Shown here: in pieces, positions 1-64,000 of the stretch | How the letters are laid out: each line of letters begins with the position of its first letter | Numbering within the stretch: position 1 is the first letter of the stretch | Origin: Escherichia phage ph0011 | Length of the DNA: 64,000 bases | Strand: one strand, 5' to 3' | Sequence record: OP557969.1 | The notes under the pieces: model-generated | The model's input: only the letters and a program-made list of their open reading frames with translations | Told to the model about the DNA's origin: nothing | Database searches by the model: none | Program-made: the position numbers and the translations under genes

Positions 1-2
1 TG

Positions 3-212
3 CATTTCAAGTACCAAGATGAAGAGGCAGACAATTATCCTTTACCTAATTTAGTACAAATACAGGAAGAGGAATTATTCCAGTACAGTTTAGTATACGA
101 CATTGATATTTGCACGATGCCAGTATTAATTAATATACAAAAAGTGATGCTCGATATGTATGATAAGCTAATACAAGGTATGTCAGGGAGGATCATTGAA
201 ATCGATATATAA
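3..212 (+). CDS. FQ-family paralog, 5' end truncated by window edge
   Basis: Open frame from window start to TAA at 210-212; contains family core motif EEELFQYSLVYD. Confidence 0.5.
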   Translation, partial: HFKYQDEEADNYPLPNLVQIQEEELFQYSLVYDIDICTMPVLINIQKVMLDMYDKLIQGMSGRIIEIDI

Positions 213-408
213 GAATTTACCTAATGCATATATGTTGAAGTACAAAGAGTTTATTAAAGATGTATATGTAGATCCTTTCAATATAAAATTATCAGAGTTC
301 GATGTATTATTTTATCTAGGGACAATAGTACAGGACCAATACGTTAATAATCTAATAAGGTGTTTGAAAAAGGAGATACAATGCAGACCCAAATGTACAA
401 AAAAATAA
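196..408 (+). CDS. small hypothetical protein, family B (LFYLGT motif)
   Basis: ORF track; probable TTG start after GGGAGG at 185-190; motif LSEFDVLFYLGTIVQ shared with ORFs at 381, 11717, 11913. Confidence 0.4.
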   Translation: MKSIYKNLPNAYMLKYKEFIKDVYVDPFNIKLSEFDVLFYLGTIVQDQYVNNLIRCLKKEIQCRPKCTKK

Positions 409-644
409 ACCGTTATTTGTATGCATCAAAGTACAGGGATTTTTGTTTACAAGGAGGTGAGGACGATTTCGGTCTGAGGTTATCGGAATTTAATATGTTA
501 TTTTATCTTGGTACATCCGTACAAGAAGAAATGGTTCAGAAATTTCTCAATAACCTTGTACAAAAAATTAATATTCAAATTATGATGCATAAATTACAGA
601 ATGAGATAAATGAATATGAATCTAGAAATAGTTCAGGATCTTAA
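381..644 (+). CDS. small hypothetical protein, family B (LFYLGT motif)
   Basis: ATG at 381 preceded by AGGAG; motif LSEFNMLFYLGTSVQ. Confidence 0.55.
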   Translation: MQTQMYKKINRYLYASKYRDFCLQGGEDDFGLRLSEFNMLFYLGTSVQEEMVQKFLNNLVQKINIQIMMHKLQNEINEYESRNSSGS

Positions 645-1005
645 AAAAGTAATATTTCTTTTGAATACAAGAAGCTCTTTATATAAGGAGTTCAAAGATA
701 AGGATAGTTCTTTTAAACCAGTATGTATAGAATTCAATGATTTAATTACAGATGCATTGTTTGAATTTTCCGAGAAATATCAAGATACAGTGTTTGGTGT
801 TAGGAATGCTATTCATCCAATTACAGGCACAAGGAAGATAACGTTATCTCATTTTACATTTGACAATAAAGATTTATTCAGTTATAATCCCAGTACATCT
901 TTATATTTTATTCCAAAAGGAGACAAGAATAGTCCGATTCATTACGGATGGATTATATCTTATGTAGTGCAAGGAAAGGAGTATCCTATCAAATGGCACG
1001 ATTAG
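610..1005 (+). CDS. hypothetical protein
   Basis: ATG-initiated 131-aa ORF, same strand, no FQ motif. Confidence 0.5.
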   Translation: MNMNLEIVQDLKKVIFLLNTRSSLYKEFKDKDSSFKPVCIEFNDLITDALFEFSEKYQDTVFGVRNAIHPITGTRKITLSHFTFDNKDLFSYNPSTSLYFIPKGDKNSPIHYGWIISYVVQGKEYPIKWHD

Positions 1006-1145
1006 GACAGGAAGATTATAGTTTAAATATATTATTAAGAAATATTAATGCGGATTATTGTGTATGGGTTAAGAATCGAGACATGATGTATTATGATTTT
1101 TATTTAGATTATGCCATCAAACGCTTTTTAAGAGAAGAATATTAA
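993..1145 (+). CDS. small hypothetical protein
   Basis: In-frame ATG at 993 after AAGGAAAGGAG; short, uncertain. Confidence 0.3.
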   Translation: MARLGQEDYSLNILLRNINADYCVWVKNRDMMYYDFYLDYAIKRFLREEY

Positions 1146-1321
1146 TGAAAGTGGTTAATACAAAAGCAATAAATGATTTAAATGATTCTTTATTAGTAAG
1201 TATTAAGTTGTATTATAATATTCATTTAAAGGGTGGTATTAACGATTTTAGTTATTACTTAAGTGCAATATCACAAGAGCATTTAAATTATCAAGATCAT
1301 TTATTACATCCAAATCATTAA
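1145..1321 (+). CDS. small hypothetical protein (58 aa)
   Basis: Hand-translated ORF below the track cutoff; TAATG start-stop overlap with upstream ORF; fills an otherwise empty interval. Confidence 0.3.
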   Translation: MKVVNTKAINDLNDSLLVSIKLYYNIHLKGGINDFSYYLSAISQEHLNYQDHLLHPNH

Positions 1322-1329
1322 GGCAAATT

Positions 1330-1890
1330 ATGAATGAGATAGAGTTATTATCACACAAGATTAGTACAATAGCTACAGTACTGAACAACAAAAATAAAGT
1401 ACATAGTTCCTTTTTAAGAATTAATAAAGTTGGTAGTAGTTTATATTTGGAAGTAAAAGCGGGTTTTGCAGGACAGTACAATGATAAAATCAAAGAAGAA
1501 GTTAAGGGAAATGAAGATGCTTTCATTGAGGTTTGTGCAACAGTTGGTTCAAATCCAATTTCAGTATCACCGTTAATGCGAAATGAAAATTCAGAATTTG
1601 ATTCCAGTTTCGAAGGTTATTTGTGGTACAATTATGGTGATAATTATTTTATATATCAGAATTCCAAAACGAATTATAGTGAAGAAGGTATAAAATTCAT
1701 TGATCCTTACAATGAAGCAGAAGTATTTCAGAAATCCCTAATATACAATACAAATCAAATGAAGTATCTTATGTTGTTTAGTACAATGCATTTGAATCCA
1801 TTGAAAGATAATTTAAAATTTTTCATTCGTTTAGAATTAGTTGATATTACTTATGATCTTTTAATCCAAGGAAGTAGTTATGAAGTATAA
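1330..1890 (+). CDS. FQ-family paralog
   Basis: ATG ORF; core motif EAEVFQKSLIYN. Confidence 0.65.
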   Translation: MNEIELLSHKISTIATVLNNKNKVHSSFLRINKVGSSLYLEVKAGFAGQYNDKIKEEVKGNEDAFIEVCATVGSNPISVSPLMRNENSEFDSSFEGYLWYNYGDNYFIYQNSKTNYSEEGIKFIDPYNEAEVFQKSLIYNTNQMKYLMLFSTMHLNPLKDNLKFFIRLELVDITYDLLIQGSSYEV

Positions 1891-2194
1891 AATGATGTAT
1901 ACACCATCATTAGTATATGTAGAATTAGAATCAAATGATAATGGGTGGAATTTCATTAAACATATCGATACCAATACATGGTACATGGCTCACTTGGATA
2001 ATAATGTGGTATCAGACCATTTTATGGATTTCAATATCTTAGATGAAGATGAATTTTTCCAAATGCAATTGGTGCTTGACACAAATGGTTTTGATATGGT
2101 ATTATTAAAGAATATACAGAAAGCTGTTGATGAATTAATAGCTGAACATAATTTGAGCGAAATAAGGATTAGTTATGACCTCGAAGTACTGTGA
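1880..2194 (+). CDS. FQ-family paralog
   Basis: ATG ORF after AGGAAG; core motif EDEFFQMQLVLD. Confidence 0.6.
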   Translation: MKYKMMYTPSLVYVELESNDNGWNFIKHIDTNTWYMAHLDNNVVSDHFMDFNILDEDEFFQMQLVLDTNGFDMVLLKNIQKAVDELIAEHNLSEIRISYDLEVL

Positions 2195-2525
2195 GTTTGA
2201 AATTAATAAGTTAAGAGAATGGTTTTATAATATTGAAATTGAGGCCATTCCTTATCATACATATGAACAAAGTGATTTACAATGTATTGATATTAGGGAG
2301 TTGTACAAATATTATCAAAGTGCGTTAGAGATGCATAAATTATTTTTGAGTACGGATTTCTTTATGCAGTATAATTTTGAGGAATATAATAATTATAACT
2401 TAGTACAGAAATACGTAGTAGCAAAGTACATGTACATTCAAGGTATTAAAGGTTGTATTGAATTCAATACTGTTCTTGCTTTAGTTGAGGTAATTTTATG
2501 TACAGCATGTGCATATCTAATTTAG
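2175..2525 (+). CDS. hypothetical protein
   Basis: ATG ORF 116 aa; no family motif. Confidence 0.5.
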   Translation: MTSKYCEFEINKLREWFYNIEIEAIPYHTYEQSDLQCIDIRELYKYYQSALEMHKLFLSTDFFMQYNFEEYNNYNLVQKYVVAKYMYIQGIKGCIEFNTVLALVEVILCTACAYLI

Positions 2526-3016
2526 AGTTTAGTTTAGATGCAGCCTTTAAATTTGCACATAAGATAGAAACAATATATAGTTTTTTTAGTGAAGTTTATG
2601 AAGTTTGTGCTAAACGATATATCGATACAATAGACATTAGCAATAAGTTCGATGTATGGCACAAAACAATCCAAAGCAAAAAGCAGTGTGCAGCAGTTTT
2701 TAGTGTTTTATCATTTAATCCCAGCAATTGTTACCCAGAGAAGCATGAACGTTATCCCAATGACGACATGTGGTTTGTGTACAAAGAAGATGCTGATATG
2801 TCGTCATTTGAAGTTCCTGATAATTTTGATATCAGTGATTTAACAGAAGAGTGGTGGTTCCAGCAGAATTTAGTACATGATGATATTGATTTATTTTTCT
2901 ATATCGTGTTCAAAATACTTTATCACAACAATATAGTTAAAGATAGTGTATCGTTTTCATGTCTATATATTGATGAGTTGTTCGAAGATATCAAAAATCT
3001 CAAGCCTGTATCGTAA
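2498..3016 (+). CDS. FQ-family paralog
   Basis: ATG ORF; core motif EEWWFQQNLVHD. Confidence 0.65.
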   Translation: MYSMCISNLEFSLDAAFKFAHKIETIYSFFSEVYEVCAKRYIDTIDISNKFDVWHKTIQSKKQCAAVFSVLSFNPSNCYPEKHERYPNDDMWFVYKEDADMSSFEVPDNFDISDLTEEWWFQQNLVHDDIDLFFYIVFKILYHNNIVKDSVSFSCLYIDELFEDIKNLKPVS

Positions 3017-3031
3017 GATATGGGCTTTTTT
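3002..3031 (+). terminator. candidate weak intrinsic terminator
   Basis: AAGCC...GGCTT stem around stop codon followed by TTTTTT. Confidence 0.35.
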
Positions 3032-3033
3032 GT

Positions 3034-3062
3034 TTGACTCAAGTACAAATGAATGGTACAAT
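3034..3062 (+). promoter_or_regulatory. sigma70-like early promoter
   Basis: TTGACT-N17-TACAAT about 25 nt upstream of the ATG at 3088. Confidence 0.45.
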
Positions 3063-3087
3063 GTGAAATCATTTTAAGGAGAACCCT

Positions 3088-3636
3088 ATGGAAAATTTTC
3101 AAATACCACAAGATTACGATACAGCGAAAGAGATGGTACACAAGGTTCATTACATTTTTAATGAATTAATTATTGCAAATTCATCCTGTATGCAAATTGA
3201 GTTAAAGGGTATTAATAGTGAAGAAGTTTTTTTGGCTTCTCCAAGTTCAATTATTCCGTTGTATGGTATGGACCGTTTATGGTTCATGAGAGATGCACCA
3301 ATTGACAGGTACAAAATACAAAAAAAATCAGAGAATGATTTTCTTTATGATTATTTTAATATTTCATTACAAGCACACGATATAAGTACAATGAGTGCAG
3401 AGGAATATTTTCAGCACAGTACAGTGTATAGTCCAGAAGAAATCTTTGTTGTTATGCTTGTTGCAAAATTGAGTACTGTTGATTTTGGGACGTACCCAAA
3501 TAAATCATTCAAGATTATTATTCCTGCATTTGTTGATCTTTATGATTTCATTGTGCACAAGAAAGAAAGTACAGTGTACGATATGCAGCGTTCAAATATC
3601 AGTTTAATTGCAGTAAGTGCAGGGGAATTAAAATGA
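3088..3636 (+). CDS. FQ-family paralog
   Basis: ATG after AAGGAG; core motif AEEYFQHSTVYS. Confidence 0.7.
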   Translation: MENFQIPQDYDTAKEMVHKVHYIFNELIIANSSCMQIELKGINSEEVFLASPSSIIPLYGMDRLWFMRDAPIDRYKIQKKSENDFLYDYFNISLQAHDISTMSAEEYFQHSTVYSPEEIFVVMLVAKLSTVDFGTYPNKSFKIIIPAFVDLYDFIVHKKESTVYDMQRSNISLIAVSAGELK

Positions 3637-4241
3637 ACATAGACCAATTAATGAAGTACAGTAAAAGTACAGTTCCAGTACTAAGTAAAGTGTTAGATGC
3701 CTTCACTGCTAAGTACCCTGAAGGTTCAGAGTTAAATATTCCTTTTACTACACCAGGGATTGATGATACTTACATGGTACACATTGGTAGTTCAGGTATT
3801 GTTTTGAAGCAAAAGTACAGTGATAGTGAATATTATGGTTTGAAACTGGATAAAATTTCAGGAGAGAAGACACCTTTTGAGTTTTGGATTCCGAATAGTA
3901 TTGAATCATGGAATACACATATTAATAAGAGAGACGAAGGTAATATTTCTCTTGTAAATTATAAGGAAAAAAGATTTGACGTATTTTATTATTACAGTAC
4001 AGATACGTTTCCAGAAGAGATTTATTTAAATTCAGAGATGTATGAAGATATTGAATCATTTTTCTTTCAGTTATCATTGGTACATGATATCATGCCATTG
4101 CAAGCGTTCAGGGATGAAATAAATTTAGCGAAAGAGATTTCGGATATGTTACCTGAATTTAGTGTTCTTTATGGTAGTAGAGCTTTACCTGAAAATGTGT
4201 ATATAGAATTTATTTCTTGTGTTCAAGGATTGAATATATAA
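3633..4241 (+). CDS. FQ-family paralog
   Basis: ATGA overlap with upstream stop; core motif ESFFFQLSLVHD. Confidence 0.7.
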   Translation: MNIDQLMKYSKSTVPVLSKVLDAFTAKYPEGSELNIPFTTPGIDDTYMVHIGSSGIVLKQKYSDSEYYGLKLDKISGEKTPFEFWIPNSIESWNTHINKRDEGNISLVNYKEKRFDVFYYYSTDTFPEEIYLNSEMYEDIESFFFQLSLVHDIMPLQAFRDEINLAKEISDMLPEFSVLYGSRALPENVYIEFISCVQGLNI

Positions 4242-4242
4242 T

Positions 4243-4437
4243 ATGAACGAAGATGATATCAAAAAAAGGCATACGAAGTTTGAACTGCTCCCTGACGAAA
4301 TCCACATTGATATAGTTAATTTTAACATCAAAGCGTCCTTGCATCCTATATCACAAGATGATTTTGACAACAGAGTGCTTAACATAGTGGTGATTTTGTG
4401 CTATAATCATTTCAGTGAATATTTTAACAAAAGATGA
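4243..4437 (+). CDS. small hypothetical protein
   Basis: ATG ORF 64 aa directly after upstream stop. Confidence 0.45.
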   Translation: MNEDDIKKRHTKFELLPDEIHIDIVNFNIKASLHPISQDDFDNRVLNIVVILCYNHFSEYFNKR

Positions 4438-4444
4438 GGTACAT

Positions 4445-4966
4445 ATGTATCAGCACACGTACAATACATCATATGAGTATGGGTACAGCATTTTGAAGAT
4501 TATCAAAGCGTTAGAGGGTGGATTGCTTAGTCATAAGTACACCAGAGTAGGTGACAATTGGTTCAGAAATGATGATGATGAGTTCAGAAGTCATAAAATC
4601 GTTTACAGTAATAATTACAGTGCTAATTATCTTCAGGATGTGGTTATGTGCTTTGAATACGTGTTACAGTTCAGGGGTTCCATCAGACCAGAGTTAAGAG
4701 AACACATGTACATTCGATACCTACCAATGCTTGAGGATGAGAAATCAATATTCAATTCAGTACACCACAGAGTACGAGATAGAACATTCAGGAATATTTT
4801 GGAAGATGAAGCTGCCTATTTTCAGCGATCATTGATTGATGCTCCTGATGTGTTACAGATGCAGAATTTGTATAATGTATTAGATGCGAACATCGATACT
4901 GATATCTTTTTTTCCTTAAGTGATTATGAAACATGTTTGGAAGATTTAAAGGAAATAGGATTATGA
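4445..4966 (+). CDS. FQ-family paralog
   Basis: In-frame ATG at 4445 after GAGG; core motif EAAYFQRSLIDA. Confidence 0.65.
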   Translation: MYQHTYNTSYEYGYSILKIIKALEGGLLSHKYTRVGDNWFRNDDDEFRSHKIVYSNNYSANYLQDVVMCFEYVLQFRGSIRPELREHMYIRYLPMLEDEKSIFNSVHHRVRDRTFRNILEDEAAYFQRSLIDAPDVLQMQNLYNVLDANIDTDIFFSLSDYETCLEDLKEIGL

Positions 4967-5307
4967 GTGGATTTACAGTATATATAGTAAACGTCAGTAC
5001 AGATGGTAGTTTAATTGAATTTGATGTAGTTGATGACGATGATAATGCATATGGTATTAAGGTGCAAGACAATGTTGTGCAGTTCAGTACAAGAACAAAT
5101 TACGAAAATCCAGTTCCTGTTCCTAATTTCATAGAAGACGAAGCTGTACGATTCCAATACGAAACTGCCTTTGACAATATAGCGATGCATATTATTATGC
5201 AACACAGTTTAGTTCAATTAGTTCCTTTATTTAGACAAAATGTATATGTACATGAATTGTCGATTAATAACGTTCAAAGTTCCGTTTTGTTCGGCACAAA
5301 TATGTAA
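4963..5307 (+). CDS. FQ-family paralog (divergent)
   Basis: ATG at 4963 overlapping upstream TGA (ATGA); motif EAVRFQYETAF. Confidence 0.55.
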   Translation: MSGFTVYIVNVSTDGSLIEFDVVDDDDNAYGIKVQDNVVQFSTRTNYENPVPVPNFIEDEAVRFQYETAFDNIAMHIIMQHSLVQLVPLFRQNVYVHELSINNVQSSVLFGTNM

Positions 5308-5316
5308 GGAAGGATA

Positions 5317-5859
5317 ATGAGTTTATTAGATACCATAGAAAAAGACAGAAGTGCCATTAAGAGATTAAAAAATCTGGTTCTGTGTATTGTGAACAACGTT
5401 GAAAAGTTTGAAGTCCAAGGAAGAATTGGTGATATTTCACATACAGGAATAAAATCCCTGAAGTCAGATTTATTAATTCATAAGGAAGATAAATTATTAT
5501 TTGTATTGAGTTCAGATTTATTGGTTGCAAGTAATGGTTTCAATTCGGTATCAACACAAGATGGTAGTACTGGATTATATCTATCACAGGGTGTACAGAC
5601 GAATGAACATAAGTGTTTTAGTTCAAGAGTACAGAATCCCTTTAAGTTTAATACAGAACAAGCTACAGAGCTTTTTGAGGCTTCAGAAGAGATGTTATTT
5701 CAGTACAAAATGGTCTATACAGATTTTGAAATACGATGCCTATACGCTGTTAAGCATTATGTACAAGAGTTCGAAGATTTAAATTATCTTTTAGTTCGAA
5801 CGAATACGAAGAACATTGACATATTAGAAGATTACATTTCAACAGTTGTTAGTGTGTAA
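5317..5859 (+). CDS. FQ-family paralog
   Basis: ATG after GGAAGGA; core motif SEEMLFQYKMVY. Confidence 0.65.
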   Translation: MSLLDTIEKDRSAIKRLKNLVLCIVNNVEKFEVQGRIGDISHTGIKSLKSDLLIHKEDKLLFVLSSDLLVASNGFNSVSTQDGSTGLYLSQGVQTNEHKCFSSRVQNPFKFNTEQATELFEASEEMLFQYKMVYTDFEIRCLYAVKHYVQEFEDLNYLLVRTNTKNIDILEDYISTVVSV

Positions 5860-6034
5860 TGGGATGTTGCTTATGAAGGAGTTATTTGATGAACAGTTCA
5901 ATGTATTAATGGATAATATTCTTTTTTATAGCCTTGGTAGTAAACGAGGAAATCGTGCTTACAATATAGATTACATATTAACTGTGTTGAGTTCACAGTA
6001 CACATATGCTGTGCAGAGGACATATTATGAATAG
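5846..6034 (+). CDS. small hypothetical protein (start uncertain)
   Basis: ORF track only; track start is TTG, in-frame ATG at 5873; weak. Confidence 0.25.
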   Translation: MLVCNGMLLMKELFDEQFNVLMDNILFYSLGSKRGNRAYNIDYILTVLSSQYTYAVQRTYYE

Positions 6035-6212
6035 TTATAGTGGTGTTGCTAAGGAGAAGTTAAATTGTAGTTTAGATTTTGGCTTAAATGATTTTCTTAC
6101 GTGCACAATGTTCAGGAATGATGATTATGAACAATCCGTAATTTCGTTGTATAGATATTTTGAAATAATTTACACAAGATACCTTAGAAGGTTAGAGGGA
6201 TTGGAATTATGA
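6027..6212 (+). CDS. small hypothetical protein
   Basis: In-frame ATG at 6027 after AGAGGA. Confidence 0.4.
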   Translation: MNSYSGVAKEKLNCSLDFGLNDFLTCTMFRNDDYEQSVISLYRYFEIIYTRYLRRLEGLEL

Positions 6213-6427
6213 TTTATGAACAAAAAGTACCAAGTGGTTATAGTGTTGATGGTTTTGAATTCATGATGGATTTGGTTTTAAAGAATACATTAGTAGTACA
6301 CCGTGCATTACCGGACCATGTAGATAGTGCGGTTCAACGAATAATGAATGTATACGAGATGACGAGTCGAAAGCTTTGTGCAATGAAAAGGATTGAAGAA
6401 ATCAAGCGTTCTAGGATGAATAATTAG
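6209..6427 (+). CDS. small hypothetical protein
   Basis: ATGA overlap with upstream stop; 72 aa. Confidence 0.45.
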   Translation: MIYEQKVPSGYSVDGFEFMMDLVLKNTLVVHRALPDHVDSAVQRIMNVYEMTSRKLCAMKRIEEIKRSRMNN

Positions 6428-6567
6428 AGACGTTTCGTATGATGTATTCAAACGTACAATAAAACAATACTATATAACTTTTTATAATTGATATTTTTTA
6501 AAAAATACACAATCACAACGTGCTCCTTTTATTGGAATTTACCTTATTAATTATAGTTGAGGGGAAG

Positions 6568-6945
6568 ATGGAAATGAAATATAAAGATTTTCATATAGGG
6601 ACATGGATGTACACTGGTGAGTTTATTACGTGCTGTAATTTATACAAGCGTGATTTAAACTACTCAAGGGAGAAGGTTATAAAGTTCGCAGATTCACAAT
6701 TTTATTTTATGGAGTTAAGTACTGGAATTCGTGTTAAATCAACCGTTATGCTGGATTATACAGTTCTGGATGAGGCACAATTATTTCAGGAGTCATTAGT
6801 ATTTGATAAGAAGTACAACTGTACATTAGAAGAGATAGTTGAAATCCAGCGTAGGATCAAATTTATTCACAAGGATTGTATCGATAAATGGTGTAAAACT
6901 GGTGAAACTAATTTTAGTAATTATTTCAATCTAGGGGAAGAGTGA
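6568..6945 (+). CDS. FQ-family paralog (short form)
   Basis: ATG at 6568 after GAGGGGAAG; core DEAQLFQESLVFDKKYNCTLEE. Confidence 0.7.
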   Translation: MEMKYKDFHIGTWMYTGEFITCCNLYKRDLNYSREKVIKFADSQFYFMELSTGIRVKSTVMLDYTVLDEAQLFQESLVFDKKYNCTLEEIVEIQRRIKFIHKDCIDKWCKTGETNFSNYFNLGEE

Positions 6946-7301
6946 TGGAATTTGATTTTGTAATATCAGTACATTCTTTCAAGAATAGTTTTCAGTACTT
7001 TTGTAATTTAAACAAAGGTGATTTAATGCACAGTGCAAATGAGTATATTCATTACACTGCTGGTAAATTTACATTTATTGATTACGATTCATTACAGTAT
7101 CCACATCAGGATATGCCGGACTTTACATTAATGGATGAGGCCGAACTATTCCAAGCTGCATTAGTATTCGATAAGAAGTACTTGTGTACACTAGAAGAAG
7201 TAATTGCCATACAAAATGAAATAAAAGAGTATGCTGCTTTGAATAAATCCAATGTAAGTATTAATCAAGAATACAAATTCAATATAGGAATTACAGAATG
7301 A
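6942..7301 (+). CDS. FQ-family paralog (short form)
   Basis: ATGA overlap; core DEAELFQAALVFDKKYLCTLEE. Confidence 0.7.
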   Translation: MMEFDFVISVHSFKNSFQYFCNLNKGDLMHSANEYIHYTAGKFTFIDYDSLQYPHQDMPDFTLMDEAELFQAALVFDKKYLCTLEEVIAIQNEIKEYAALNKSNVSINQEYKFNIGITE

Positions 7302-7663
7302 CATTTGATTATTCGATATACGTTTGCAAGTCCAGAACGGGGTGGGATTTGTGCTGTAATCTTGTCAAGGGTGACTCGGAACATGAGTTGAGTTTATATA
7401 TTCAGTACTCGGATTTGTGTTTTAATTTTATTGATGTATTGTATGATGACTTCGACTATAACTCTGAAAGTATTACAGATTATACAGTACTGGATGATGC
7501 TGAACTATTTCAAGCTTCTTTGGTGTTTGACAAGAATAAGTACTCATGTACAATAGAAGATATGATTTTTATACAAAATGAAATGAAGAGATATGTCAAA
7601 GAAAACACCTTTGATACATCTACACCAACAACAAGTAATTATTATTTCAATACAGGTGAGTAA
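7298..7663 (+). CDS. FQ-family paralog (short form)
   Basis: ATGA overlap; core DDAELFQASLVFDKNKYSCTIED. Confidence 0.7.
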   Translation: MTFDYSIYVCKSRTGWDLCCNLVKGDSEHELSLYIQYSDLCFNFIDVLYDDFDYNSESITDYTVLDDAELFQASLVFDKNKYSCTIEDMIFIQNEMKRYVKENTFDTSTPTTSNYYFNTGE

Positions 7664-7664
7664 T

Positions 7665-8006
7665 ATGGAATATGATTTTTCTATTTATATGCCTATAATT
7701 AGTTCACAAGATGTGTATTGTAATCTTAATAAAGGTGATTACGAACACAAAATGGATCAGTACATTAAATTTAATGGTGCGTACTTTAGCTTCATTGATT
7801 ATCAGGCCAAAGGATCAGTTGTAGAAAATATGAAAGACTATACAACAGTACATGGTGAGGCTGAAATATTTCAAGAGTCATTAATATTCGACAAGAAGTA
7901 CTTGTGTACTCTAGAGGAAGTAATTGAACTCCAACAGAAGATGAAAGAATATAGAAGAATCTACACAGAGACTGGTTCCAAAGATAGGTATCGTTTTAAG
8001 CTATGA
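7665..8006 (+). CDS. FQ-family paralog (short form)
   Basis: ATG at 7665 directly after upstream TAA; core GEAEIFQESLIFDKKYLCTLEE. Confidence 0.7.
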   Translation: MEYDFSIYMPIISSQDVYCNLNKGDYEHKMDQYIKFNGAYFSFIDYQAKGSVVENMKDYTTVHGEAEIFQESLIFDKKYLCTLEEVIELQQKMKEYRRIYTETGSKDRYRFKL

Positions 8007-8188
8007 ATAAAAAAGAACAAATGGAATCATTCATGAATACAATACTTCGACGATTCGTAATTGATATTAGACATAACAACATTACCAGGAATGACATGTG
8101 CTTCGGTACATATAATATTAGTGAATTGTATATAGCTAATATTCACATGGTGTACCGAGATTATATCCAGACACTACACGGGAGTTGA
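8003..8188 (+). CDS. small hypothetical protein
   Basis: ATGA overlap; 61 aa. Confidence 0.45.
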   Translation: MNKKEQMESFMNTILRRFVIDIRHNNITRNDMCFGTYNISELYIANIHMVYRDYIQTLHGS

Positions 8189-8189
8189 T

Positions 8190-8660
8190 ATGAGTTTTGA
8201 AAGAGCATTAGAAATTGCTAAGTTAATTGATGTATGTAAAAAAGAAATAGTGCTCAACAGACTCAATGGGTATCTATTCAAGGAAGGTAAATCTTATTGC
8301 CGAATGATATACGATGACAGTAGTGAATATATTCACATGTATGAAGAAAATCTTGATGAATCTGAAACAACACTCACTGGGTGTGATGTTAATCTGGAAG
8401 ATAATTACATGTACTTCTGTCGTGATGCTGATATTTTAATACAAGAAACATCATATCAAACTGGGAATCCAGAGGTATATCTTCCATATTCAGTACTGGA
8501 TAATGACTGGGGAAGTGAAGAGTTCTACTTCCAGCAGAATACTATCTACGATGAAGATGTACTTGACAAGCTTGTCATTCTGTGGTACTTTAAGAACACT
8601 GATACTCCTAACTTCTATATAGATTTGGATCTACTAAGAGTTATTAATGAGGATATATGA
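8190..8660 (+). CDS. FQ-family paralog (long form)
   Basis: ATG after GGGAG; N-terminal MSFERALEIAK; core PYSVLDNDWGSEEFYFQQNTIYD...WYFK. Confidence 0.7.
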   Translation: MSFERALEIAKLIDVCKKEIVLNRLNGYLFKEGKSYCRMIYDDSSEYIHMYEENLDESETTLTGCDVNLEDNYMYFCRDADILIQETSYQTGNPEVYLPYSVLDNDWGSEEFYFQQNTIYDEDVLDKLVILWYFKNTDTPNFYIDLDLLRVINEDI

Positions 8661-9097
8661 GTTTAGTAAGTGCACTTGAACTGGCACACAAAATACACAA
8701 CTTCCATGATAAAATAAAAAGTGGGTTTTATGGTGATAACGTAAGTGAATTTGGTAATGAGTATTATCTATCAAGTTCAAATACATACGCTGATGATATT
8801 TTACTTATGGGTCATGATAAAGACAATACTATACAGTACTCTTCATGTAGTCAATATGCTAGTTTTATGGTATATATTCCAGGAACTAAGATTACTTTTG
8901 ACACATCAAATACACCTGTTGACTTCGGGGTACTTGATGGTCCATGGGGTACTGAAGAGTATTACTTCCAACAGAGTCTTATTTTTAGCCAAGAGATGCT
9001 TGATACCTTGGTTGTGTTGTGGTACTTTAAAGAATTGAATTTTGAACCATTCTTTCTTGACTGGGGAGCATGTGAGTATTTAAGTTCAGGAGAATAA
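8657..9097 (+). CDS. FQ-family paralog (long form)
   Basis: ATGA overlap; N-terminal MSLVSALELAHK; core GPWGTEEYYFQQSLIFS...WYFK. Confidence 0.7.
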   Translation: MSLVSALELAHKIHNFHDKIKSGFYGDNVSEFGNEYYLSSSNTYADDILLMGHDKDNTIQYSSCSQYASFMVYIPGTKITFDTSNTPVDFGVLDGPWGTEEYYFQQSLIFSQEMLDTLVVLWYFKELNFEPFFLDWGACEYLSSGE

Positions 9098-9099
9098 TA

Positions 9100-9567
9100 A
9101 TGTCATTGCGAAGTGCATTGAAAGAAGCAAAGAAGATCCATAATTACATGATTATGGTACAAGAAGGTTCCGTGCCTGGTGTATATAAAACATCTGATAC
9201 TGAATTTTTCGTAAAAGATCGAGATGATTATGATGAGTCAGAGATATGTGCAGAAACGTTAGTACTGCACATTGATACGGATGATACTGATGACTGTGAA
9301 TATCAGATGCACAATCAATACCTTAGTTATTATAGGGATGAAGATATTATAATTTACACTCCTGATTACGATGATGATAACATAATCATTCCGTATTCAG
9401 TTCTGGAAGGTCCATGGGATAGTGAAGAATATTATTTCCAGCAAAGTACTGTGTATAATGAAGATGTTTTAGATGTTATTGTAATTATGTGGTACTTTAA
9501 AAGTATTGATTCTGACAGTTTCTATTTCGATTATGAATACGTAGAGAATACTGTAGGGGGAAGATAA
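9100..9567 (+). CDS. FQ-family paralog (long form)
   Basis: ATG after AGGAG; N-terminal MSLRSALKEAKK; core GPWDSEEYYFQQSTVYN...WYFK. Confidence 0.7.
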   Translation: MSLRSALKEAKKIHNYMIMVQEGSVPGVYKTSDTEFFVKDRDDYDESEICAETLVLHIDTDDTDDCEYQMHNQYLSYYRDEDIIIYTPDYDDDNIIIPYSVLEGPWDSEEYYFQQSTVYNEDVLDVIVIMWYFKSIDSDSFYFDYEYVENTVGGR

Positions 9568-10010
9568 TGTCATTACAAAGTGCTCTTGAAAAAGCAAAAG
9601 AACTTCATGCATATATTGAAGATATTAAGGCTGGGAAGTTCGAAGAAATATACAAAGCCGAGAATGGTAACTACTACAAGGATAGTGATTTTGCTACAAC
9701 TACAGTTATTCTTGGGTTGAATTCCAAAAGTCCAGTAGACTTTTCTCAATACAATCCAGATGCAGAATTTATTAGTTATGCTTATGGTGGCGAAATCCGT
9801 TTTTATAATCGCAGCAGACCTTTAAAATTGAACTTTGAAGTACTGAAAGGTCCGTGGGATAGTGAAGAGTACTACTTCCAGAATAGAACTTTGTATGATG
9901 ATGAAGTTCTAGATACTTTAGTTATTATGTGGTACTTTAAAAGTATTGATAGTACAAGATTTTATTTGGATTATGAATATGTACGTGAAGTTTATAAGGG
10001 TAAACGATGA
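9567..10010 (+). CDS. FQ-family paralog (long form)
   Basis: TAATG overlap; N-terminal MSLQSALEKAKE; core GPWDSEEYYFQNRTLYD...WYFK. Confidence 0.7.
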   Translation: MSLQSALEKAKELHAYIEDIKAGKFEEIYKAENGNYYKDSDFATTTVILGLNSKSPVDFSQYNPDAEFISYAYGGEIRFYNRSRPLKLNFEVLKGPWDSEEYYFQNRTLYDDEVLDTLVIMWYFKSIDSTRFYLDYEYVREVYKGKR

Positions 10011-10321
10011 AATTCTTATACAATATTCAGTACATTCCGGGTACAATTAGTTTAATGTATTTCTTCGACCATGATAATTTCCAACATCTTGCAGTTAGGA
10101 GATGTAATGAATCTTTAATGATCGAATATCTTCACGATTGTGATTATCTTCCTGACTTACTTGAATGTGATTACAGAGATGAGCATGAATCATTTCTGTT
10201 TCAGGAATCACTTGTATGGGACAAGAGAATAAATTTTTATGTTTTACTTGAGATACAAAAACAAGTAAAGTACTACTGGGATTACTTAATCACCCAAGAC
10301 TATATAGAGATTGAAATATAA
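10007..10321 (+). CDS. FQ-family paralog (short form)
   Basis: ATGA overlap; core HESFLFQESLVWDKR. Confidence 0.65.
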   Translation: MKFLYNIQYIPGTISLMYFFDHDNFQHLAVRRCNESLMIEYLHDCDYLPDLLECDYRDEHESFLFQESLVWDKRINFYVLLEIQKQVKYYWDYLITQDYIEIEI

Positions 10322-10764
10322 TGTACGAAAGTGATCTTAAGCACGCTGAAGAATTAGTTAATATAGTAAAGTTCTTTCAAAATAATGTAAAGTACTTAGA
10401 CTATAAAGGGGCTTATATTAGTACTATAAGTGTTGGTACAGATATTCTAGGATTAGGCAATGAATATAAGTACGAGTCCCATGATTATGACTTGGAATTC
10501 AAGTACTTCGTATGGGATTCTGGAACTTTCTATTCTATAGATGAAGATGGCAAATATTTTGAATTCACAGAAGAAGAAGTTCTATTCTTAAATTCAGAAG
10601 ATGCTTACTTTCAATATAGTACTATATACCCAAACGCGGCGTTAAGAGCTTTAGTAGTTTTTAATGCATTTCTGAAAGAGAACTTTAACAATTCTATATT
10701 CATTGATTTAGATTATGTATATGAACTAAATCAGGTGATATATATGGAGTCCAGAAAAGAATGA
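10321..10764 (+). CDS. FQ-family paralog
   Basis: TAATG overlap; core SEDAYFQYSTIYP. Confidence 0.65.
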   Translation: MYESDLKHAEELVNIVKFFQNNVKYLDYKGAYISTISVGTDILGLGNEYKYESHDYDLEFKYFVWDSGTFYSIDEDGKYFEFTEEEVLFLNSEDAYFQYSTIYPNAALRALVVFNAFLKENFNNSIFIDLDYVYELNQVIYMESRKE

Positions 10765-11216
10765 GTTATGAAAGTGCACTAAAAAAGGCTAATGATATTC
10801 TACGCGTTGTTCAGTTCTTAAAGGACTATCCTGTTTATGTAGATGATGAACGCAGAGAAGTTTCTAATGGCACGAAGATTACAATTGATTCTTTATTTGA
10901 CACTAGCAGCAACAACTGTAGTACTATTGAATTAGCATACGATTATATTTCATTGAACAGAAAATATGATGAAGTTACGATAGAGCGTCATGAGGATGAA
11001 GAATCTTTTAAAATTTCTGATATTTTATCCCTGAGTACTGAAGAAGGGTACTTCCAGGGAAGTACTCTTTATAATGAAGAAACACTTGACAATCTATGTA
11101 CATTTAGTGTACTATATCAGAAGTCAGTACTGGATATATTTTATCTAGACACTGAAAAACTTGATAGGTTAGTTGATTTCGTTACTATAGAAGAGGCATC
11201 CTTTGAGAAAAATTAA
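10761..11216 (+). CDS. FQ-family paralog
   Basis: ATGA overlap; N-terminal MSYESALKKAND; core TEEGYFQGSTLYN. Confidence 0.65.
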   Translation: MSYESALKKANDILRVVQFLKDYPVYVDDERREVSNGTKITIDSLFDTSSNNCSTIELAYDYISLNRKYDEVTIERHEDEESFKISDILSLSTEEGYFQGSTLYNEETLDNLCTFSVLYQKSVLDIFYLDTEKLDRLVDFVTIEEASFEKN

Positions 11217-11739
11217 CATTAATGATTATGATGCATTACAAGATTTATCAAAAAAGATTCGCACTATCGTACCAGTACTGAAGAAATGCAGTACTGGATT
11301 AATCGATCCTAGTACAGTTATTAGTGAGAAGTACAATTTTCATAAACTGTTACAAGGGAATGGTGCATTCCAGAAGTGTGAGATACGTGAGACACACGTA
11401 ATTGATACATCATTGTTTTCTATTGGTGCACCTGTGTCGAATAATACTATTTTCCTAGACAACGCTGGAAATATTCAACAATTAACATTTAAGAAAAGGA
11501 AAAAGAACAATAACATTGGTGTGTATGCGATGAAGTGGGGTCAACCTGATTTGAAGCGTGAAATTCACATCCCTAAGTACAATTACAATGCATTTGACGA
11601 ACAGTGTTTTCAACTATCGTGTACTGACCCTGACTATGCTATCATTCAGTTCTATATGGAATTGCAGATTGCATTTAACAGTAATTTGTATATTAACTTA
11701 TTGGCGATGAACATCGATGAAGTATTCAAAAACATTTAA
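11203..11739 (+). CDS. FQ-family paralog (divergent), probable TTG start
   Basis: No in-frame ATG near 5' end; TTG at 11203 after GAAGAGG; motif FDEQCFQLSCTDP. Confidence 0.5.
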   Translation: MRKININDYDALQDLSKKIRTIVPVLKKCSTGLIDPSTVISEKYNFHKLLQGNGAFQKCEIRETHVIDTSLFSIGAPVSNNTIFLDNAGNIQQLTFKKRKKNNNIGVYAMKWGQPDLKREIHIPKYNYNAFDEQCFQLSCTDPDYAIIQFYMELQIAFNSNLYINLLAMNIDEVFKNI

Positions 11740-11935
11740 TCGAATTGAATACATGAGAACTGTGAGTGCAGTGTGGGACATATGGTTCACTACTAAACCA
11801 AAAATGGATTACCATGACTTTAAGCTATTGTTCTTCGTTGGCTCTAACAAACAGGATGTTGCAATGAAGGGTTATATTCAGCACTTACAGGAACTAATCC
11901 AGAAGAGAATATATGAAAATAATAGACCAAGATGA
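11717..11935 (+). CDS. small hypothetical protein, family B
   Basis: ATG ORF; motif DFKLLFFVGSNKQ; overlaps upstream gene by 23 nt, start uncertain. Confidence 0.45.
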   Translation: MKYSKTFNRIEYMRTVSAVWDIWFTTKPKMDYHDFKLLFFVGSNKQDVAMKGYIQHLQELIQKRIYENNRPR

Positions 11936-12104
11936 TATTGCTAAACTATTCAATATATATTCTTCTAAAATGATGCAAATCGACTCATATAGTACTGAAT
12001 TCAAAGAATTAAAAGTACTGATGTATTTGGGTACACAACATCAGGAACAAGTTGTTAAAGAATATATTGATTCATTACAGAAGGATATACGTTATGTACA
12101 ATGA
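11913..12104 (+). CDS. small hypothetical protein, family B
   Basis: ATG ORF; motif LKVLMYLGTQHQEQVV. Confidence 0.5.
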   Translation: MKIIDQDDIAKLFNIYSSKMMQIDSYSTEFKELKVLMYLGTQHQEQVVKEYIDSLQKDIRYVQ

Positions 12105-12648
12105 GCTTGACTTAGCATTTGAACGTGTAAAAATCTTCATTGAAACTTATCTTATGCACAAAACTATATTGAAAACAAAAGGAATATGGTTCACTGATAA
12201 ATTTCTTACTATGGCTAAGAGAGATGGAATGGAACATCTTTACTGTACAGATAGTGCCAGAATTTCAGTACTGAATTATGATGAAAGTGTATCATCTGGT
12301 ACTAGTTTAATTTCGACATATAATGATAATATTACTAGTATTATGTATACTAAAAATTGTTCAAATGTTTCTGTATATAAAAACTGTGATAGTTCATTAT
12401 CGTACAATATCGATCAGTACTTTTATCCTAATACAGAAGAAAACATCTTTCAAAATAGTCTTATATTGGATGATACATCTAATAAATGTATATATCTTTA
12501 TAATAAATTAAAAGAGTACATTGATAACAGTTCAATTAGAACTAATACATTCAGTGTTTCTGTTTTAAATTATAATAAGGAAGATGTGTTTTATTATACA
12601 GAAATTGAAAGAATACATACAATGTATAAGGAACTACTATGTTATTAA
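12094..12648 (+). CDS. FQ-family paralog
   Basis: In-frame ATG at 12094 after GAAGGA; core TEENIFQNSLILD. Confidence 0.6.
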   Translation: MYNELDLAFERVKIFIETYLMHKTILKTKGIWFTDKFLTMAKRDGMEHLYCTDSARISVLNYDESVSSGTSLISTYNDNITSIMYTKNCSNVSVYKNCDSSLSYNIDQYFYPNTEENIFQNSLILDDTSNKCIYLYNKLKEYIDNSSIRTNTFSVSVLNYNKEDVFYYTEIERIHTMYKELLCY

Positions 12649-13241
12649 ATGCAAATAAATGTTGTAGTGCTGATGTTCATGTATATTTTAAGAAATTAGT
12701 CAATGATATCATCTATATGCAAGAAATCATTTATCACAAAAGAATGGACTTAGAAAAAGCATTAGCTCAGTTCTCTTTTAATCTAGATGGTGATATATCT
12801 TTAGATGGTGATGGGTTACGTATAACATTAGACAGCAATTCCAATAGAGTTTTCTTTTGGATAGATAATAAATTATGTTCCTCAATTTGTCGCACTTTTT
12901 ATAACCCTATTTCGGACTTGTATCAATTGGTTTATTCGAAAGGTGCGGTTGAAGCATCATATGGTGATAGTTTTGCACTAGGGAAGTCCATTCCATATAT
13001 GCAAACATTTGATATTGAATTAGTCAGTACTGATGAAGATGTAATGTTCACAAATGATCTAACGATGCAGCGTGAATCTGCAATGAGATATATAACAAAT
13101 TCAATGCATACCTTCTTTAAAATAGCAGAATTTGATAATGTATATATATCAAATGTAAATATTTTCACTGACTTGTGTCAGTTTTTGAGAAATATTTTTG
13201 ATTTTGATGAAAGATATTCTAAGTTTTATACTGAGGTTTAA
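12639..13241 (+). CDS. hypothetical protein (possibly a divergent FQ-family member)
   Basis: ATG ORF 200 aa; only a weak motif-like segment DEDVMFTNDL. Confidence 0.55.
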   Translation: MLLNANKCCSADVHVYFKKLVNDIIYMQEIIYHKRMDLEKALAQFSFNLDGDISLDGDGLRITLDSNSNRVFFWIDNKLCSSICRTFYNPISDLYQLVYSKGAVEASYGDSFALGKSIPYMQTFDIELVSTDEDVMFTNDLTMQRESAMRYITNSMHTFFKIAEFDNVYISNVNIFTDLCQFLRNIFDFDERYSKFYTEV

Positions 13242-13246
13242 ATCAA

Positions 13247-13606
13247 ATGAATACCATTAGTATTACGTACTACACAACTAAAAAATACGTTTGTTGTTTA
13301 CTTTCTTTGAAGACTAATGATGATATGTTCAATAATGTGGCATATACATTAGAATTGTCAGAAGATGGTTTTCAATGTCATGAAGCATACTCAAATACAC
13401 GTGAAGATACAATTGATACTACGCTCATGCAAGAGGATGAATTATTTCAAGAAAGTTTAGTATGGGATAAAAAGTACTATTGTGATTTTGATTTTCTATG
13501 TTTAATCCAGAAAGAAATGAAAAGGATCTTCGACAATTATCCAGTGAAGAGATTAAGTTCTGGACCAGAGCAGTACAGGAGGATGATATTCCGATATGAA
13601 GACTAG
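13247..13606 (+). CDS. FQ-family paralog (short form)
   Basis: ATG after GAGG; core QEDELFQESLVWDKKYYCD. Confidence 0.7.
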   Translation: MNTISITYYTTKKYVCCLLSLKTNDDMFNNVAYTLELSEDGFQCHEAYSNTREDTIDTTLMQEDELFQESLVWDKKYYCDFDFLCLIQKEMKRIFDNYPVKRLSSGPEQYRRMIFRYED

Positions 13607-13931
13607 ATTAGTAAAAGTAATGTATGCTACACATATTAAACTACTTCTTGTGAAATTTGATTATAATAAAAAACACAATGAGTTTTATACTTTAATTCGT
13701 AATGAAGAATCATTTTCATTGAGATGTAATAATATACCAATGAAAATAAACGATTACACCACATTAGATGAGGGAGAACTATTCCAAGAATCATTAGTTA
13801 TTGATAGTAATATAAAAATAGATATAGAAATTATTAAGCAGTACCAGACGTTATTAAACAAAATTATGAATTGTTATCCCTGTAGAATAGAAGGTAATAT
13901 GCAATTTAAATCGAAAATGTACGAGTTGTGA
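13596..13931 (+). CDS. FQ-family paralog (short form)
   Basis: ATG ORF; core DEGELFQESLVID. Confidence 0.65.
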   Translation: MKTRLVKVMYATHIKLLLVKFDYNKKHNEFYTLIRNEESFSLRCNNIPMKINDYTTLDEGELFQESLVIDSNIKIDIEIIKQYQTLLNKIMNCYPCRIEGNMQFKSKMYEL

Positions 13932-13938
13932 GGTTTTT

Positions 13939-14475
13939 ATGTTAGATAAAATAATCAATACTGGAACACCATACAACCATCTTAAGTTGGATACATTTGA
14001 GTCAGCATTAAGTACTGCCCAAGATATAATTGATATTATTAAGTACATTAAAGAAAATAAGATAAAATGTTTAAAAAAGATAAATCATTCAATGTACAAA
14101 GATGACGACATTCATGTATCAGTTCTAAAGCCAAAAGATAAAGTAAATGGGAGAGATTTTTATAATAATAGTGGACAGTATGAATGCGAATATGACCCAG
14201 AATTTCGTGGCGGGTTCATGTGCTACAGTAAAAATGACACATCACATATTGAGATACGTACAATAAACGGTGGTATAACTAGATTGGAGTTCATTGATAT
14301 AGTTTTAAATCAGGAAAATTACTTCCAACAAACATTAATTTATCCTTCTTATTATGTAGGAGTACTATTCATGTACAAGTACTTCTATGTGCACTTAAAT
14401 GAAGATTTCTATATAGACTTAGAAGATTACCAATTAGTATGGGAAGAAATGATAGAACTTCGCAATAACACTTGA
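13939..14475 (+). CDS. FQ-family paralog
   Basis: ATG after GAGG; core NQENYFQQTLIYP. Confidence 0.65.
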   Translation: MLDKIINTGTPYNHLKLDTFESALSTAQDIIDIIKYIKENKIKCLKKINHSMYKDDDIHVSVLKPKDKVNGRDFYNNSGQYECEYDPEFRGGFMCYSKNDTSHIEIRTINGGITRLEFIDIVLNQENYFQQTLIYPSYYVGVLFMYKYFYVHLNEDFYIDLEDYQLVWEEMIELRNNT

Positions 14476-14501
14476 CCCCCACCAAATCTTTGTGATATAA
14501 T
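14472..14501 (+). promoter_or_regulatory. sigma70-like early promoter with extended -10 (TGTGATATAAT)
   Basis: TTGACC-N18-TATAAT with TG two bases upstream of the -10; intergenic. Confidence 0.5.
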
Positions 14502-14534
14502 CTCTTTAAATTAATTGTAAAGGGTTATATCGCA

Positions 14535-15008
14535 ATGTCACCAGACCTCAATTTCGATAATGCACAAAAAATCGCACAATATATCATTAAACTTCATAAG
14601 TTTCTCATAACAGTTAAAGAGGATATAATTCTACCCAAAGGTAAACTTTATGTGGGCAAAAATTATTTGTCATATCGTGGAAATTTATTGTATACTACAG
14701 ATGAAAATTTCTGTGGTATTCGTGTAATTGACGATGTACCAACAGGAAACTTTATCTCATATTGTTTCCGTACATCTAGTCGTTTTAAGTACTATCATCC
14801 TAGATATGATGATGAACATGACACATTTGATGTTAGGACAGAAGAAGATTTTTTCCAGAACAGTACTTTACACGATGAGAGAATTGTGTTGAGTTCTACA
14901 ATTTTTACAGTTCTTAAAGATGAACTCAACGACGCAAATGATAGATTCTATATGGATTTAAACTTCGTAGATGAAATTATGGAGTACATGGAGACGAATG
15001 GTTTATGA
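14535..15008 (+). CDS. FQ-family paralog
   Basis: ATG after AAGGG; core TEEDFFQNSTLHD. Confidence 0.7.
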   Translation: MSPDLNFDNAQKIAQYIIKLHKFLITVKEDIILPKGKLYVGKNYLSYRGNLLYTTDENFCGIRVIDDVPTGNFISYCFRTSSRFKYYHPRYDDEHDTFDVRTEEDFFQNSTLHDERIVLSSTIFTVLKDELNDANDRFYMDLNFVDEIMEYMETNGL

Positions 15009-15475
15009 TTACAACAACATATGATTACGATGGTGTTTTGGAATTTGCATCTAACATTCATCGCATTGCTAAGGAGTTCAGAAGTCCCGAACCGTTTGGT
15101 GGAATGTTCCATTATGACATGTTCAGTTCACCCAAAGGAAAACTTGCCTATAAAAATAATAAGGGTAATCAAGTATATGCTGAAATCTTTGACGATAATG
15201 ACTTTCACTACAAAGCCGAATACATTTCATATTGTCCTGGGTCTGATTTGAAGATTTATATTGATAGGGATAAAGAAAATGTATTTGTTCCATATACTGA
15301 TTTAGTCTTCATGTCAGAGGAAATGTACTTTCAGGAATCATTGATTCATGATATAAAAGTTCTTAATGCTATATTATTATATGGTACACTACTTAATTAT
15401 TACAAATACAATCAAAGATTCTTTTTAGATTTAGAAGTATACTATATATGCGTGGATTATTTGAATGCAAAATAA
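15005..15475 (+). CDS. FQ-family paralog
   Basis: ATGA overlap; core SEEMYFQESLIHD. Confidence 0.7.
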   Translation: MITTTYDYDGVLEFASNIHRIAKEFRSPEPFGGMFHYDMFSSPKGKLAYKNNKGNQVYAEIFDDNDFHYKAEYISYCPGSDLKIYIDRDKENVFVPYTDLVFMSEEMYFQESLIHDIKVLNAILLYGTLLNYYKYNQRFFLDLEVYYICVDYLNAK

Positions 15476-15827
15476 GAAAACAATTCAGTACATCACTGAT
15501 GGCAATGAATACTTTGCTTCAAGATATGAATTCAGTGAGGGTCATTTCGTAACTTATATACCTGAATATAATCAGTTTTATCTCCAGATTTACCAAAAAG
15601 ATTCCAATATAAATGAATTATATACCGAAATAAAAATCCCAGATTATAGTACTTTATCAGAAGAGGAATTGTTTCAGGAGAGCACGATCAGTACTGAAGA
15701 TGTATACGAACTAATTGAATATCAGAAGGTACTTAAATATTTCCATAAATCACATGATATAGAAATGGATATGGTTAAACCGTGGCGTTATAATACATAT
15801 GAGGTAAATTATGTTAGAAATGATTAA
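15465..15827 (+). CDS. FQ-family paralog
   Basis: ATG ORF; core SEEELFQESTIST. Confidence 0.65.
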   Translation: MQNKKTIQYITDGNEYFASRYEFSEGHFVTYIPEYNQFYLQIYQKDSNINELYTEIKIPDYSTLSEEELFQESTISTEDVYELIEYQKVLKYFHKSHDIEMDMVKPWRYNTYEVNYVRND

Positions 15828-16224
15828 AATCATACAACGCTGTCTTGTTGACAAATATGGTATATATGGATATAGTTTAAGTGCTCCTATTGACAAAAAC
15901 AAAACAACCTATGTAAGCTATAATGCAGTGCGTGGGTTTGATATATTCATTAGTACTAATCATCAAATTAAACAAGCTAAAGATGTGTCTATGATGGCCC
16001 CTGACGAGTTGTTTCAGTACAGCTTAGTTCTTCCTACATGTATCGATATACATCGTCTAGGAGCTATACAGAAGGTTTTACGTGAACATAAAATACTACC
16101 TAATAAAATTACACACATCCCAGAAACAATCTTCAAAACCATAGAAGTAGAAACCCCTGATTATATGTTAAGTGATGATGAGTTCTACGAGAAGCACTTC
16201 CCTGGTAAAGTTTGGAGAGACTAA
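15811..16224 (+). CDS. FQ-family paralog
   Basis: ATG after GAGG; core APDELFQYSLVLP. Confidence 0.65.
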   Translation: MLEMIKIIQRCLVDKYGIYGYSLSAPIDKNKTTYVSYNAVRGFDIFISTNHQIKQAKDVSMMAPDELFQYSLVLPTCIDIHRLGAIQKVLREHKILPNKITHIPETIFKTIEVETPDYMLSDDEFYEKHFPGKVWRD

Positions 16225-16691
16225 TGAACCGAAAGTACAGAGAAACTATGAAGTTCACTAAGGAGTGTTTAGAGGTAGTTGATTTCATTTTCGATAACAA
16301 AGACTCTCTGGGTCATCACTTCGTAATTACAAAGAAAGAAGATAAGAGATACAAGTGTCAAAGACTAGGATACAGTATTGAGTTCTCCTTAATGAGTGAT
16401 GGAATGATTAACTCCTTATATGAATGTGGGAAGACTGATTACATTTCATTTAGATCATGGAGTGATAATATAATGTTCTTGAGTCCTAATGGAAGTAAAT
16501 ATCCATTTCTTAATGATTTATCAGAAGAAAGTTACTTTCAAAATAGTTTAATTTACACAGAAAAAGAACTCAAGATGCTATTCATTATGTCGTACTTTAA
16601 AAAGTACTGCAAATTTAAATTATTATCTTTTGAGATTTCATCAATGAAAGTATTCATTAAAAATGTAAAAGAATTAAAGAGGGTTTTTTGA
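16224..16691 (+). CDS. FQ-family paralog
   Basis: ATG at 16224 (TAATG overlap) after GGAGAG; core SEESYFQNSLIYT. Confidence 0.65.
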   Translation: MNRKYRETMKFTKECLEVVDFIFDNKDSLGHHFVITKKEDKRYKCQRLGYSIEFSLMSDGMINSLYECGKTDYISFRSWSDNIMFLSPNGSKYPFLNDLSEESYFQNSLIYTEKELKMLFIMSYFKKYCKFKLLSFEISSMKVFIKNVKELKRVF

Positions 16692-17233
16692 TGTACATAG
16701 AAAATGATAATGTAAAATGCATTTCTGACATTTGTATAAAATTAATGAAAATTTTCATTAACCCAAAATACAAGACTCGTTTATTACGTCATAACATTGA
16801 TGAACATTGTGTAATTACTATTTTAGGTAGTATGCTTGATGTAAAGTACGATGGAAAAATTCTTTTTGGTATAAGAGAAGAAAAGATTGAAGATTCCTTC
16901 TTTACTCCTAAAGATAAATTTGAACCTTCTGATTATAAAGTAATTATTCGTGATGATACACTATACATTAGTAGTGATTATTCCAACTTTTTGGACCAAA
17001 TATATACTGAAAATGTTGACTACTATCATGAATTATTAGATTTACCAAAAACTGACATAGATATGGAGAGAATTAAATTTTCATTATCATATAATGAGTT
17101 CTTAGGTATACAAACATATTATTCACTCAAAGGAAAGATTCCACCTTCTATGTATATAAGGATTGAGATTGGTAATGTATTCAATGAAAAAGTTCTATCA
17201 ATTGCTGATAAAATATTGAGGGTTGAATTATGA
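16691..17233 (+). CDS. hypothetical protein
   Basis: ATG at 16691 overlapping upstream TGA; 180 aa; no clear FQ motif. Confidence 0.55.
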   Translation: MYIENDNVKCISDICIKLMKIFINPKYKTRLLRHNIDEHCVITILGSMLDVKYDGKILFGIREEKIEDSFFTPKDKFEPSDYKVIIRDDTLYISSDYSNFLDQIYTENVDYYHELLDLPKTDIDMERIKFSLSYNEFLGIQTYYSLKGKIPPSMYIRIEIGNVFNEKVLSIADKILRVEL

Positions 17234-17802
17234 ATATTATGAATTTTACAAATTACCAATTTCATAGGCTTGAATTTCGTCATTGTGTTGCATTTGCAAA
17301 AACATTGATGTGTATCATTGACACTCTTTCAAACAAATCATTTCTAAAGGATAATGATTTATTTCTGAAAAAAAATCGTGTGGCATCATCCGATGTCGGT
17401 GTCGAACTATATGTTGAGATCAGTGTTGATACGGAAGATAGTTCAAGAGTGGGGTGTATTGGCACTATTGGTACACATTGTTTTACATGGAATCCAAATA
17501 CAAGTCAAGTTCGTATTGATAGAAACAATTCACGTTGGGTTAATCTTAGTACTGAACCCGATTTAGAATCAGTAATGTTTCAGTTGAGTTTAATACACGA
17601 ACCTAATGAACTTCTTTATATTATTGTATTCAGTTATCTTTCACAAAATTACGATAAACCAACAGGGTTTTTCATAGAATCGGATATAGATGAAATTATG
17701 GAAGAGATTCCTAGTTTAAAGCATATTTTAGTACAGAAAGATTTCTATGAAGACTTCAGAGATTTATATGACATGCACTTAGGGTTATTTAAGAATGGAT
17801 AA
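17230..17802 (+). CDS. FQ-family paralog
   Basis: ATGA overlap after GAGGG; core LESVMFQLSLIHE. Confidence 0.65.
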   Translation: MNIMNFTNYQFHRLEFRHCVAFAKTLMCIIDTLSNKSFLKDNDLFLKKNRVASSDVGVELYVEISVDTEDSSRVGCIGTIGTHCFTWNPNTSQVRIDRNNSRWVNLSTEPDLESVMFQLSLIHEPNELLYIIVFSYLSQNYDKPTGFFIESDIDEIMEEIPSLKHILVQKDFYEDFRDLYDMHLGLFKNG

Positions 17803-18313
17803 AGATGGTATTCTAATTAGACTAATTAAGAGTTTGATGAAGTTCACAAATAATGATGTCGATACATACAAAGTTGGGGATATTGAATTCAAATCATTTG
17901 GTATGTACGGTGAAGCCAAAACATATTATGCATCAATAAAATTACAAGAATCACACGAAATGTTAATATCGTTATCATACGAAGATGTTGACCCAAGATG
18001 GAGTTCCAGTATCTCGTTATCGAGAATGGTAATTCGTAATAATCACCGATACATTTCGTCAAGGAATACTCCTAACTTGTTTGATATTGTTTTGAATGAA
18101 AATACCAACCCTATATCTAAACATGATATCGTACCTTTAACTGATGAAGTTCGTTTTCAGTTGAGCACCATTTGTGACGAAGATGTAATATCATGTATGA
18201 AAATTTACGAGAAGGTTGGGAGTGATATTCCCATGAACTATTACCTAACCATCGATGGAACGTACATCCGAGATGATGTTCTTGTGTACATTGACAGTGT
18301 TTTACCAAAATAA
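17795..18313 (+). CDS. FQ-family paralog
   Basis: ATG ORF; core TDEVRFQLSTICD. Confidence 0.65.
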   Translation: MDKDGILIRLIKSLMKFTNNDVDTYKVGDIEFKSFGMYGEAKTYYASIKLQESHEMLISLSYEDVDPRWSSSISLSRMVIRNNHRYISSRNTPNLFDIVLNENTNPISKHDIVPLTDEVRFQLSTICDEDVISCMKIYEKVGSDIPMNYYLTIDGTYIRDDVLVYIDSVLPK

Positions 18314-18334
18314 AGACCCGTATGGGTCTTTTTG
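18313..18334 (+). terminator. rho-independent terminator
   Basis: AAGACCC-GTAT-GGGTCTT hairpin followed by a T-run, immediately after the stop at 18313. Confidence 0.6.
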
Positions 18335-18344
18335 TGTTTTAGGC

Positions 18345-18373
18345 TTTACATAAGCATTCAGGTGTGTTATACT
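18345..18373 (+). promoter_or_regulatory. candidate sigma70-like promoter
   Basis: TTTACA-N17-TATACT upstream of the ATG at 18401. Confidence 0.4.
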
Positions 18374-18400
18374 TGATTTTAAATAAAATTGGAGGAATAT

Positions 18401-18964
18401 ATGAGTACTGAATTAATTAAAGAAGTCACATTACTTCTGAAACATTGTTTTAAGTACATTCCTGATACTGGTTCACGCCAGTACATTAAAGTTAATGAGA
18501 AATATAACATTAATGTCTTAAAGAATGAAACCGTTAACAGTTATGCAAACATTGAGTTAGATGTTGAGGACAAATACACAGCATTACACATCATTTCGTC
18601 AGGCGATAGAAAACAAGATTATCGTTCTACATTTTATGATGAGAGTGTTACTGTTGGTTATAACTTTCATAAAAATAAAATTGCGTACAAGAATACATAC
18701 ACACATGAAGTAATTGAAGAGTACAATTATAAAATTAAAAAAGACGAGTACGATGTACTTTTATTCAATGCGAACCTCATACATAATGCTTGCACAGTTC
18801 GCAATCTTATGTTAGCATATGAAATTCCAAAGGTGATAGAAAGAAATGAATTGATAATCTTCAAAACTATTTTAAAATTCAGTACAGAAGAATTAGAAGA
18901 ACTAGTACTGGCTCTTAAGATGTTCATCAATGAATATGTGCCTGTTAAATTAGAGGACTTATAA
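18401..18964 (+). CDS. FQ-family paralog (divergent)
   Basis: ATG at 18401 after GGAGGA; C-terminal region LLFNANLIHN...LMLAYEIPK parallels downstream paralog (IFQRSLLNN...LMLCYEAAK). Confidence 0.6.
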   Translation: MSTELIKEVTLLLKHCFKYIPDTGSRQYIKVNEKYNINVLKNETVNSYANIELDVEDKYTALHIISSGDRKQDYRSTFYDESVTVGYNFHKNKIAYKNTYTHEVIEEYNYKIKKDEYDVLLFNANLIHNACTVRNLMLAYEIPKVIERNELIIFKTILKFSTEELEELVLALKMFINEYVPVKLEDL

Positions 18965-19548
18965 TGCAAGCTGAACACATTCAAATTATGAATTTGATGC
19001 ATGACATTGCGGAACTATCTGATAAGTACGATATTACTGTTCATGAGTCTATTGGAAATTATCGACTTAAAGTTGAAAACAAATCACCACATCGTTTTGG
19101 TTCTGTGACACTGGAGTCTTATAAAGATTACGGTTATGGAACGGCAAAAAAGGGTTTCTGGGATACTATGGCAATGTATATACGTACATCAAGACGTAGA
19201 GAACAAATCGGTTCAATTACGCCAAATATGATATTTGTCAATGCTGTACACAGTGATATTAATCGAATTGTTGAATCTAATTTTGGTGACGTTGAGAACG
19301 ATACATATTTGGAAATTCCACCAGAACTAGACCAATGTGAAGACATTCGTGAAGCATACATTTTCCAGAGATCATTACTTAACAACTTCAATGAGTTTCA
19401 GTACTTGATGCTTTGTTATGAAGCTGCAAAAGCTATTAAGACTGGTGAATTGGTAATGTATAATAATTTCATTAACTGCAAATCCGATACACTTAAAGAG
19501 TTACACACTGCCATCAAAAACATCAAGGATACATATGAACGCTTATAG
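18964..19548 (+). CDS. FQ-family paralog
   Basis: TAATG overlap after GAGGA; core REAYIFQRSLLNN. Confidence 0.65.
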   Translation: MQAEHIQIMNLMHDIAELSDKYDITVHESIGNYRLKVENKSPHRFGSVTLESYKDYGYGTAKKGFWDTMAMYIRTSRRREQIGSITPNMIFVNAVHSDINRIVESNFGDVENDTYLEIPPELDQCEDIREAYIFQRSLLNNFNEFQYLMLCYEAAKAIKTGELVMYNNFINCKSDTLKELHTAIKNIKDTYERL

Positions 19549-20113
19549 TTATATGACAGAACGTCATCAGATATTATATGATATCAGTACTAAAATGTTA
19601 TCAATCGTTAATAGTGGAAAAGAAATTGAAAAACAATACCTCATCCGTGATGTAGCAATTTCATCTAAATGTTGGTCCAATGAATATTACAACCACGGTA
19701 TTCTTACGATTTCTGGTGCTAGAAATATTTGTATTGTAAAAAATAAAAACAAAAGTAATGAAGAGTGTGAGATTAGAACCGATATACAAATTAAGGATGA
19801 TGGAAGTTTTTCACACTACCCATTTCATATTAGTACTATTGGTGTTTTATATAATATTAAAGTACTATTCGGTGATGAAGAGTATAAGTTAAAATATATC
19901 GACCCAGAATCGAGTACAGTCCAAGAAGACCTGTTTCAGATGAGCACAATTATGCCCGAAGAAGTTCTTAGTACTGTTGTTTTTTGTAGTTTAATTTATC
20001 ACGAATACAAAAAGAACCAATTCGATTTCCACATGATAGGAACGTACATCTTCAATAATTTGAATGTAGATCGTTTAAAAGCATTAAATTCAGCAATGGA
20101 TAAGGTGCTATAA
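19535..20113 (+). CDS. FQ-family paralog
   Basis: ATG ORF; core VQEDLFQMSTIMP. Confidence 0.65.
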   Translation: MNAYSYMTERHQILYDISTKMLSIVNSGKEIEKQYLIRDVAISSKCWSNEYYNHGILTISGARNICIVKNKNKSNEECEIRTDIQIKDDGSFSHYPFHISTIGVLYNIKVLFGDEEYKLKYIDPESSTVQEDLFQMSTIMPEEVLSTVVFCSLIYHEYKKNQFDFHMIGTYIFNNLNVDRLKALNSAMDKVL

Positions 20114-20541
20114 TGACAAGAGATGATTGTTTGTACATATGGGATGTAGTTGAAAATACACTTTCAAATCCAGAAAAATATAAAACACAAAAAAGACAGC
20201 GACATAAAACATGGATAGATTTGTTCGTTGAGGACATACACGCAGTGACTATTTGGGATTCACCGAGGGCATCAGCATCTACTCTATTGGACAATGAATG
20301 TATTGATTGCATTAATTCCACTTTTCATCTACACGGTTCTACAATTTTCGGTACATTTCTGGATATTGAAAATAAAGATGATATTGATTCACTTGCGTTA
20401 CAATATCAAGTACTGTATAATACTAAATTAATTTATGATTTAGTTCTAGCTTCTTATGTGTATAAATTAATGAAGAAATATAATTATATTTCTGTTTCAG
20501 TTTATACTAAGGATATTCTTTCATTAAGAGACAAAACATGA
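20113..20541 (+). CDS. hypothetical protein
   Basis: TAATG overlap; 142 aa; no clear FQ motif. Confidence 0.55.
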   Translation: MTRDDCLYIWDVVENTLSNPEKYKTQKRQRHKTWIDLFVEDIHAVTIWDSPRASASTLLDNECIDCINSTFHLHGSTIFGTFLDIENKDDIDSLALQYQVLYNTKLIYDLVLASYVYKLMKKYNYISVSVYTKDILSLRDKT

Positions 20542-21047
20542 ATTTATTAAATGCACGCGAATTGGTTGAGATGTATGAGATATTGTCTACATATAAAAAT
20601 TCACCTGACGATGTAATTATCAACAAAAAGTTCCATGTCAGTGTTGATCATATGACAAATATAGATATGATTTCTTTGGTTGAAAGTAATAAGTCAGGTC
20701 TTGAACGTGATATCATGCGTTTGATTTATATTCCCAAACCATCATATCCTAATGATAGTTCAATTAGTAATGAGACTTTTATATATAATCCTTATACTGA
20801 TTGTACTTTAGTTTCGGTATCGAATCAGAAACAAGATACTTTTCAATTCATCTATACCAGTACTGATAACCTTGAAGAAATCGAATTCCAAAATAATACA
20901 TTAAGTCCATGTGGAAGTATTATTGCATTCATGTCATATCTGTGGTCAATCAAATCAGATACCATAGTATATAGTTCAAATTATACACAGGATTGTATTG
21001 TTGAATCATTTAAAGTTCTAAAGGAATACTATGAAAATAACAAATGA
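20538..21047 (+). CDS. FQ-family paralog
   Basis: ATGA overlap; core LEEIEFQNNTLSP. Confidence 0.65.
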   Translation: MNLLNARELVEMYEILSTYKNSPDDVIINKKFHVSVDHMTNIDMISLVESNKSGLERDIMRLIYIPKPSYPNDSSISNETFIYNPYTDCTLVSVSNQKQDTFQFIYTSTDNLEEIEFQNNTLSPCGSIIAFMSYLWSIKSDTIVYSSNYTQDCIVESFKVLKEYYENNK

Positions 21048-21612
21048 TTTTATTAAAAGTTTAGTACACCCTATGCTTAGTGTTATGAAAAAATCACAGT
21101 CTCTACCTGAAGATAACGATTACAAGTATAATCGTTTTGATTCAGATGTGTTTTGTATTGAAATGGAAATTAATAACAATCGTGATTTTTATTTAAAATT
21201 CAAAGAATCTTCAAGTTCGTACTACAATTTTGACATGAATTTCAAAATGGACACAAATATTGAAGAAAACGCAATTTCAAATCATATTAGTAGAAATGGT
21301 TTTATGTATAGATCTAATATGCATAATAATAAAAAAAGTGTTAGATCTAAATGGAACCAGCAATTCACTAAAATTTGTGAAATTGATAGCAGTACTTTTG
21401 GTGAAGAACAATATTTTCAATTAAGCACAATTCATGAACTACCACCATATGATTTTGTTAAAACATGGTTTGATATTCATAATATAATTGATGAAACAAT
21501 TGAACTTCCATTTAGTTTATCAATATCATATACTGCAACTAAAACGTTTATTTTTACTGAAGATATGATTATGAAAAAAATATGGGCAATGCTCCCTCTT
21601 ATGAGTGATTAA
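21031..21612 (+). CDS. FQ-family paralog
   Basis: ATG after AAGGA; core GEEQYFQLSTIHE. Confidence 0.65.
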   Translation: MKITNDFIKSLVHPMLSVMKKSQSLPEDNDYKYNRFDSDVFCIEMEINNNRDFYLKFKESSSSYYNFDMNFKMDTNIEENAISNHISRNGFMYRSNMHNNKKSVRSKWNQQFTKICEIDSSTFGEEQYFQLSTIHELPPYDFVKTWFDIHNIIDETIELPFSLSISYTATKTFIFTEDMIMKKIWAMLPLMSD

Positions 21613-21624
21613 CGGAGAAACTAC

Positions 21625-22176
21625 ATGAATCAAAGTCATGATCTTTTTAAATTATGTGCATCCAAAGATGTTGAAGGATGGACAGATAAAGTCAATACAA
21701 TCATCAATAGATTCCGAGTCTTTAGTGCTCGTGCACGAAGTGATGGTTCTATGAATTTCAAATATTCAATGACAATTGATGGTGTTGTAATTCATGTAGA
21801 TGAAGAAAAACTATCTATTAATCTACATGATTCATGTGTATTTGCTATTCATCAAAAGATGGGTTCAGGATGGGGTTGCAACAACATGAACTCAAAAGCA
21901 TTCTTTTGGGTTGGTCATTACAATACAGTTCTTGATCCTTCCATCAAATCCAATCTATTAGTTAATAATATCGTTTATGATTTATCGTATCCAGAAGAGT
22001 CACATTTTCAATTGAGTACATTACATAATTTAGTCAAATATGAAGATTGTGTCAAAGCATTAGAATTATGTCATTCAATTGATCTTAAAGATAAGTTGAT
22101 ACAAATTTACCCGTTGTTCTTCCATGAAGAAGTACAATGCACACTTGAACATATTTTATATGGGTACGATAAATGA
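21625..22176 (+). CDS. FQ-family paralog
   Basis: ATG after GGAG; core PEESHFQLSTLHN. Confidence 0.65.
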   Translation: MNQSHDLFKLCASKDVEGWTDKVNTIINRFRVFSARARSDGSMNFKYSMTIDGVVIHVDEEKLSINLHDSCVFAIHQKMGSGWGCNNMNSKAFFWVGHYNTVLDPSIKSNLLVNNIVYDLSYPEESHFQLSTLHNLVKYEDCVKALELCHSIDLKDKLIQIYPLFFHEEVQCTLEHILYGYDK

Positions 22177-22775
22177 GAAAAAGTTACCAAGAAGCTATTG
22201 ACCTAATTCGAGAAGTTATTAAGGTTGCACCAGGTGCAATAGCATTCAAGAAGTCTCTATATAAGAAATATGGTCCCATGTCAAGTATGTGCTGTCAAAA
22301 GAAACGTAGTAAATTCACTACGCAGTACTGGCATGACTCTATTATCTTGAGTAATGAACATCAGCGTATTTTAACAATCGAATCAGTAGATAATCAATAT
22401 GGGGAAGGATTGATTTGTATTCCTGACTATGATGAAATTAATTTCAATTGTGGGGATTATGAGACAACATTATTATTACACGAGGGTTATCCTGAAGGTG
22501 ATGTAATGGCAGAGTATAATCCAAAAACAAAAATACTGAAACGTGGTATACAGTTCAAAATCGATAACAAAGATGATGTGGAAGCTGCACTAATGCAACT
22601 GAGTACAAGCGAACCTATCTCTATTGATGTAGAAGAGTTATGGGGAATCATTTCAGTACTTAATGAGTGTTATAAAATTAAATCATTGCATAAGTACTCT
22701 ATAATTTTACATACTAATTGTGCAATGATAAAATGTAAGAACATACAAGAGATGGTGGTTCCAGATGAACTTTAA
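22173..22775 (+). CDS. FQ-family paralog (divergent, F replaced by M)
   Basis: ATGA overlap; motif VEAALMQLSTSEP. Confidence 0.6.
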   Translation: MRKSYQEAIDLIREVIKVAPGAIAFKKSLYKKYGPMSSMCCQKKRSKFTTQYWHDSIILSNEHQRILTIESVDNQYGEGLICIPDYDEINFNCGDYETTLLLHEGYPEGDVMAEYNPKTKILKRGIQFKIDNKDDVEAALMQLSTSEPISIDVEELWGIISVLNECYKIKSLHKYSIILHTNCAMIKCKNIQEMVVPDEL

Positions 22776-23349
22776 AGAAATAGAAAGTAAAATTAAGTAC
22801 TTCAAAGATATCAAAAAACTTTGGGAAAAGTATAAAATTGTTTATCAATTCCAAGATGATGATACTGTTCAAACCATTGATATTAGTATTCGTGTGAAGT
22901 TCAAGAATGGTAGTTATGGTGAAGTTAAATTGAATTCTATGGGTGTATATCTTAGAGACTATGATGGTTCCACTCTTGCACAATTTGACTTCACACCTGA
23001 CCCTGATGATATGTTACTGAGTGAAATCAATGCGTATGACCTTGAGATGTTTGGTGGGAAACCTTTATTATTCCGCTTATCAGATGAATGGGATGAGGTT
23101 TACTACACATACAAAGATGGAGTGATTCGAGACGTGAATGATGAGGTTGTAAATGATATGGAAGAACGTCTATTCCAAGAATCATGTGTGTCATCTGAGT
23201 CATATACATACCAATACCTACTTGACATGTTCGATTTGTATAGTAAAATAGATTCAGAAATGGGTACATTGGGTATTCATTATCTCACAATAAATGACTA
23301 TGCTCAACTCGAAACCGCAGTGAAAGCATTATCTAAAGTTCTGAAATAG
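22765..23349 (+). CDS. FQ-family paralog
   Basis: ATG ORF; core MEERLFQESCVSS. Confidence 0.65.
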   Translation: MNFKEIESKIKYFKDIKKLWEKYKIVYQFQDDDTVQTIDISIRVKFKNGSYGEVKLNSMGVYLRDYDGSTLAQFDFTPDPDDMLLSEINAYDLEMFGGKPLLFRLSDEWDEVYYTYKDGVIRDVNDEVVNDMEERLFQESCVSSESYTYQYLLDMFDLYSKIDSEMGTLGIHYLTINDYAQLETAVKALSKVLK

Positions 23350-23358
23350 GAATGAATT

Positions 23359-23772
23359 ATGAAACTGTATCATGCGAGTACTGTAAAAATTGATAACTTT
23401 TATATCCCGTATGGTGGCCTTCATATGGGAGGTAAACACAGTGCACTTGAAGCTGCATTACGCAAGCTAAGAAGCCCACTGAACGTTGTTGCCGCTGATA
23501 CAGTATACTTGCATACTTTAGAAGTTGATGTTGACAACGTGCTTCTATGGGAGGATTTGGGTAGTGATGATGAGTGGCGTTCACTAATTGAACATTGTAA
23601 TTCTAAAGGTTACGATGCTGTTCAATACACAAATGAATACGAGCCGGATAATGTTCCTAGTTATATGATTTGGGATACGTCTAAGGTTCGCATTGTCGAA
23701 GTTGATGCTATGCATATGGATGATGCAGAAATGATCATCGAAGATTTCCTTGATGAATATGAAGGTGTATAA
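23359..23772 (+). CDS. hypothetical protein (non-family gene within the array)
   Basis: ATG ORF 137 aa; no FQ motif. Confidence 0.6.
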   Translation: MKLYHASTVKIDNFYIPYGGLHMGGKHSALEAALRKLRSPLNVVAADTVYLHTLEVDVDNVLLWEDLGSDDEWRSLIEHCNSKGYDAVQYTNEYEPDNVPSYMIWDTSKVRIVEVDAMHMDDAEMIIEDFLDEYEGV

Positions 23773-24290
23773 TGATTGAACCTATGACAGTACTAGCACG
23801 TACTAAATTATTATTGAAGATTGGTGAGATATTAACTGATATTTTGTACAGTGAGATTGATATACATGAATTATGCATTATACAACCATGGGAATTAACC
23901 AAATTCTCTGCGTTCTATCGTTTATCATATAAAGGGGAAACAGTTCTGGACTGGAACCCCAAAGCCAGATTTATGGAGTATGCAGCTTTATATGGAACAT
24001 GTGGTGGAATAACAAATGATTTTAAAGAAATTAAAACTCAAACAGCGTCACATGAATTTAATGATTTATTATATCCAGAATTTAAGTTAACAGAAGAATC
24101 ATTATTCCAGCACTCATTAATTTTAAAAGATCTTAATGATTTAGAGTACTACAAAGAATTAGTAGATATTTTTATGAATACACGACTTTCAAAAGATATT
24201 GTGATATTCTGGTATACAGAGCATGTTACGGAGGAATTGCTTACTGAATTTCTTCTAAATATGACAGCTATAAAGGAGAAGTTATGTTAG
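23772..24290 (+). CDS. FQ-family paralog
   Basis: TAATG overlap; core TEESLFQHSLILK. Confidence 0.65.
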   Translation: MIEPMTVLARTKLLLKIGEILTDILYSEIDIHELCIIQPWELTKFSAFYRLSYKGETVLDWNPKARFMEYAALYGTCGGITNDFKEIKTQTASHEFNDLLYPEFKLTEESLFQHSLILKDLNDLEYYKELVDIFMNTRLSKDIVIFWYTEHVTEELLTEFLLNMTAIKEKLC

Positions 24291-24757
24291 ATATTTTAGG
24301 AAACATCGATACTGCAAATTATTTTATCCAAGACGCACTGTTTAATACACTACAAAAAGGTTTAGAAGTTCGTCACAATGTATACCAAGGTGATGGTTAT
24401 TTCGTTGATATTATTGAGGCACGAAAGAATACGTTTAATCTTAACGTTACGACGCTTGGAAGACAGAACATTGCACGAATTTTAGTAAGTAAAGATGAAA
24501 TTGTATTAAGATACAGTGCTAAGTTTATGCTGACTTACAAGAAAAAAACTGACATGTTCAGTACTAATTTATTTGATGAGCCATTTGACCTTGAAGATAT
24601 TGAAGCTACTTTCTTCACTCAAAGTACTATGGTAAAATACACTGATGTTCAATTTTCAGCAGACGTTATGTCTGAAACATTACAAATGATCAAGGTATTA
24701 TTTTATGCTTTTGAGCAATTTAGAGAAGAAAGAAATAAGGTTAACAACCACAGATGA
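24284..24757 (+). CDS. FQ-family paralog (divergent)
   Basis: ATG after AAGGAGAAG; motif IEATFFTQSTMVK. Confidence 0.6.
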   Translation: MLDILGNIDTANYFIQDALFNTLQKGLEVRHNVYQGDGYFVDIIEARKNTFNLNVTTLGRQNIARILVSKDEIVLRYSAKFMLTYKKKTDMFSTNLFDEPFDLEDIEATFFTQSTMVKYTDVQFSADVMSETLQMIKVLFYAFEQFREERNKVNNHR

Positions 24758-25118
24758 ACTAATAGAGGCGATTACTAAGGATTCAAAATACCATAAAGGG
24801 ATTCGTCTATACTTTATAGATACTGGCTCAATGGAAGGTACATACATTTATGGCTCACAATCTTTGTCTTATGTTGTAATACCAAATAAAAATGTAAAAA
24901 TCTTTTTAGGTTCAAGTAAAAAAGCGTTCTTGACAGTTAATGACAACAGTGTTATTATGAATTCCTTGGGTCATGACAAGGTAGAAATTGATCTAAACAC
25001 ATTAGAAGAAATGGATTTTTTTCAGTACGAGTGTTTAGGCGTTGACTTACATGGTATCAGTAGTGATATGATAAAATCATTAATTAAATATTTCAAGGGT
25101 GTTTATAAATGTATCTAA
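24705..25118 (+). CDS. FQ-family paralog (start unresolved)
   Basis: Core LEEMDFFQYECLG; only in-frame ATG lies 53 nt inside the upstream gene with no RBS. Confidence 0.5.
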   Translation: MLLSNLEKKEIRLTTTDELIEAITKDSKYHKGIRLYFIDTGSMEGTYIYGSQSLSYVVIPNKNVKIFLGSSKKAFLTVNDNSVIMNSLGHDKVEIDLNTLEEMDFFQYECLGVDLHGISSDMIKSLIKYFKGVYKCI

Positions 25119-25606
25119 CAAAATCGATGAAAAATTCATTTGATAAGATCAAGAGTGTTCTTGGTGGTGAGCATATTACTAGTGTGACTCAAACGGCTGA
25201 CCAAATTCAATGCAGTTCAAATGATTATACTGTAATTCTAGGTTTACATAGTCTACGTTTGACAATAGTAAATAATATTGACAACACTGCAATTGTAATA
25301 ACACCATGCCATATCAAAAATGAAAATGGTGTATATCTTCATCATATGGGAACAGTATTTCATATTTTTAATACAAATGAAAATATTGTTAAAGAATACA
25401 ATACACTTAATATTGATTCAGGTGAATTATTTCAAATGAGCACGTTGTACTCATGTAATTTTACAGATACTTCACGTATTTTACCATTCTTCTTAGAAAT
25501 TATTAAGAAAATGGAAAATTTAAAACGTGAATACAATAAAGAAATGGTTCCTGAAGCTATATTAAATATTACTAATGCTATAGAGAAGTATAATTCAGTG
25601 ACTTAA
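25109..25606 (+). CDS. FQ-family paralog
   Basis: ATG ORF; core DSGELFQMSTLYS. Confidence 0.65.
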   Translation: MYLTKSMKNSFDKIKSVLGGEHITSVTQTADQIQCSSNDYTVILGLHSLRLTIVNNIDNTAIVITPCHIKNENGVYLHHMGTVFHIFNTNENIVKEYNTLNIDSGELFQMSTLYSCNFTDTSRILPFFLEIIKKMENLKREYNKEMVPEAILNITNAIEKYNSVT

Positions 25607-25648
25607 TAAAAACGCACATGGAGTGCATGAGAAGATCAAGGATAGATC

Positions 25649-26122
25649 ATGGAGATTAAAACCGTTGAAAATGGGGAAATTGATGACATTTTAGAGTTGG
25701 ATGCCTTCAAAGTTCATGATATAATGTTCAATGTGAAAGACATTATTCAATGTCTGTTTTTGTGCAGCAAGACTATGCATGACTTTTTTCACAACCCAAA
25801 TACAAATGTTTTTATACTAACAATCAGTACTGAAAGCTCGTTCATCATGGGTATGCCTATGAGTACGAATGAACAGTATATTGATTGTGTTATTCGCAAT
25901 AACGATAGTATTACACCTCAATCTGAAGTACGTAAAAAGAAAAACACTTACACAATCAAAGATGATAAAATTATGATGTGCTGTAGTAAGGGGTTTATAT
26001 TAGATAATTTTATTGTCAAAGATAGTTATCATGACTTTAAAGTTTCCGAAAACCAATCTAATGTAGTTCTTTATGCAAGTGACATAGAAAGTCTAACAGT
26101 AAAAGATCCCAGTTTGGAGTAA
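25649..26122 (+). CDS. hypothetical protein
   Basis: ATG ORF 157 aa; no family motif. Confidence 0.55.
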   Translation: MEIKTVENGEIDDILELDAFKVHDIMFNVKDIIQCLFLCSKTMHDFFHNPNTNVFILTISTESSFIMGMPMSTNEQYIDCVIRNNDSITPQSEVRKKKNTYTIKDDKIMMCCSKGFILDNFIVKDSYHDFKVSENQSNVVLYASDIESLTVKDPSLE

Positions 26123-26234
26123 TTATGTCGAAGAAAGTTAATAATTTCGTACAGAAACACATGAATGAGTTTAATAAACCTCAAACACATGTGGATCGTA
26201 AAAAAGAAATGAAAAATGGTAAAGTAAAACATAA

Positions 26235-26262
26235 GTCGAGATTTATTCTCGACTAATTTTTT
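26235..26262 (+). terminator. candidate rho-independent terminator
   Basis: GTCGAG-ATTTATT-CTCGAC hairpin followed by TAATTTTTT. Confidence 0.45.
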
Positions 26263-26285
26263 GTCCAAATTTATGGAGATTGTAT

Positions 26286-27134
26286 ATGTTAGATAGTACA
26301 GAATTTCGCAACTTCAAAAAGTATTCAGTACTTGAACATATCAACGAATTTCTGAATTCTCCAACACCATTTGGTATCAGTACATCAGATTCATACGATG
26401 GATATAGAATCTTCACATGTAATGACTTTCAAATTTCTGTCAAAAAAGGTACTTCAAAAGAAGTTGCAATTCGTGATGTAGTACTGTATAGCGATTCTTC
26501 CATTTCTTACTGTCATGATGTGAACAATTTTGAATCTCTTTCAACACCTAATTGTTCATACTACAAATCCCATGACACGATGATGTATAAAGAACAACAT
26601 ATCAATGGCGTTTCGTTCTATAAAACTAGCAGTGATAAATCATATACATCTAGAGATGATTTTGGAAAATACACATGTACTATGTACACGGATAATGAAA
26701 AAACAAATTACACTCATTCATTCGAGTCCAAATTCAAAGAAAGTGAAGTTTCAAATATCACTATACAAGAACAGGTATCAGAAGGCATTGTTTATCGTAG
26801 CACTGCATTCTTTCGCATGAAAGATATTGAATCTGGTAGGCCAATGATGTATAATATTGATATATACATGCAAGGTGAAATATCTGAAGTAGTGATTAGT
26901 GTTGGATATCGTACTAGCTTCACATTTACGATAAACTCACCAGATGCATCATTGGTACACCTCTTTGACAAATTGTATACATTCCAAGTTGAGTTTTGTC
27001 TCAATTCAAACGAATATCAAATATTCGATATATTAAAAAGTAATATCATTAATAAATTAGAATATTACTATAAGTTGGGTGGGAAGATGAGTATAGTTAA
27101 TACAATGATACATAATATAAAAGAAACATTATAA
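26286..27134 (+). CDS. hypothetical protein
   Basis: ATG at 26286 after GGAG; 282 aa. Confidence 0.6.
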   Translation: MLDSTEFRNFKKYSVLEHINEFLNSPTPFGISTSDSYDGYRIFTCNDFQISVKKGTSKEVAIRDVVLYSDSSISYCHDVNNFESLSTPNCSYYKSHDTMMYKEQHINGVSFYKTSSDKSYTSRDDFGKYTCTMYTDNEKTNYTHSFESKFKESEVSNITIQEQVSEGIVYRSTAFFRMKDIESGRPMMYNIDIYMQGEISEVVISVGYRTSFTFTINSPDASLVHLFDKLYTFQVEFCLNSNEYQIFDILKSNIINKLEYYYKLGGKMSIVNTMIHNIKETL

Positions 27135-27150
27135 ATCTGGAGGATTTGGT

Positions 27151-27444
27151 ATGGATACTAAATTCAAAATTATTTTTAAAACGAAGCCGTATATACCATA
27201 TACTGCCGAACGTTTTATACCACCTGGTGCAGAGGAAATTATTCACCAAGATGGTACAAAGTTATATCTAGTTCCATGTTCATATGAACGTGCAGTAGAA
27301 ATGCTACTCATGAATTCTAAACTATGCACAAATAAGTATATTAGTTACCTATATAATGAACATATCTTAGAGTTCAATGATGAAAATATGTTTATTCTTG
27401 CAATTGAAGATTTTAATAAATGGTTTGAATTTATTAAAGTCTAA
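27151..27444 (+). CDS. hypothetical protein
   Basis: ATG after GGAGGA; 97 aa. Confidence 0.6.
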   Translation: MDTKFKIIFKTKPYIPYTAERFIPPGAEEIIHQDGTKLYLVPCSYERAVEMLLMNSKLCTNKYISYLYNEHILEFNDENMFILAIEDFNKWFEFIKV

Positions 27445-27457
27445 TGAAAAAAATAAT

Positions 27458-27486
27458 GTGGACAAATTAAATCCCTGTGATATAAT
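27458..27486 (+). promoter_or_regulatory. sigma70-like early promoter with extended -10 (TGTGATATAAT)
   Basis: GTGGACA -35-like, about 16-17 nt spacer, TGaTATAAT; intergenic upstream of 27517. Confidence 0.5.
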
Positions 27487-27516
27487 GTTCGCATCTTTTT
27501 GATAACGGAGATATAG

Positions 27517-27903
27517 ATGAATACAAGTTCAATCCTAAAAGCAATTGGTGGTGTTTTACTCATTGAGGTGAAAGGTGAACCAAAACTATGCTGTTTAGAA
27601 GATATGAAGAACACAAAACACTTCAGTACTGGTCAGATTTTCAATGCAATTCGCGTTCTGAATGACAAATCCATTGCTGATTATGGTAAAGTTTGGCCTG
27701 TATATCAAAATTCTGATGGTGAGATCAGTTCTGATTGGAAAACAATTGAAGAAGTTCGACAAAATTGTGATTGTGATTGGGACTTTATCGTTGAAGTATG
27801 TGACCAACTACAAGAAGATGTACCAGAAATCGTAGAACGAAAGGAAGTTCTGGCAAATCTAGAAAAATTCCGTAATGGAACACTCCAATACGACACAATC
27901 TAA
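27517..27903 (+). CDS. hypothetical protein
   Basis: ATG after GGAG; 128 aa. Confidence 0.6.
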   Translation: MNTSSILKAIGGVLLIEVKGEPKLCCLEDMKNTKHFSTGQIFNAIRVLNDKSIADYGKVWPVYQNSDGEISSDWKTIEEVRQNCDCDWDFIVEVCDQLQEDVPEIVERKEVLANLEKFRNGTLQYDTI

Positions 27904-27952
27904 TCTGCTTATTTAAAAATAGCTAGTTAACATTATATAAAAGGAATTTAAA

Positions 27953-28258
27953 ATGGAAGACAATGGAATGAAATTTGATATGTTTGAGGGTGTGCCTGAG
28001 TTTGATTTTAACAAACTTGAAGAAGGTGAAGCCACTGAACTTGTCAGTGTTACGCTTAAAGCTGATACTAAAAAGAAATATTCACCATCAGTTCGTGCAC
28101 GCTCAAAAGAAGAATATGAAACATTTATTGAGAGTATTCATTATGAAACATTCTATCACAAAGATGGAACTCCATATGAAGTACGTGTAACAGTTCTGAA
28201 GCCTGAAGTAAACCCAATGGAAAATCTACGTCCTGTTTACTGCTGGGCAAGCCACTAA
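27953..28258 (+). CDS. hypothetical protein
   Basis: ATG after AAGGA; 101 aa. Confidence 0.6.
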   Translation: MEDNGMKFDMFEGVPEFDFNKLEEGEATELVSVTLKADTKKKYSPSVRARSKEEYETFIESIHYETFYHKDGTPYEVRVTVLKPEVNPMENLRPVYCWASH

Positions 28259-28267
28259 TAAACCATA

Positions 28268-28298
28268 GGACGGGATATAATATCTCGTCCTTTTTTTT
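28268..28298 (+). terminator. rho-independent terminator
   Basis: GGACGGGAT...ATCTCGTCC hairpin followed by T8, just after the stop at 28258. Confidence 0.55.
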
Positions 28299-28310
28299 GT
28301 CTGGAGATAT

Positions 28311-29159
28311 ATGAAACTTTATCTAATCGTTGACTACAGTAAGGGTTATTATGACTACGCAGAAGAATCTGAAGGGTATTGCTCGTCTACTAATGTCAAT
28401 GTACGCACCAGTAGTACACATGAGCATGAATCTATTACAAATCTAAAAGATTTTATTGCATATCGAGCATTTGAAAAGAATTTCTGTCGTAGTAGATATT
28501 CGAAGTTTGAGTACCCGTTAATTGATGTTCCTGATGAATTGATGTTCCAGTTAATGCTCACTGGAGTACAAGATTATGATTACATTGCGTACAATCACAT
28601 TACTAAGAAAATTTATATCGGTACGTCAACGCATGACATTTCTATGTATGCATCATGCCCCGATGATCGAATGAATGATAGAAAATCATACTATAGTGGT
28701 TCAGTTGGTTCAAATGTTCCATCAAATAAAAATTTATTCTTTGAGTACGAGTTTGATAATCATCGAGGGAAAACAGACCGAGAAGATTATTGTACTGAAA
28801 TTAATAGTTCAAATGGATATGAAGAAGTGAAAGAAGCAATAATGCCATATATCCTAGACAAGTACTACAAAGATTTTCAGTACTGTAGTAATTTTCTAAT
28901 CCGAAATTCTATCAAAATCGGTCGTCAAAGCACTGCATTCTCTAAGTACTACAATGATTCCCCTGTTGCTGAAAATGAATACTGTAATGTTCTCTCAATC
29001 CCACGTGAAGATATGGTATTCATGTTCACATCTTTCATTGAAGATGATGAGTTGTATGTAAAAAACAAGCACAGGTTCATGCTAAGTAATATTGAGGTTA
29101 TGAGAAGCTTAAGTGCAGATATATTAACGAATTTCACTGAAAAAACAGAATACAACTGA
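28311..29159 (+). CDS. FQ-family-related protein (atypical, long C-terminal extension)
   Basis: ATG after GGAG; motif PDELMFQLMLTG near residue 75 of 282. Confidence 0.6.
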   Translation: MKLYLIVDYSKGYYDYAEESEGYCSSTNVNVRTSSTHEHESITNLKDFIAYRAFEKNFCRSRYSKFEYPLIDVPDELMFQLMLTGVQDYDYIAYNHITKKIYIGTSTHDISMYASCPDDRMNDRKSYYSGSVGSNVPSNKNLFFEYEFDNHRGKTDREDYCTEINSSNGYEEVKEAIMPYILDKYYKDFQYCSNFLIRNSIKIGRQSTAFSKYYNDSPVAENEYCNVLSIPREDMVFMFTSFIEDDELYVKNKHRFMLSNIEVMRSLSADILTNFTEKTEYN

Positions 29160-29189
29160 GACATACCATAAGTTTATGATATAATATAA

Positions 29190-29220
29190 GGTGACAGCAG
29201 AATATGTTGTCACCTTTTTT
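29190..29220 (+). terminator. rho-independent terminator
   Basis: GGTGACA-11 nt loop-TGTCACC hairpin followed by TTTTTT, 30 nt after the stop at 29159. Confidence 0.6.
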
Positions 29221-29762
29221 AATCCTGAAAGGTTCCTTTAAAGGAAACGTTTAAAACCTAATCCACTCGAAAATGTAGAGGGTAGATGAGTAGTCCTTTC
29301 AGTACGAACAGCAGATGAAACCCGTTAGATGATGGCATAGTTTGAACCACTCACGGCAATGCGGCTGTATAAAGAACTCCAATAGGATAAAGAGAGTTCC
29401 TCGATAGACATATAAGGATCGCACCTTACCAATTATCTAAGGGAGATTTCATGAGAAATATGCGGTCGGAATTATACAATATAGTTGCGTCCAAATTTTG
29501 TGAAATCAAATACAAGTACTGGTCATATGGTATTTGTATTATGTGTTGGGATGTTTAAGACCAACGACCGTTGCTACAAGAACCGCGATAGAGAGAAACC
29601 GAGCAACCCGCTTTCGTCTCGTATGAGAATTCGTGATATGAACTATGTGAAGACCACCAGCGTCAAATTTTTTTGTTCTTTCCCCTGCGGGGGGATGAAA
29701 TATGCTCAAACAAACCTCGTCAATATTAATTAAAAGAATTATTATTACTTGTAGAATTTGAC
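29221..29762 (+). other. ORF-free island of about 540 bp; candidate structured non-coding RNA or regulatory region
   Basis: No convincing ORF on either strand in an otherwise densely coding genome; appears locally G+C-richer by eye with several short inverted repeats (e.g. CCCCTGCGGGG at about 29682-29692). Confidence 0.3.
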
Positions 29763-30386
29763 ATGCGTAGCATGGATAATTCTACTGGTGTTGATGTAAT
29801 CAACATCACGTATATATTCATTGAAGTTTCCACAGGAATAATGATGGCATTTATTAAAAAACAAAAAACATTTACCTATAAGACTTTGGATTTTATTGAT
29901 TGCGAAAATCAAACACAGAATGAAGATAACTTTACTGGATTTGTTGTTATTAAAGAAAAAGGATGTATTTCGTATATCAAGGAATTACAAAATGGAATTG
30001 AAGTAACGTCGGTTAAATTACTTCCTACACAAAAGCCAACAATATCCAAAGCACAATATGGTAATTATTTTGAGGAAAGATATAGTAATAATTTAATAAG
30101 TGTTAAGGCTCATATTATAAAAGGAGAACTAGAAGGAGAATATAGAAAATTCAATCCACAAGGAAAATGTGTTTGGGTTAAATACTTCAATTCAGGAAAT
30201 GATGTAACATCTGAAATAATTGAGTTTTTAGGTTTAACATGTACCCCTGAAACTCTTCATGACTACAAATTTAATGCTGAAGAAGAGTTTAATCTGATGA
30301 TGCGTTATGGAACACATTTTAAATTTTTATATGAATATAACATTGACAGTGGTGTTTTTGATAGGATAGTACAAAACTGTCTTTAA
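29763..30386 (+). CDS. hypothetical protein with MORN/YwqK-like repeat segment (start uncertain)
   Basis: ATG ORF; segment GEYRKFNPQGKCVWVKYFNSG resembles MORN-type repeats; alternative ATG further downstream. Confidence 0.45.
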   Translation: MRSMDNSTGVDVINITYIFIEVSTGIMMAFIKKQKTFTYKTLDFIDCENQTQNEDNFTGFVVIKEKGCISYIKELQNGIEVTSVKLLPTQKPTISKAQYGNYFEERYSNNLISVKAHIIKGELEGEYRKFNPQGKCVWVKYFNSGNDVTSEIIEFLGLTCTPETLHDYKFNAEEEFNLMMRYGTHFKFLYEYNIDSGVFDRIVQNCL

Positions 30387-30402
30387 CAAAAGGATTTATA
30401 AC

Positions 30403-30927
30403 ATGTCGAAGAAGGATACTTCGAAGAAAAAGCAATCAGTACATTTCAGTACTGGAAAAGATAACTGGACAACTCCAAAGGATTTCTTTGAAGAGTTGGA
30501 TGAGTTATGGGGATTCACACTTGATGCTGCTTGTGTTGATGAGACGGCATTATGTGAAAATTATTTTACACCAAATGACGATTCTCTATCACAGGATTGG
30601 GGAAAGAATATAGTTTGGTTAAACCCGCCATATAGTGATTTGAAAACATGGTTATCTAAAGCAGTAGATGCGTATAATAAAGGAGCAACAGTCGTAATTC
30701 TAGTTCCATCACGAACTGATACAATAGCCTTCCATGAATATGCTGCAAAAGTTTGTGATTGTATTTGTTTCATTAAAGGAAGATTACGATTTGGTATCCC
30801 AGAAGAACCAGAGAAGAAGACAGATTCAGCACCATTTCCTTCATGTCTTATAGTTCTTGATAATTACTTAACTACTGCTAAAATAAATTATCTTAAATCT
30901 ATTGGGTTGGTAATGAAGAAACTATGA
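30403..30927 (+). CDS. dam: DNA N6-adenine methyltransferase, phage Dam family
   Basis: ATG after AAGGA; motifs WTTPKDFFEEL and catalytic NPPY (VWLNPPYS) typical of phage N6-adenine methyltransferases. Confidence 0.88.
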   Translation: MSKKDTSKKKQSVHFSTGKDNWTTPKDFFEELDELWGFTLDAACVDETALCENYFTPNDDSLSQDWGKNIVWLNPPYSDLKTWLSKAVDAYNKGATVVILVPSRTDTIAFHEYAAKVCDCICFIKGRLRFGIPEEPEKKTDSAPFPSCLIVLDNYLTTAKINYLKSIGLVMKKL

Positions 30928-31457
30928 AAGAAACATGTATTTTATCATTTATGAGATGTAACCCTGTACATAATGGACATGGTTTAGTTTTTGAAAAGGC
31001 CAAAACATTACAAGAACAGTACAATGCTGATTTGAAAATATATCTAAGTACCAGTACTGACAATATAAAAAACCAACTCCCACCTGAACTAAAAATGTAT
31101 TATACAGAGGGATTTTATCCTTCAGTACAAGAGAACATCTACACCGAAGACAATCTATTTGATATAATGAGAGAACTGGATGGAAAATACTTAGATGTAT
31201 TTTTCATATGTGGTTCAGACCGTATTGAATCTTTTCAGAAAACTCTTGACAGTTACAATGGGAAATTATATAATTTTTGTAATATAAAAGCAATTCAAGC
31301 AGGTATTGATCGCCAATCAAGTCAATATAGTTCAACACAAATGCGTAACTTCGCAAAAAATGAAGATTTTGATAATTTTCGAGAATTTTTACCAGGTAAT
31401 GATGAGGACTTAAAAATTCAATTATTTGAAGATGTTATCAAATACATGAGGAAATAA
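30924..31457 (+). CDS. HxGH-motif nucleotidyltransferase (NMN/NaMN adenylyltransferase-like)
   Basis: ATGA overlap with dam; N-terminal CNPVHNGHG (HxGH) and C-terminal SSTQMRN (ISSTxxR-like) motifs. Confidence 0.7.
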   Translation: MKETCILSFMRCNPVHNGHGLVFEKAKTLQEQYNADLKIYLSTSTDNIKNQLPPELKMYYTEGFYPSVQENIYTEDNLFDIMRELDGKYLDVFFICGSDRIESFQKTLDSYNGKLYNFCNIKAIQAGIDRQSSQYSSTQMRNFAKNEDFDNFREFLPGNDEDLKIQLFEDVIKYMRK

Positions 31458-31459
31458 CT

Positions 31460-31753
31460 ATGACAGTACTGTTCAAAACTAATCCAGTTCTTTGGGAACA
31501 AAATGAGCAAGCAGGATTCCGTTCTATCCATGTTGAATACAAGGGTAACACGGTAGTTGCAATTATTGCTAATAAAACTTTAGGAAAATGGACTGCACAA
31601 GTTGTTCCTATGGGATATTCTTATACATCTGATGAGGTAGAATTTTTGGCTGATCTTTATCGTCAAATGCCTTTTATCATTAATGTTCTAGAACAAAGTG
31701 ATACATTAACACATGAAGATGTAATCAACTTTCTTGGAAACTTACATGTGTGA
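31460..31753 (+). CDS. hypothetical protein
   Basis: ATG after GAGGA; 97 aa. Confidence 0.6.
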   Translation: MTVLFKTNPVLWEQNEQAGFRSIHVEYKGNTVVAIIANKTLGKWTAQVVPMGYSYTSDEVEFLADLYRQMPFIINVLEQSDTLTHEDVINFLGNLHV

Positions 31754-32033
31754 TGTGATTAATCTTACTGGATATTTTTTACAAGAATCAATGATTAAAT
31801 TTAGTGAACACTTTCCAGTACTGGATGGTATAGAAATGTGGCATGTTAAGCCACTTTTCAACTCTTTCAGTAAAGAGCACAAAATGTTATTGACAGAAGC
31901 GAGTAAATCTAATAACATATGTGAAATCAAGATTGGTGTGAATGTCTATAAAGGGTTGGTAATCTTTTTTGACAATAACAGCAATTATTTTTATATTGTT
32001 AAGGAGCATTACGTTGACAAATACAAATACTAA
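31746..32033 (+). CDS. hypothetical protein
   Basis: In-frame ATG at 31746; 95 aa. Confidence 0.45.
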   Translation: MCDVINLTGYFLQESMIKFSEHFPVLDGIEMWHVKPLFNSFSKEHKMLLTEASKSNNICEIKIGVNVYKGLVIFFDNNSNYFYIVKEHYVDKYKY

Positions 32034-32625
32034 TACATACTTTAGATATCTTCGCCTTGGTCTTTCCCTACGTCCTATTCGTGGTAAGTGTGATTCGCTT
32101 ACAGATCTTGATTATGCATATGCATTACATCATGAAGGTGTACAGTATGTATTAGGTGATTATGGCGAATTTGAAGAAACAAATGACAGTACTGCTATTA
32201 ATGCAGGTGTTGAAAATCTTAACAACATTGCTAATAGTTCTCGTCATGATATTGTGTTACAAATCCAGAACTTTATTGAACAACACACAGGTAAACGTGT
32301 TTGGTGCTATGTAGGCACTGATGCACAAATGTCAATTTCCTTCGGGAACGATGAAGGATATGTTGCACAGCTTATTATGGATTTTGAATCTGAAGAGAAG
32401 TTTTTAGAATTTAAAGAGAAAATCATCCAGTCACTCGTTGATATGGGTATCCCAGAAGATAAAATGCCAGAAGTTCAAAACATCGATGAATTTGTTTTGA
32501 TTCCATCTGATGAAAAGTATGATGCAATGTTTACTGCTCTTAATATTCCCGGAGTTATTGTGGAGTACTTTGATGATGGTGATGATAGTATCTATATCGA
32601 CCTAGATGATGATGATGATGAATAA
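32014..32625 (+). CDS. hypothetical protein with poly-acidic C-terminus, probable TTG start
   Basis: No in-frame ATG; TTG at 32014 is 7 nt after AAGGAG; C-terminal DDGDDSIYIDLDDDDDE. Confidence 0.45.
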   Translation: MTNTNTNTYFRYLRLGLSLRPIRGKCDSLTDLDYAYALHHEGVQYVLGDYGEFEETNDSTAINAGVENLNNIANSSRHDIVLQIQNFIEQHTGKRVWCYVGTDAQMSISFGNDEGYVAQLIMDFESEEKFLEFKEKIIQSLVDMGIPEDKMPEVQNIDEFVLIPSDEKYDAMFTALNIPGVIVEYFDDGDDSIYIDLDDDDDE

Positions 32626-32632
32626 TGCAAAC

Positions 32633-32659
32633 AGCCCGACATAAGTTCGGGCTATTTTT
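32633..32659 (+). terminator. rho-independent terminator
   Basis: AGCCCGA-CATAAGT-TCGGGCT hairpin followed by ATTTTT. Confidence 0.6.
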
Positions 32660-32671
32660 GTAAGGAAAAAT

Positions 32672-32941
32672 ATGAATTACAAAAATATACAATTCACTTA
32701 TATGGAATTATTTAAATTACACCATAAAAACAGAAGTTCTAACACAATTATTAAAAATGCGTTTACCCATAAACTATGGACAAATTACCTAGAAGAATTG
32801 CGTGAATATTTTGTTGATACTGAAATTTTCATTGGTGGTAAAAAACGAAAAATACTTAGAGTCGATAGTTTTGGTGGTCGATTAGTTCTTTCATATAAAC
32901 TTAATAACGATCTATGTTCTGTGAATTTGGTAGATTTATGA
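32672..32941 (+). CDS. small hypothetical protein, family C (N-terminal NIQFTY motif)
   Basis: ATG after AAGGA; MNYKNIQFTY; C-terminal beta-rich segment shared with next four genes. Confidence 0.6.
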   Translation: MNYKNIQFTYMELFKLHHKNRSSNTIIKNAFTHKLWTNYLEELREYFVDTEIFIGGKKRKILRVDSFGGRLVLSYKLNNDLCSVNLVDL

Positions 32942-33198
32942 ATTATAAAGATTTCCAATTTACATTCAAATATATTCGTAGTATAGCAGATAAAAATAAT
33001 AGTGTGTTTTTAGAAGACACATGTTCTGAAATGATTAATACTGTTCGTGATAGGATTAAAGAAAAATTCAGTACTGTTATTATTAACGATGAACATGCAG
33101 AATTTTCAGATATAATAATTCGACGAGATGGTAAAGTTGAGGTTCAGTACTACACTGATTTTGGATTTACCAGTGTTACGTTGGAGATATTCCCTTGA
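32938..33198 (+). CDS. small hypothetical protein, family C
   Basis: ATG at 32938 (ATGA overlap); MNYKDFQFTF. Confidence 0.55.
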   Translation: MNYKDFQFTFKYIRSIADKNNSVFLEDTCSEMINTVRDRIKEKFSTVIINDEHAEFSDIIIRRDGKVEVQYYTDFGFTSVTLEIFP

Positions 33199-33506
33199 GA
33201 TTAAATTTAAATGATATTCAATTTACATATAAAAATATATACGATTTGTATGATATGTATCTTTTTAGTGGGAAGATTGGTAACCATACTGAATCAAAAG
33301 AATCACCATTTATCCAAAATTACTTTGATTACTTAGATGCAGTTGGTGAATATATAAAAAAGAATTACAGTACTTACACTGATGGAGATGATATGTTTGA
33401 ATATTCAGGTATAAAATCTTATCAAGGAATTATCCATGTTGAGTTTCTTGAAAAAACTGATAGGGAGTTTATAGAGATCAAAGTGATGAAGTTAACGGAC
33501 CTGTAA
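33195..33506 (+). CDS. small hypothetical protein, family C, probable TTG start
   Basis: TTG after GGAG; LNDIQFTY motif. Confidence 0.5.
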   Translation: MRLNLNDIQFTYKNIYDLYDMYLFSGKIGNHTESKESPFIQNYFDYLDAVGEYIKKNYSTYTDGDDMFEYSGIKSYQGIIHVEFLEKTDREFIEIKVMKLTDL

Positions 33507-33516
33507 GGATTGACAT

Positions 33517-33807
33517 ATGATTCTTAATGATATACAATTCACATATAGAGTTTTATACATGGAGTACTCTCATACTGATCCTAAAGACTATCACTATTAT
33601 GAAACCTTTCGAACGATATGGATTGAATTTTTAGATGAATTAAAAGCGTATTACGGTAGTGTTCGTATTGTTCGTGATGGTAGAATTTACACTTGTAAAG
33701 ATGTTGTCAGTCATAGTGGTAAGCTACGATTAGAATTATATACAGAAGGACATGGTTGGATTGGTGTAAATTTACTGGATTTAGATAATGAAACACAACT
33801 TAAATGA
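33517..33807 (+). CDS. small hypothetical protein, family C
   Basis: ATG after AAGGA; MILNDIQFTY. Confidence 0.6.
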   Translation: MILNDIQFTYRVLYMEYSHTDPKDYHYYETFRTIWIEFLDELKAYYGSVRIVRDGRIYTCKDVVSHSGKLRLELYTEGHGWIGVNLLDLDNETQLK

Positions 33808-34066
33808 CATACAAGTGTTCTATAGCTTCGTATATGAATCTTATGCATCAGAAGGTTACTATGAAAGTGTGTATTATTTTTTATGGCAACAATACCGTAC
33901 TATAGTACGAGATTTATATATAGGAAAATATATAACATACTGTGATAGTAGAATGATGTGCACAGATGTTCTTAGTTATCATGGTAGGTTGGTATTCCAG
34001 TTCGAAGACAGTGAAGGTAGTATGTCTTTAAATGTAAGAGATTTAAAAGGAGTGCATTTTGAATAA
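33788..34066 (+). CDS. small hypothetical protein, family C
   Basis: ATG ORF; NLNDIQVFY motif. Confidence 0.55.
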   Translation: MKHNLNDIQVFYSFVYESYASEGYYESVYYFLWQQYRTIVRDLYIGKYITYCDSRMMCTDVLSYHGRLVFQFEDSEGSMSLNVRDLKGVHFE

Positions 34067-34259
34067 GTGTCCATATTGTAACAGTACTCAATTAGCTCGT
34101 TTCCGTTTAGATTCAGACTGGGCCACTGGTGCTGGTGATTTCTTTCCTATCAATGATGATGCAGAATATACAGAAGAACAGCACAAAGATTTTGATAAAT
34201 CATGGCGACCTGACATTGAGTGCATTTATTGTCTTAATTGTGAGCGTATACATGACTAA
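34059..34259 (+). CDS. small zinc-ribbon protein (CxxC...CxxC), probable TTG start
   Basis: TTG after AAAGGAG; CPYC ... CIYCLNC cysteine pairs. Confidence 0.45.
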   Translation: MNKCPYCNSTQLARFRLDSDWATGAGDFFPINDDAEYTEEQHKDFDKSWRPDIECIYCLNCERIHD

Positions 34260-34515
34260 AGCTGAACTGATCGTACAAACACTGCGTTTATTGAGGGATT
34301 TAGATATCCCACGCATGGATGTGAAACTTGAAGATATCTACATTGAATCTCTTAGTGAAGATTACACCGATACCGTAATGATGCTGAATGACGTGCTTTA
34401 TCGTATAGATAGCATCAGTCGTCTTGGAAGTACTTTAAAAGTGAATATGGAAAGAGTTGATAAACTTTATGTACATATATATAGTCTACCTATTTCAATA
34501 TTAAACTATAGATGA
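34252..34515 (+). CDS. small hypothetical protein
   Basis: In-frame ATG at 34252; 87 aa. Confidence 0.4.
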   Translation: MTKAELIVQTLRLLRDLDIPRMDVKLEDIYIESLSEDYTDTVMMLNDVLYRIDSISRLGSTLKVNMERVDKLYVHIYSLPISILNYR

Positions 34516-34802
34516 ATATTATATTGATACAAAAAACATATGCGTTATTGATGAAAGAATATACTAATACTTATGATGAAAAGTGCAGTGCAAATCATAA
34601 TATGTATAAATTCATTACCCAAGAGTACAGGGATTATATATATGCTGCGTTAGTGGGTAGATATTTCAGTACTAAAAAACGTAAAGAACTCAAAGTTGTA
34701 GATATTACTTTTTTCTACAACGGGCATATAACAATTCATGGTGTTGAACATAATTCACAAATATATCGTAACTATTCATTCAATGAGGTAACAATTATAT
34801 GA
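34512..34802 (+). CDS. small hypothetical protein
   Basis: ATGA overlap; 96 aa. Confidence 0.5.
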   Translation: MNIILIQKTYALLMKEYTNTYDEKCSANHNMYKFITQEYRDYIYAALVGRYFSTKKRKELKVVDITFFYNGHITIHGVEHNSQIYRNYSFNEVTII

Positions 34803-34981
34803 GAGTAGTATTTTTTATCTGGAGTCTTTTCTCACTAGCAGTACTGACAGTTTCAGGTGCTTATTCTTTTTTAACAATGAACACATGGTATGTTAATTTA
34901 CTATTCCCAATTGTTGGTGTCGGTTTAGGATTTACTTTACATAGTGTATGTAAGGATTACAATGACAAATACAACAAATGA
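34799..34981 (+). CDS. small predicted membrane protein
   Basis: ATGA overlap; two hydrophobic segments in 60 aa. Confidence 0.45.
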   Translation: MRVVFFIWSLFSLAVLTVSGAYSFLTMNTWYVNLLFPIVGVGLGFTLHSVCKDYNDKYNK

Positions 34982-35240
34982 AGTTCTTATTGCTGAAACA
35001 ATGAATATGATTTATTTTATTACTACGGCACAGGATTTGTCTTATCCAGTGAAATCGTTACTTAGGTCAATGTATATTGATATTGTAAAAGAATATTATA
35101 AATCTAAACACAGAAGTATTATTAGTGTTTATCGTGATTATGAAAGGATTCGTATTTTATTCTGGAACAAGAACCGAGTTCGTGAGGAATGTGATCTAGT
35201 AGATTTTAAATTAGAGAATCTTTATTGTTACAAAATTTAA
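34962..35240 (+). CDS. small hypothetical protein
   Basis: In-frame ATG at 34962 after AAGGA. Confidence 0.5.
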   Translation: MTNTTNEVLIAETMNMIYFITTAQDLSYPVKSLLRSMYIDIVKEYYKSKHRSIISVYRDYERIRILFWNKNRVREECDLVDFKLENLYCYKI

Positions 35241-35296
35241 AAGATGATAAATATTTTACAAAAGAATGTTTTTTTAGAAAAAAAAGGATTTTGTAA

Positions 35297-36781
35297 ATGA
35301 AAGTATGTACGAATTTAAATGTTACTGGTGATATAACGTCTAATGGGATGACGTTAAGCAAGAATCATAATTATGAGAATTTTAGTGACCTACAAGAAAG
35401 ATGTACTAAAATGCTTTTACAATTTGATAAACCTGAAGTATACGATCCTGATATTACTATTACAATAACTACTAAAAATGTAAATTATACATATAAAGGA
35501 CCAATTGATGGTATGTGTGATATAGAAAATCCTTCATTGTATAAAATTTCCATGTATGTATACACTGACAAAGAGTATTTTATAAACGATGTACAATTAT
35601 CAGATGATGGTAGTTTTCATTTTTCTAAAACGAATAATGGCTCAAAACAATTTAGACTAATTAGAATATCTGATAATAAATGGATTGATACATTAGAATA
35701 TGCATTATTGACTAGAAGTTATATAATACCAGAAACTGAAGATTCGCAAGTTAGAAATACAATGAAAGATCGTTGTTACACATATGATCAAGCGGCAGTT
35801 GCTATTGCATTAATGGTACAAAACCACCCAGAGATGGATAGATATGTATATGGTTTGTGTCAATTGGTTGAGGAAAATGGTGGAATAAAATTTTTTGTTA
35901 ATAGGATATCGGCATTTTCCAATAGAGCATACTATAGAATGGGTAATGCTGCATGGGTATTATATGGATTAGCTTTTTACTTATGGAAATTCCCAGATGG
36001 GGTATATGCGAATTTGGCCCGTGAAAAACTTTTGTTAGGGTTAGAATGGGTATCAACTTTTAAAGTAACTACACCCGGTGATAAAAGAGAAGGTTTATAT
36101 ATGGGTGGAAAAGGAAAATTTATCAATAATGGTTCTCAATTTGACCCGAATTACATTGCTAGTTGGTGTGCAATGGAACACAATTTAGATCTTTGGTTTT
36201 TATTTGATCTATGCTCTGTTATTGGAATTCAGAATTATGATACAATAGCAAAGGAATTACATAATAATATAAATGATAAATTGTGGATAGAAAGTGAAGG
36301 ACGTTTTCGTCAAGGTGTACATGAAACAACAGATGATAATGCTGCTGCATTAGATCAATCATCATGGGGTGGTTTGTATTCTTTATATGCAGATGGTAAT
36401 GATACAAAAGCAGTAAAATGTCACAAATATATGGAACGTTTTATGTTTGGTACGTTGGAATGTGAGGGATATACGCCTTATAATAAATTATTTGGTTATC
36501 CAAATGCAGTACAAGGTGTATGGACTGAAGGAACTGCTGGTGTGGCTTTGTTTGAACGTGCATTGGGTAATGACAGAACTGCCGCAAAATTAATTGCTAA
36601 TTTGAAGCCTATATGTGACCCAGTTTATGGATATCGTGACTCATGTGATGACCCAGATTACGATGTTCTTCCAGATTGGCCTTCCTCGTGTAATACAGCA
36701 TGGATTATTCTGGCTATTAACCCACAAGGTTTCTGGAAAGTTGAAGCCCCACTGATGGATATTGGGCTTGTGAAATATTAA
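35297..36781 (+). CDS. large hypothetical protein, possible alpha/alpha-toroid (six-hairpin) glycoside-hydrolase-like fold
   Basis: ATG after AAGGA; 494 aa; repeated aromatic/Gly-rich segments (NAAWVLYGLAFY, LDQSSWGGLY, VWTEGTAGVALF, SCNTAWIILA); fold call is my pattern-based guess. Confidence 0.5.
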   Translation: MKVCTNLNVTGDITSNGMTLSKNHNYENFSDLQERCTKMLLQFDKPEVYDPDITITITTKNVNYTYKGPIDGMCDIENPSLYKISMYVYTDKEYFINDVQLSDDGSFHFSKTNNGSKQFRLIRISDNKWIDTLEYALLTRSYIIPETEDSQVRNTMKDRCYTYDQAAVAIALMVQNHPEMDRYVYGLCQLVEENGGIKFFVNRISAFSNRAYYRMGNAAWVLYGLAFYLWKFPDGVYANLAREKLLLGLEWVSTFKVTTPGDKREGLYMGGKGKFINNGSQFDPNYIASWCAMEHNLDLWFLFDLCSVIGIQNYDTIAKELHNNINDKLWIESEGRFRQGVHETTDDNAAALDQSSWGGLYSLYADGNDTKAVKCHKYMERFMFGTLECEGYTPYNKLFGYPNAVQGVWTEGTAGVALFERALGNDRTAAKLIANLKPICDPVYGYRDSCDDPDYDVLPDWPSSCNTAWIILAINPQGFWKVEAPLMDIGLVKY

Positions 36782-36793
36782 TTATAATAAAAA

Positions 36794-36825
36794 ATGAACA
36801 TATAAAAATATATGTTCATTTTTTT
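36794..36825 (+). terminator. rho-independent terminator
   Basis: ATGAACATATA-loop-TATATGTTCAT hairpin followed by T7. Confidence 0.6.
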
Positions 36826-36826
36826 A

Positions 36827-36854
36827 TGGACATTATTAATATTTGTGATATAAT
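36827..36854 (+). promoter_or_regulatory. sigma70-like early promoter with extended -10 (TGTGATATAAT)
   Basis: TGGACA-N16-TGaTATAAT directly downstream of the terminator. Confidence 0.5.
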
Positions 36855-36894
36855 ATTGGATAAGGAACAATAACTAACACAAGGAGTGTGGAAA

Positions 36895-37623
36895 GTGCTT
36901 GACCGTATCCGTTTTGCCACAGAGATGGCGAATGAATTAAACATGGCAAATTTTCAAATGTTAACATCAGTGATGGCTGAACATGCATGTGCTTATTCTG
37001 TAAGTGGTGTGCAGTGTGGTCAGGAGAATATGTTAGCAGATGTATATAGCGAAGTTCAAAGTAAACAATACAGTGTAAAGACGTACAAGGATAAGTTCGT
37101 TAGTCTTTATATGAATGAAGACATTTCAGAAGACCGCAAATATACTGATTTTATTATTGAACGAAGAGTATCAGGTGTATCTAATCCTAACGCACCAAGT
37201 GATGAAGTTTTTTCAGAAGTACTGAAAGATATATACGAAAATGAATTGAAAAGTAAGAATCATTACAATGTACGTGAAACTAACACTGTGCTCTTGGGAT
37301 ATGATGAAGACGATCAATATTATTATTTCCGTATGACAGAAGTCCCTTTTGAATACAAATCACCAAGTACTACTGCTGTAAAAGAATTTACCGAGAAAAG
37401 CAAGAACTACAAGAAACATGAAGGCAACCGTTGTAGTATAAATGGTTATAATGAAGATGGTGTTCATATATATGAATGGGTTCATCCTAATTGCCAGACA
37501 TATACCCGTTGCTTGAAGAAACGTTATAATTTAGAAGACAATGAATCCTTCTACTTTAAAGTTAAGAAACAAAGCTATACTCGCCCTGAAGATTCAGAAT
37601 TGATGGGTATGGTATATTTCTAA
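36895..37623 (+). CDS. hypothetical protein (start uncertain: GTG at 36895 or ATG at 36925)
   Basis: ORF track frame; AAGGAG at 36881-36886. Confidence 0.5.
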   Translation: MLDRIRFATEMANELNMANFQMLTSVMAEHACAYSVSGVQCGQENMLADVYSEVQSKQYSVKTYKDKFVSLYMNEDISEDRKYTDFIIERRVSGVSNPNAPSDEVFSEVLKDIYENELKSKNHYNVRETNTVLLGYDEDDQYYYFRMTEVPFEYKSPSTTAVKEFTEKSKNYKKHEGNRCSINGYNEDGVHIYEWVHPNCQTYTRCLKKRYNLEDNESFYFKVKKQSYTRPEDSELMGMVYF

Positions 37624-37632
37624 GGAACTGTT

Positions 37633-37914
37633 ATGGATTTTTACCTACACACATGGTCATACGAACAATACATTACATTATATCTTGAGATTATTAATAC
37701 TGATCCCAGATATGGTTGTGATTTTGCTGATATTATAAAAGAGTATGCAGATGAGTTTGAGTTTGTATATCTTGGCTCTGACCTATTCGTGAAGAGTGTA
37801 GGTAAAACCGGACGCATCACTGAGATTGATTATGATACTGTTAGTGTGAATTTCTATGTTGATTTTCCTTGTGATGGCGTTGATGGTGTATATTGTCTAT
37901 ATGAAATAATTTAA
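37633..37914 (+). CDS. hypothetical protein
   Basis: ATG after AAGGA; 93 aa. Confidence 0.6.
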   Translation: MDFYLHTWSYEQYITLYLEIINTDPRYGCDFADIIKEYADEFEFVYLGSDLFVKSVGKTGRITEIDYDTVSVNFYVDFPCDGVDGVYCLYEII

Positions 37915-37931
37915 ATTTTTAGGCCAGCGTT

Positions 37932-37955
37932 TGCTGGTCTTTTTTCGCAGGTACA
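37932..37955 (+). terminator. rho-independent terminator
   Basis: GGCCAGC-GTTT-GCTGGTC hairpin followed by T6. Confidence 0.6.
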
Positions 37956-37958
37956 AAG

Positions 37959-38258
37959 ATGATTAGTATAGATTTAATTAACAGTACTATAAAGTTGTTG
38001 GCTGATGTAGTGAGAGAATCCAATGGAACTGTATACCCATCAATGTATAAAATCTTTGAACGATACATCAAGGATTGTAACATATCCTTATATGGACTGG
38101 CGGTTGATATAGACGACCACTATGAAATTAATACTTCATATAAAACAGGAATGTTAATTGGTATTAATATGATGGGATATTTTCCTTATTACTGTATAGG
38201 ATTACCAGATAGTACTATGGTAGATTACCCAGCCAGTACTATTAAATTAAGAGGATAA
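37959..38258 (+). CDS. hypothetical protein
   Basis: ATG ORF 99 aa. Confidence 0.55.
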   Translation: MISIDLINSTIKLLADVVRESNGTVYPSMYKIFERYIKDCNISLYGLAVDIDDHYEINTSYKTGMLIGINMMGYFPYYCIGLPDSTMVDYPASTIKLRG

Positions 38259-38265
38259 AACTAAA

Positions 38266-38844
38266 ATGAATGTATTAGAATTAAGTACTAAGCTTATTAG
38301 TATGCGTAATGAGTGGTACGATTGGTTTTATAAAGGCACTGATATGGATTTTTCAAAATATCCATTTATGGAATCAGGATGTGATGCAAACTACCGCTGG
38401 TTGAGCAAAAGTGATTCTGGTTTATTCATTCGAATTGATGATAGTGGTCAAGGAATTTTAAAAGATTTAATTCGAGTTGAAGAACTCGTCCATGACAATT
38501 GGTGTGATAATGATCCATACCTTGGAAATATGATTTATGTAAGTGAAAATGATTGCATATTCGTTATCCAGCGTCATGGTGATTCTATGTTTTATGTAGC
38601 AGACAACAGTACACCTGACGGTGCGGCAGCCAGTGAACTTATGCCTAAGATTGGTATATTGGAATTTGGATTACCTGAGCACTTTCAGATTAGTACTTTA
38701 TACGATATTCCACCACTTGAGTTCTTTGAAGAATTTAAATTATACTACAATGATCTTCAAAAATTGAGTTCTGAACATCGAATTGAAATAATAGTCAAGT
38801 ACATGGATGGGACAAAATTAACCGATACGGGGATAGAATTTTGA
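38266..38844 (+). CDS. FQ-family paralog (outlier copy)
   Basis: ATG after GAGGA; core LPEHFQISTLYD. Confidence 0.65.
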   Translation: MNVLELSTKLISMRNEWYDWFYKGTDMDFSKYPFMESGCDANYRWLSKSDSGLFIRIDDSGQGILKDLIRVEELVHDNWCDNDPYLGNMIYVSENDCIFVIQRHGDSMFYVADNSTPDGAAASELMPKIGILEFGLPEHFQISTLYDIPPLEFFEEFKLYYNDLQKLSSEHRIEIIVKYMDGTKLTDTGIEF

Positions 38845-39530
38845 TTAAAGATTTAGATAGAATTTTATATGTACTAAGGGGTGTGATTACATTGCATCCA
38901 CAGATTAATCGCATGGAGCGTGTATTTGAATTAAAATCAATAGAAACTCCATATTCACATATATCAAATGTAGTTGGATCATTCAGTACTGAAGACTCTC
39001 CATATGATATTTGTGTATGTGAAGTACAACCAAGTTCGGATATTGGATTTGCTATTTTTGATAAAAATCGAAATCTTATTAGTATGTTTCAGTGCAATAA
39101 TCCTTTTTGGAAAACATGCCTGTATCCAGAGTGGGCTATGCTTGATCCAACAAAGAGTAACATTAAAGTGTACGACTCTAAAAACAAAGAAGTCGTTATT
39201 GATTTGGATGAGTCAATGACTGAGGAAGAACACTTTCAGTTAATGATGTTGCGAGCTATGCCTGAATACAATGCAATGATTAACACTGTGAAATATATTA
39301 ATGATACTATGCAATCATTGCGTACACATGAGTTTTGTCATCCAGTATTGTATGAAAATTTAGATTTAGACTTCAGTACTATTAAATTTAAAGATAATGT
39401 TGTAAATTACATTCAAGAGAATGTTAAATTTGATTTTATTAATACTATGAATAATAATCCAAAAACAAATTTCAGGCATCAGTATAATGAATCGCTCTCT
39501 AATGGACGCGATACCAGTTGGTGGAAATAA
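38841..39530 (+). CDS. FQ-family paralog (outlier copy), probable TTG start
   Basis: TTG overlapping upstream TGA; core TEEEHFQLMMLRA. Confidence 0.5.
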   Translation: MIKDLDRILYVLRGVITLHPQINRMERVFELKSIETPYSHISNVVGSFSTEDSPYDICVCEVQPSSDIGFAIFDKNRNLISMFQCNNPFWKTCLYPEWAMLDPTKSNIKVYDSKNKEVVIDLDESMTEEEHFQLMMLRAMPEYNAMINTVKYINDTMQSLRTHEFCHPVLYENLDLDFSTIKFKDNVVNYIQENVKFDFINTMNNNPKTNFRHQYNESLSNGRDTSWWK

Positions 39531-39531
39531 T

Positions 39532-39795
39532 ATGAATATCCAAGATAGATTACAATTGTTGTGCACACTTGAACAAGCTGCTTATGAACTTGTTAATAAA
39601 ATCTCTGAAGAACTTCCCAAAGGAACTAGAGTTCGTGTTCGTGAAATGGATTATGTAACGGGTGAAATTGAAGAAAAAGTTTTAACAGTGGTTAAAGTAA
39701 CATACTATGAGTCAGAGCTATCAATTCAATGTAAGTCAGATAATGGTTACATTTCCTACTATGGCACTGATATAGAGATGGAGGTAATCAAATGA
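39532..39795 (+). CDS. small hypothetical protein
   Basis: In-frame ATG at 39532 after GGTGGA. Confidence 0.5.
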   Translation: MNIQDRLQLLCTLEQAAYELVNKISEELPKGTRVRVREMDYVTGEIEEKVLTVVKVTYYESELSIQCKSDNGYISYYGTDIEMEVIK

Positions 39796-40934
39796 CCCTT
39801 TTACAAATATATGAAGATTTGATGCACTTATGTAATACCCGTGAGGCTTTCTTTTATGTAGATCATAAAAGTCCTGCTGGTGGCACATATCGTGTATTCA
39901 GTTATCGACTAGCATCATATACTGATTTCATGCAACCGAATGCATTGGAAACCCGTGGTTCTATGTGGGAAATCGATGACGATGGCAACATGATACGTTG
40001 TGCATCACGTTGTATGAAAAAGTTCTTTAATGCTTACGAAAATCCTGCTACGATGTTCCCTGCTGATACCAAATGTGATGACATTGCAGTAGTGATGCCT
40101 AAGTTGGATGGTTCAATTATCAGTTCTTACCGTGATAATGATGGTATTATTCGTTGTAAATCACATACCTCATTGTATTCTGACCATGCAATTAACAGTA
40201 CTCGACTAATTAACGAGAACCAGAATTTGTATCAGTACATTGATGAAGCTGAACGTTTGGGTTACACGGTTAACATGGAGTACACAAGCCCAGAGTACCG
40301 AATCGTATTGCCATATCAGGTAGAACAACTATTTGTTCTAAACGTCCGTCATCGTGTAAGTGGTGAATTGTTGTGTGGTAAAGCATTACGCGAAAAGTTT
40401 CCTTGTCTTTCACAGTACAGCACCAATATGACAGGTAAAGATATTCATCACACGTTTCCGGTAAGAAATACATTTCGTGAAAGTGTTGAAGAAGTTCATA
40501 AAATGCTTGATATTGAGGGTTTTGTTTGTATTCTAAAAGATGGGACAATGTGTAAAATAAAGACGGATTGGTATAGTTCATTACATCTAACAAAAGACAG
40601 TATCATTATTGATTCACATTTGTTCGAAGCTGTGTTAAATGGTTCAAGTGACGACTTGAAACAATTATTCAGTACTGACGAATATGCTATGCAAAAGATA
40701 TTGAGAATGGAACAATTGGTATTTTCGTGCTATAATTCATTACAAGATGAGGTAGAAAACTTCGTCAATACACACAAGCACTTGGGACGAAAGGAATTCG
40801 CAATGAAGGTTCAGGAGTGTTTGACTAATGAACTAAATCGTCAGGGCTTGGCCTTTGCAATGTATAACAATAAGTATGTTGATTATAAAGAAACTCTTAT
40901 CAAATACATGAAAGTAGTACTAAAGGACTTTTAG
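39792..40934 (+). CDS. rnlA: RNA ligase 1 (T4 Rnl1/gp63-like)
   Basis: ATGA overlap after GAGG; 380 aa; N-terminal segment FFYVDHKSPAGGTYRVFSYRLASYTDFMQPNALETRGSMWEID closely parallels T4 Rnl1 as I recall it, including the adenylylation-site lysine context. Confidence 0.9.
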   Translation: MTLLQIYEDLMHLCNTREAFFYVDHKSPAGGTYRVFSYRLASYTDFMQPNALETRGSMWEIDDDGNMIRCASRCMKKFFNAYENPATMFPADTKCDDIAVVMPKLDGSIISSYRDNDGIIRCKSHTSLYSDHAINSTRLINENQNLYQYIDEAERLGYTVNMEYTSPEYRIVLPYQVEQLFVLNVRHRVSGELLCGKALREKFPCLSQYSTNMTGKDIHHTFPVRNTFRESVEEVHKMLDIEGFVCILKDGTMCKIKTDWYSSLHLTKDSIIIDSHLFEAVLNGSSDDLKQLFSTDEYAMQKILRMEQLVFSCYNSLQDEVENFVNTHKHLGRKEFAMKVQECLTNELNRQGLAFAMYNNKYVDYKETLIKYMKVVLKDF

Positions 40935-40966
40935 TATAATCTATAGCCTAAGCACAAGGAGAAGTG

Positions 40967-41221
40967 ATGGCTAAACCTAAGTATAGAAATGACGGTTCCC
41001 TTTCTCCAACAGAGTTCAGGAAGATACAAGAAGAAATCGATACATTACAGCACAAACGCTCTAAGAAAGGTGTGAAGATTAGTAAGAAACGAATCGAGAA
41101 TACTTTCGGTTGTAGTAGTACTGAATATAAAAAGAAAAGGAAACCGAAAGATGTTAGACCGAGAATATATGATATTACTCGTTATACATCAAGACGTGAA
41201 AATAAGTTTGATCCACTATAA
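40967..41221 (+). CDS. small basic hypothetical protein
   Basis: ATG after AAGGAG; Lys/Arg-rich 84 aa. Confidence 0.55.
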   Translation: MAKPKYRNDGSLSPTEFRKIQEEIDTLQHKRSKKGVKISKKRIENTFGCSSTEYKKKRKPKDVRPRIYDITRYTSRRENKFDPL

Positions 41222-41230
41222 GGAGTTCAT

Positions 41231-41461
41231 ATGAAAGTTGAAGTTCAGCATAGTATTGTTCAAGATATGTCGGTAGTGAAATTTCATTCTCTGAAAGATT
41301 ACTTCAGGTGTATCAAGTTTCTAGAAGAATCTCATTTACAGTGGACTCCATTGAAATACAGTTCATTTAATGATACAGCTAGTATTCGTTGTGATGAATC
41401 TGTACTTGTAAAAATTACAAAACGATTTGGGTTAGGTAAAATTAATGAGCACAGTAAATGA
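41231..41461 (+). CDS. small hypothetical protein
   Basis: ATG after AAGGAG. Confidence 0.55.
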   Translation: MKVEVQHSIVQDMSVVKFHSLKDYFRCIKFLEESHLQWTPLKYSSFNDTASIRCDESVLVKITKRFGLGKINEHSK

Positions 41462-41699
41462 CCTAAAATACTACAACCAAACTGCGGATACCTTTATTAC
41501 CCATTTATATGAAGAATTCAGTCGTATCCGCAATGAATATACTGGTAAATGTATTTTATATAGCTTTTATCATAGTGGTGAAATTGAACTTGCTTACATT
41601 ACTAAAGTGAAGTTTTCAGATGACTATCAATTACTCTTTGAATTAGACAATAGTTTCGTTATTGAAGCTAATTTGATAGTTGATGTACTAGATAAGTGA
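41445..41699 (+). CDS. small hypothetical protein
   Basis: ATG ORF 84 aa. Confidence 0.5.
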   Translation: MSTVNDLKYYNQTADTFITHLYEEFSRIRNEYTGKCILYSFYHSGEIELAYITKVKFSDDYQLLFELDNSFVIEANLIVDVLDK

Positions 41700-41705
41700 G
41701 GACAC

Positions 41706-42020
41706 ATGAATAAAGAACTTGCTCAAAAAGGCATTGATCAGTTAAAGTACATTGAAAAGGAACTAATAGAATCAGTTGAATTAATGGTCGAAGATTTCGT
41801 GTTTGATTTTAAGAAAACATTGATTGGATGTAAAGTCAAATGCTGGGACCATACTATCAGGGAATGGTTTAGTACTATAATCCTTGATGTTAAAGTATCG
41901 CGTACTGCTTTTGGTAACTTAGTAAATGGTGAATGCTTTGTATACACTGAATACAATAACGGAACAAGACACCTTTCAAAAGGATGGCACAGACTCGAAG
42001 ATGTAGAATTCATTGAGTAG
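41706..42020 (+). CDS. small hypothetical protein
   Basis: ATG after GAGGA. Confidence 0.55.
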   Translation: MNKELAQKGIDQLKYIEKELIESVELMVEDFVFDFKKTLIGCKVKCWDHTIREWFSTIILDVKVSRTAFGNLVNGECFVYTEYNNGTRHLSKGWHRLEDVEFIE

Positions 42021-42032
42021 TAAGGAGTAATA

Positions 42033-42965
42033 ATGCCGACTATCACACTAACAGTTGGTTTACCTGGATGTGGTAAAACAACATGGGCAGTACAAGAGAT
42101 TAAAAAAGCCAAATCCAAGACTATCAATATCAACCGTGATGATATTCGTGAATCGATGGCTGGGTCACATGATGCTTACAAATTCAATGATGCTAATGAG
42201 AAGTACGTAACTAATTTACAGTTCAGTGCAGCAAAATTAGCAGCAGAGAATGGTTGGAATATTATTGTATCCGACACAAACCTTAAACCACATTTCCGTG
42301 AACAATGGAAAATGTGGGCTAAAGATAATGGTTATGATTATAAAGAAAAGAACTTCTATGATGATTTTGTACCAAAGGAAGACCGTGGTGCAGATGTTCA
42401 TGAATTCTTTAAGATTAAAGAGTTTGTAAAACTTTGTAAGAAATATAACCTCCAGCGTGAGCGTTCAGTACAAGATAATATCATTGACACAATGGCAGAT
42501 ACGTACTATTATAGTAAGGCATTGCATATTGGTTACTATGGTAATTCTCGTGAAGAAGCGATTATCGTTGATATCGATGGAACTCTTGCTCATAAATGGA
42601 ACCGCAATCCATTTGATGAAAGTACAGTTCTCCAAGATACACCAGACGAAGAAGTTATTTTGTCTGTTATCGCCGAAGCAGTTTTTCATAAACGCAAGAT
42701 TATTGTCATGAGTGGTCGTACTGAAGGGTGTCGTGCTGACACAGAACAGTGGTTGAAGAATTGGGGTGTTCCCTACGATGCATTGTTTATGCGAGGCATT
42801 GATGATAAACGTCCCGATGATGTTGTTAAATTCGACCTGTACATGAAAAATGTGGTTGATCATTACGATGTTAAAAAAGTATATGATGACAGAGCACAAG
42901 TCGTATTCATGTGGCGTAAACTACTTGGATTGAAAGTGATGCAAGTTGCGGAAGGAAATTTTTAG
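42033..42965 (+). CDS. pseT: polynucleotide 5'-kinase/3'-phosphatase (T4 Pnk-like)
   Basis: ATG after AAGGAG; P-loop GLPGCGKTT in kinase domain; phosphatase DxDGT motif (VDIDGTL); collinear with T4 PseT as I recall it. Confidence 0.92.
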   Translation: MPTITLTVGLPGCGKTTWAVQEIKKAKSKTININRDDIRESMAGSHDAYKFNDANEKYVTNLQFSAAKLAAENGWNIIVSDTNLKPHFREQWKMWAKDNGYDYKEKNFYDDFVPKEDRGADVHEFFKIKEFVKLCKKYNLQRERSVQDNIIDTMADTYYYSKALHIGYYGNSREEAIIVDIDGTLAHKWNRNPFDESTVLQDTPDEEVILSVIAEAVFHKRKIIVMSGRTEGCRADTEQWLKNWGVPYDALFMRGIDDKRPDDVVKFDLYMKNVVDHYDVKKVYDDRAQVVFMWRKLLGLKVMQVAEGNF

Positions 42966-42973
42966 TACAAAAA

Positions 42974-42997
42974 GGGATCAGTATATGATCCCTTTTT
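42974..42997 (+). terminator. rho-independent terminator
   Basis: GGGATCA-GTATA-TGATCCC hairpin followed by T5. Confidence 0.65.
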
Positions 42998-43034
42998 CTT
43001 TTAAGGTACATTATAGTGAATGTAACAACACAAA

Positions 43035-43193
43035 TGTTATTACGAAAAGATTATTTAGAAAATATAGAAAGATTCTATAGAATGTCTTTGTATGAAAATA
43101 AGCATAAAAATTATAATTTTGATAAACTGCTAAATTCCAGTACTGATGATTATTTATTTTCATCAATGTTTTATGTGAGAGGATTATTGTAAT
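43035..43193 (+). CDS. small hypothetical protein (52 aa)
   Basis: Hand-translated ORF below the track cutoff; TAATG overlap with the next gene. Confidence 0.25.
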
Positions 43194-43452
43194 GGATAAA
43201 TTTCATACAGATATAACACAGATAGGTAACCTTATCAATAGTCTAATTACTGATTTAGAAGAAAAGTACTTAGGGCGAAATGTATACGTAGAAATGTATG
43301 AAACATATGGTGTTATTGATATGATTTATTATAGTGCATTGAAATATGAAATACGTTTAACTGTATGTTTATATGAAAAAGGTACATTTAAAAGAAGTTC
43401 TGCAATCCGTCAAGTCGGAGTTGACGACATTGAATTATACGAGGAACAATGA
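43192..43452 (+). CDS. small hypothetical protein
   Basis: ATG ORF 86 aa. Confidence 0.55.
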   Translation: MDKFHTDITQIGNLINSLITDLEEKYLGRNVYVEMYETYGVIDMIYYSALKYEIRLTVCLYEKGTFKRSSAIRQVGVDDIELYEEQ

Positions 43453-43703
43453 TGTTTGAGCAGGACTTAGAGCTATTCAAAAGTTATATTGAGTACTTAG
43501 TTACTTTAGAAAAAGAGCTAACTGCAAAGTACAAGGGTGTTCGTGTTCAGTGCTGGTATGACGATTGTGATTATAAACGTGAACTTATTATTGACCGAAT
43601 ATATTTCATCGATGGTGTATTGAATGTACATGGTGTTAATGATTTTGGACATTCATATACTTATTCAAATAATGCAAAATTCAAGAGGATTGACAATGAA
43701 TGA
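43449..43703 (+). CDS. small hypothetical protein
   Basis: ATGA overlap after GAGGAA. Confidence 0.55.
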   Translation: MMFEQDLELFKSYIEYLVTLEKELTAKYKGVRVQCWYDDCDYKRELIIDRIYFIDGVLNVHGVNDFGHSYTYSNNAKFKRIDNE

Positions 43704-43998
43704 GTATTATCAAAATTTATTCAAATACATAAAACTAATAGATGATCTTGCTTTTGATTTTCTTAGTACTGATAAAGTTGATGAGCCTTTATATTATGAT
43801 TGTATTGGTTCACTTTGTTCATATGAAAAAGAAATATTAGAAAACAATTTACCATCAACGCTCTGTATTATCAATGGTTCTAAAGCGGTGGTGGTAGATG
43901 TTAATTTTTATAAATCACTTAATACAATTGTTTACAAGTTTGATAACACTGGGTTTAATCATATAACAGGTAATATTAAATCTGTGAGGTTCTTATGA
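43696..43998 (+). CDS. small hypothetical protein
   Basis: In-frame ATG at 43696 after AGAGGA. Confidence 0.5.
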   Translation: MNEYYQNLFKYIKLIDDLAFDFLSTDKVDEPLYYDCIGSLCSYEKEILENNLPSTLCIINGSKAVVVDVNFYKSLNTIVYKFDNTGFNHITGNIKSVRFL

Positions 43999-44291
43999 AT
44001 TTAAAACATTTGTTAGAACAGGCTCATTTATTGTATAGCTGTGCTGATGGTTCTGGTAAGGAGTATAGTGAAGTTTATTTAGAACTGTTTAGAACGGAAA
44101 TACACATAATTAGAAGATACTTAATTGATAATAAAACTGAAGTAAAAGTTAGATACCATAATGGTACTTTAAAGAATGGTATAATTATTGGATTGATAGT
44201 TTCACGAATGTCTAGTAATATTAAAGTTGCAATTAGATTAATGACTGATGATGGTGTCTACACCATAGAAGTAAGTGAGATTATATATTAA
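43995..44291 (+). CDS. small hypothetical protein
   Basis: ATGA overlap. Confidence 0.55.
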   Translation: MNLKHLLEQAHLLYSCADGSGKEYSEVYLELFRTEIHIIRRYLIDNKTEVKVRYHNGTLKNGIIIGLIVSRMSSNIKVAIRLMTDDGVYTIEVSEIIY

Positions 44292-44597
44292 ATGGATATA
44301 CAAACATTCAATAAACTTAAGTACTACGACAATGGTTTTACTATTATTATTAATGAACTGGATGGGATACCATATGAGTATCATAATGGTGTAATGAAAA
44401 TATTAAAAAGTATTTGTGATGATTTAAAAACTATATTTGAAAATGAATATGTTTACGACTTAGGCATAAACAATAAAAAATTATACATAAAGAAATTCAG
44501 TGGGACGCATTGTGGGCTGATGGTTAATTTGGGTTTATGTGCTGACAATAATTTTGAAGCATGTAGTTTATATCTGGATGAAATGCGAATCTCATGA
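44292..44597 (+). CDS. small hypothetical protein
   Basis: ATG directly after upstream TAA. Confidence 0.55.
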   Translation: MDIQTFNKLKYYDNGFTIIINELDGIPYEYHNGVMKILKSICDDLKTIFENEYVYDLGINNKKLYIKKFSGTHCGLMVNLGLCADNNFEACSLYLDEMRIS

Positions 44598-44655
44598 GAC
44601 ATATCTTGAATCGGTGATATAATTTCATTACAACACTGACAATGGAGTAGATGTT

Positions 44656-44985
44656 GTGGATGACGATTTTTTTAAAACGTTGGATAAAACGATAGTTATT
44701 CTATCTAGTTCATTAATGCACATTTTCAGTACTGATAATTCTTATAGTTCACATACATTTGATTTAATATGTAATAACTATGTAAATGGTATATCAGATG
44801 ATTTATGTCCATTTATTGCATATTTACTCGATGATAGTGAAGAATTTAATATATGCAACATTAGTTGTGGATTTGGTGATTGGATTGTGTTAAATGAACG
44901 TGGTGGGATCTGTTTATACACCGAAGATATTGGTAAATTTATATATAAAGGAGTAGAATATGTTAACAATCGCAGCAGTTATTAG
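44656..44985 (+). CDS. hypothetical protein, probable GTG start
   Basis: ORF track frame; GTG 9 nt after GGAG. Confidence 0.4.
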   Translation: MDDDFFKTLDKTIVILSSSLMHIFSTDNSYSSHTFDLICNNYVNGISDDLCPFIAYLLDDSEEFNICNISCGFGDWIVLNERGGICLYTEDIGKFIYKGVEYVNNRSSY

Positions 44986-45550
44986 TGTACTAGGCGTAGC
45001 CATTACAGGTATGCTTGCTTACAATTACAACCGTAGTGTTATCGGTTATGTACTACTTAGTCTAGTACTAACACCAGTACTAGCCATCGTTACTTTATTA
45101 GTATTAGGTGAACGTAAAATCAACTTCATTATTAATGATAAACGTGATCAAGTTACACCCGAACCCGAAAAAGTTATCAATGAAGAACGAGAAGAGCAAA
45201 AAGTTGAAGTTCAAATGAAAGTGAATGTTCACAACGCACTTGATGAAACTGACCCTAAAGTTAATATTACTGTTGTTCCTAAAGTCAATGAAGTAAAGCC
45301 TAAAACAGCAACAAAAAGTTCTAAATCAAAGAAAAGCACCAAGACCACAAAGAAAGCTCGCAACACAAAAGGTAAGAATAAAAACAAAGTTCAAGATGAA
45401 CCACAACAAGACACACATGATCATACTTCCCATATTATTACAGCAGCTACAACCGCAGCAGTTGTGACACCATATATCTCTTCTGCTGATACTGGTTCAT
45501 ATGATAGCTCTAGCTGTGATTCAAACACTAGTTCTGGAAGCGGTGATTAA
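44960..45550 (+). CDS. predicted membrane protein with Lys-rich basic tail
   Basis: ATG after AAGGAG; two N-terminal hydrophobic helices then KSSKSKKSTKTTKKARNTKGKNKNK. Confidence 0.6.
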   Translation: MLTIAAVISVLGVAITGMLAYNYNRSVIGYVLLSLVLTPVLAIVTLLVLGERKINFIINDKRDQVTPEPEKVINEEREEQKVEVQMKVNVHNALDETDPKVNITVVPKVNEVKPKTATKSSKSKKSTKTTKKARNTKGKNKNKVQDEPQQDTHDHTSHIITAATTAAVVTPYISSADTGSYDSSSCDSNTSSGSGD

Positions 45551-45552
45551 CA

Positions 45553-45885
45553 ATGAAACATCTTGTACAATATAATCAGTACTTGATTTCATTACACAAA
45601 ATGAAAGATGATTTCTTTAGAAGTGCTGAGATTGAACTCGTTGGTAAGATAGTAAAATTTACTGACGAGTATATCAAAAGATACACTGACATAGATGATG
45701 ACCCAGAGTATGAATCATACTACCAGTACATAAATCAATATACTAGAATGCGAATTGTTGGAATTTTAAAATTCGGTATACGATTAGTTGCACATGTGGA
45801 ATTCATCAATTACGAAGCAATTGATGCAGCAGCCTTTGGGGATGAAATTAGTTTAGATCATCTTATACTAGTTGATGAGGAATAA
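45553..45885 (+). CDS. hypothetical protein
   Basis: ATG ORF 110 aa. Confidence 0.55.
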   Translation: MKHLVQYNQYLISLHKMKDDFFRSAEIELVGKIVKFTDEYIKRYTDIDDDPEYESYYQYINQYTRMRIVGILKFGIRLVAHVEFINYEAIDAAAFGDEISLDHLILVDEE

Positions 45886-45887
45886 TA

Positions 45888-46103
45888 ATGATTACATTTT
45901 TTGCAATATATGGGTTTGTTGCGTTTTGTTCATTTATATGTAACTTTCTAGTACTAAATTGGAATTGTTTCAAAGATGAAATCATAACTGCAATGAGTCT
46001 GCAATCAGCAGCACTAATGGCTATAATTTGGCCTGTAACTATGGTGTATCTTTTTATCTCAATAATAAAAGATATCACATCCCACTTCAAGAGAAAGAAA
46101 TAA
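45888..46103 (+). CDS. small predicted membrane protein
   Basis: ATG ORF; hydrophobic 71 aa. Confidence 0.5.
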   Translation: MITFFAIYGFVAFCSFICNFLVLNWNCFKDEIITAMSLQSAALMAIIWPVTMVYLFISIIKDITSHFKRKK

Positions 46104-46354
46104 TGTTTAACACAGACTATTCACATTTACGATATCTTATGTCTTTGGCTGATGATTTTATTAATGATTTGAAGCCTAAGTATATTGGACAGGAAGTAAG
46201 TTTGATAAACTCTAGGGGTTATGGAAAGTACATTATTACTGATATGTATATTAGCGGTGGAGAATGGCGTTTCAAAGTTAATACGTATCTTAAAGATGGT
46301 TCTTTTGCAGGTACACAAGTTACAAAACACACTAACATTATATGGTTGAAATAA
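46103..46354 (+). CDS. small hypothetical protein
   Basis: ATG at 46103 (TAATG overlap). Confidence 0.5.
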   Translation: MFNTDYSHLRYLMSLADDFINDLKPKYIGQEVSLINSRGYGKYIITDMYISGGEWRFKVNTYLKDGSFAGTQVTKHTNIIWLK

Positions 46355-46356
46355 TA

Positions 46357-47100
46357 ATGAAACATTTCTTAGAAGTTACAGTACCGGATGATAAAGATTT
46401 ATATATTGTTGGTGATTTACATGGTAATGGAAAACTGTGGGACGCGACTAAGAAAGAGTTCGGTGTCACCAACGAAGATTACGTGTTTTCTGTTGGTGAT
46501 GTTATTGACCGTGGTGACCAGAACTCTAAGCTTCTATTTGAATTCCTTTTCGGTGAAAACCGTTTTATGATTACTGGGAACCACGAGATGATGTGTGTTG
46601 ATTCTGAAACTCATCGTGACTGGTATCACTGTTGGGTCCAAAATGGTGGAGATAAGTTCATTGATGAAGTTGGGGTAACAGGCATTCAATTCTTTCGTCA
46701 GTACTTAAATGATCTCCCTATGATTATCCAAATCAATCACCGAGGATTGAAGATTGGGTTAGTTCATGCAGGTGTTCCATTGGAATATACAACATGGGAA
46801 CGTTTCGTTAATGGGACAAAATCACTTAGTGCTGATATAATTGAGAAGTGCTTGTGGGAACGTGATACATTTGACTACTGCAAGAAAAATAACACATATT
46901 ACGCCCCTAGACTTGATGGTATCCATTGCGTATTTAGTGGTCATACCGCAGTATCTGACCCACTCATTTATGGTAATCGTATTTGGATTGATAGTCAGTT
47001 TTTAACAGGTGATTTGACTCTTGCAACTCCACAAAGCGGTGGGATGAGATACTTACGTAAAGAAAAAGATGAGTACTCATTCAATCGTTTCAAAAGGTAA
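46357..47100 (+). CDS. metallophosphoesterase (Ser/Thr-phosphatase-like)
   Basis: Motifs GDLHG, GDVIDRG, GNHE characteristic of calcineurin-like phosphoesterases; start could also be the ATG at 46342. Confidence 0.75.
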   Translation: MKHFLEVTVPDDKDLYIVGDLHGNGKLWDATKKEFGVTNEDYVFSVGDVIDRGDQNSKLLFEFLFGENRFMITGNHEMMCVDSETHRDWYHCWVQNGGDKFIDEVGVTGIQFFRQYLNDLPMIIQINHRGLKIGLVHAGVPLEYTTWERFVNGTKSLSADIIEKCLWERDTFDYCKKNNTYYAPRLDGIHCVFSGHTAVSDPLIYGNRIWIDSQFLTGDLTLATPQSGGMRYLRKEKDEYSFNRFKR

Positions 47101-47105
47101 TAATT

Positions 47106-47366
47106 ATGCATGACGTAATTAAAAAATACTTAAATGATAGATATGTCCTGACAAAATCTATTAATTCTATACTAAAAGACCATGCTAATCAAATACATGA
47201 GATTCTATCCGAGAAACTTATTGGTTGTTCAGTTGAATTTGACTACAAAAAGAATATCGGAGTTATTCGACGTGTAGTTGATGTTTATGAACAAAATGTA
47301 TATGTTGAAATTGTATATGATGGTAAATTATTACAACTAAGTACTGAAGATTTGACATTTTTATAA
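47106..47366 (+). CDS. small hypothetical protein
   Basis: ATG after AAAGG. Confidence 0.55.
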   Translation: MHDVIKKYLNDRYVLTKSINSILKDHANQIHEILSEKLIGCSVEFDYKKNIGVIRRVVDVYEQNVYVEIVYDGKLLQLSTEDLTFL

Positions 47367-47376
47367 GGAAATAGAA

Positions 47377-47604
47377 ATGAAAGTAATTCAAGTTATGGTA
47401 GAAAAATACCAAACTGAAGATGGTCGCATTTTTGATTCAGCAAAACAAGCTGAACATCATGAACGTATTATTTCTGGTACACGTAAAGTGTGTCCTACAT
47501 GTAATGGAACACAACAAGTACCGTCAGAGGATTACCGCAGCTTTTATGCTTGTCCACAGTGTGACGGTAAAGGTTACGTAGAAAAACAAGAGGTATGGAA
47601 ATGA
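47377..47604 (+). CDS. small zinc-ribbon protein
   Basis: ATG after AAGGA; CPTC ... CPQC cysteine pairs. Confidence 0.55.
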   Translation: MKVIQVMVEKYQTEDGRIFDSAKQAEHHERIISGTRKVCPTCNGTQQVPSEDYRSFYACPQCDGKGYVEKQEVWK

Positions 47605-48014
47605 AATTATATTGCTTAACTAATATGTATTGTCAAGGTGTCCAAGCTGGTATTCAAGCATTTCATGCTGGAGTTAAACTAATCAAAGAATATGAAGGTT
47701 CTTCGTTCAGTACTATGATTGATGAATGGTACAATGAGCATGAAACTATTGTAGTACTAAATGCGGGTGGACATGATAAATTAAATTCTTATTATAAAGA
47801 CCTTAACAAACAGGGAACAGTTCCGTTTGCCAAATTCAATGAAGCTGGATTGAATGATGCTATTACATGTATAGCAGTACTGTGTACATCTGAAATGGTT
47901 GAAGATATGTCTATTATGCGTATGAATCTTCCTGCTGGTGATCAGTTAATGCAGGTGAAATATGGATCATTATTTGACACATTAAAAGCAATTAGTACTA
48001 TGAGGACTATTTGA
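47601..48014 (+). CDS. hypothetical protein
   Basis: ATG at 47601 (ATGA overlap) 8 nt after AGAGG. Confidence 0.55.
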   Translation: MKLYCLTNMYCQGVQAGIQAFHAGVKLIKEYEGSSFSTMIDEWYNEHETIVVLNAGGHDKLNSYYKDLNKQGTVPFAKFNEAGLNDAITCIAVLCTSEMVEDMSIMRMNLPAGDQLMQVKYGSLFDTLKAISTMRTI

Positions 48015-49213
48015 TGGATTTTCCAGAGAAGTTATTTGTTGCACGTTCCTATATAAACCACAACCAAGTTAATGGTTATATTATCGATGCAACAAAATCA
48101 CACACAAAAGCATTCGAAACAAAGAAAGAAAGAGCTGAGTACTGGGCCAACAAGAACAAACTCCCATCGTTGTATATTGATAATGTACCAACTACAGGTT
48201 TTTGTGTAGTTGATAAATTGACAATTCATGCACGTGAAACATATTTCACTATCCGACATCCTGAAGGATTTGAATTTATGATTAGTTCCAAAAACATGAA
48301 TGATTTGATTATTAATAATGATATAATTAAAGGTGTTTTTGTTGACCCAATGTTTTTCAATAATAACTTAGAGTTGATCAATGGTAAAACAAAAGCATTT
48401 GCTAAGTTGGTTGATAAAGAAAATAAAAAAGAAAAACAAAAAGAAATTGTAGCAGGACTCAAAGTTGGTGATGGCTTCACTTATAACAAAGAAGATTACT
48501 ATTACTGTGGTAAAGTACATGCAATTTGTATAAAGAAAACTAAAGAATTTGCATACCCAGATAAAAGTTCAGTATATCATTTAGTGTTTAATAGTTCTCG
48601 TGGAACTTATGCTTTGAATCAACGTTTGGATAATTACAAACTGGAACCTCGTGCTCTTTTGAATAAGAAGACTACAACAGATGAAGAAATTAAACTTGCT
48701 AATGAATTTTGGCAAAGCTATAGAACAAACAGACATAACCCATTAGGTGAATCTAACATTCCAGTACTGGTACACAATAAATCATTTAAAGCAAAAGACC
48801 TTAAAATTAAATACGAAGAAATAAATGTTGATGATCTTATGAACAATGGACGTTTCAACGAAAACGTACCATTCATGACTAAAGATAATGAACAATCTTA
48901 TCGCGTATTTTTTGGTGTAAGTAATAATACAACACGTAGTTATTACGGGCGTAGTGGAGATTACACTATCCATTACAATGATAAATTTGAACGATTTAGT
49001 GCATATCCAGTTCAAATAGATGATAATGGAATTATGGTAATGGATGTTGATATTAACACACACTCTTCATTCAGTACATGGAATGGTCATCGTTCTCCAT
49101 TCTTTCCACCAAATGAACGCAAAACATCAAGTACTCGTTACTATCAAGATAAGCCGTGTCACGTACAACTAGCAATCAGCAATCCACTTTACATTGGAAA
49201 GTATTATCTATAA
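48014..49213 (+). CDS. hypothetical protein (399 aa)
   Basis: ATG at 48014 overlapping upstream TGA, 8 nt after GAGGA. Confidence 0.65.
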   Translation: MDFPEKLFVARSYINHNQVNGYIIDATKSHTKAFETKKERAEYWANKNKLPSLYIDNVPTTGFCVVDKLTIHARETYFTIRHPEGFEFMISSKNMNDLIINNDIIKGVFVDPMFFNNNLELINGKTKAFAKLVDKENKKEKQKEIVAGLKVGDGFTYNKEDYYYCGKVHAICIKKTKEFAYPDKSSVYHLVFNSSRGTYALNQRLDNYKLEPRALLNKKTTTDEEIKLANEFWQSYRTNRHNPLGESNIPVLVHNKSFKAKDLKIKYEEINVDDLMNNGRFNENVPFMTKDNEQSYRVFFGVSNNTTRSYYGRSGDYTIHYNDKFERFSAYPVQIDDNGIMVMDVDINTHSSFSTWNGHRSPFFPPNERKTSSTRYYQDKPCHVQLAISNPLYIGKYYL

Positions 49214-49224
49214 AGGAATATACA

Positions 49225-50643
49225 ATGAGCATTTTAGCAATTATTGAAAGCATTAAAAATACTAGTAGTACACTAGGCAAAAAAGCTATCCTTGAACAAA
49301 ATAAAGATAACTTAACTTTACAAAAAGTACTGAAATATACTCTCGACCCTTCAATTGTAAGTGGCTATAAGAAACTCCCTGCCGCTGATGACGTAGATCA
49401 ACATATGACGTTAGATGAAGCAATTGATAAGCTAGAATGCATTTACAAGCGTAGCTTGACAGGAAATGCGGGGCGTGATTTCATTGCTTCAGTACTGGGT
49501 TCAGTATCAGAAGATGATCAGGAAGTTCTCCGTAAAATGCTCACTAAGAACCTTGATTGTGGTATCCAAGAAAAGAACTGCAATGATGTGTTTGGTAAAG
49601 GATTCATCAAAGACGAACCATATATGCGTTGTTCTTTGATTGACAAAAAGACTGCAAAGAACATTAACTTCAAAGACTATGGCTATGCAGTCTCTGAGGT
49701 GAAAATGGATGGTCAGTACTTGAACCACGTTGTCATTAATGGTTCATTAACTTCTACATCCCGTAATGGTAAACTCTACGACTTCCTGGGTTGTCGTGAT
49801 GGTGAGATGGCAGGTCTTGCTCACATCATCCAAAGTAAAGATGAACGTTTTAGTAGTGGTGTAGTCTTTATGGGTGAAGGTGTAGTACTGGATACTGATG
49901 GAGAAACCATTCTCCCGCGTACTACAGGTAATGGTATTATTCAGAAAGCTGGAAAAGATTCAATCACTCAAAGTGAAGCAATGCGTACTGTATTCGTTCT
50001 ATGGGATGTTGTTCCATATGATGCATTCAGTGAAGGTGTATGGAATGTAAAACGTAAAGAACGCCGCGAGATCTTAGTTGGTGCAATCAATGAACTCGGT
50101 AGTGAATTTGTTCGTATGGTTGGGTTCCGTAAAGTTAACAACATCAAAGAAGCATTTGAGTACAACAGTGAACTGATGAACAAAGGTGAAGAAGGTTCAG
50201 TACTGAAATGTGAAGATGGTATCTGGAAATCTCATACTTCTCCTAAGCAGTTGAAAATGAAACTTAAGATGCAATTGGATTTGCGTATTGTTGGTTTCAA
50301 TGAAGGTGAAGGTAAGCGTAAAGGTAGCCTTGGTTCTTTACAACTGGAAAGTGCATGTGGTACACTAAAAGTAAATGTAGGTACAGGTATCCGTGAAAAA
50401 GATGCCGAATGGACGTTTAAAACCATTTGGGAAAGAATGCAAGAACTCATTGGTAAAGTAGTAACCGTGGAGTGCAATGATATAGTACAAGATAAGCGTA
50501 CTGGCGAACCATCACTATTTTTACCTGTGTTTATTGAATTTAGATTTGACAAAAACACTTGCGACGATTATACTCGTATCTTAGAAATTCGTGATAGTGC
50601 AGTTGAAGTGTTTTCAAACAGTATTATTGAAGTTTTAGGTTAA
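49225..50643 (+). CDS. 30: ATP-dependent DNA ligase (T4 gp30-like)
   Basis: ATG at 49225 after AAAGGAA; N-terminal KKAILEQNKDN and active-site KMDG (Kx-DG) motif; overall collinear with T4 DNA ligase as I recall it. Confidence 0.9.
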   Translation: MSILAIIESIKNTSSTLGKKAILEQNKDNLTLQKVLKYTLDPSIVSGYKKLPAADDVDQHMTLDEAIDKLECIYKRSLTGNAGRDFIASVLGSVSEDDQEVLRKMLTKNLDCGIQEKNCNDVFGKGFIKDEPYMRCSLIDKKTAKNINFKDYGYAVSEVKMDGQYLNHVVINGSLTSTSRNGKLYDFLGCRDGEMAGLAHIIQSKDERFSSGVVFMGEGVVLDTDGETILPRTTGNGIIQKAGKDSITQSEAMRTVFVLWDVVPYDAFSEGVWNVKRKERREILVGAINELGSEFVRMVGFRKVNNIKEAFEYNSELMNKGEEGSVLKCEDGIWKSHTSPKQLKMKLKMQLDLRIVGFNEGEGKRKGSLGSLQLESACGTLKVNVGTGIREKDAEWTFKTIWERMQELIGKVVTVECNDIVQDKRTGEPSLFLPVFIEFRFDKNTCDDYTRILEIRDSAVEVFSNSIIEVLG

Positions 50644-50662
50644 CCATTTATTGGAGGTAATT

Positions 50663-51454
50663 ATGAAATTTGTCGTAACATCTGATGTACACGGTAGTAC
50701 TGATTACCTCCATAGTGGGGATTACAGCGATACAGTACTGATTATTGCGGGAGACTTCGATGAAGTTAAACGAAGTCGTTATCGTACTGGTATTGAATCA
50801 CTGTGTAAGCAGTTCAAGAATGTAGTTCTGGTTCCAGGAAACCATGAGTATTATGGTTCAAACATTCACAAAACGCATCGAGTACTGTCCGATATGCAAG
50901 ATGAGATTCCAAATTTCATCTTTTTGCAAAACAAATTTGTATGGCTGGATGGTGTACTGCTCGTTGGTAGCACACTATGGACTGACTTTGATAAAGGCAA
51001 TGCACTGGTTAAGTTTGATGCTCAACAAAAGATGAATGATTATAAACACATTCGTCATGGAACAACATCAGAACCGTGGAAACGTAAACTCAAACCTGAT
51101 GATGTTGAGTTCATGCATTATCAGGATAAACAATTTATCAAAAATTCAGTTGATACAGTTCGTCTAATGAATGATAATGATATCAAGGTTGTGGTGGTAA
51201 CACATCATGCACCAAGTTATCAGAGTGTATCTCCGAGATACAAGAATGACTCACTGAATGGATGTTATTGTTCTGATATGGACCAGTACATCGAAGATTT
51301 GGGTGCTGATGTTTGGATTCATGGTCACGTTCATAGTAGCTTTGACTACCACATTGGTAAGACACGTATCATTTGTAATCCACGAGGCTATGAATCGTAC
51401 AGTGGTGCTTGTGAGAATTTTGATTACAATCCAAAATTTGTAGTTGAAATCTAA
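50663..51454 (+). CDS. metallophosphoesterase
   Basis: ATG after GGAGG; motifs SDVHG, GDFDE, GNHE, GHVH typical of the calcineurin-like superfamily. Confidence 0.75.
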   Translation: MKFVVTSDVHGSTDYLHSGDYSDTVLIIAGDFDEVKRSRYRTGIESLCKQFKNVVLVPGNHEYYGSNIHKTHRVLSDMQDEIPNFIFLQNKFVWLDGVLLVGSTLWTDFDKGNALVKFDAQQKMNDYKHIRHGTTSEPWKRKLKPDDVEFMHYQDKQFIKNSVDTVRLMNDNDIKVVVVTHHAPSYQSVSPRYKNDSLNGCYCSDMDQYIEDLGADVWIHGHVHSSFDYHIGKTRIICNPRGYESYSGACENFDYNPKFVVEI

Positions 51455-51463
51455 GGTAAGGTT

Positions 51464-51859
51464 ATGATACATACATTTCACATTGATGATAAGATGCTTG
51501 TTATATTGAGTTGCTGTCATATGTTTCAACGATTGGGTATGCGTATGCTATACTCTTGTGACAAAATCCAATACTACAATCCTGATGGTACTGGTACAGT
51601 GATGAAAGATAGATATAACTTCACCCGTGATGTAAAACGAGCAGACGATTTAGATTCATTTGTGGGAAAGGCGTATGTTCTTGTTCATGATGACAGTCGT
51701 GGTGATGTGTTACCATTCAGCACTTTATCAATTAATATGTTCTTTAAATATGAACAATTTTCAAATACACTAAGAATGATTGAGATTGATTTTGATAACA
51801 TTCCTGTTGGTACACGTTATGAATTTCTTTATGCCCTTACCACAATAGGGGTGTACTGA
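51464..51859 (+). CDS. hypothetical protein
   Basis: ATG after AAGG; 131 aa. Confidence 0.55.
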   Translation: MIHTFHIDDKMLVILSCCHMFQRLGMRMLYSCDKIQYYNPDGTGTVMKDRYNFTRDVKRADDLDSFVGKAYVLVHDDSRGDVLPFSTLSINMFFKYEQFSNTLRMIEIDFDNIPVGTRYEFLYALTTIGVY

Positions 51860-52242
51860 TGGAAAATGTCGTTGTATATGTATTTGAGATCAATAATGAA
51901 ATCAAGTACGTAATTAATGGTTATAAACATTACACAAGAGCAGACCGAAAGCTGGAAATATATTCAAAAGAAGCAAGAAACTACTGCTTAGGTGATGATT
52001 CAGTTGAGGTTTGGATTGATGGAAATGCAGAGTATTTTGATGCTGACTTCTATGATGATCTTGACAAATCAAATGACTTGTACATTTATGTAGAAAATGA
52101 ACATTATTACACAAATTCTTTGTTTGACATTACCGACAGTACAGTATATGATACTGCTATGGTTAAGTTACTAAAGATTGACCACGATATGTTTAATAAA
52201 CATACAATTTGTGGTTTATTAGATTTTTTCAGAAACTTGTAG
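51859..52242 (+). CDS. hypothetical protein
   Basis: ATG overlapping upstream TGA; 127 aa. Confidence 0.55.
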   Translation: MENVVVYVFEINNEIKYVINGYKHYTRADRKLEIYSKEARNYCLGDDSVEVWIDGNAEYFDADFYDDLDKSNDLYIYVENEHYYTNSLFDITDSTVYDTAMVKLLKIDHDMFNKHTICGLLDFFRNL

Positions 52243-52267
52243 ACAAATACGATCACTGTGATATAAT
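52240..52267 (+). promoter_or_regulatory. sigma70-like early promoter with extended -10 (TGTGATATAAT)
   Basis: TAGACA-N16-TGaTATAAT in the intergenic region upstream of the ClpP-like gene. Confidence 0.45.
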
Positions 52268-52301
52268 ACTCACATAAATGAAACAATAGAGGAAAATAAC
52301 A

Positions 52302-52997
52302 ATGGTTGAACAATTCAATTTTGGTGGTTATGCTAATGGTGAAGTAAGTAACATTTCTATTCCATATGTAGTTGAGAAAGTTAATGGTTCAGAACGTACA
52401 TATGATCTAGCATCTCGTATGATGCAAGACCGTATCATTTTCCTTGATACTGACTTCAATGACCAAATGGCACATATCATCAAACAACAATTGGTGTGGT
52501 TAGACTCACAAGGTGATTCCCCTATTACATTCTATATTAGCTCACCGGGCGGTTCAGTACACGCAGGATTGGGTATTGCAGATGTTGCCAAGTCTTGTGT
52601 TTCACCAATTCGTACTGTAGTAATGGGTTATGCAGCTTCAATGGGGTGTTATACTCAATCGGTAATTGGTACTAAAGGTTTTCGTTTAGGTGGTAAGCGT
52701 TCTTACTTTATGTGTCATCAAGTAAGTTCTGGCACACAAGGTTTAATTACCGACCAGAAGATTTCACTTAAACATTCTGATGAATTGAATACACTATTGA
52801 CCAAAGAAATCGCAGAAGCAGTAGGTGTTTCTCATGAACAACTACTGAAAGATGCAGACCGTGATTTGTGGTTGAATGCTGAAGAAGCACTCGAATATGG
52901 TGAAAAAGGATTTATCGATGGTATTATCCTTGGACCACGCAACGAGAAAGGTCAATACCTAGTCAAGCGTCGTGGTGGTGTTGAAGAGTGGGTGTAA
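52302..52997 (+). CDS. ClpP-like serine protease (peptidase S14 family)
   Basis: ATG after GAGGAAAA; segments RIIFLDTDFND, ISSPGGSVHAG, GYAASMGC (Ser), MCHQ (His) align with canonical ClpP. Confidence 0.85.
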   Translation: MVEQFNFGGYANGEVSNISIPYVVEKVNGSERTYDLASRMMQDRIIFLDTDFNDQMAHIIKQQLVWLDSQGDSPITFYISSPGGSVHAGLGIADVAKSCVSPIRTVVMGYAASMGCYTQSVIGTKGFRLGGKRSYFMCHQVSSGTQGLITDQKISLKHSDELNTLLTKEIAEAVGVSHEQLLKDADRDLWLNAEEALEYGEKGFIDGIILGPRNEKGQYLVKRRGGVEEWV

Positions 52998-53045
52998 AAT
53001 AGTTTTATTGATACCCCAAATGGGGTATCATCTTTTGGAGATTAT

Positions 53046-53336
53046 ATGAAAGTTCTAGTTCGTAATAATACTGAAGTGGAAAGTGTATTAGATGATTCCG
53101 ATTTTATTAATGTTGCATTCGACCAAATGAGCACAGTAGTGCTTGAATTAAAAAATATAGATGAAGCCGAACGTGTACTGAATGGATTTGCAATTGTGCT
53201 TGAATTAATGAAAGAAGTATTAATTAAAAAGAACATGAATCCAGGTGATGTGGTTAAACATGCAGAAGCTGAGCGTAAAGAACACGGGTCATTCTCTGAT
53301 AAAAAATACATTCAAACTGATGAGGTAAAAGAATAA
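53046..53336 (+). CDS. hypothetical protein
   Basis: ATG after GGAG; 96 aa. Confidence 0.55.
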   Translation: MKVLVRNNTEVESVLDDSDFINVAFDQMSTVVLELKNIDEAERVLNGFAIVLELMKEVLIKKNMNPGDVVKHAEAERKEHGSFSDKKYIQTDEVKE

Positions 53337-53337
53337 T

Positions 53338-53784
53338 ATGTCCAATGCACAATATAAAGATGGTTATGACGCATACAAAGCAAAAGTAGTTCTAAGTGCT
53401 GAACAACTAAAAATGCAGCACCCATTGTATCGTCAGGGTTATCGTGCAGCACAAGCAGAATCGATGAAGAAAAATAATGTAACTTTCCCTACGACGTTAT
53501 ATGATATTCCAAAACGCCCACACATTTTTAAAGCAGAATGGACTGATATTATGGCAGCAACTAAACGTCCTCGTTTTGCTAAACTTCACACTGATGAAGG
53601 TCGATGGCTACTAATGGGTATTATGAAAGCAGTTGAGAATCAATCTCACAAAATCGTTCGTTATAAAGATGTTGTGGCTATGGTTGATAAAGCATTTGAT
53701 CTCGTGCTACAATACGGCTATGAAGAAGGCGTATTAACTGTTGCAGATTGTGAACAATATCAGTACACACCTTTTCAAAAATAG
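53338..53784 (+). CDS. hypothetical protein
   Basis: ATG ORF 148 aa. Confidence 0.55.
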   Translation: MSNAQYKDGYDAYKAKVVLSAEQLKMQHPLYRQGYRAAQAESMKKNNVTFPTTLYDIPKRPHIFKAEWTDIMAATKRPRFAKLHTDEGRWLLMGIMKAVENQSHKIVRYKDVVAMVDKAFDLVLQYGYEEGVLTVADCEQYQYTPFQK

Positions 53785-53795
53785 TATAACAAAAA

Positions 53796-53822
53796 GGAAT
53801 CCAGATCTGGATTCCTTTTCTT
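53796..53822 (+). terminator. rho-independent terminator
   Basis: GGAATCCAGA/TCTGGATTCC palindrome followed by a T-run. Confidence 0.65.
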
Positions 53823-53875
53823 ATTACTGTATACTTAAATGAATATATGAAATTAGTTCTGGTTTAGAGGACATA

Positions 53876-54400
53876 ATGAAATATACACAACTAAACAACA
53901 ATGATACTAATATATGGTTAGGAAATATATCTAAAACACTTGAATTGGTTAAATTCACACTACAAAAATCGGTCGATATTGAAATTAATATTAAGAAAGA
54001 AATATTAAAACATTATCATAAAAATAAATTTTACAAGTTTATTTCTAAATTAATCTATGGGTTATATGATATTGAAGATATTTGTATTGGGTACAGTACT
54101 GGTATTTGTTTCACTACTGATGGTATAATGAATGATTTAAATTTTCGACTAACCCGCGAAGAACAAGATTTTCGTATATTTTGTGATAATATCATGAATG
54201 AAGATAAAATCCAATTTGTGATTGAATTGAGTCAGATATGGTCTGTATATGCAGACAAACCATTCGAAATTAATGAATCAGATATATTAAACTATATTCG
54301 AATAATGAAAATTCATGATTTATGTAAAAACGCATTACTAAGTATTGGAGCCTATGATGAAGCATACGACGTGGTTAAAGATAGCAGAAGTGGTTGCTGA
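53876..54400 (+). CDS. hypothetical protein
   Basis: ATG after GAGGA; 174 aa; 3' end overlaps the cd start by about 44 nt in another frame. Confidence 0.5.
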   Translation: MKYTQLNNNDTNIWLGNISKTLELVKFTLQKSVDIEINIKKEILKHYHKNKFYKFISKLIYGLYDIEDICIGYSTGICFTTDGIMNDLNFRLTREEQDFRIFCDNIMNEDKIQFVIELSQIWSVYADKPFEINESDILNYIRIMKIHDLCKNALLSIGAYDEAYDVVKDSRSGC

Positions 54401-54836
54401 AGAAAGTAAATGTCTTTCTCAAAAAGTTGGGTGTGTGATTGTTAAAAATAACCGAGTATTGAGTACTGGTTATAATGGTACTCCATCTAAACAACCTAAT
54501 TGTTGTGATGTTAATCAACATTTAGTTAAGAATGGTCGTTTTCAAGACTGGATTAGTGATGAAGCAAAGCATGAACACCATGAGTGGAGTAATATTCATG
54601 AAATACATGCAGAAATGAATGCACTGTTATATAGTTCTCCGACTGAGCGTCAAGGTTCAACACTTTACACAACACTCCAACCGTGTTATACTTGTTCTAA
54701 ATTGATAGCGGGGAGTGGTGTTTCTCGTGTAATTTATCAAAAAAGTTATCCTCGTACTCCACCAGAGGCTATTAAAGTACTGGAAGATGCTGGGATTATT
54801 GTAAATTGCATTTATGATAAGGATCTTGACAAATGA
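54357..54836 (+). CDS. cd: dCMP deaminase
   Basis: ATG 6 nt after GGAG; zinc-binding motifs HAEMNAL and PCYTCSKLI (HAE...PCxxC) and ESKC N-terminal segment as in T4 Cd; the ATG at 54354 is an alternative start. Confidence 0.88.
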   Translation: MKHTTWLKIAEVVAEESKCLSQKVGCVIVKNNRVLSTGYNGTPSKQPNCCDVNQHLVKNGRFQDWISDEAKHEHHEWSNIHEIHAEMNALLYSSPTERQGSTLYTTLQPCYTCSKLIAGSGVSRVIYQKSYPRTPPEAIKVLEDAGIIVNCIYDKDLDK

Positions 54837-55090
54837 CATTATTGGCAATCGCTGGTTTTTTGTTTATATTAGTTTTCTTGTTATTATTGGTAATGTTTGT
54901 TATTGATGATAACGATGGATATTTCAGAAATTATAAAGTACGCTTTTCTGCACAAAATAATAAGTATTATATTGTGAATTGTATTAAACATCGTGAAAAG
55001 AATGTAACAAATAGATTTGGATTTACAATTTATTACAAAGACCGCGTAGAGGCTGATATGATTTGTCAAAAACTTAACACAGTAGAATAA
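54833..55090 (+). CDS. small predicted membrane protein
   Basis: ATGA overlap; N-terminal hydrophobic helix. Confidence 0.5.
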   Translation: MTLLAIAGFLFILVFLLLLVMFVIDDNDGYFRNYKVRFSAQNNKYYIVNCIKHREKNVTNRFGFTIYYKDRVEADMICQKLNTVE

Positions 55091-55118
55091 AAAAAGGAGC
55101 CATATGGCTCCTTTTTTA
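55088..55118. terminator. bidirectional rho-independent terminator
   Basis: A-run, GGAGCCA-TA-TGGCTCC hairpin, T-run; sits between convergent + genes and the minus-strand gene. Confidence 0.7.
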
Positions 55119-55320
55119 TGTTTTTACGTAAGATGTATAGATCATTATTCAATTTGATTTTGTGAATCATATACATAGAACAAAAACCTCCAACACCTGC
55201 TTTTTCATCTTTTAATTTAATGAAGAAAGTATCATCTCTTAGACTTTCATCTGAATTTTCGATACTATCAATAGAAAAAGGAAGTCTTCCGGTTAATGCA
55301 ATTATGCTACTCTAAGGAAA

Positions 55321-55342
55321 GTGCATGATAATTATCATGCAC
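55321..55342 (-). terminator. candidate hairpin downstream of the minus-strand gene
   Basis: GTGCATGATA/TATCATGCAC palindrome 15 nt beyond the stop; weak U-run. Confidence 0.3.
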
Positions 55343-55356
55343 TATATTATTAAAAA

Positions 55357-58029
55357 TTAAGCACTGATTGTTACAGTTGCAGTATCTTTTTTATTACCAT
55401 CCACTGTAGTCACTGTAATGATTACAGAACCTTCTTCTAGAGCAGTTACTAATCCATCATCACTAATAGATACTTTAGTAGGTTTATCTGCACTATAAGT
55501 TACTGATTTGTTAGTTGCTTTAGCTGGTAGAACTTCTGGAACTAGTTGAACTGTTTTAGTTCCTGATAGTGAAAGTTCAGTAGTTTTAGGTGTTAAACTA
55601 ACACTGGATACTGGAACTGGAATATTAACGATTACTGATGTTTGACCAGTAACATCACTACCATCAGCGGCAGTAGCGATAATATTTGCAGTACCATTAG
55701 TTAGTGCAGTTACGATACCAGTATTAGCATCTACTTTAGCAATTTCTGGAGCACTGGATGACCAAATTACATTTTTATTGGTTGCATCACTTGGGGTAAT
55801 TGCAGCAGCCATTTGTTTAGTTGCATTCAATGTAGTCAAAGTTTGATCTTTAGGAGTTACATCAATTGCAGTTACTGGCACTGGAATATTAACAGTAATA
55901 ACACCTTGACCTGTTTTACCACTTCCATCAGCAGCAGTTGCGATAATGTTTGCAGAACCGTTAGTTAACGCAGTTACAACACCAGTACTAGCATCTACTT
56001 TCGCTACAGCAGGTTTACTGGAAGACCATGTTACAGATTTATTTGTTGCGTTAGTTGGAAGAACTTCAGCAGCCATTGCTTGAGTTGCGTTAACAGCAGT
56101 CAATGTTTTAGTTGCTGGAGTAACATTAATAGATGCGACTGGAACTGGAATTGCTACAGTTACCGCACATTTTGCAGTTTTTGCTCCATCAGCAGTTGTT
56201 ACTGTGATATCAGCAGTGCCATTTGCTACAGCAGTGATTAAACCAGTTGGACTAACAGTTGCCACTCCATCAGCAGAAGTACTATAAGTTACTGCTTTGT
56301 TGGTAGCATTAGGTGGTAGTACAGTTGGTGTTAGTTGTTGAGTATCACCGACTGAAGTTAATTTAGCACTTGTTGGAGATACTGATACACTTGCAACAGG
56401 AACTGGAATGTTAACAGTTACCACGCAAACTTTAGAAAATCCACCATCAGATGTGGTTGCTGTAATATTTGCAGTACCGTTTGCAACAGCAGTGATTAAA
56501 CCAGTTGGACTTACCGTTGCGACACCCTCAGCAGAAGTAGTGTATGAAATATCTTTACGACGAGCGTTATCTGGAATAACAGATGCAGTTAGTTGTTGAG
56601 TAGCACCTACAGAAGTTAGGGTTGCTGTCAACGGAGTCATATTAATTCCAGTTACTGGGATCGTTACATCAATCACTGATTCAGCAGTTTTAGCACCATC
56701 ATCAGTGGTAACAGTAATAGTTGTAGTACCGTTATCAACCGAAGTTACTAGACCAGTATTACTAACTTTTGCTACGTCTGGATATGAAGAAACATATGAA
56801 ACTGCTTTATTGGATGCAGTTGCAGGAGCAACGGTTGTTTCTAATTGTTTAGTATCACCTAATGTTGAGAATGTATAAGTACTAGGAGTCATTGTGACAC
56901 CAGATACTGGTGTTTTCACTGTGATTGTAGTAGTGTCCGTTTTAGCACCATCTTCGGTTGTAGCTGTAATCACCACTGTGCCGTTAGCCACACCAGTTAC
57001 TAGACCAGAAGTAGGGTTAACAGTTGCTATATCAGGTGTTGCTGAAGACCACGTGACGTTTTTATTAGTTGCATCATCAGGAGATATTGTAGCAGTTAAT
57101 TGTTGAGTACTGCCAACGTTAATTGATGCAGTTTTAGGAGAAACAACAACACCACTAACTGGAGTTGTTACAGTAACAGTACATTTTGAAACAAATGAAC
57201 CATCAACTGTAGTTGCAATTACATCAGTACTGCCATCTGCAATACCAGTTACCATACCAGTTGGACTTACAGTTGCGAAGCGTGGTATACTGGATGACCA
57301 AATAACACTTTTATCACTTGCATCATCGGGTGATACGGTAGCTGTTAGTTGATGAGTTTTACCAACACCAAGAGATAGAGTTGAAGGAGAAACAACAACA
57401 CCACTAACTGGAGTTGTTACAGTAAATGCACAAACATCGGTGAAACCACCATCATGAGTAGTAACTGTTACATTTGCATTACCATTAGCACGGGCAATTG
57501 CTAAACCAGTTTGAGCATCAACTTCAACTATTGTTGGAGCAGAGGAACTATAACTTACTGTTGGATCATTTGCATAATCTGGATTAATTGTAGCTGATAG
57601 TTGTTGTGTGCTACCAACTTTAAGTGCTACTACTTTGGGTGAAATAATAACACCATTAACTGGTGTAGTATAATCACGTTTAACCACACGACCATTGTTC
57701 AATTTAATAATACGACCCATATAAAGAGTAGCATATCCCTTACTAATCCCATCATCTACATAAATCATAAATGAATTGTCTTGAACCATATTAATTGCGT
57801 CTACTGGCTTAACAGTATTTGGAATGTCGATACCACGGGTATCATACCAACACATGGAAACTTTGTAATATATATCACCATTATCATTGATGAGATCATA
57901 CACGTTACTGGAACGTTGACGGTTAATATATAAAGTTTCGGTTAATACCTTACCATCGATTTTAGCGACAGAAACTTTAATACCACCAATACCAAATGGC
58001 AATTTACCTTCACTAGATATTGCTTTCAT
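55357..58029 (-). CDS. large virion-surface-type protein with about nine to ten tandem Ig-like (Big_2-type) domains
   Basis: 890-aa ORF, the only strong minus-strand gene; AAGGAAA RBS; repeated 85-90-aa units TPVSGV..SP...L.VG.TQQLTATV.P.DATNK.V.WSS..P..A.V...G.VT.VA.GT..ITATT.DG; ~120-aa non-repeat N-terminal domain. Confidence 0.85.
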   Translation of the reverse strand: MKAISSEGKLPFGIGGIKVSVAKIDGKVLTETLYINRQRSSNVYDLINDNGDIYYKVSMCWYDTRGIDIPNTVKPVDAINMVQDNSFMIYVDDGISKGYATLYMGRIIKLNNGRVVKRDYTTPVNGVIISPKVVALKVGSTQQLSATINPDYANDPTVSYSSSAPTIVEVDAQTGLAIARANGNANVTVTTHDGGFTDVCAFTVTTPVSGVVVSPSTLSLGVGKTHQLTATVSPDDASDKSVIWSSSIPRFATVSPTGMVTGIADGSTDVIATTVDGSFVSKCTVTVTTPVSGVVVSPKTASINVGSTQQLTATISPDDATNKNVTWSSATPDIATVNPTSGLVTGVANGTVVITATTEDGAKTDTTTITVKTPVSGVTMTPSTYTFSTLGDTKQLETTVAPATASNKAVSYVSSYPDVAKVSNTGLVTSVDNGTTTITVTTDDGAKTAESVIDVTIPVTGINMTPLTATLTSVGATQQLTASVIPDNARRKDISYTTSAEGVATVSPTGLITAVANGTANITATTSDGGFSKVCVVTVNIPVPVASVSVSPTSAKLTSVGDTQQLTPTVLPPNATNKAVTYSTSADGVATVSPTGLITAVANGTADITVTTADGAKTAKCAVTVAIPVPVASINVTPATKTLTAVNATQAMAAEVLPTNATNKSVTWSSSKPAVAKVDASTGVVTALTNGSANIIATAADGSGKTGQGVITVNIPVPVTAIDVTPKDQTLTTLNATKQMAAAITPSDATNKNVIWSSSAPEIAKVDANTGIVTALTNGTANIIATAADGSDVTGQTSVIVNIPVPVSSVSLTPKTTELSLSGTKTVQLVPEVLPAKATNKSVTYSADKPTKVSISDDGLVTALEEGSVIITVTTVDGNKKDTATVTISA
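55360..57670 (-). repeat. in-frame tandem repeats of about 255-270 bp encoding Ig-like domains
   Basis: Recurrent nucleotide and peptide units visible across the gene body. Confidence 0.65.
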
Positions 58030-58066
58030 ATACTTTCCTTTATAAAATTGTATTGTATTGTTATAT

Positions 58067-58074
58067 TATTTATA
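58067..58074 (-). promoter_or_regulatory. T4-type late promoter (TATAAATA)
   Basis: TATAAATA on the minus strand 38 nt upstream of the ATG at 58029. Confidence 0.45.
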
Positions 58075-58265
58075 TTATAACAAAATTATTTTAGTATTAA
58101 AAAGGTGTTCGAATGCTTCTTGAAATCTGGCTTGGACAGGTCAATCTTTGCTTTTAAAATGGAATTGTAAACTGCCTCCTGATATGATATCATAGTTTAA
58201 ATGGTAAATCAATAAACTTAACAAAAAAAACTTGCTACTACAGTCATAATTGTTCAATTTTGTAC

Positions 58266-58294
58266 TTGACATAATTAATCAATTATTGTACTAT
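58266..58294 (+). promoter_or_regulatory. candidate sigma70-like promoter
   Basis: TTGACA-N17-TACTAT about 35 nt upstream of the ATG at 58330. Confidence 0.4.
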
Positions 58295-58329
58295 TGTTAA
58301 TGTTCCTTAACTCAAATCCGAGGTAATCA

Positions 58330-58935
58330 ATGAAACTATTCTTGAAAGAGATTGTACAAACCGTTGTTTTAATCGCTGCATTAAATTTTCCAGCAGCGGC
58401 AGAAGTTTCAAAAAAAGCATCTGTTCTTCTATTAAATGAACAGGTTGTATCAATGGATGGTGAACTAAATGATAATACGGTACAAGAAGTAGAGCAGTTG
58501 TGGAAAGAAAAAAGATTTAAAATTTTAACAATTACATCACCTGGGGGTGATTTTGATGCTGGTATTAAAATGGCAAATTTTGTTAGAGACAATGGTATAA
58601 ATTTAATTGTTTCTAAATATTGCAATTCGGCATGTACTGTGGTATTCTTTAGTGTATCCCCAGAAAAGCGATATATGACAAATCAATCAGTACTGGGATT
58701 GCATAATATTTCAATCAAAAGTAACGTTAAAGATATGGATCATACTTTCGTATCTGTTAGACAACTATCATCATTTACTGAAGAAATGGCAACAAAAGTA
58801 GGATTTTTATTTACACTATATTCAGCTAATGGTATTCCACCTAGCATTCTATATAAAGTTAGTCGTTCACGTGGTGAAGATGTTGTTATCTTAACAAAAA
58901 CAGACCTAATAAATTACGGTTCAGTCAATCCATGA
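58330..58935 (+). CDS. putative secreted ClpP/SppA-fold serine peptidase-like protein
   Basis: ATG after GAGG; N-terminal signal-peptide-like hydrophobic segment; ITSPGGDFDAG and CNSACTVVFF resemble the ClpP/S49 SPGG and Ser regions. Confidence 0.45.
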   Translation: MKLFLKEIVQTVVLIAALNFPAAAEVSKKASVLLLNEQVVSMDGELNDNTVQEVEQLWKEKRFKILTITSPGGDFDAGIKMANFVRDNGINLIVSKYCNSACTVVFFSVSPEKRYMTNQSVLGLHNISIKSNVKDMDHTFVSVRQLSSFTEEMATKVGFLFTLYSANGIPPSILYKVSRSRGEDVVILTKTDLINYGSVNP

Positions 58936-59003
58936 AAATAATTATAATAACAGGATGATTATGTTGTTCTTCCTTTGTTATTAACTATATCGGAAATATA
59001 ACC

Positions 59004-59264
59004 ATGACAAACATCCAGAATTTGACATCTATTATTTTTTATGCTACAGTGGTGATATATGCTATTGTACTTATTTTAACAGTTTTTATATACAAAGATT
59101 ACAAAAAAGGCTTTATTAATAGCACAACAATCAAGTTCAATTCTAAATTTAAAGAAATTATATTTTATGTTTTGACAACATCATATTTGTTGTGTATATT
59201 GTTACTAGGGCCATTGATTTATATTTTATATACAACATTATTTGCAATTGGAGCTATTTTATGA
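59004..59264 (+). CDS. small predicted membrane protein
   Basis: ATG ORF; two hydrophobic helices; stop overlaps next start (ATGA). Confidence 0.5.
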   Translation: MTNIQNLTSIIFYATVVIYAIVLILTVFIYKDYKKGFINSTTIKFNSKFKEIIFYVLTTSYLLCILLLGPLIYILYTTLFAIGAIL

Positions 59265-59857
59265 CATGTATTATTGCACACACTAACGGTGTAACTTCAT
59301 TTATTGCAGGGGACAAGATGGGGAGTGATGGTTTTACGAAATCAATCCAAACAGAGCCGAAAGTGTTTGAGAAAGAATTCGTAAAGATTAGTGGTGATGA
59401 CGGCTTGACTCGTACAAAAGATGTTATGACTTTTGGATTCACTACATCATTTCGTATGGGGCAACTGCTAACTTACAATTTAAATTTACCAGACCAAAAT
59501 TCAAATGAGACGTTTCTACAGTACTTAGTACTGAAAGTTATTCCTATTATTCGCCAAATGTTTAAAGACGAATGGGGTGCACGTGATACATCACAAGATG
59601 TTGGTGGTGGTCAATTTATTATTTTACACAATCATAAGATTTATGAAATTCAGGAAGATTTTTCAGTTCTCCAGTCAAAATCAAGTATTGCATCAGTTGG
59701 TAGTGGTACATATCATGCAATTGCAGCGATGCAAGCATACATTGAACTCGAAAAAGAAACTAACGTACAACTTCATGAACGTATCAAATCTATTTTCAAA
59801 ATTGTCAGTGATAATGTGTCGAGTGTAAGTGAAGAGTTTGATGTATTAAAATATTAA
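59261..59857 (+). CDS. proteasome-type Ntn-hydrolase (HslV-like peptidase)
   Basis: ATG at 59261; N-terminal MTCIIAHTNGVTSFIAGD (Thr directly after Met) and IASVGSGTYHAIAAMQAYIE parallel HslV TTIV...IAGD and IAIGSGGPYA segments. Confidence 0.65.
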   Translation: MTCIIAHTNGVTSFIAGDKMGSDGFTKSIQTEPKVFEKEFVKISGDDGLTRTKDVMTFGFTTSFRMGQLLTYNLNLPDQNSNETFLQYLVLKVIPIIRQMFKDEWGARDTSQDVGGGQFIILHNHKIYEIQEDFSVLQSKSSIASVGSGTYHAIAAMQAYIELEKETNVQLHERIKSIFKIVSDNVSSVSEEFDVLKY

Positions 59858-59872
59858 AATTATAAGAGAGAA

Positions 59873-60067
59873 ATGATGGCATACACAATTTATGAATGGA
59901 TTTTGAGTTTTATTATAGTATTTTTTATGGTTGTAATTTACAATAATGCTAAATGCTTATATAGAGATTTAAAATCCAATGGTTATCATGCAAACAATAA
60001 TTTAATGTATGCCTATCATATTGGAATCATTCTATTATTATCAATATATTTAATTGGCTTTATATAA
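59873..60067 (+). CDS. small predicted membrane protein
   Basis: ATG ORF; hydrophobic 64 aa. Confidence 0.5.
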   Translation: MMAYTIYEWILSFIIVFFMVVIYNNAKCLYRDLKSNGYHANNNLMYAYHIGIILLLSIYLIGFI

Positions 60068-60076
60068 GGATTACGT

Positions 60077-60829
60077 ATGATATCAGAAAAATTCATAAGT
60101 AATGAGGGAAACAAGAGATTACTTATCATCTCAGGAGCAGGTCTTTCCGTTGAAAGTGGTATGGACCCATTTCGTTTCGATGATGGCCTATGGGATACAT
60201 TTAAAATTAATGATGTATGTAATATTGCAAATTTAGATACAAAATATCATATTGTTCATTCGTTTTATAACACGCTGCGTGTTAAACTGGGTCAATGTGA
60301 ACCAAATGCAATGCATTATTTTATAAAATCATTAGAGGAACAATATGGTGATTGTTTCCTTCATATGACTTCAAATATGGATGATCTTTACACCCGTATT
60401 GGCGGTAAAGAACTTAAACTTCATGGTAATTTATGTGAAGTGATAGAAAATTATAGTATTAATGGTGATGATTACAACATTGTTAACTGTGGTTATGAGC
60501 CATATATCCCAAAACATGATATTTTTGCTAAACCAAATGTAGTGATGATTGGTGAGTATCATCGTTATGTAGATGGTGTACGCCTACCAATATATGAAGA
60601 ACGAAATAATGTCTTGAAATCCCTTGATGAAAATGATACAGTTATTGTTATTGGTAGCAGCGATACTGTTCTTGTATGGTCCCGATTGGTAGCATCATTG
60701 CCATGTTATAGTGTCAATGTTAATATTAGAAAGAATGATAATGATTTTTTGTTTAATGAAAAAATTATCAAGCCAGCAACCAAAGCAATACCACAACTAG
60801 AGACTATAATTAAGGAACGTATGAAATGA
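60077..60829 (+). CDS. Sir2-like (sirtuin family) protein
   Basis: ATG after AAGGA; LLIISGAGLSVESGMDPFR (GAGxS.ESG..FR), LHGNL (catalytic His), VVMIGE and TVIVIGSS motifs; canonical Zn CxxC pairs not evident. Confidence 0.78.
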   Translation: MISEKFISNEGNKRLLIISGAGLSVESGMDPFRFDDGLWDTFKINDVCNIANLDTKYHIVHSFYNTLRVKLGQCEPNAMHYFIKSLEEQYGDCFLHMTSNMDDLYTRIGGKELKLHGNLCEVIENYSINGDDYNIVNCGYEPYIPKHDIFAKPNVVMIGEYHRYVDGVRLPIYEERNNVLKSLDENDTVIVIGSSDTVLVWSRLVASLPCYSVNVNIRKNDNDFLFNEKIIKPATKAIPQLETIIKERMK

Positions 60830-61377
60830 GTGTTAAAGAAGTTCCCTTTGGTGAATATGGTTCACGTGCAAATTTTGTATTCTGCTATTTCTTTGCAAGA
60901 GGATGTAATCCCTACGAAAACTATGAGTTGAATGATATACCAGAAGTAAATTTAGTATTACTTCAACTACGATGGGATGGCCTTCTGGGTGGATGTGGTG
61001 GTACAGTTGAAAGTACTGATATCTCATTAGAAGATGCGTTGCGTCGTGAAATACAAGAAGAAATGAACTACTATATTTTTGTTTCTCACCTAAAACCACT
61101 TAAAACGTTTGAAATTTACCCAGGTGCAAACAGTCATAGTTTCAGTTATGAAGTAACATATGATGAGTTAAAATACATTCGTGATGGGTATACAACTGCC
61201 AAACATGCAAGTGCCGAAGTTGCTGGTGTAAATTTATGTCACATTTCTCGTTATTCTAAGGGACAAAATCGAGAAGCGGGATATAATAATCTTATGACAC
61301 AGAACTTCATCGGTACAGCAAAACACGAATTAGCGTATCTGGTACAAAAAGAGAACTTACTAATTAGCTATCTATAG
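60826..61377 (+). CDS. Nudix-like hydrolase (tentative)
   Basis: ATGA overlap with the Sir2-like gene; Nudix-box-like GCGGTVE...RREIQEEMN with non-canonical spacing. Confidence 0.45.
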   Translation: MSVKEVPFGEYGSRANFVFCYFFARGCNPYENYELNDIPEVNLVLLQLRWDGLLGGCGGTVESTDISLEDALRREIQEEMNYYIFVSHLKPLKTFEIYPGANSHSFSYEVTYDELKYIRDGYTTAKHASAEVAGVNLCHISRYSKGQNREAGYNNLMTQNFIGTAKHELAYLVQKENLLISYL

Positions 61378-61387
61378 GAGTTTAAAA

Positions 61388-61708
61388 ATGTCTTACTCTA
61401 TGTTTTTGGATGACATTCGTGATGCAAAACAATATTACCCTAATCAAGATATGGTAGTATGTCGTGATTTTAACAGTGCGTGTGAATATGTTGTTAAAAA
61501 TGGAATTCCAGCATTTGTATCATTTGACCATGACTTGGGTGATATGAGTGGAGACGAAAAAACTGGATATTCTTTTGCTAAATTTCTTATTGATTATATG
61601 TTTGATAATAATATTAAAGAACCGTTTGAGTACTTTGTGCACAGTAGTAACCCAGTTGGTAAAGTTAACATTGAAACATACTTAAACAATGGATTTAATG
61701 CATTATGA
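61388..61708 (+). CDS. hypothetical protein
   Basis: ATG after AGGAG; 106 aa. Confidence 0.55.
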   Translation: MSYSMFLDDIRDAKQYYPNQDMVVCRDFNSACEYVVKNGIPAFVSFDHDLGDMSGDEKTGYSFAKFLIDYMFDNNIKEPFEYFVHSSNPVGKVNIETYLNNGFNAL

Positions 61709-62007
61709 TTCAAACACATATTAAAAGTATCATTTGCACTATACTACTAGGTGTAGGAGTTCTATGGTTCAGTAATTATCACGAGAACACTAAGCGTACA
61801 AATATTCACTATAATACCGCAGAAGTTGTAAGTTTAGGACAATGTAGTGAGTACAAATGTTCGTTTATGTACAAAACCAGTAATGGTGAAGTACGTAATG
61901 GACTATCTAGTGAACCAGTTTCGATTGGTCAAATTGTTTACCAGGAGTGCTGGGAAGAAAAGGTTCGAGGTTCACGATGTTATGTTGAATACGAACCAAA
62001 AATGTAA
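61705..62007 (+). CDS. hypothetical protein with N-terminal transmembrane segment
   Basis: ATGA overlap; hydrophobic N-terminus. Confidence 0.5.
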   Translation: MIQTHIKSIICTILLGVGVLWFSNYHENTKRTNIHYNTAEVVSLGQCSEYKCSFMYKTSNGEVRNGLSSEPVSIGQIVYQECWEEKVRGSRCYVEYEPKM

Positions 62008-62070
62008 TAATAACATGAGTCAATAATAATAGCCGAGTACAAGGATGTACTCACAATTCAAGGATGTTTT

Positions 62071-63510
62071 ATGAAAAAATATACAATTGACACAAACGTA
62101 CTACTATCTGATCCAAATGCATCTGTTGCTTTTGATGGTGCTGCAATCATTCTACCATTTACAGTACTGGAAGAATTGGATTCGATTAAGAGTCGCAATG
62201 TTGATGTTTCACGTGATGCTCGTGTTGCGATTCGTAACATTGAAGCAATTATTGCAGAGGCATCACATAATGAGATTAGTTGTACTGGTGTTAATATTGC
62301 TGATGTTCATACCAATATGAGTCCTGAAAGCAAATTGTTTGTTATTACAAACGAAGAAGCTGAAGCACTAATTCGTACTAAGGCAATTGAAGATAAAGTT
62401 CAAACACTTCTCAAAAGTTCTGTACCAGATGATAAAATTATCTTAGTCGCTTTAGCAACTGATTCAGTACTGGTTACCCGTGATATCAATATGCGTATCA
62501 AGGCTCTTAGTTATGGAGTTGAAGTACAGGATTATCGTCATGATGTGGTTATCGGTGATAGCGATCTAATGCACGTAGGTCAACATCATCTCGATATCGA
62601 TTTCTGGGCAGAATTCAGTGGGATTGAAAATGCTGAAATTAAATCTGAAAAAACAGGTCGCCGCCTGTATCATTATATCCCAACACATCTAATCAAAGAT
62701 CTTCTTCCACAAAATCTTTGTATTGGTGACTATCTATATGATAATGCTGATGTGCTCTTTGTTTACGAAGGTCAGTCTGCAATCGAAGAAGATGATGGTA
62801 GTCTAACACCAGAAGATATTTTGGTCTTCCAAGATATTGGTCAATCTGTTGCATTACGTGCTAATGTATGGGATATTAAAGCTAAGAATGTCAAACAAGC
62901 ACTAGCTATTAATAGTATTCTCGATCCCGATGTACATCTAACAGTTCTACTAGGTTCTGCTGGGACAGGAAAAACACTAATTACGATTGCTACTGCACTA
63001 GAGTTAGTTCTGGAAAAACGTAAATACGACCGTATTATCTTCTCTAAAACACAAGATTCACAGTTTGAAGATATCGGATTCTTGCCTGGTTCAGAGGCCG
63101 AGAAAGTGATTCCATTTTGTGGTCCAGCGATTGACGCACTAGAGTACCTACATAAAGATGATGCAAATCCACAAGGTAGCATTGAGGAAATCATGAAACG
63201 TAATGTTATCCAGTTCAAAGCATTGAACTTTATTCGTGGTCGTTCTTTTGCCAATACAATTCTAATTGTGGATGAAGCACAGAACTTAACACCAGCCCAG
63301 CTAAAAACTGTCTTGACAAGAGCCGGAGAAAACTGTAAAGTAATCATACTTGGTAACCTAGCACAGATCGATAACAAGTTTATCAGTCCAGTAAACAGCG
63401 GTCTAACTTATGTAACTGAGAAATTTAAAAATTGGTCTGGTTGTCGTATCATTGAATTGGAAGGTGTTGTTCGTTCACCACTTGCTGAATTTGCTGAAGA
63501 AAATATGTAA
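62071..63510 (+). CDS. phoH: PhoH-like ATPase with N-terminal PIN domain (YlaK type)
   Basis: ATG after AAGGA; PIN-like N-terminus (YTIDTNVLLSDPNA...LEELD); Walker A LLGSAGTGKT, Walker B ILIVDEAQNL. Confidence 0.88.
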   Translation: MKKYTIDTNVLLSDPNASVAFDGAAIILPFTVLEELDSIKSRNVDVSRDARVAIRNIEAIIAEASHNEISCTGVNIADVHTNMSPESKLFVITNEEAEALIRTKAIEDKVQTLLKSSVPDDKIILVALATDSVLVTRDINMRIKALSYGVEVQDYRHDVVIGDSDLMHVGQHHLDIDFWAEFSGIENAEIKSEKTGRRLYHYIPTHLIKDLLPQNLCIGDYLYDNADVLFVYEGQSAIEEDDGSLTPEDILVFQDIGQSVALRANVWDIKAKNVKQALAINSILDPDVHLTVLLGSAGTGKTLITIATALELVLEKRKYDRIIFSKTQDSQFEDIGFLPGSEAEKVIPFCGPAIDALEYLHKDDANPQGSIEEIMKRNVIQFKALNFIRGRSFANTILIVDEAQNLTPAQLKTVLTRAGENCKVIILGNLAQIDNKFISPVNSGLTYVTEKFKNWSGCRIIELEGVVRSPLAEFAEENM

Positions 63511-63538
63511 TATTGTATGGGACAATATGTCCCATACA

Positions 63539-63547
63539 TGATATAAT
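63539..63547 (+). promoter_or_regulatory. candidate extended -10 promoter (TGaTATAAT)
   Basis: Follows an 8-bp hairpin immediately after the phoH stop; upstream of the ATG at 63580. Confidence 0.4.
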
Positions 63548-63579
63548 GCTGTTATCATAATACAGAAGGAGATAGTAAA

Positions 63580-63768
63580 ATGGCTAAACAACCTAAGAAA
63601 AAAGAACCAGTAGCTAAAGTTAAAAAAGCAAAAGTTATTACATCCACAGAACAACGTATGTACGAACAACGTAAGAGTGAAACACTTTCTGGTCTACAAG
63701 CTCTTCGCAAACAAGGAGTCCTAACTCGTGCACAATATCGTAAGTTGGTAACACAAAAAGGTTATTGA
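63580..63768 (+). CDS. small basic hypothetical protein
   Basis: ATG after AAGGAG; Lys-rich 62 aa. Confidence 0.55.
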   Translation: MAKQPKKKEPVAKVKKAKVITSTEQRMYEQRKSETLSGLQALRKQGVLTRAQYRKLVTQKGY

Positions 63769-63870
63769 TACATTTGAAGTAATATTATGGGGTTCTTAAT
63801 AAATAACCTTATAAGAATAATAATACTTTTTATTAAATTAAAAAGAACTCCATGTGTTATTTCAGTTTTT

Positions 63871-63897
63871 ATCCCTGTCGGTTGGCAGGGATTTTTT
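63871..63897 (+). terminator. rho-independent terminator
   Basis: ATCCCTG-loop-CAGGGAT hairpin followed by T6. Confidence 0.5.
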
Positions 63898-63994
63898 CTA
63901 TCTATGTATTGACAAAAGGATTAATTTATGAGAACATGTATAAAAGGCCGTATGACATTCCATTAGGTTAGTTTTTAACTTAAAGGAGATATAT

Positions 63995-64000
63995 ATGTTT
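63995..64000 (+). CDS. start of a gene truncated by the window end
   Basis: ATG 8 nt after AAGGAG at the last six bases of the window. Confidence 0.3.

Follow-up and report, generated by a model that had tools for sequence, protein, structure and literature searches.

Do two genes of a jumbo coliphage, one resembling the RNA ligase of T4 and the other its polynucleotide kinase, form an RNA-repair cassette of the T4 type, and what does their order relative to the genes for DNA ligase and dCMP deaminase say about the history of the lineage? The stretch of DNA analysed here, called the window, comprises 64,000 nucleotides of Escherichia phage ph0011 (OP557969.1). It belongs to an Asteriusvirus, a Rak2-like jumbo coliphage, with about 90% identity to G17, 121Q and UE-S1, hence about 10% nucleotide divergence from the nearest records; its genome is that of a jumbo phage of about 350 kb, in a lineage other than that of T4. 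Judging from the sequence, the window very probably carries the RNA healing-and-sealing cassette of this genus. Family membership, near-complete conservation of the catalytic residues, purifying selection and conservation across genera are established for this cassette.

The first gene, rnlA (39792..40934, + strand), encodes an ATP-dependent RNA ligase of the T4 Rnl1 family, 380 amino acids long, with matches in Pfam, NCBIfam, PHROG and the PDB. The product combines an adenylyltransferase domain (Pfam RNA_lig_T4_1, 57.6 bits for a cut-off of 28.3) with the Rnl1-specific C-terminal domain (PF20819, T4_Rnl1_C, 62.8 bits for a cut-off of 27, E=4.9e-17 in the sequence-level test, residues 268-379). 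On the NCBIfam equivalog TIGR02308, 'T4 RnlA family RNA ligase', it reaches 298 bits (cut-off 242.25) and covers model positions 2-361 of 373, and it matches PHROG 562 over its full length (E=6e-109); its best solved structures are those of T4 Rnl1, 2c5u and 5tt6 (E=2.4e-58). The predicted AMP-attachment lysine, K104, opens the motif I K104-L-D106-G107 (KxDG), equivalent to K99, D101 and G102 of T4, while motifs III, IV and V are found at E163, E242-G243 and K255/K257, facing E159, E227/G228 and K240/K242. The N-terminal residues that contact ATP are also kept: R55, K77 and F78/F79 correspond to R54, K75 and F76/F77 of T4, where R54 and K75 are essential (PMC6379707). Across 150 sequences of the family, the conserved catalytic columns are invariant or nearly so (149/150 for G102).

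One signature residue escapes this agreement: motif Ia reads S124-H125 here versus S118-K119 in T4, so that its basic lysine is not matched, while the neighbouring K123 and S124, equivalent to K117 and S118, are conserved. K119 of T4 Rnl1 was reportedly found by Wang et al., in 2003, to be required for RNA adenylylation. [quoted passage not shown] In 150 representatives of the family, this column contains 142 K, 4 R, 3 H and 1 N, and the histidine is also present in Eneladusvirus, in the metagenomic relatives L011 and L012, and in P0007/L014. His125 is an observation that counts against the RNA-repair reading of the Rnl1 homologue.

It could then be imagined that a role without catalysis, or a changed one, is the main reason for retaining the Rnl1 homologue, with the attachment of tail fibres as in T4 gp63 as one candidate, the histidine being the mark of a relaxed or modified ligase chemistry. 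T4 gp63 does have tail-fibre attachment activity, several relatives annotate rnlA as 'RNA ligase and tail fiber protein attachment catalyst', and the replacement of lysine by histidine extends throughout the clade. However, all other catalytic residues of Rnl1 are conserved, the gene has a dN/dS of 0.07, and a histidine can still supply a positive or hydrogen-bonding group. The histidine variant is also tightly linked to Pnk, to the point of overlapping it in L014, and this speaks for a pathway in which both enzymes take part; we regard a mainly non-catalytic role as very improbable, and retain the ligase reading.

The second gene, pseT (42033..42965, + strand), encodes a protein of 310 amino acids whose Pfam, PHROG and PDB matches are those of a bifunctional polynucleotide 5'-kinase and 3'-phosphatase: 146.6 bits on HAD_PNKP (cut-off 27.6), 53.3 bits on AAA_33 (cut-off 27), and E=2e-95 on PHROG 505. 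Among solved structures, T4 Pnk, 1ltq, matches best (E=6.4e-39); the second-best relative, Pnkp1 of Capnocytophaga (4xrp, E=5e-28), has the same kinase plus HAD architecture and belongs to the bacterial Pnkp/Hen1, or Pnkp1-Rnl-Hen1, systems. The scan of window ORFs turned up neither a Hen1 methyltransferase nor an Rnl4-type ligase, the ligase here being of the Rnl1 family. An earlier note on this DNA had named the two genes as homologues of T4 Rnl1 and Pnk, and it was right on both, including their exact coordinates: the best matches are T4 Rnl1 and T4 Pnk, rather than Rnl2 or a bacterial Pnkp.

In the kinase domain, the P-loop G9LPGCGKT16, with K15, D36 and R39, corresponds to K15, S16, D35 and R38 of T4; in the HAD 3'-phosphatase domain, D180-I-D182-G-T, R191, R229, D262 and D286 correspond to D165, D167, R176, R213, D254 and D278. 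The kinase domain also contains a clade-specific insertion of about 20 amino acids, at residues ~109-131. The lid arginine of T4, R126, falls in a segment that is ambiguous or unaligned in pairwise, multiple and profile alignments, where R142, invariant in the clade, lies one residue off register; like His125, this counts against the repair reading. Compared with relatives, the dN/dS of the two enzymes is 0.06-0.10, the range observed for pseT itself. ORFs antisense to rnlA and pseT (40270-40593, 41738-42133 and 42465-42899) gave no credible family matches and were rejected.

The two genes are on the same strand, about 1.1 kb apart, in a single co-directional run, and the four small genes announced between them are all real. 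These four ORFs, on the + strand at 40964/40967-41221, 41231-41461, 41445-41699 and 41706-42020, each have a Shine-Dalgarno-like site, a CDS in UE-S1, and a dN/dS of 0.07-0.19 against relatives, a sign of purifying selection. The first two are members of the cassette across genera, and the other two occupy a variable slot. The first (40967..41221) encodes a very basic protein of 84 amino acids (pI 10.2, 25 K+R; phrog_15306; dN/dS 0.13-0.16), predicted to form one long and one short helix (AF2 mean pLDDT 79.6; helix 14-45); homologues turn up in 64 protein clusters and in 55 phage records, every one of the latter Rak2-like. The second (41231..41461) encodes a protein of 76 amino acids with a ββαββα fold, about as conserved as the two enzymes. 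The third (41445..41699) encodes an acidic protein of 84 amino acids that is annotated in UE-S1, with a dN/dS of 0.19 against it; it has no PHROG or Pfam match, and was not found in Asteriusviruses of the fEgEco12 type or in other genera. The last (41706..42020), directly upstream of pseT, encodes 104 amino acids (phrog_31355; dN/dS 0.16); it is specific to Asteriusvirus and strongly diverged among subgroups, fEgEco12 g185 being a diverged homologue (E=1.3e-17).

The genes rnlA and pnk stay linked in Eneladusvirus, RaK2, Munch and XaC1 as well as in the metagenomic contigs L011 and L012, for seven lineages in all. Within these Rak2-like lineages, the gene of the basic protein directly follows rnlA in 7/7, and the gene of the 76-aa protein lies between rnlA and pnk in 6/7, L011 lacking it. 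In the more distant L014, rnlA and pnk overlap, with nothing between. This distribution bears on two readings that would extend the cassette beyond its enzymes. According to one, the basic helical protein and the ββαββα protein would be dedicated subunits or regulators of a four-component repair system. Their constant positions, and a purifying selection that acts on both, speak for it. However, neither has a recognisable functional domain, L014 encodes its Rnl1, with the histidine, and its Pnk with no gene in between, and a position that is constant within one clade may be merely inherited synteny; we think such a four-component system improbable.

According to the other, the cassette would define a sub-type of Rnl1 with a motif Ia histidine and the same two small proteins as accessory factors, which could possibly bind tRNA as adaptors, act in regulation or inhibit a host ribotoxin. 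We hold this one to be decidedly doubtful. The overlap of histidine Rnl1 and Pnk in L014, which leaves no room for small genes, weakens it. L014, a histidine variant without any small gene, also weakens the suggestion that the basic protein makes up for the change from K119 to histidine.

Closer to the window, the cassettes of Rak2-like phages (RaK2 rnlA/pseT, 121Q genes 438 and 443, UE-S1_389/UE-S1_394, CBB_83) are orthologous, with 56-96% amino-acid identity; they share its layout, including a terminator at the same place, and differ from it only in the number and identity of the genes in the variable slots, for 3 to 5 intervening genes. Since both the pair and its layout were previously annotated in these close relatives, the finding is correct, but it is ordinary.

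The comparison with T4 is of another kind. T4 RnlA (gp63) and PseT, which repair tRNA-Lys against PrrC, belong to the same families, with the same domain architectures, full-length alignments and the same best PDB hits, at 38% identity per protein in global alignment and 34-37% in tblastn. In both phages, rnlA is upstream of pseT, in the same orientation and at about the same distance of 1.1 kb; the earlier note missed that T4 likewise has four small genes between the two. The small genes of the window are unrelated to those of T4, alc and pseT.1-3 (no homology with phmmer --max). T4 Cd.2 yielded the sole marginal match of the neighbourhood, to ORF 39487-39795 (E=0.004); given the tiny database, it was treated as chance.

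Downstream, the window contains a T4 gp30-like ATP-dependent DNA ligase (49222..50643, + strand; Pfam DNA_ligase_A_M; phmmer against T4 gp30, 2.3e-47; UE-S1 annotation), whose ORF mechanically starts at 49156 but whose likely start is 49222 because of the length of the UE-S1 gene, and a homologue of cd, the dCMP deaminase (54345..54836, + strand; Pfam dCMP_cyt_deam_1, 2.1e-21; phmmer against T4 Cd, 4.2e-37). The T4 segment, in the direction of transcription, reads denA-rnlA-alc-pseT.3-pseT.2-pseT.1-pseT-cd.5..cd.1-cd-31-rIII-30.x-30. T4 thus has rnlA, pseT, cd, ligase, and the window indeed differs, with rnlA, pseT, ligase, cd and with the downstream genes much farther off. However, to see in it a rearrangement in this lineage, as had been proposed, reads too much into the comparison: all of the Rak2-like clade shares this order as its conserved state, and just four of 28 genes in the T4 segment, namely rnlA, pseT, cd and gene 30, have a homologue in the window. 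Both Eneladusvirus and a metagenomic relative keep the succession Dam, rnlA, pnk, phosphatase, DNA ligase. The window does not come from a relative of T4, and no outgroup polarises the change.

The cassette is closed by an intrinsic terminator (42969..43003, + strand) that was found by folding and as an inverted repeat, with a 12-bp stem AAAAAGGGAUCA / UGAUCCCUUUUU followed by CUUUU. Its fold energy is -17.8 kcal/mol (z = -5.0), and none of 200 shuffles is equally stable; UE-S1 and Munch have a terminator annotated at the same position. A consensus scan overlooked it because A-U pairing carries the stem on into the run of T. The sigma-70 promoter scan gave 58 sites versus 53 expected, which is not above chance, and thus does not establish the transcription unit. 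The window has no tRNA and no Rfam match, and it contains no host nuclease and no Stp-like activator.

How would the pair work? It is by homology with T4 that we infer that the enzymes are active, that they act on tRNA, which host nuclease is involved and that the genes are co-transcribed, and homology is likewise the basis for suggesting that the cassette may counter PrrC. A host ribotoxin, for example an anticodon nuclease of the PrrC or RloC type, would cut a tRNA; the Pnk homologue would strip the 3' phosphate with its HAD domain (D180/D182) and phosphorylate the 5'-OH with its P-loop domain (K15). The Rnl1 homologue, adenylylated on K104, would then move AMP to the 5'-phosphate and seal the break, its C-terminal domain presumably steering it to broken tRNA loops. 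Both enzymes would be provided by one co-directional run, with a strong terminator just after pnk.

The substrate could be wider. Together with two metallophosphoesterases, a Pth2-like hydrolase and the DNA ligase, the cassette may make up a broader module for nucleic-acid end-processing, which would act on several substrates, for example damaged mRNA or rRNA, DNA 3'-phosphate ends and phage transcripts, instead of being dedicated to the tRNA damage of anticodon nucleases. T4 Pnk acts on DNA ends as well as on RNA ends, which fits such a module. Even a compact metagenomic relative retains a backbone, also present in the window and in Eneladusvirus, composed of Dam, a 243-aa protein, Rnl1, the basic protein, Pnk, Metallophos, a 353-400-aa protein and DNA ligase. 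However, where early genes are so densely packed, lying within some 10 kb of one another says little about a functional link, and the retained Rnl1-specific C-terminal domain (PF20819) gives anticodon-loop specificity in T4 (PMC6379707). We consider the broader module, both as a grouping and in its range of substrates, unlikely, and prefer the repair of tRNA.

[quoted passage not shown] The main value of the analysis is a correct annotation: a Rak2-like jumbo coliphage with the classical pair of RNA-repair enzymes. Two minor points could be of interest to RNA-ligase enzymologists: a natural change from lysine to histidine in motif Ia across a whole sub-clade on which purifying selection clearly acts, and the retention of two small proteins inside the cassette across genera; neither alters the overall picture.

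A last observation concerns the small genes around the cassette. All-against-all BLASTP revealed no paralogy near it, and a large 'helix plus β-barrel' family, proposed by eye, was rejected: the HMM started from 43192/46028 performed no better than shuffled decoys. A smaller family did appear. The gene whose stop overlaps the start of rnlA (39532..39795, + strand; 87 amino acids; phrog_28139, E=1e-46; dN/dS 0.13-0.29) is a distant paralogue of 41706-42020. An HMM built from these two, fEgEco12 g185 and RaK2 ORF463 recovered one more ORF (45553-45885), with no decoy under the threshold; the family thus unites 39532, 41706, 45553, RaK2 ORF463 and fEgEco12 g185 through transitive links.

The gene rnlA (39792-40934, plus strand) encodes a full-length, 380-amino-acid member of the T4 RNA ligase 1 family. 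As the earlier note had claimed in naming it a homologue of T4 Rnl1, all lines of comparison agree: the product matches Pfam RNA_lig_T4_1 and the Rnl1-specific T4_Rnl1_C, both above their gathering scores, the NCBIfam equivalog TIGR02308, "T4 RnlA family RNA ligase" (298 bits, for a cut-off of 242), and PHROG 562 (E=6e-109), and its top solved structures are those of T4 Rnl1, 2c5u/5tt6 (E=2.4e-58). The same agreement holds for pseT (42033-42965, plus strand), a 310-amino-acid T4-type bifunctional polynucleotide kinase/3'-phosphatase that the note had called a homologue of T4 Pnk. Its product matches Pfam HAD_PNKP (146.6 bits), AAA_33 and PHROG 505 (E=2e-95), and among solved structures T4 Pnk, 1ltq, comes first (E=6.4e-39), followed by Capnocytophaga Pnkp1. 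Since the best match is neither Rnl2 for the ligase nor a bacterial Pnkp for the kinase, both identifications stand.

Across the 5-kb region, nucleotide identity with the Asteriusvirus jumbo coliphages G17, Sharanji, 121Q, PBECO4, UE-S1 and others (350-385 kb) is about 90%; judged by its sequence, the window belongs to the Rak2-like group and not to a T4-like phage. Within the genus, the rnlA-pseT pair has been recognised before: the matching records carry annotations of the two genes as RNA ligase, or RnlA, and polynucleotide kinase. For phage CBB, rnlA and the DNA ligase gp30 were given as T4 homologues, with a proposed role of rnlA in tRNA repair (PMC5259590), and a comparison of 224 jumbo phages presents Rnl1, Rnl2 and RtcB ligases, in cooperation with PNK-HAD enzymes, as a means of RNA repair against ribotoxins (PMC7824862). 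The only points possibly worth an experiment are a histidine in motif Ia of the ligase and the conserved small proteins encoded in the cassette.

Counting T4 residues on the NC_000866 sequence, the window's Rnl1 retains R55, K77 and F78/F79 (T4 R54, K75 and F76/77), K104, D106, G107, K123 and S124 (T4 K99, D101, G102, K117 and S118), and E163, E242, G243, K255 and K257 (T4 E159, E227, G228, K240 and K242). We aligned 150 sequences of the family: the window protein, T4, and 148 representatives, each standing for one cluster at 50% identity, drawn from 2,920 relatives found among 1.84 billion proteins searched. The catalytic columns are invariant or near-invariant in this alignment, with the sole exception of the basic residue of motif Ia: K119 of T4 becomes His125 in the window, in a column that contains K 142 times, R four times, H three times and N once. 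The same histidine occurs in Eneladusvirus, in two relatives from metagenomes and in P0007, a more distant protein with 44% identity. In T4 Rnl1, K119 is reportedly needed specifically for RNA adenylylation, a result ascribed to Wang et al. in 2003. [quoted passage not shown] Because the dN/dS of rnlA is 0.07 and all other catalytic residues are conserved, the window's Rnl1 is most likely active, with His125 taking the basic role of the lysine. A mainly non-catalytic Rnl1, serving in the attachment of tail fibres, is less well supported than a T4-like repair pathway.

The window's Pnk retains K15, T16 (a serine in T4), D36, R39, D180, D182, R191, R229, D262 and D286, and pseT has a dN/dS of 0.06-0.10. 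Its R142, invariant in the clade, sits one residue out of register with the lid arginine R126 of T4, in a segment that aligns ambiguously. With respect to T4, the kinase domain also carries a clade-specific insertion of about 20 amino acids (residues ~109-131, window 42357-42425), which is even longer in the Xanthomonas phage XaC1.

The family assignments, the conserved residues, the selection and the linkage of the two genes are direct observations; the best-supported explanation of the cassette is the classical healing-and-sealing pathway of T4. In this pathway, a host ribotoxin would cut an RNA, Pnk would restore the 3'-OH and 5'-phosphate ends by acting as phosphatase and kinase, and Rnl1 would close the break through ligase-AMP, then AppRNA intermediates. 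The C-terminal domain of the ligase would steer it towards tRNA loops, a bias already described for Rnl1 (PMC6379707). We infer enzymatic activity, substrate and host nuclease, and the T4-like RNA repair put forward in the earlier note is a reasonable reading whose basis is homology.

That note also placed four small genes in the interval that separates rnlA from pseT, and all four, on the plus strand, are borne out: 40967-41221 (84 amino acids counted from ATG, the basic protein), 41231-41461 (76 amino acids), 41445-41699 (84 amino acids) and 41706-42020 (104 amino acids). We regard them as real genes because each is preceded by a Shine-Dalgarno-like sequence, each has a CDS in the annotation of UE-S1, and all are under purifying selection, with dN/dS of 0.07-0.19 against relatives. 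No support was found for antisense open reading frames inside rnlA or pseT. The basic protein has a pI of 10.2 and a predicted structure of one long helix; it is confined to the Rak2-like clade (55 phage records, 64 protein clusters), as is the 76-amino-acid protein (70 phage records, 27 protein clusters). Within Asteriusvirus, phages of the fEgEco12 type lack 41445-41699, and carry a strongly diverged homologue in place of 41706-42020. The latter gene, directly upstream of pseT, is a distant paralogue of 39532-39795, directly upstream of rnlA, and of 45553-45885; the family of 39532-39795 also includes g185 of fEgEco12 and ORF463 of RaK2, upstream of the RaK2 rnlA.

Seven lineages were compared for the anatomy of the cassette: the window, Eneladusvirus, RaK2, Munch, XaC1 and two metagenomic contigs of Rak2-like relatives, L011 and L012. 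In every one of them, the gene right after rnlA encodes a homologue of the basic protein (57-97 amino acids), and six of the seven have a homologue of the 76-amino-acid protein placed between rnlA and pnk; two slots hold the rest of the intervening genes, whose number ranges from zero to three. This recurrence bears on a four-component system that would take in the small proteins, a reading less well supported than the two-enzyme pathway. A tie between the basic protein and the change of K119 to histidine is weakened by the contig encoding P0007, whose Rnl1 has the histidine: on that contig rnlA overlaps pnk and no gene intervenes, so the histidine variant does not require the small proteins. 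A simple rnlA-pnk pair appears to be the ancestral arrangement, with the small genes inserted afterwards.

The transcription order in T4 is denA, rnlA, alc, pseT.3, pseT.2, pseT.1, pseT, cd.5-cd.1, cd, 31.2, 31.1, 31, rIII, 30.9-30.1, 30. T4 likewise has exactly four small genes from rnlA to pseT, for which we found no relationship with the four of the window. In T4, cd precedes the ligase gene, whereas in the window the DNA ligase (49222-50643) precedes cd (54345-54836); this difference, pointed out in the earlier note, is real, but its reading as a rearrangement in this lineage goes too far. Only four of the 28 T4 genes of the segment have homologues in the window (rnlA, pseT, cd and 30), spread across 15 kb with a NinI-like phosphatase, a Pth2-like hydrolase, a metallophosphoesterase and ClpP between them. 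The order rnlA, pnk, phosphatase, ligase is also that of Eneladusvirus, and a compact contig from a metagenome runs Dam, a 243-amino-acid protein, Rnl1, basic protein, X, Pnk, Metallophos, a 353-amino-acid protein and ligase. A rearrangement is unsupported because so few T4 genes are shared, the order recurs across the clade, and nothing polarises the difference; on these comparisons, the order found in the window is ancestral for the Rak2-like clade.

Between pseT and the ligase lie the NinI-like Ser/Thr metallophosphatase (46342-47100) and the weak Pth2-like peptidyl-tRNA hydrolase (47595-48014; Pfam E=2.5e-6, short of the NCBIfam cut-off). Just past the ligase comes a second metallophosphoesterase (50651-51454). 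The phosphatase and a 400-amino-acid protein (48011-49213) are kept beside the ligase in relatives. A broader end-repair module, comprising the nearby phosphoesterases and the DNA ligase, is less well supported than the healing-and-sealing pair.

A strong intrinsic terminator directly follows pseT (42969-43003; -17.8 kcal/mol, z = -5.0), and terminators are annotated at the equivalent position in UE-S1 and Munch. Upstream, a GC-rich hairpin, GGCCAGC...GCUGGUC, with a T-run (~37917-37945) directly follows the gene 37633-37914; UE-S1 has an annotated terminator at the equivalent place, and the hairpin may delimit, on its upstream side, the transcription unit that includes rnlA and pseT. Matches in a scan for sigma-70 promoters were not above chance.

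The product of 36886-37623 (plus strand, 245 amino acids) is very strongly conserved across genera (phmmer E=3e-113 for Eneladusvirus, 2e-107 for RaK2), with no match in Pfam, NCBIfam or PDB; in the compact contig L011, its counterpart is directly upstream of rnlA. Further upstream, a 494-amino-acid frame (35297-36781, plus strand) matches "tail fiber protein" PHROGs (E=5.7e-184), and its top protein match, with 56% identity over 95%, is a tail protein of a lambdoid Stx2k prophage. The frame is part of an inserted segment of about 1.6 kb (flanks 35240-36830) and is followed by a hairpin and T-run (~36795-36826). The insertion is missing at the equivalent spot in Asteriusvirus relatives from a phage collection, where the flanks alone match, about 410 bp apart in six records (WPEC5, TH47 and fEgEco12, for example). 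The insertion appears to be a cassette of the moron type that entered the early-gene region by horizontal transfer.

By BLASTP, the segment 1330-20113 holds two paralogue families, each of about ten members dispersed in tandem: one with members of ~150 amino acids (8190-8660, 8657-9097 and 9100-9567, for example), the other of ~105-190, mostly 105-140 (6520-6945, 6942-7301 and 7298-7663, for example); the one member tested per family had no Pfam domain. The sole large minus-strand gene, 55357-58029, breaks an otherwise plus-strand run; its product of 890 amino acids is built from nine or more Big_2 Ig-like repeats (Pfam E=9e-136). The genes at 52302-52997, 58330-58935, 60077-60829 and 62071-63510 comprise two of ClpP type, a strong and a weak match that are paralogous by BLASTP, one of the SIR2 family and one for a fusion of PIN and PhoH.

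Follow-up and report, generated by a model that had tools for sequence, protein, structure and literature searches.

In the Pnkp/Hen1 RNA repair system of Clostridium thermocellum, a kinase and a ligase work together with a lambda-phosphatase-like metallophosphoesterase (MPE). The phosphatase module of bacterial Pnkp is reportedly lambda-phosphatase-like, and lambda phosphatase itself is said to have 2',3'-cyclic phosphodiesterase activity in vitro (both from the Shuman laboratory); these two points count against the explanation that we favour below. In jumbo phages, calcineurin-like domains occasionally serve as end-phosphatases (Iyer et al., PMC7824862). Gp48 of mycobacteriophage A10ZJ24, a small phage MPE that is expressed early and has phosphodiesterase activity, is a counter-defence protein that damages host DNA (PMC12287305). 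PptH of M. tuberculosis hydrolyses 4'-phosphopantetheine off E. coli holo-ACP in vitro and is described as mycobacteria-restricted (PMC8557913), while its physiological purpose is described in the literature as unknown.

The stretch of DNA analysed here (64 kb of Escherichia phage ph0011, OP557969.1; hereafter the window) comes from an Asteriusvirus-type (PBECO4/121Q-like) jumbo coliphage with 88-90% nucleotide identity to its PBECO4 relatives. It encodes two MPEs on the + strand, MPE1 (46357..47100, 247 aa) and MPE2 (50663..51454, 263 aa). On balance, we consider it likely that these are two independent phosphoesterases, both predicted to be catalytically intact, which reside in a conserved co-directional accessory block where the proximity to a ligase gene is inherited and no end-processing pair is formed. 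Both genes are ordinary and already carry annotation in dozens of PBECO4/121Q-type genomes; the relationship of MPE2 to PptH is the one modestly new lead.

Nucleotide identity of the 6-kb region to PBECO4/121Q-type genomes is 88-90%, with the same gene order, and the succession NinI-phosphatase, PTH2-like protein, protein of about 400 aa, ligase, MPE and ClpP is kept in Mimasvirus CBB and PBECO4. MPE1 is followed on the + strand by an 86-aa protein of unknown function (47106..47366; PHROG 38615, 7.1e-47; no Pfam match), a 75-aa CxxC...CxxCxGxG zinc-finger protein resembling the DnaJ central domain or anti-TRAP (47377..47604; PHROG 12574, 2.7e-40; Anti-TRAP 2.4e-7 and DnaJ_CXXCXGXG 5e-5 in Pfam, both under the gathering scores), a 139-aa "hydrolase" with the peptidyl-tRNA hydrolase 2 fold (47595..48014; PF01981 PTH2, 2.5e-6, 28.1 bits against a cut-off of 23; PHROG 3668, 3.3e-45; no match in a PDB sequence search) and, directly upstream of the ligase, a lineage-restricted 400-aa protein of unknown function (48011..49213). 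The ligase (49222..50643, + strand, 473 aa) is an ATP-dependent DNA ligase of the T4 gp30 type (Pfam DNA_ligase_A_M 8e-14 and DNA_ligase_OB_2; PHROG 114, 2.6e-118), 31% identical to KVP40 gp30 and 95% identical to its PBECO4 orthologue, gp109. The initial annotation had the two MPEs flanking this gene, which holds for MPE2, since it starts 19 nt past the ligase stop codon (preceded by the ribosome-binding site GGAGGT), but not for MPE1, whose end is 2,121 nt upstream of the ligase, with four ORFs in between. Further along lies a ClpP-like protease (52302..52997, + strand; Pfam CLP_protease 1.6e-41), a kind of gene that recurs close to MPE2 homologues, within 10 kb at 25 of 83 loci and on 6 of 16 large non-RaK2 contigs against 1.8 expected. 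Upstream, also on the + strand, are a T4 Rnl1-type RNA ligase (39792..40934; Pfam RNA_lig_T4_1 2.2e-15, T4_Rnl1_C 4.9e-17) and a T4-type Pnkp (polynucleotide kinase/3'-phosphatase, 42033..42965; Pfam HAD_PNKP 6.9e-43, AAA_33 4.7e-14). The neighbours are of accessory type and include ClpP-like proteases, dCMP deaminase, Sir2, Nudix and PIN-PhoH. The scan for promoters and terminators gives no decisive information on operon structure, with 37 promoter-like sites against 37.6 by chance and a single + strand terminator-like hairpin (53009-53030), past ClpP.

Both phosphoesterase ORFs are complete, and the initial assignment of both to the calcineurin-like superfamily was right. Each scores above the PF00149 Metallophos cut-off of 21.5 bits (MPE1 42.6 bits, 1.2e-10; MPE2 52.1 bits), the beta-alpha-beta-alpha-beta sandwich fold of the superfamily was found, and the five superfamily motifs (DxH, GD, GNH[E/D], H and GH(xH)) are present in both proteins. 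None of the metal ligands, whose loss had been named as grounds for rejecting the assignment, is missing from either. Among the window ORFs of at least 150 aa, only these two contain GNH[ED]. The two proteins had been called clearly different, and this is borne out by BLASTP (E 0.39, with an alignment limited to the GNHE segment); judged by their sequences, MPE1 and MPE2 are members of unrelated MPE families and not paralogues.

MPE1 is predicted to be a Mn-dependent Ser/Thr(/Tyr) protein phosphatase of the lambda NinI/PrpA type. It matches PHROG 246, "NinI-like serine-threonine phosphatase", over residues 1-246 (1.6e-64), and its orthologue PBECO4 gp114 carries the same annotation. The alignment to lambda phosphatase that had been proposed as a check was full length (PDB 1G5B, 2.3e-16, residues 7-229 to 7-220), with all motifs and every catalytic residue matched. 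These motifs are GDLHG (aa 19-23), GDVIDRG (47-53), GNHE (74-77), LVHAG (H137) and SGHT (H196), and the predicted ligands and phosphate-binding residues are D20, H22, D48, R52, N75, H76, H137, R169 and H196, the two arginines (R52 in GDVIDRG, R169 in LWER) being aligned to the lambda phosphatase motifs. By analogy, D20/H22/D48/N75/H137/H196 would bind a pair of metal ions (Mn2+ in lambda phosphatase) that activate a water molecule, H76 would act as the general acid and R52/R169 would hold the phosphate. We infer that during infection MPE1 most likely strips phosphomonoesters off Ser, Thr or Tyr residues of proteins from the host or the phage. The earlier suggestion that host signalling molecules are dephosphorylated thus fits MPE1, given its membership of the lambda-type protein phosphatase family. 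Lambda-type phosphatases are among the commonest phage accessory enzymes; 1315 phage records carry the MPE1 family, and the matches sampled were from rV5-like, T5-like, lambdoid and Vibrio phages.

MPE2 belongs to PHROG 1649, a family of single-domain MPEs, and its orthologue is the metallo-phosphoesterase gp108 of PBECO4 (93% amino acid identity). Its motifs are SDVHG (aa 7-11), AGDFDE (D31), GNHE (59-62), THHAPS (H181) and GHVH (221-224). The GDxHG and GNHE motifs ascribed to both proteins are therefore present as such in MPE1, whereas in MPE2 only GNHE is literal and the first motif is DxH. The predicted metal ligands, D8, H10, D31, N60, H181, H222 and H224, are invariant or at least 90% conserved among 60 homologues, and the predicted-structure model is of high confidence. 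With these ligands and H61 as the catalytic His, MPE2 is most likely a phosphodiesterase, and its substrate is probably a host protein-linked or small-molecule phosphodiester and not DNA ends. The family is very large and almost entirely uncharacterised, comprising 9,284 clusters at 50% identity in public data at E<=1e-30 and 15,969 at E<=1e-10. Phages dominate among its carriers, which include many large ones infecting Proteobacteria and Cyanobacteria, and the MPE2-bearing phage genomes numbered 197. No non-phage bacterial context was found among the contigs inspected, which were viral-looking or too short. MPE2 had neither an equivalog match to CpdA nor a class III cyclic-nucleotide phosphodiesterase (CpdA, Icc, Rv0805) as its closest fold neighbour, and labels assigned from Pfam to the recurrent neighbour families of its homologues (WYL_2, HTH_39, SWIM and several unknowns) gave no hint of function. 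A match to the PADLOC candidate PDC-S10 (1.8e-12, N-terminal half only) was no stronger than that of the generic Metallophos family, and a defence-related role was therefore not credited on this basis.

The nearest characterised relative of MPE2 is mycobacterial PptH (Rv2795c; PDB 6UNC), a protein-phosphodiester hydrolase and not a nucleic-acid enzyme, which is both the nearest solved structure and the nearest PDB sequence. The superposition extended past the MPE core and aligned 238 residues, compared with about 199 in other MPEs, and in the reciprocal search of the window ORFs the PptH HMM picked MPE2 alone. Nine non-ligand residues (S7, W106, T107, D126, Y127, P184, R235, G242 and Y243) are conserved in both families, while many other positions differ, for example Y229/T and N239/V, the PptH set being a shallow one of 80 mycobacterial sequences taken at full length from mycobacterial genome loci. 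With only about 19-21% identity between the two proteins, transfer of the substrate from PptH to MPE2 is weak. An ACP linkage was considered as support for the PptH relationship and rejected. In phage KVP40, the second gene downstream of the MPE2 homologue (KVP40.0053) had been annotated as PF00550 (PP-binding), a match that was not reproduced with current Pfam; neither its product nor E. coli AcpP, used as phmmer queries, brought up an ACP-like ORF in the window or at 83 phage loci; and tblastn of AcpP found ACP in 24 phage records only, none of them from Escherichia, Vibrio, Rhizobium or Synechococcus phages, which are the chief carriers of MPE2. Acinetobacter, Brevundimonas and Xanthomonas phages are on both the ACP and the MPE2 lists.

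It is a speculative and rather improbable proposal that PHROG 1649 consists of PptH-type hydrolases of protein-linked phosphodiesters, acting in Gram-negative hosts on the 4'-phosphopantetheine of holo-ACP or on another Ser/Thr/Tyr-O-phosphodiester. If it were true, host fatty-acid and lipid synthesis would be switched off or a modification-dependent host process disarmed, and MPE1 and MPE2 would be two erasers of phospho-linked protein modifications and not nucleic-acid enzymes. Since PptH is the nearest characterised relative, dephosphopantetheinylation of holo-ACP by the phage enzyme is a concrete and cheap hypothesis, and if true it would represent a new route to the shutdown of host lipid metabolism.

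The initial annotation had also proposed that the paired phosphatases act beside the ligase in nucleic-acid end processing. One or both MPEs would then partner the polynucleotide ligases by clearing 3'-phosphates, 2',3'-cyclic phosphates or damaged termini, and the DNA ligase or the upstream Rnl1 would seal breaks made by host defence nucleases. The 19-nt gap speaks for this, as MPE2 directly adjoins the ligase throughout the RaK2-like phages, and so do the neighbours of MPE2 homologues: within 10 kb, a DNA ligase was found at 21 of 89 loci, an RNA ligase at 8 of 89 and Pnkp at 7 of 89, with any ligase at 19 of the 83 non-RaK2 loci. In Cr30 the MPE is separated from an RNA ligase by one small ORF, in DLP_6 the order is ligase, hypothetical protein, oxygenase and MPE, and homologues lie less than 300 bp from an RNA ligase in Cr30 and locus L010 and from Pnkp in locus L036. 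Outside the RaK2-like group, 5 of 16 large contigs have a DNA ligase within 10 kb of the homologue, where 1.8 would be expected (P ~0.025), a modest enrichment of about 2-3 times chance among loci that are phylogenetically related and not independent. However, an enrichment of this size is expected from a shared replication/accessory module. Relative to MPE2, the ligase varies widely in order, side and distance (-4.4 kb to +6.9 kb), and of six annotated non-RaK2 genomes that were sampled, four (CcrColossus, S-CRM01, Cr30 and RSP15) have no DNA ligase within 8 kb of the MPE. Furthermore, an MPE1 homologue accompanies MPE2 at only 5 of 83 loci, all in RaK2-like jumbo phages, and lambdoid, T5-like and rV5-like phages commonly carry the MPE1 family. 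The window already encodes Rnl1 and a T4-type Pnkp with its own HAD 3'-phosphatase, and it does not combine kinase, MPE phosphatase and ligase in a fusion or tight operon of the bacterial Pnkp type; none of the 33 PDB matches of MPE1 (E<=0.01) was a Pnkp phosphatase structure. Since the two families are unrelated, MPE1 is not adjacent to the ligase, co-occurrence is rare, the ligase enrichment is modest and Pnkp and Rnl1 are present upstream, the end-processing pair is unsupported, and we regard a role of either MPE in such processing as unlikely.

It is highly unlikely that MPE2 is instead a nuclease that damages host DNA for shut-off or counter-defence, in the manner of A10ZJ24 Gp48 or T5 A1, with the ligase as an unrelated neighbour. 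MPE2 is a single domain of 263 aa with neither a capping nor a DNA-binding domain, nucleases rank clearly under PptH, aq_1956, TT1561 and MPPED2 among its structural matches, and its own PHROG is not a nuclease family. The combination of an MPE core and capping domain with a Rad50/SbcC partner, which defines the Mre11/SbcD enzymes proposed for comparison, was not found. As for MPE1, weak matches to ApaH (NCBIfam NF001204, 4.5e-7; PDB 9t9n, 0.006) could point to an Ap4A or Np4-cap hydrolase or a nucleotide phosphodiesterase in place of a protein phosphatase. This is extremely improbable, as MPE1 reaches only 29.4 bits on NF001204 against a cut-off of 176, matches lambda phosphatase and PrpA/PrpB far more strongly, and keeps GDxxDRG together with both phosphate-binding arginines. 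We therefore return to two independent phosphoesterases, whose proximity to the ligase would reflect gene order inherited in the RaK2-like group and a general clustering of accessory and nucleic-acid-metabolism genes.

Compared with known systems, the window resembles C. thermocellum Pnkp in that an 11-kb stretch holds a kinase, a lambda-like MPE and ligases, but its genes are separate and several kb apart, MPE1 lying 3.4 kb downstream of Pnkp with many small ORFs between, and its kinase is of the T4 type with a HAD phosphatase. Gp48 and MPE2 are both small phage-encoded MPEs, but Gp48 belongs to another group of phages with another host, and the structural neighbours of MPE2 are not nucleases. 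PptH and MPE2 have all five MPE motifs in common, GNHE and GHxH included, but PptH is about 320 aa long with a C-terminal tail that MPE2 lacks, and its gene adjoins the transferase gene pptT in M. tuberculosis whereas no ACP gene was found near MPE2 or its homologues. MPE1 shares all the PPP motifs (GDxHG, GDxxDRG, GNHE, the later His and the Arg) over its full length with lambda NinI (1G5B) and E. coli PrpA/PrpB. It differs from NinI in its low identity (E 2e-16), a C-terminal extension of about 25 aa and its setting in a jumbo-phage accessory block instead of the lambdoid nin region, and from PrpA and PrpB in NCBIfam scores (1.4e-17, 64 bits and 1.5e-14, 54 bits) far under the equivalog cut-offs of 326 and 332. 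The window phage is a diverged relative of PBECO4 and the genomes are not identical, yet PBECO4 (gp114 and gp108), 121Q and other Asteriusvirus members, where the public labels are homology-based only, have the same genes in the same order.

MPE1, the lambda-type phosphatase encoded at 46357-47100 on the plus strand (247 aa), cleared the gathering threshold of Pfam PF00149 (Metallophos) and carries the motifs GDLHG, GDVIDRG and GNHE, a later histidine (H137) and GH (H196). It matched PHROG 246, "NinI-like serine-threonine phosphatase", along its whole length (1.6e-64), and its best solved relative was lambda phosphatase (1G5B; 2.3e-16, residues 7-229 on 7-220). All metal ligands were present in this alignment, with matches to GDLHG, GDxxDRG, GNHE, the "xHA" histidine, the "WxR" arginine and the "GHT" histidine. 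MPE1, with its full ligand set, is therefore an ordinary phage lambda-type PPP phosphatase, and the loss of metal ligands that would have refuted the initial annotation was not seen. The E. coli PrpA and PrpB models matched at 1e-17 and 1e-14, far under their equivalog cut-offs, and ApaH, which matched at just 4.5e-7 (29 bits, where its cut-off is 176), is an improbable identity. By tblastn the family extends to 1315 phage records, and the matches sampled came from rV5-like, T5-like, lambdoid and Vibrio phages.

MPE2 (50663-51454, plus strand, 263 aa) also exceeded the gathering score for PF00149 and matched PHROG 1649, "metallo-phosphoesterase", at 3e-72. Its motifs are SDVHG, GD (D31), GNHE, THHAPS (H181) and GHVH. 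The initial annotation had ascribed both GDxHG and GNHE to each protein; GNHE is indeed found in both, but the literal GDxHG is found in MPE1 only, MPE2 having SDVHG (DxH). Its view that the two are clearly different was borne out by BLASTP (E 0.39), in which the GNHE segment alone was shared, and the two are no duplicated pair. Clusters of unrelated metallophosphoesterase genes recur in a distant phage family, since Ralstonia phage RSP15 (L172) has three such genes within 3.5 kb (5171-8708), namely ORF097 (311 aa), ORF094 (184 aa) and ORF091 (the MPE2 homologue), with a small "NEDD4-binding protein" ORF ahead of them.

The long ORFs near the two genes all lie on the plus strand of low-GC sequence (29-39% GC). 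The 6 kb stretch 46000-52000 was matched by 46 phage records, the best of them PBECO4/121Q-type (Asteriusvirus) jumbo phages of Escherichia and Salmonella (88-90% nucleotide identity over 91-100% of the query). The PBECO4 RefSeq record has the same genes in unchanged order: gp114 "NinI-like serine-threonine phosphatase", three small proteins, a "hydrolase", a 399-aa hypothetical protein, gp109 "DNA ligase" and gp108 "metallo-phosphoesterase". Because of this similarity and shared annotated order, the phage is taken as a diverged member of a known genus, and its two phosphoesterases already bear homology-derived labels in PBECO4. The same block (NinI-type phosphatase, PTH2-like protein, protein of about 400 aa, ligase, in some cases a small ORF, metallophosphoesterase, small ORF, ClpP) is kept in Mimasvirus CBB and in relatives from IMG/VR, and is therefore an arrangement inherited within the RaK2-like jumbo phages.

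The two phosphoesterases had been described as flanking the ATP-dependent DNA ligase gene (49222-50643, plus strand). This holds for MPE2, which follows the stop codon of the ligase by 19 nt and has the ribosome-binding site GGAGGT in front of it, but not for MPE1, which ends 2.1 kb upstream of the ligase with four ORFs between. These encode a protein of unknown type (86 aa), a DnaJ-type zinc finger (75 aa), a PTH2-like hydrolase (139 aa) and a 400-aa protein for which just eight homologues, a moderate model and no matching fold were obtained. The 139-aa protein (47595-48014, plus strand; PHROG 3668) has a PTH2-fold signature (28.1 bits in Pfam, where the cut-off is 23), found no match in a PDB sequence search, and adjoins the NinI-type phosphatase in CBB too. 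A ClpP-like protease (52302-52997, plus strand) lies two small ORFs past MPE2, and a second, weaker ClpP-like ORF was found at 58330-58935. Promoter-like sites in the scanned region occurred at chance frequency. The sole plus-strand terminator-like hairpin in 45.5-53.5 kb (53009-53030; a 9-bp stem, then a T-rich tail) lies just past ClpP, a position that would fit transcription reading through from MPE1 as far as ClpP.

Further out, the genes around the phosphoesterases encode typical accessory or host-takeover functions, including the ClpP-like proteases, a dCMP deaminase and, at 60077-63510 (plus strand), a Sir2 protein followed by a Nudt16-like Nudix hydrolase and a PIN-PhoH fusion. Together with the phosphatases, these last genes give the region the look of an NAD-, nucleotide- and RNA-centred accessory island. 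On the minus strand, 55357-58029 encodes an 890-aa protein made up of nine Ig-like repeats (Big_2; Pfam 9.3e-136), and the sequence here is locally GC-richer (39% against about 32%). The corresponding place in PBECO4 holds no more than a "virion structural protein" of 125 aa, also on the minus strand (L001 15705-16082), and the long ORF seems to be an expansion or replacement particular to its lineage.

The initial annotation had proposed that phosphatases beside the ligase may act in nucleic-acid end processing or on host signalling molecules. The strict adjacency of ligase and MPE2 in the RaK2-like lineage favours the former, as do scattered ligase and Pnkp neighbours elsewhere. We compared 83 MPE2-homologue loci, taking in as much as 10 kb on either side of the gene. 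An MPE1 homologue accompanied MPE2 in five, all RaK2-like. An ATP-dependent DNA ligase was near the MPE2 homologue in about 20-21 loci, on either side (-4.4 to +6.9 kb); a DNA or RNA ligase was in the flank of 19/83 non-RaK2 loci, and Pnkp in that of 7/89 loci. Of the 16 non-RaK2 contigs 100 kb or longer, five had a DNA ligase within reach, against 1.8 expected under random single-copy placement (P about 0.025). The six annotated complete genomes were mixed: the homologue lies 2.2 kb from the gp30 ligase in KVP40, 0.7 kb from a ligase in DLP_6 and one small ORF from an RNA ligase in Caulobacter phage Cr30 (L171, 7908-9995), while CcrColossus, S-CRM01 and RSP15 have no ligase within 8 kb of it. 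An RNA ligase lies less than 300 bp from the homologue in Cr30 and L010, and Pnkp 145 bp from it in L036; these isolated cases keep the nucleic-acid-repair idea alive. The proximity to ligase or Pnkp is thus a real but weak tendency, of the size expected for genes of one replication or accessory module in related large phages, the loci not being phylogenetically independent. The most frequent recognisable neighbour was ClpP (25/83 loci), whose association was stronger than that of ligase (6/16 of the same contigs against 1.8 expected, P about 0.005).

Against end processing stands the content of the window itself. A T4 Rnl1-type RNA ligase (39792-40934, plus strand) and a T4-type Pnkp with kinase and HAD 3'-phosphatase domains (42033-42965, plus strand), 5-7 kb upstream of the phosphoesterases, together form a complete tRNA-repair pair, and canonical end healing is therefore already encoded. 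The PTH2-like protein is an odd companion to these genes. We consider an end-processing role unlikely, and a host-DNA nuclease activity of MPE2 like that of mycobacteriophage Gp48 (PMC12287305) more unlikely still. The two enzymes probably act independently: MPE1 would be a Mn2+-dependent protein phosphatase with phosphoproteins of the host or the phage as its substrates, MPE2 would be a phosphodiesterase whose substrate is a phosphodiester, either protein-linked or in a small molecule, and the ligase beside MPE2 would be a neighbour through descent. The earlier functional reading thus stands as to superfamily and ligands but fares poorly as to a ligase-flanking end-processing pair, and the two genes are of an ordinary kind, annotated before in a phage lineage that is well known.

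The MPE2 family is very abundant. Homologues were found in 197 phage records, covering all RaK2-like jumbo phages, KVP40-like vibriophages, T4-like rhizobiophages, cyanophages and phages of Caulobacter, Brevundimonas and Stenotrophomonas, among others, and in at least 583 IMG/VR stretches. Among 1.84 billion cluster representatives, 9,284 proteins matched the family profile at E<=1e-30 and 15,969 did so at E<=1e-10; the top 150 of those listed have a single domain and a length of about 250-295 aa. Residues D31, N60, H61, H181, H222 and H224 were invariant when 60 diverse members were aligned, and D8 and H10 were kept in at least 90%; family-specific conserved positions were T104, W106, T107, M124-N125-D126-Y127, P184, S188, Y229, N239, G242 and Y243. 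Curated cellular families gave weak or no matches to MPE2 (CpdA scored 16.7 bits, its cut-off being 225), and a PADLOC PDC-S10 match was rejected as no better than the generic metallophosphoesterase signal.

Three methods agree in pointing to PptH, the mycobacterial phosphopantetheinyl hydrolase (M. tuberculosis Rv2795c; 6UNC), as the nearest characterised relative of MPE2. The AlphaFold2 model built on the 60-member alignment was very confident (pLDDT 95.6, pTM 0.93), and in Foldseek it matched 6UNC with a TM of 0.70, against 0.57 for MPPED2; 6UNC was also the only, weak, phmmer match and the top match of the profile search (1e-7). With 80 full-length PptH sequences taken from mycobacterial genomes, hhalign gave 97.6% probability across 234 columns, and the PptH HMM matched MPE2 and no other ORF of the window. 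Nine non-ligand positions are conserved in both families (S7, W106, T107, D126, Y127, P184, R235, G242 and Y243), and many others differ (Y229/T and N239/V, for example). PptH strips 4'-phosphopantetheine off holo-carrier proteins, among them, in vitro, the ACP of E. coli, and has been reported as restricted to mycobacteria and of unknown physiological role (PMC8557913). Genomic context lends no support to such a role: ACP-like ORFs were absent from the window and from 83 related loci, and ACP genes, rare in phages, did not turn up in the main carriers of MPE2, the phages of Escherichia, Vibrio, Rhizobium and Synechococcus. KVP40.0053 (L003, 5885-6130), noted in GenBank as a PF00550 phosphopantetheine attachment site, has no match in current Pfam and lacks the DSL motif. 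It is improbable that the PHROG 1649 enzymes are phage PptH-type hydrolases of holo-ACP or protein phosphodiesters. Since identity is only about 20%, the likeness may serve as a lead on chemistry, that of a phosphodiesterase on a protein-bound phosphodiester, and not as a functional assignment. Our literature search found no paper tying phage enzymes to PptH, and the relationship of so abundant a phage family to this mycobacterial enzyme is the one modestly new, testable lead.

Follow-up and report, generated by a model that had tools for sequence, protein, structure and literature searches.

A 64,000-nucleotide stretch of Escherichia phage ph0011 (OP557969.1; this whole stretch is referred to below as the window) encodes a ClpP-like protein. 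The locus raises the question of whether such a protease matures the prohead, as the product name in many GenBank and RefSeq records has it, or forms the core of a Clp machine, and in the latter case which ATPase drives it. At a probability of roughly 0.62, we propose that, through this gene, the phage supplies the core peptidase of a self-compartmentalised Clp protease powered by ATP, that the likeliest motor is the ClpA-like unfoldase of the phage itself, and that the protein is not a prohead protease.

The gene encodes a genuine ClpP protease core with intact catalytic residues. The Pfam CLP_protease profile matches the product at E 1.6e-41 (142.6 bits, cut-off 20.2, profile positions 2-179 of 182), far beyond chance, and phmmer matched 109 PDB ClpP sequences at E below 1e-5, with solved ClpPs matched over their full length at E 4e-36. 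The phmmer alignments begin at residue 19-20 and therefore cover the N-terminal axial region. An AlphaFold2 model built with 57 homologues as input has a mean pLDDT of 91.7, and ClpP accounts for each of the top 50 Foldseek matches of this model in the PDB (target-normalised TM 0.90-0.96, rmsd 1.1-2.3 A). The model superposes on ClpP structures at TM 0.91-0.96, with an rmsd of 1.2-2.3 A over about 195 aligned columns for bacterial ClpPs, and reproduces the alpha/beta fold including the handle region. Identity to E. coli ClpP is 35%. As indirect pointers to ring assembly, the protein has the Arg187/Asp188 pair and, in the model, a handle helix. Megablast of the 50-56 kb region identified Escherichia phage UE-S1 as the closest relative (99.1% identity in ClpP) and otherwise returned ~350-kb jumbo phages of Escherichia, Salmonella, Klebsiella and Erwinia, which belong to the Asteriusvirus / Rak2-like group, so that the window is from an Asteriusvirus-like jumbo coliphage.

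Table 1. Coordinates of the clpP gene of Escherichia phage ph0011 and of its associated sequence elements (window numbering).
Feature	Position	Strand	Basis or remark
Promoter-like element TTGTAGACAAA (with TAGACA, -35-like hexamer), 16-nt spacing, extended -10 TGTGATATAAT	52237..52267	+	Consensus match
Shine-Dalgarno-like AGAGGA, 8 nt before ATG	52288..52293	+	Sequence; conserved upstream of clpP in relatives
clpP CDS	52302..52997	+	ATG start, 231 aa plus stop; ORF, Pfam and PDB matches
N-terminal leader, residues 1-17	52302..52352	+	Aligns to the 14-residue propeptide region of E. coli ClpP
Axial gating loop, residues 19-35, SIPYVVEKVNGSERTYD	52356..52406	+	Alignment with E. coli ClpP
Catalytic Ser113 codon (E. 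coli Ser97 equivalent)	52638..52640	+	AASMG; invariant, 58/58 aligned sequences
Catalytic His139 codon (E. coli His122 equivalent)	52716..52718	+	MCHQ; invariant, 58/58
Catalytic Asp188 codon (E. coli Asp171 equivalent)	52863..52865	+	DRD, preceded by Arg187; invariant, 58/58
Clade-specific C-terminal extension, residues 210-231, LGPRNEKGQYLVKRRGGVEEWV	52929..52994	+	Clade alignment
Intrinsic-terminator-like hairpin TGATACCCCAAATGGGGTATCA, then TCTTTT	53009..53036	+	Hairpin plus T-run

An earlier reading of the DNA made from the sequence only had recognised a ClpP Ser-His region, and both of its motifs are present, AASMG at residues 111-115 and MCHQ at 137-140. The alignment that it proposed as a check places Ser113, His139 and Asp188 as a complete triad, with no catalytic residue lost. 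The oxyanion residues, Gly84 and Met114, are likewise invariant across the 58 aligned sequences, and within the phage clade to which the protein belongs (42 members aligned) the triad, the oxyanion residues and the Arg-Asp pair do not vary at all. The axial gate is conserved to a similar degree. All six gate residues (P4, V6, E8, E14, R15 and D18 in E. coli numbering), the gating role of which follows from the cryo-EM analysis of ClpAP (10.1101/820209), are found in the window ClpP; equivalents of P4, V6, E8, R15 and D18 occur in 42/42 clade members and that of E14 in 40/42. The N-terminal leader ranges from 4 to 47 residues across the clade, is modelled at pLDDT below 50 over residues 1-10, and is probably an autocleaved propeptide, judging from its alignment. 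At the other end, the clade carries 21-23 residues after the L189 equivalent (42/42 members), compared with 3-6 in cellular ClpPs. This tail follows the consensus RNE.GQ..V.RR.G...WV and is modelled as two short strands at pLDDT above 90; the ClpPs of PA5oct-like phages and Atu_ph07 do not have it.

This conservation bears on whether the protein could act by disturbing the host's own Clp system, joining host ClpP rings or titrating host ClpX/ClpA, for example to shield phage proteins from ClpXP. Mixed ClpP1/ClpP2 rings exist in bacteria, and such an interaction would be compatible with the 35% identity to E. coli ClpP and with the conserved ring contacts, among them the Arg187/Asp188 pair. A heteromeric ClpP core in Streptomyces and modulation of ClpXP assembly by ClpP2 in P. 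aeruginosa are reported. The triad and oxyanion residues, however, are invariant in all 42 clade members, which argues for selection on catalysis over a decoy role, and the same genomes encode a cognate unfoldase. We therefore consider interference of this kind quite unlikely.

A search of 5.8 billion proteins placed the window ClpP in a distinct phage clade of at least 67 clusters, counted at 90% identity (59-99% identity, 214-259 aa), the hosting contigs of which reach about 370 kb. Outside this clade there are few intermediates before cellular ClpPs are reached at 47% identity or less. Recent capture from the host was ruled out on the basis of this separate clade, the distance to the nearest cellular ClpPs and the low identity to E. 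coli ClpP.

The genes around clpP include several with functions in nucleic acid and nucleotide metabolism. Profile matches identified a DNA ligase (49156-50643), a Metallophos protein (50651-51454), a dCMP deaminase (54345-54836) and a Sir2 protein (60077-60829); a NUDIX protein and a PIN-PhoH fusion are also encoded in the window, with a T4-type RNA ligase 1 and a PNKP farther upstream. The surroundings of clpP, which the sequence-only reading called an early-gene context, are genes of nucleotide metabolism and repair (DNA ligase, metallophosphoesterase, dCMP deaminase, RNA ligase/PNKP, Sir2). The statement in that reading that no head gene lies nearby also held, since the profiled ORFs of the window, a set with a minority of the small ORFs in 1-26 kb, contain no portal, capsid, scaffold or terminase. 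The order DNA ligase, metallophosphoesterase, small ORFs, clpP, small ORFs, dCMP deaminase is kept out to Pectobacterium phage CBB and ends with the gene of an Ig-domain virion protein on the strand opposite to clpP. An HslV-like ORF adjoining clpP had no Pfam or PDB sequence match and a single-sequence AlphaFold pLDDT of 42, and was set aside.

Against this background, the name given to the protein in the databases can be assessed. The best PHROG for the window ClpP is phrog_94, "head maturation protease" (E 3e-44); the label is found in records because of this match, and several relatives' records name the clpP product accordingly. One peptide (4.5% coverage) of CBB_104, the orthologue of ClpP, was also detected in the virion proteome of CBB, which is a weak indication. 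The phrog_94 match, however, spans only profile positions 56-262 of 622, that is, the protease domain alone, and the window ClpP retains the ATPase-dependent gate of cellular ClpPs. Moreover, the relatives encode a dedicated protease of the Peptidase_S77 (T4 gp21-type) family within the head module, and this protease is detected in virions. In CBB it is the gp21 homologue CBB_255, located between portal CBB_252 and capsid CBB_257. In phAPEC6 it is gp227c (Peptidase_S77, E 1e-20), flanked by scaffold/capsid gp226c/gp225c and portal gp230c, and clpP (gp353c) lies ~120 kb away from this module with enzymes of DNA and nucleotide metabolism as neighbours. The phAPEC6 virion proteome (62 proteins) includes gp227c and neither gp353c nor the ClpA-like gp246c, and the RaK2 virion table (54 proteins) includes the S77 protease gp092 and neither ClpP nor ClpA. 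ClpP is thus missing from two of three virion proteomes (phAPEC6 and RaK2; CBB lists it). Motif evidence, presented below, adds that clpP is without a T4-type late promoter. We conclude from the head-module location of the S77 protease and from the absence of ClpP in two of the three virion proteomes that the head maturation protease label of the clade's clpP genes is very probably a misannotation, and regard a prohead-protease role for the window ClpP as highly improbable. The sequence-only reading had judged this role improbable from gene location, and the head-module protease ~120 kb away in relatives, together with the phAPEC6 and RaK2 virion data, bears it out. We hold with high confidence the joint claim that the ClpP is active, as predicted, gated, and not a prohead protease.

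The timing of clpP expression was approached through promoter motifs. The gene had been said to have its own promoter, and a sigma-70-type consensus match was indeed found, with no T4-type late promoter. The match (TAGACA, 16-nt spacer, TATAAT plus TG; 52240-52267) agrees with the consensus at 11/12 positions and lies inside the 59-nt gap before clpP; a promoter function is inferred from this agreement. Neither the -10 block GTGATATAAT nor the ACTCAC downstream of it varies in the two other Asteriusvirus clpP upstream regions that were aligned. Klebsiella phage Muenster has an annotated terminator at the position of the hairpin after clpP. CBB clpP, which follows an intergenic gap of just 13 nt, has no promoter of its own.

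The same kind of promoter precedes the clpA genes of the relatives. The arrangement CTTGTAGACAAA-N9-TGTGATATAAT is found at equal spacing upstream of the window clpP and of clpA in 121Q and phAPEC6, with UE-S1 clpA differing by one base, and in Muenster sigma-70, TTGACA-type, extended -10 promoters stand before clpP and clpA alike. In the window, the + strand has 11 copies of TGATATAAT and the - strand none, compared with 3.8 occurrences expected for both strands, and 7 of these sites fall in gaps between larger ORFs. In the structural module of phAPEC6, TGATATAAT is found before clpA only, which is the opposite-strand gene there, and capsid, scaffold and four other genes are preceded at 24-55 nt by the T4-type late motif TATAAATA, always on the strand of the gene. 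The window has no TATAAATA on its + strand; the motif does occur 38 nt before the one opposite-strand gene for an Ig-repeat virion protein. From the distribution of TGATATAAT and TATAAATA, clpP and clpA would therefore have promoters of an early/middle type read by host sigma-70, and the morphogenetic genes promoters of a late type. Early expression of clpP in particular is inferred from promoter type only. A private Clp-specific operator was also considered, and was dropped as the upstream box drifts among the clpP promoters of close relatives: the 11-nt box occurs once in the window and reads TTTGGACATTT in phAPEC6. An exact scan of IMG/VR for GTAGACAAA-N9-TGTGATATAAT returned four loci only, with one site in a 121Q-sized contig. 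The promoter class is widespread in this genome region (11 sites in the window), so that its sharing by clpP and clpA points to the same temporal class and not to a private regulon.

A tblastn search with E. coli ClpA showed that essentially all Rak2-like phages have a ClpA-like gene of full length, in line with the conservation of ClpA in these phages already pointed out by Attai et al. (PMC6102473). The gene was seen in every relative examined (UE-S1, 121Q, phAPEC6, Muenster and CBB), and megablast found it in 32/32 Escherichia Asteriusvirus records including UE-S1. Genus by genus, ClpP and ClpA matches number 33/32, 10/11, 8/10 and 8/8. The gene is always on the opposite strand, between virion-protein genes of the tail/baseplate module, and about 85-100 kb from clpP in relatives (86 kb downstream in UE-S1). 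Its presence in the genome of the window, where it would lie outside the 64 kb analysed, is extrapolated from these relatives. The phage protein, of 762 aa in 121Q, has 43-45% identity to E. coli ClpA over residues 22-732, nearly the full length. The phage proteins are double AAA+ proteins (AAA, AAA_lid_9, AAA_2 and ClpB_D2-small domains) with both Walker A/B pairs, KYR and GYVG pore loops, sensor motifs, GARP, and a docking tripeptide IG(M/V), with IGM at the place of the E. coli IGL.

A ClpP can in principle be driven by host or phage ATPases, and the pocket that receives the docking loop bears on the choice. In E. coli ClpAP this pocket is lined by L23, L48, F49, A52, Y60, Y62, F82, I90, M92, F112, L114 and L189 (cryo-EM; 10.1101/820209). 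The window ClpP conservatively keeps 8/12 of these residues and changes 4/12 (A52S, Y60T, F82S and L114G, in E. coli numbering), and the changes are shared by the clade: A52S in 40 of 42 members, L114G in 39, Y60T in 34 and F82N/S in 33. The docking loop of the unfoldase differs as well. In Asteriusvirus it is IGM followed by S, in Alcyoneusvirus IGV followed by S and in CBB (Mimasvirus) LGM followed by D, each together with a ClpP that has Gly114 and the C-terminal tail. In Atu_ph07 and PA5oct-like phages the loop is IGF followed by G, with Leu114 and Ser114, respectively, and no tail; E. coli has IGL followed by I, Leu114 and no tail. That both sides of the interface are altered in one lineage is suggestive of co-evolution of loop and pocket as a cognate pair, the correlated divergence being seen between two groups, few and phylogenetically non-independent lineages. 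The remodelled pocket (L114G, F82S/N) and the conserved tail make the phage ClpA, and not the host ATPases, the likeliest partner, and we favour the phage ClpA-like unfoldase as the main partner of the window ClpP with somewhat better than even confidence.

The main competing explanation is that host ClpX and/or ClpA are the chief partners of the phage ClpP, and that the phage ClpA-like protein is a separate virion-assembly chaperone. The location of clpA in the tail module amid virion protein genes would suit a ClpP-independent assembly chaperone, and, as eight of the twelve pocket positions are still hydrophobic, host ClpX or ClpA may dock on the phage ClpP. In Asteriusvirus, tblastn with E. 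coli ClpX gave no clear ClpX homologue among the best 60 matches, and 15 weaker Escherichia matches may be cross-matches to the ClpA D2 module; at an E cut-off of 0.01, ClpS was found in neither Asteriusvirus nor Alcyoneusvirus. ClpB-type chaperones of the Hsp100 family, which do not bind ClpP, are without the docking tripeptide. The phage ClpA, however, retains it, and its promoter is by motif of the early and not the late type. ClpP and ClpA furthermore co-occur throughout the clade, and the pocket residues that are changed are those that contact IGL, the changes being clade-conserved. We judge this explanation unlikely. Pairing with host Clp ATPases had been the proposal of the sequence-only reading, which overlooked the phage ClpA; with the pocket altered at the IGL contacts, such pairing may occur but is no longer the simplest account. 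The ClpX/ClpA-docking loops that it had proposed to check in an alignment to ClpP are a feature of the ATPase, with ClpP supplying the pockets and the N-terminal gate.

A stricter version of the phage-driven reading is that ClpP in the enterobacterial Rak2-like phages is driven only by phage ClpA, as an orthogonalised ClpAP. The co-diverged interface (IGM, IGV or LGM loops on one side; Gly114, a polar residue 82 and a structured 22-residue tail beside the pocket on the other) is the basis of this version, which we advance tentatively and consider on balance somewhat doubtful.

Under our preferred reading of a phage-supplied Clp protease with the phage ClpA as its likeliest motor, host sigma-70 RNA polymerase would transcribe clpP, with its own promoter-like site and terminator-like hairpin, ahead of the late morphogenesis genes. 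The short N-terminal leader would be shed from ClpP, and ClpP rings would assemble with the Ser113-His139-Asp188 sites toward the inner chamber and the N-terminal gate shutting the pore. A hexameric AAA+ partner would unfold and feed substrates with its hydrophobic loop tips docked in the ClpP surface pockets, and this partner would be the phage's own ClpA-like double-ring unfoldase, made from the same type of promoter. Inside the infected cell, the machine would probably degrade host and/or phage proteins in a regulated manner or as part of quality control. Iyer et al. (PMC7824862) suggest that jumbo-phage ClpP targets host proteins. Alternatively, the machine might maintain the quality of the proteome over a long infection in which more than 500 phage proteins are made, and the order dnaJ then clpA in PA5oct and Atu_ph07 hints at proteostasis.

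Annotations of clpP in phages go back more than a decade, and comparative papers speculate on action on host proteins. The feature itself is therefore already known, through annotation in dozens of genomes and a published non-structural reading in which a role of jumbo-phage ClpP outside virion maturation was proposed (PMC7824862). A search of open-access text found no expression, interaction or activity data for any member of the ClpP clade, and a phrase search of the same literature for phage-encoded or viral ClpP returned nothing. Mentions of clpP in PhageExpressionAtlas concern host clpP only, and the PA5oct omics paper makes no reference to Clp in its main text. The misannotation argument, the clpP/clpA promoter class, the remodelled pocket and the conserved C-terminal tail were likewise not found in the open-access literature. 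These results indicate that clpP is best studied jointly with the phage ClpA-like motor and not alone, and the interface changes would make it simple to test whether a virus has insulated its degradation machinery from that of the host. If the orthogonal version were true, the phage would have a private, early-expressed degradation channel, directed for example against host defence or regulatory proteins and closed to host ClpX/ClpA and adaptors. An orthogonal pair might, in addition, be put to use in E. coli as a tool for degrading proteins.

Compared with known systems, the window ClpP resembles bacterial ClpP (MEROPS S14, PF00574; E. coli, S. aureus and Thermus), with full-length homology at 35-46% identity and the same Ser-His-Asp triad, oxyanion Gly/Met, Arg-Asp pair, N-terminal gate residues and fold. 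It differs from these in being a gene of a virulent jumbo phage, in its ~17-residue leader of other sequence, in the pocket changes L114G, F82S/N, Y60T and A52S, in a 3-residue insertion (EKG) before the last strand, and in the conserved 22-residue C-terminal tail. The phage family resembles E. coli ClpAP in having both halves of the machine, with D1 and D2 AAA+ modules, pore loops and a homologous docking tripeptide. In contrast to the E. coli IGL-I, the phage loops have IGM, IGV or LGM and then a polar residue; the phage complex is a predicted one, its clpP and clpA lie 85-100 kb apart and not in a host-like arrangement, and ClpS was not detected in Asteriusvirus. ClpP-fold prohead proteases (phrog_94 and others) belong to the same protease superfamily, but their genes lie between portal and capsid and their profile has 622 positions, whereas the window ClpP is stand-alone, has a cellular-type gate and is distant from head genes. 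T4 gp21 (Peptidase_S77) is also a phage serine protease, of an unrelated family, and in the Rak2-like phages its role is filled by an S77 protease of their own, encoded in the head module. A phage ClpP alongside a phage unfoldase is found in PA5oct-like phages, Atu_ph07, Bacillus phage G and Lak phages as well, with clpP and clpX adjacent in phage G and the unfoldase likewise the phage's own in Lak, PA5oct and Atu_ph07. These other jumbo-phage sets differ from that of the Rak2-like phages in including ClpX too, and often ClpS, and PA5oct-like phages and Atu_ph07 have canonical IGF ClpA loops and ClpPs without the tail or Gly114, with clpA following dnaJ in PA5oct and Atu_ph07.

Three peptidase-like genes lie within 52.3-59.9 kb: clpP, encoding the ClpP protease core, a 201-aa ClpP-fold-like ORF and an HslV-like ORF. 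The true start of the HslV-like ORF is probably at 59261 (Met24), from which the protein reads M-T-C-I-I-A-H-T-N-G...I-A-G-D. With Thr directly after the initiator Met, it resembles HslV and the proteasome-beta N-terminal nucleophile peptidases. Pfam and PDB sequence searches with this ORF returned no match. Homologues are encoded by Asteriusvirus phages and also by many T5-like phages (~30% identity). The HslV-like ORF lies 6 kb from clpP and may encode a second protease core of the self-compartmentalising type. The 201-aa ORF carries the motifs SPGG and NSAC, and the N-terminus of its product is hydrophobic and resembles a signal peptide. Its counterpart in phage vB_Ec-M-J is labelled 'head maturation protease', and the virion protein list of the Asteriusvirus phAPEC6 includes no counterpart.

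Features of the window, with supporting matches
Feature	Position	Strand	Evidence or content
Paralogue families	6520-16224	+	seven ORFs of ~110-140 aa; five ORFs of ~146-156 aa
Tail-fibre-like ORF, 494 aa	35297-36781	+	strong tail-fibre PHROG match, phrog_13714, E 6e-184
T4-type RNA ligase 1	39792-40934	+	RNA_lig_T4_1 + T4_Rnl1_C
Polynucleotide kinase-phosphatase	42033-42965	+	AAA_33 + HAD_PNKP
Ig-like repeat protein, 890 aa	55357-58029	-	9 Big_2 repeats
ClpP-fold-like ORF, 201 aa	58330-58935	+	Pfam CLP_protease, 23.6 bits (weak); phrog_26024 'protease', E 3e-83
HslV-like ORF	59192-59857	+	phrog_1040 'peptidase HslV family', E 2e-22
PIN_4-PhoH-like ATPase fusion, 479 aa	62071-63510	+	domain matches
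TGATATAAT sites, examples	14493, 27478, 29177, 36846, 44615, 52259, 63539	+	motif match

The extended -10 motif of sigma-70-type promoters, TGATATAAT, occurs at 11 sites in the window, all on the plus strand (11/11), mostly in inter-ORF gaps and usually 16 nt past an nGACA -35-like element. No promoter site scoring at least 11/12 was found on the minus strand of the window. Judged by sequence, the TGATATAAT sites look like the early/middle promoter class of this genome. The 494-aa tail-fibre-like ORF has early-type genes as neighbours, and no exact copy of the T4-type late promoter motif TATAAATA was found upstream of it.

The genes for RNA ligase 1 and polynucleotide kinase-phosphatase are located near each other; in T4, this pair repairs tRNA. 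The phAPEC6 orthologue of the PIN_4-PhoH fusion, gp341c, is present in virions (8 peptides, 31% coverage). Small tandem paralogue families were detected by all-against-all blastp (E < 1e-5) towards the start of the window.

The 890-aa Ig-repeat gene, the sole large minus-strand gene of the window, is preceded by an exact TATAAATA at 58067-58074, 38 nt upstream, and has hairpins on both flanks. The equivalent position is occupied in phAPEC6 by gp347, a 14-kDa virion protein (75% MS coverage), and in Pectobacterium phage CBB by the Ig-domain protein CBB_112. The gene looks like a late virion-decoration island, greatly expanded in repeat number, within an early region. This arrangement is the mirror image of that of clpA, the ClpA-like unfoldase gene of relatives, which is an early-type gene in a late region. 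In enterobacterial Rak2-like phages the ClpA-like gene is wedged amid genes for giant virion proteins, whereas it comes directly after a DnaJ chaperone gene in two distantly related jumbo phages, PA5oct (L016, 1-2508) and Atu_ph07 (L017, 1-2541).
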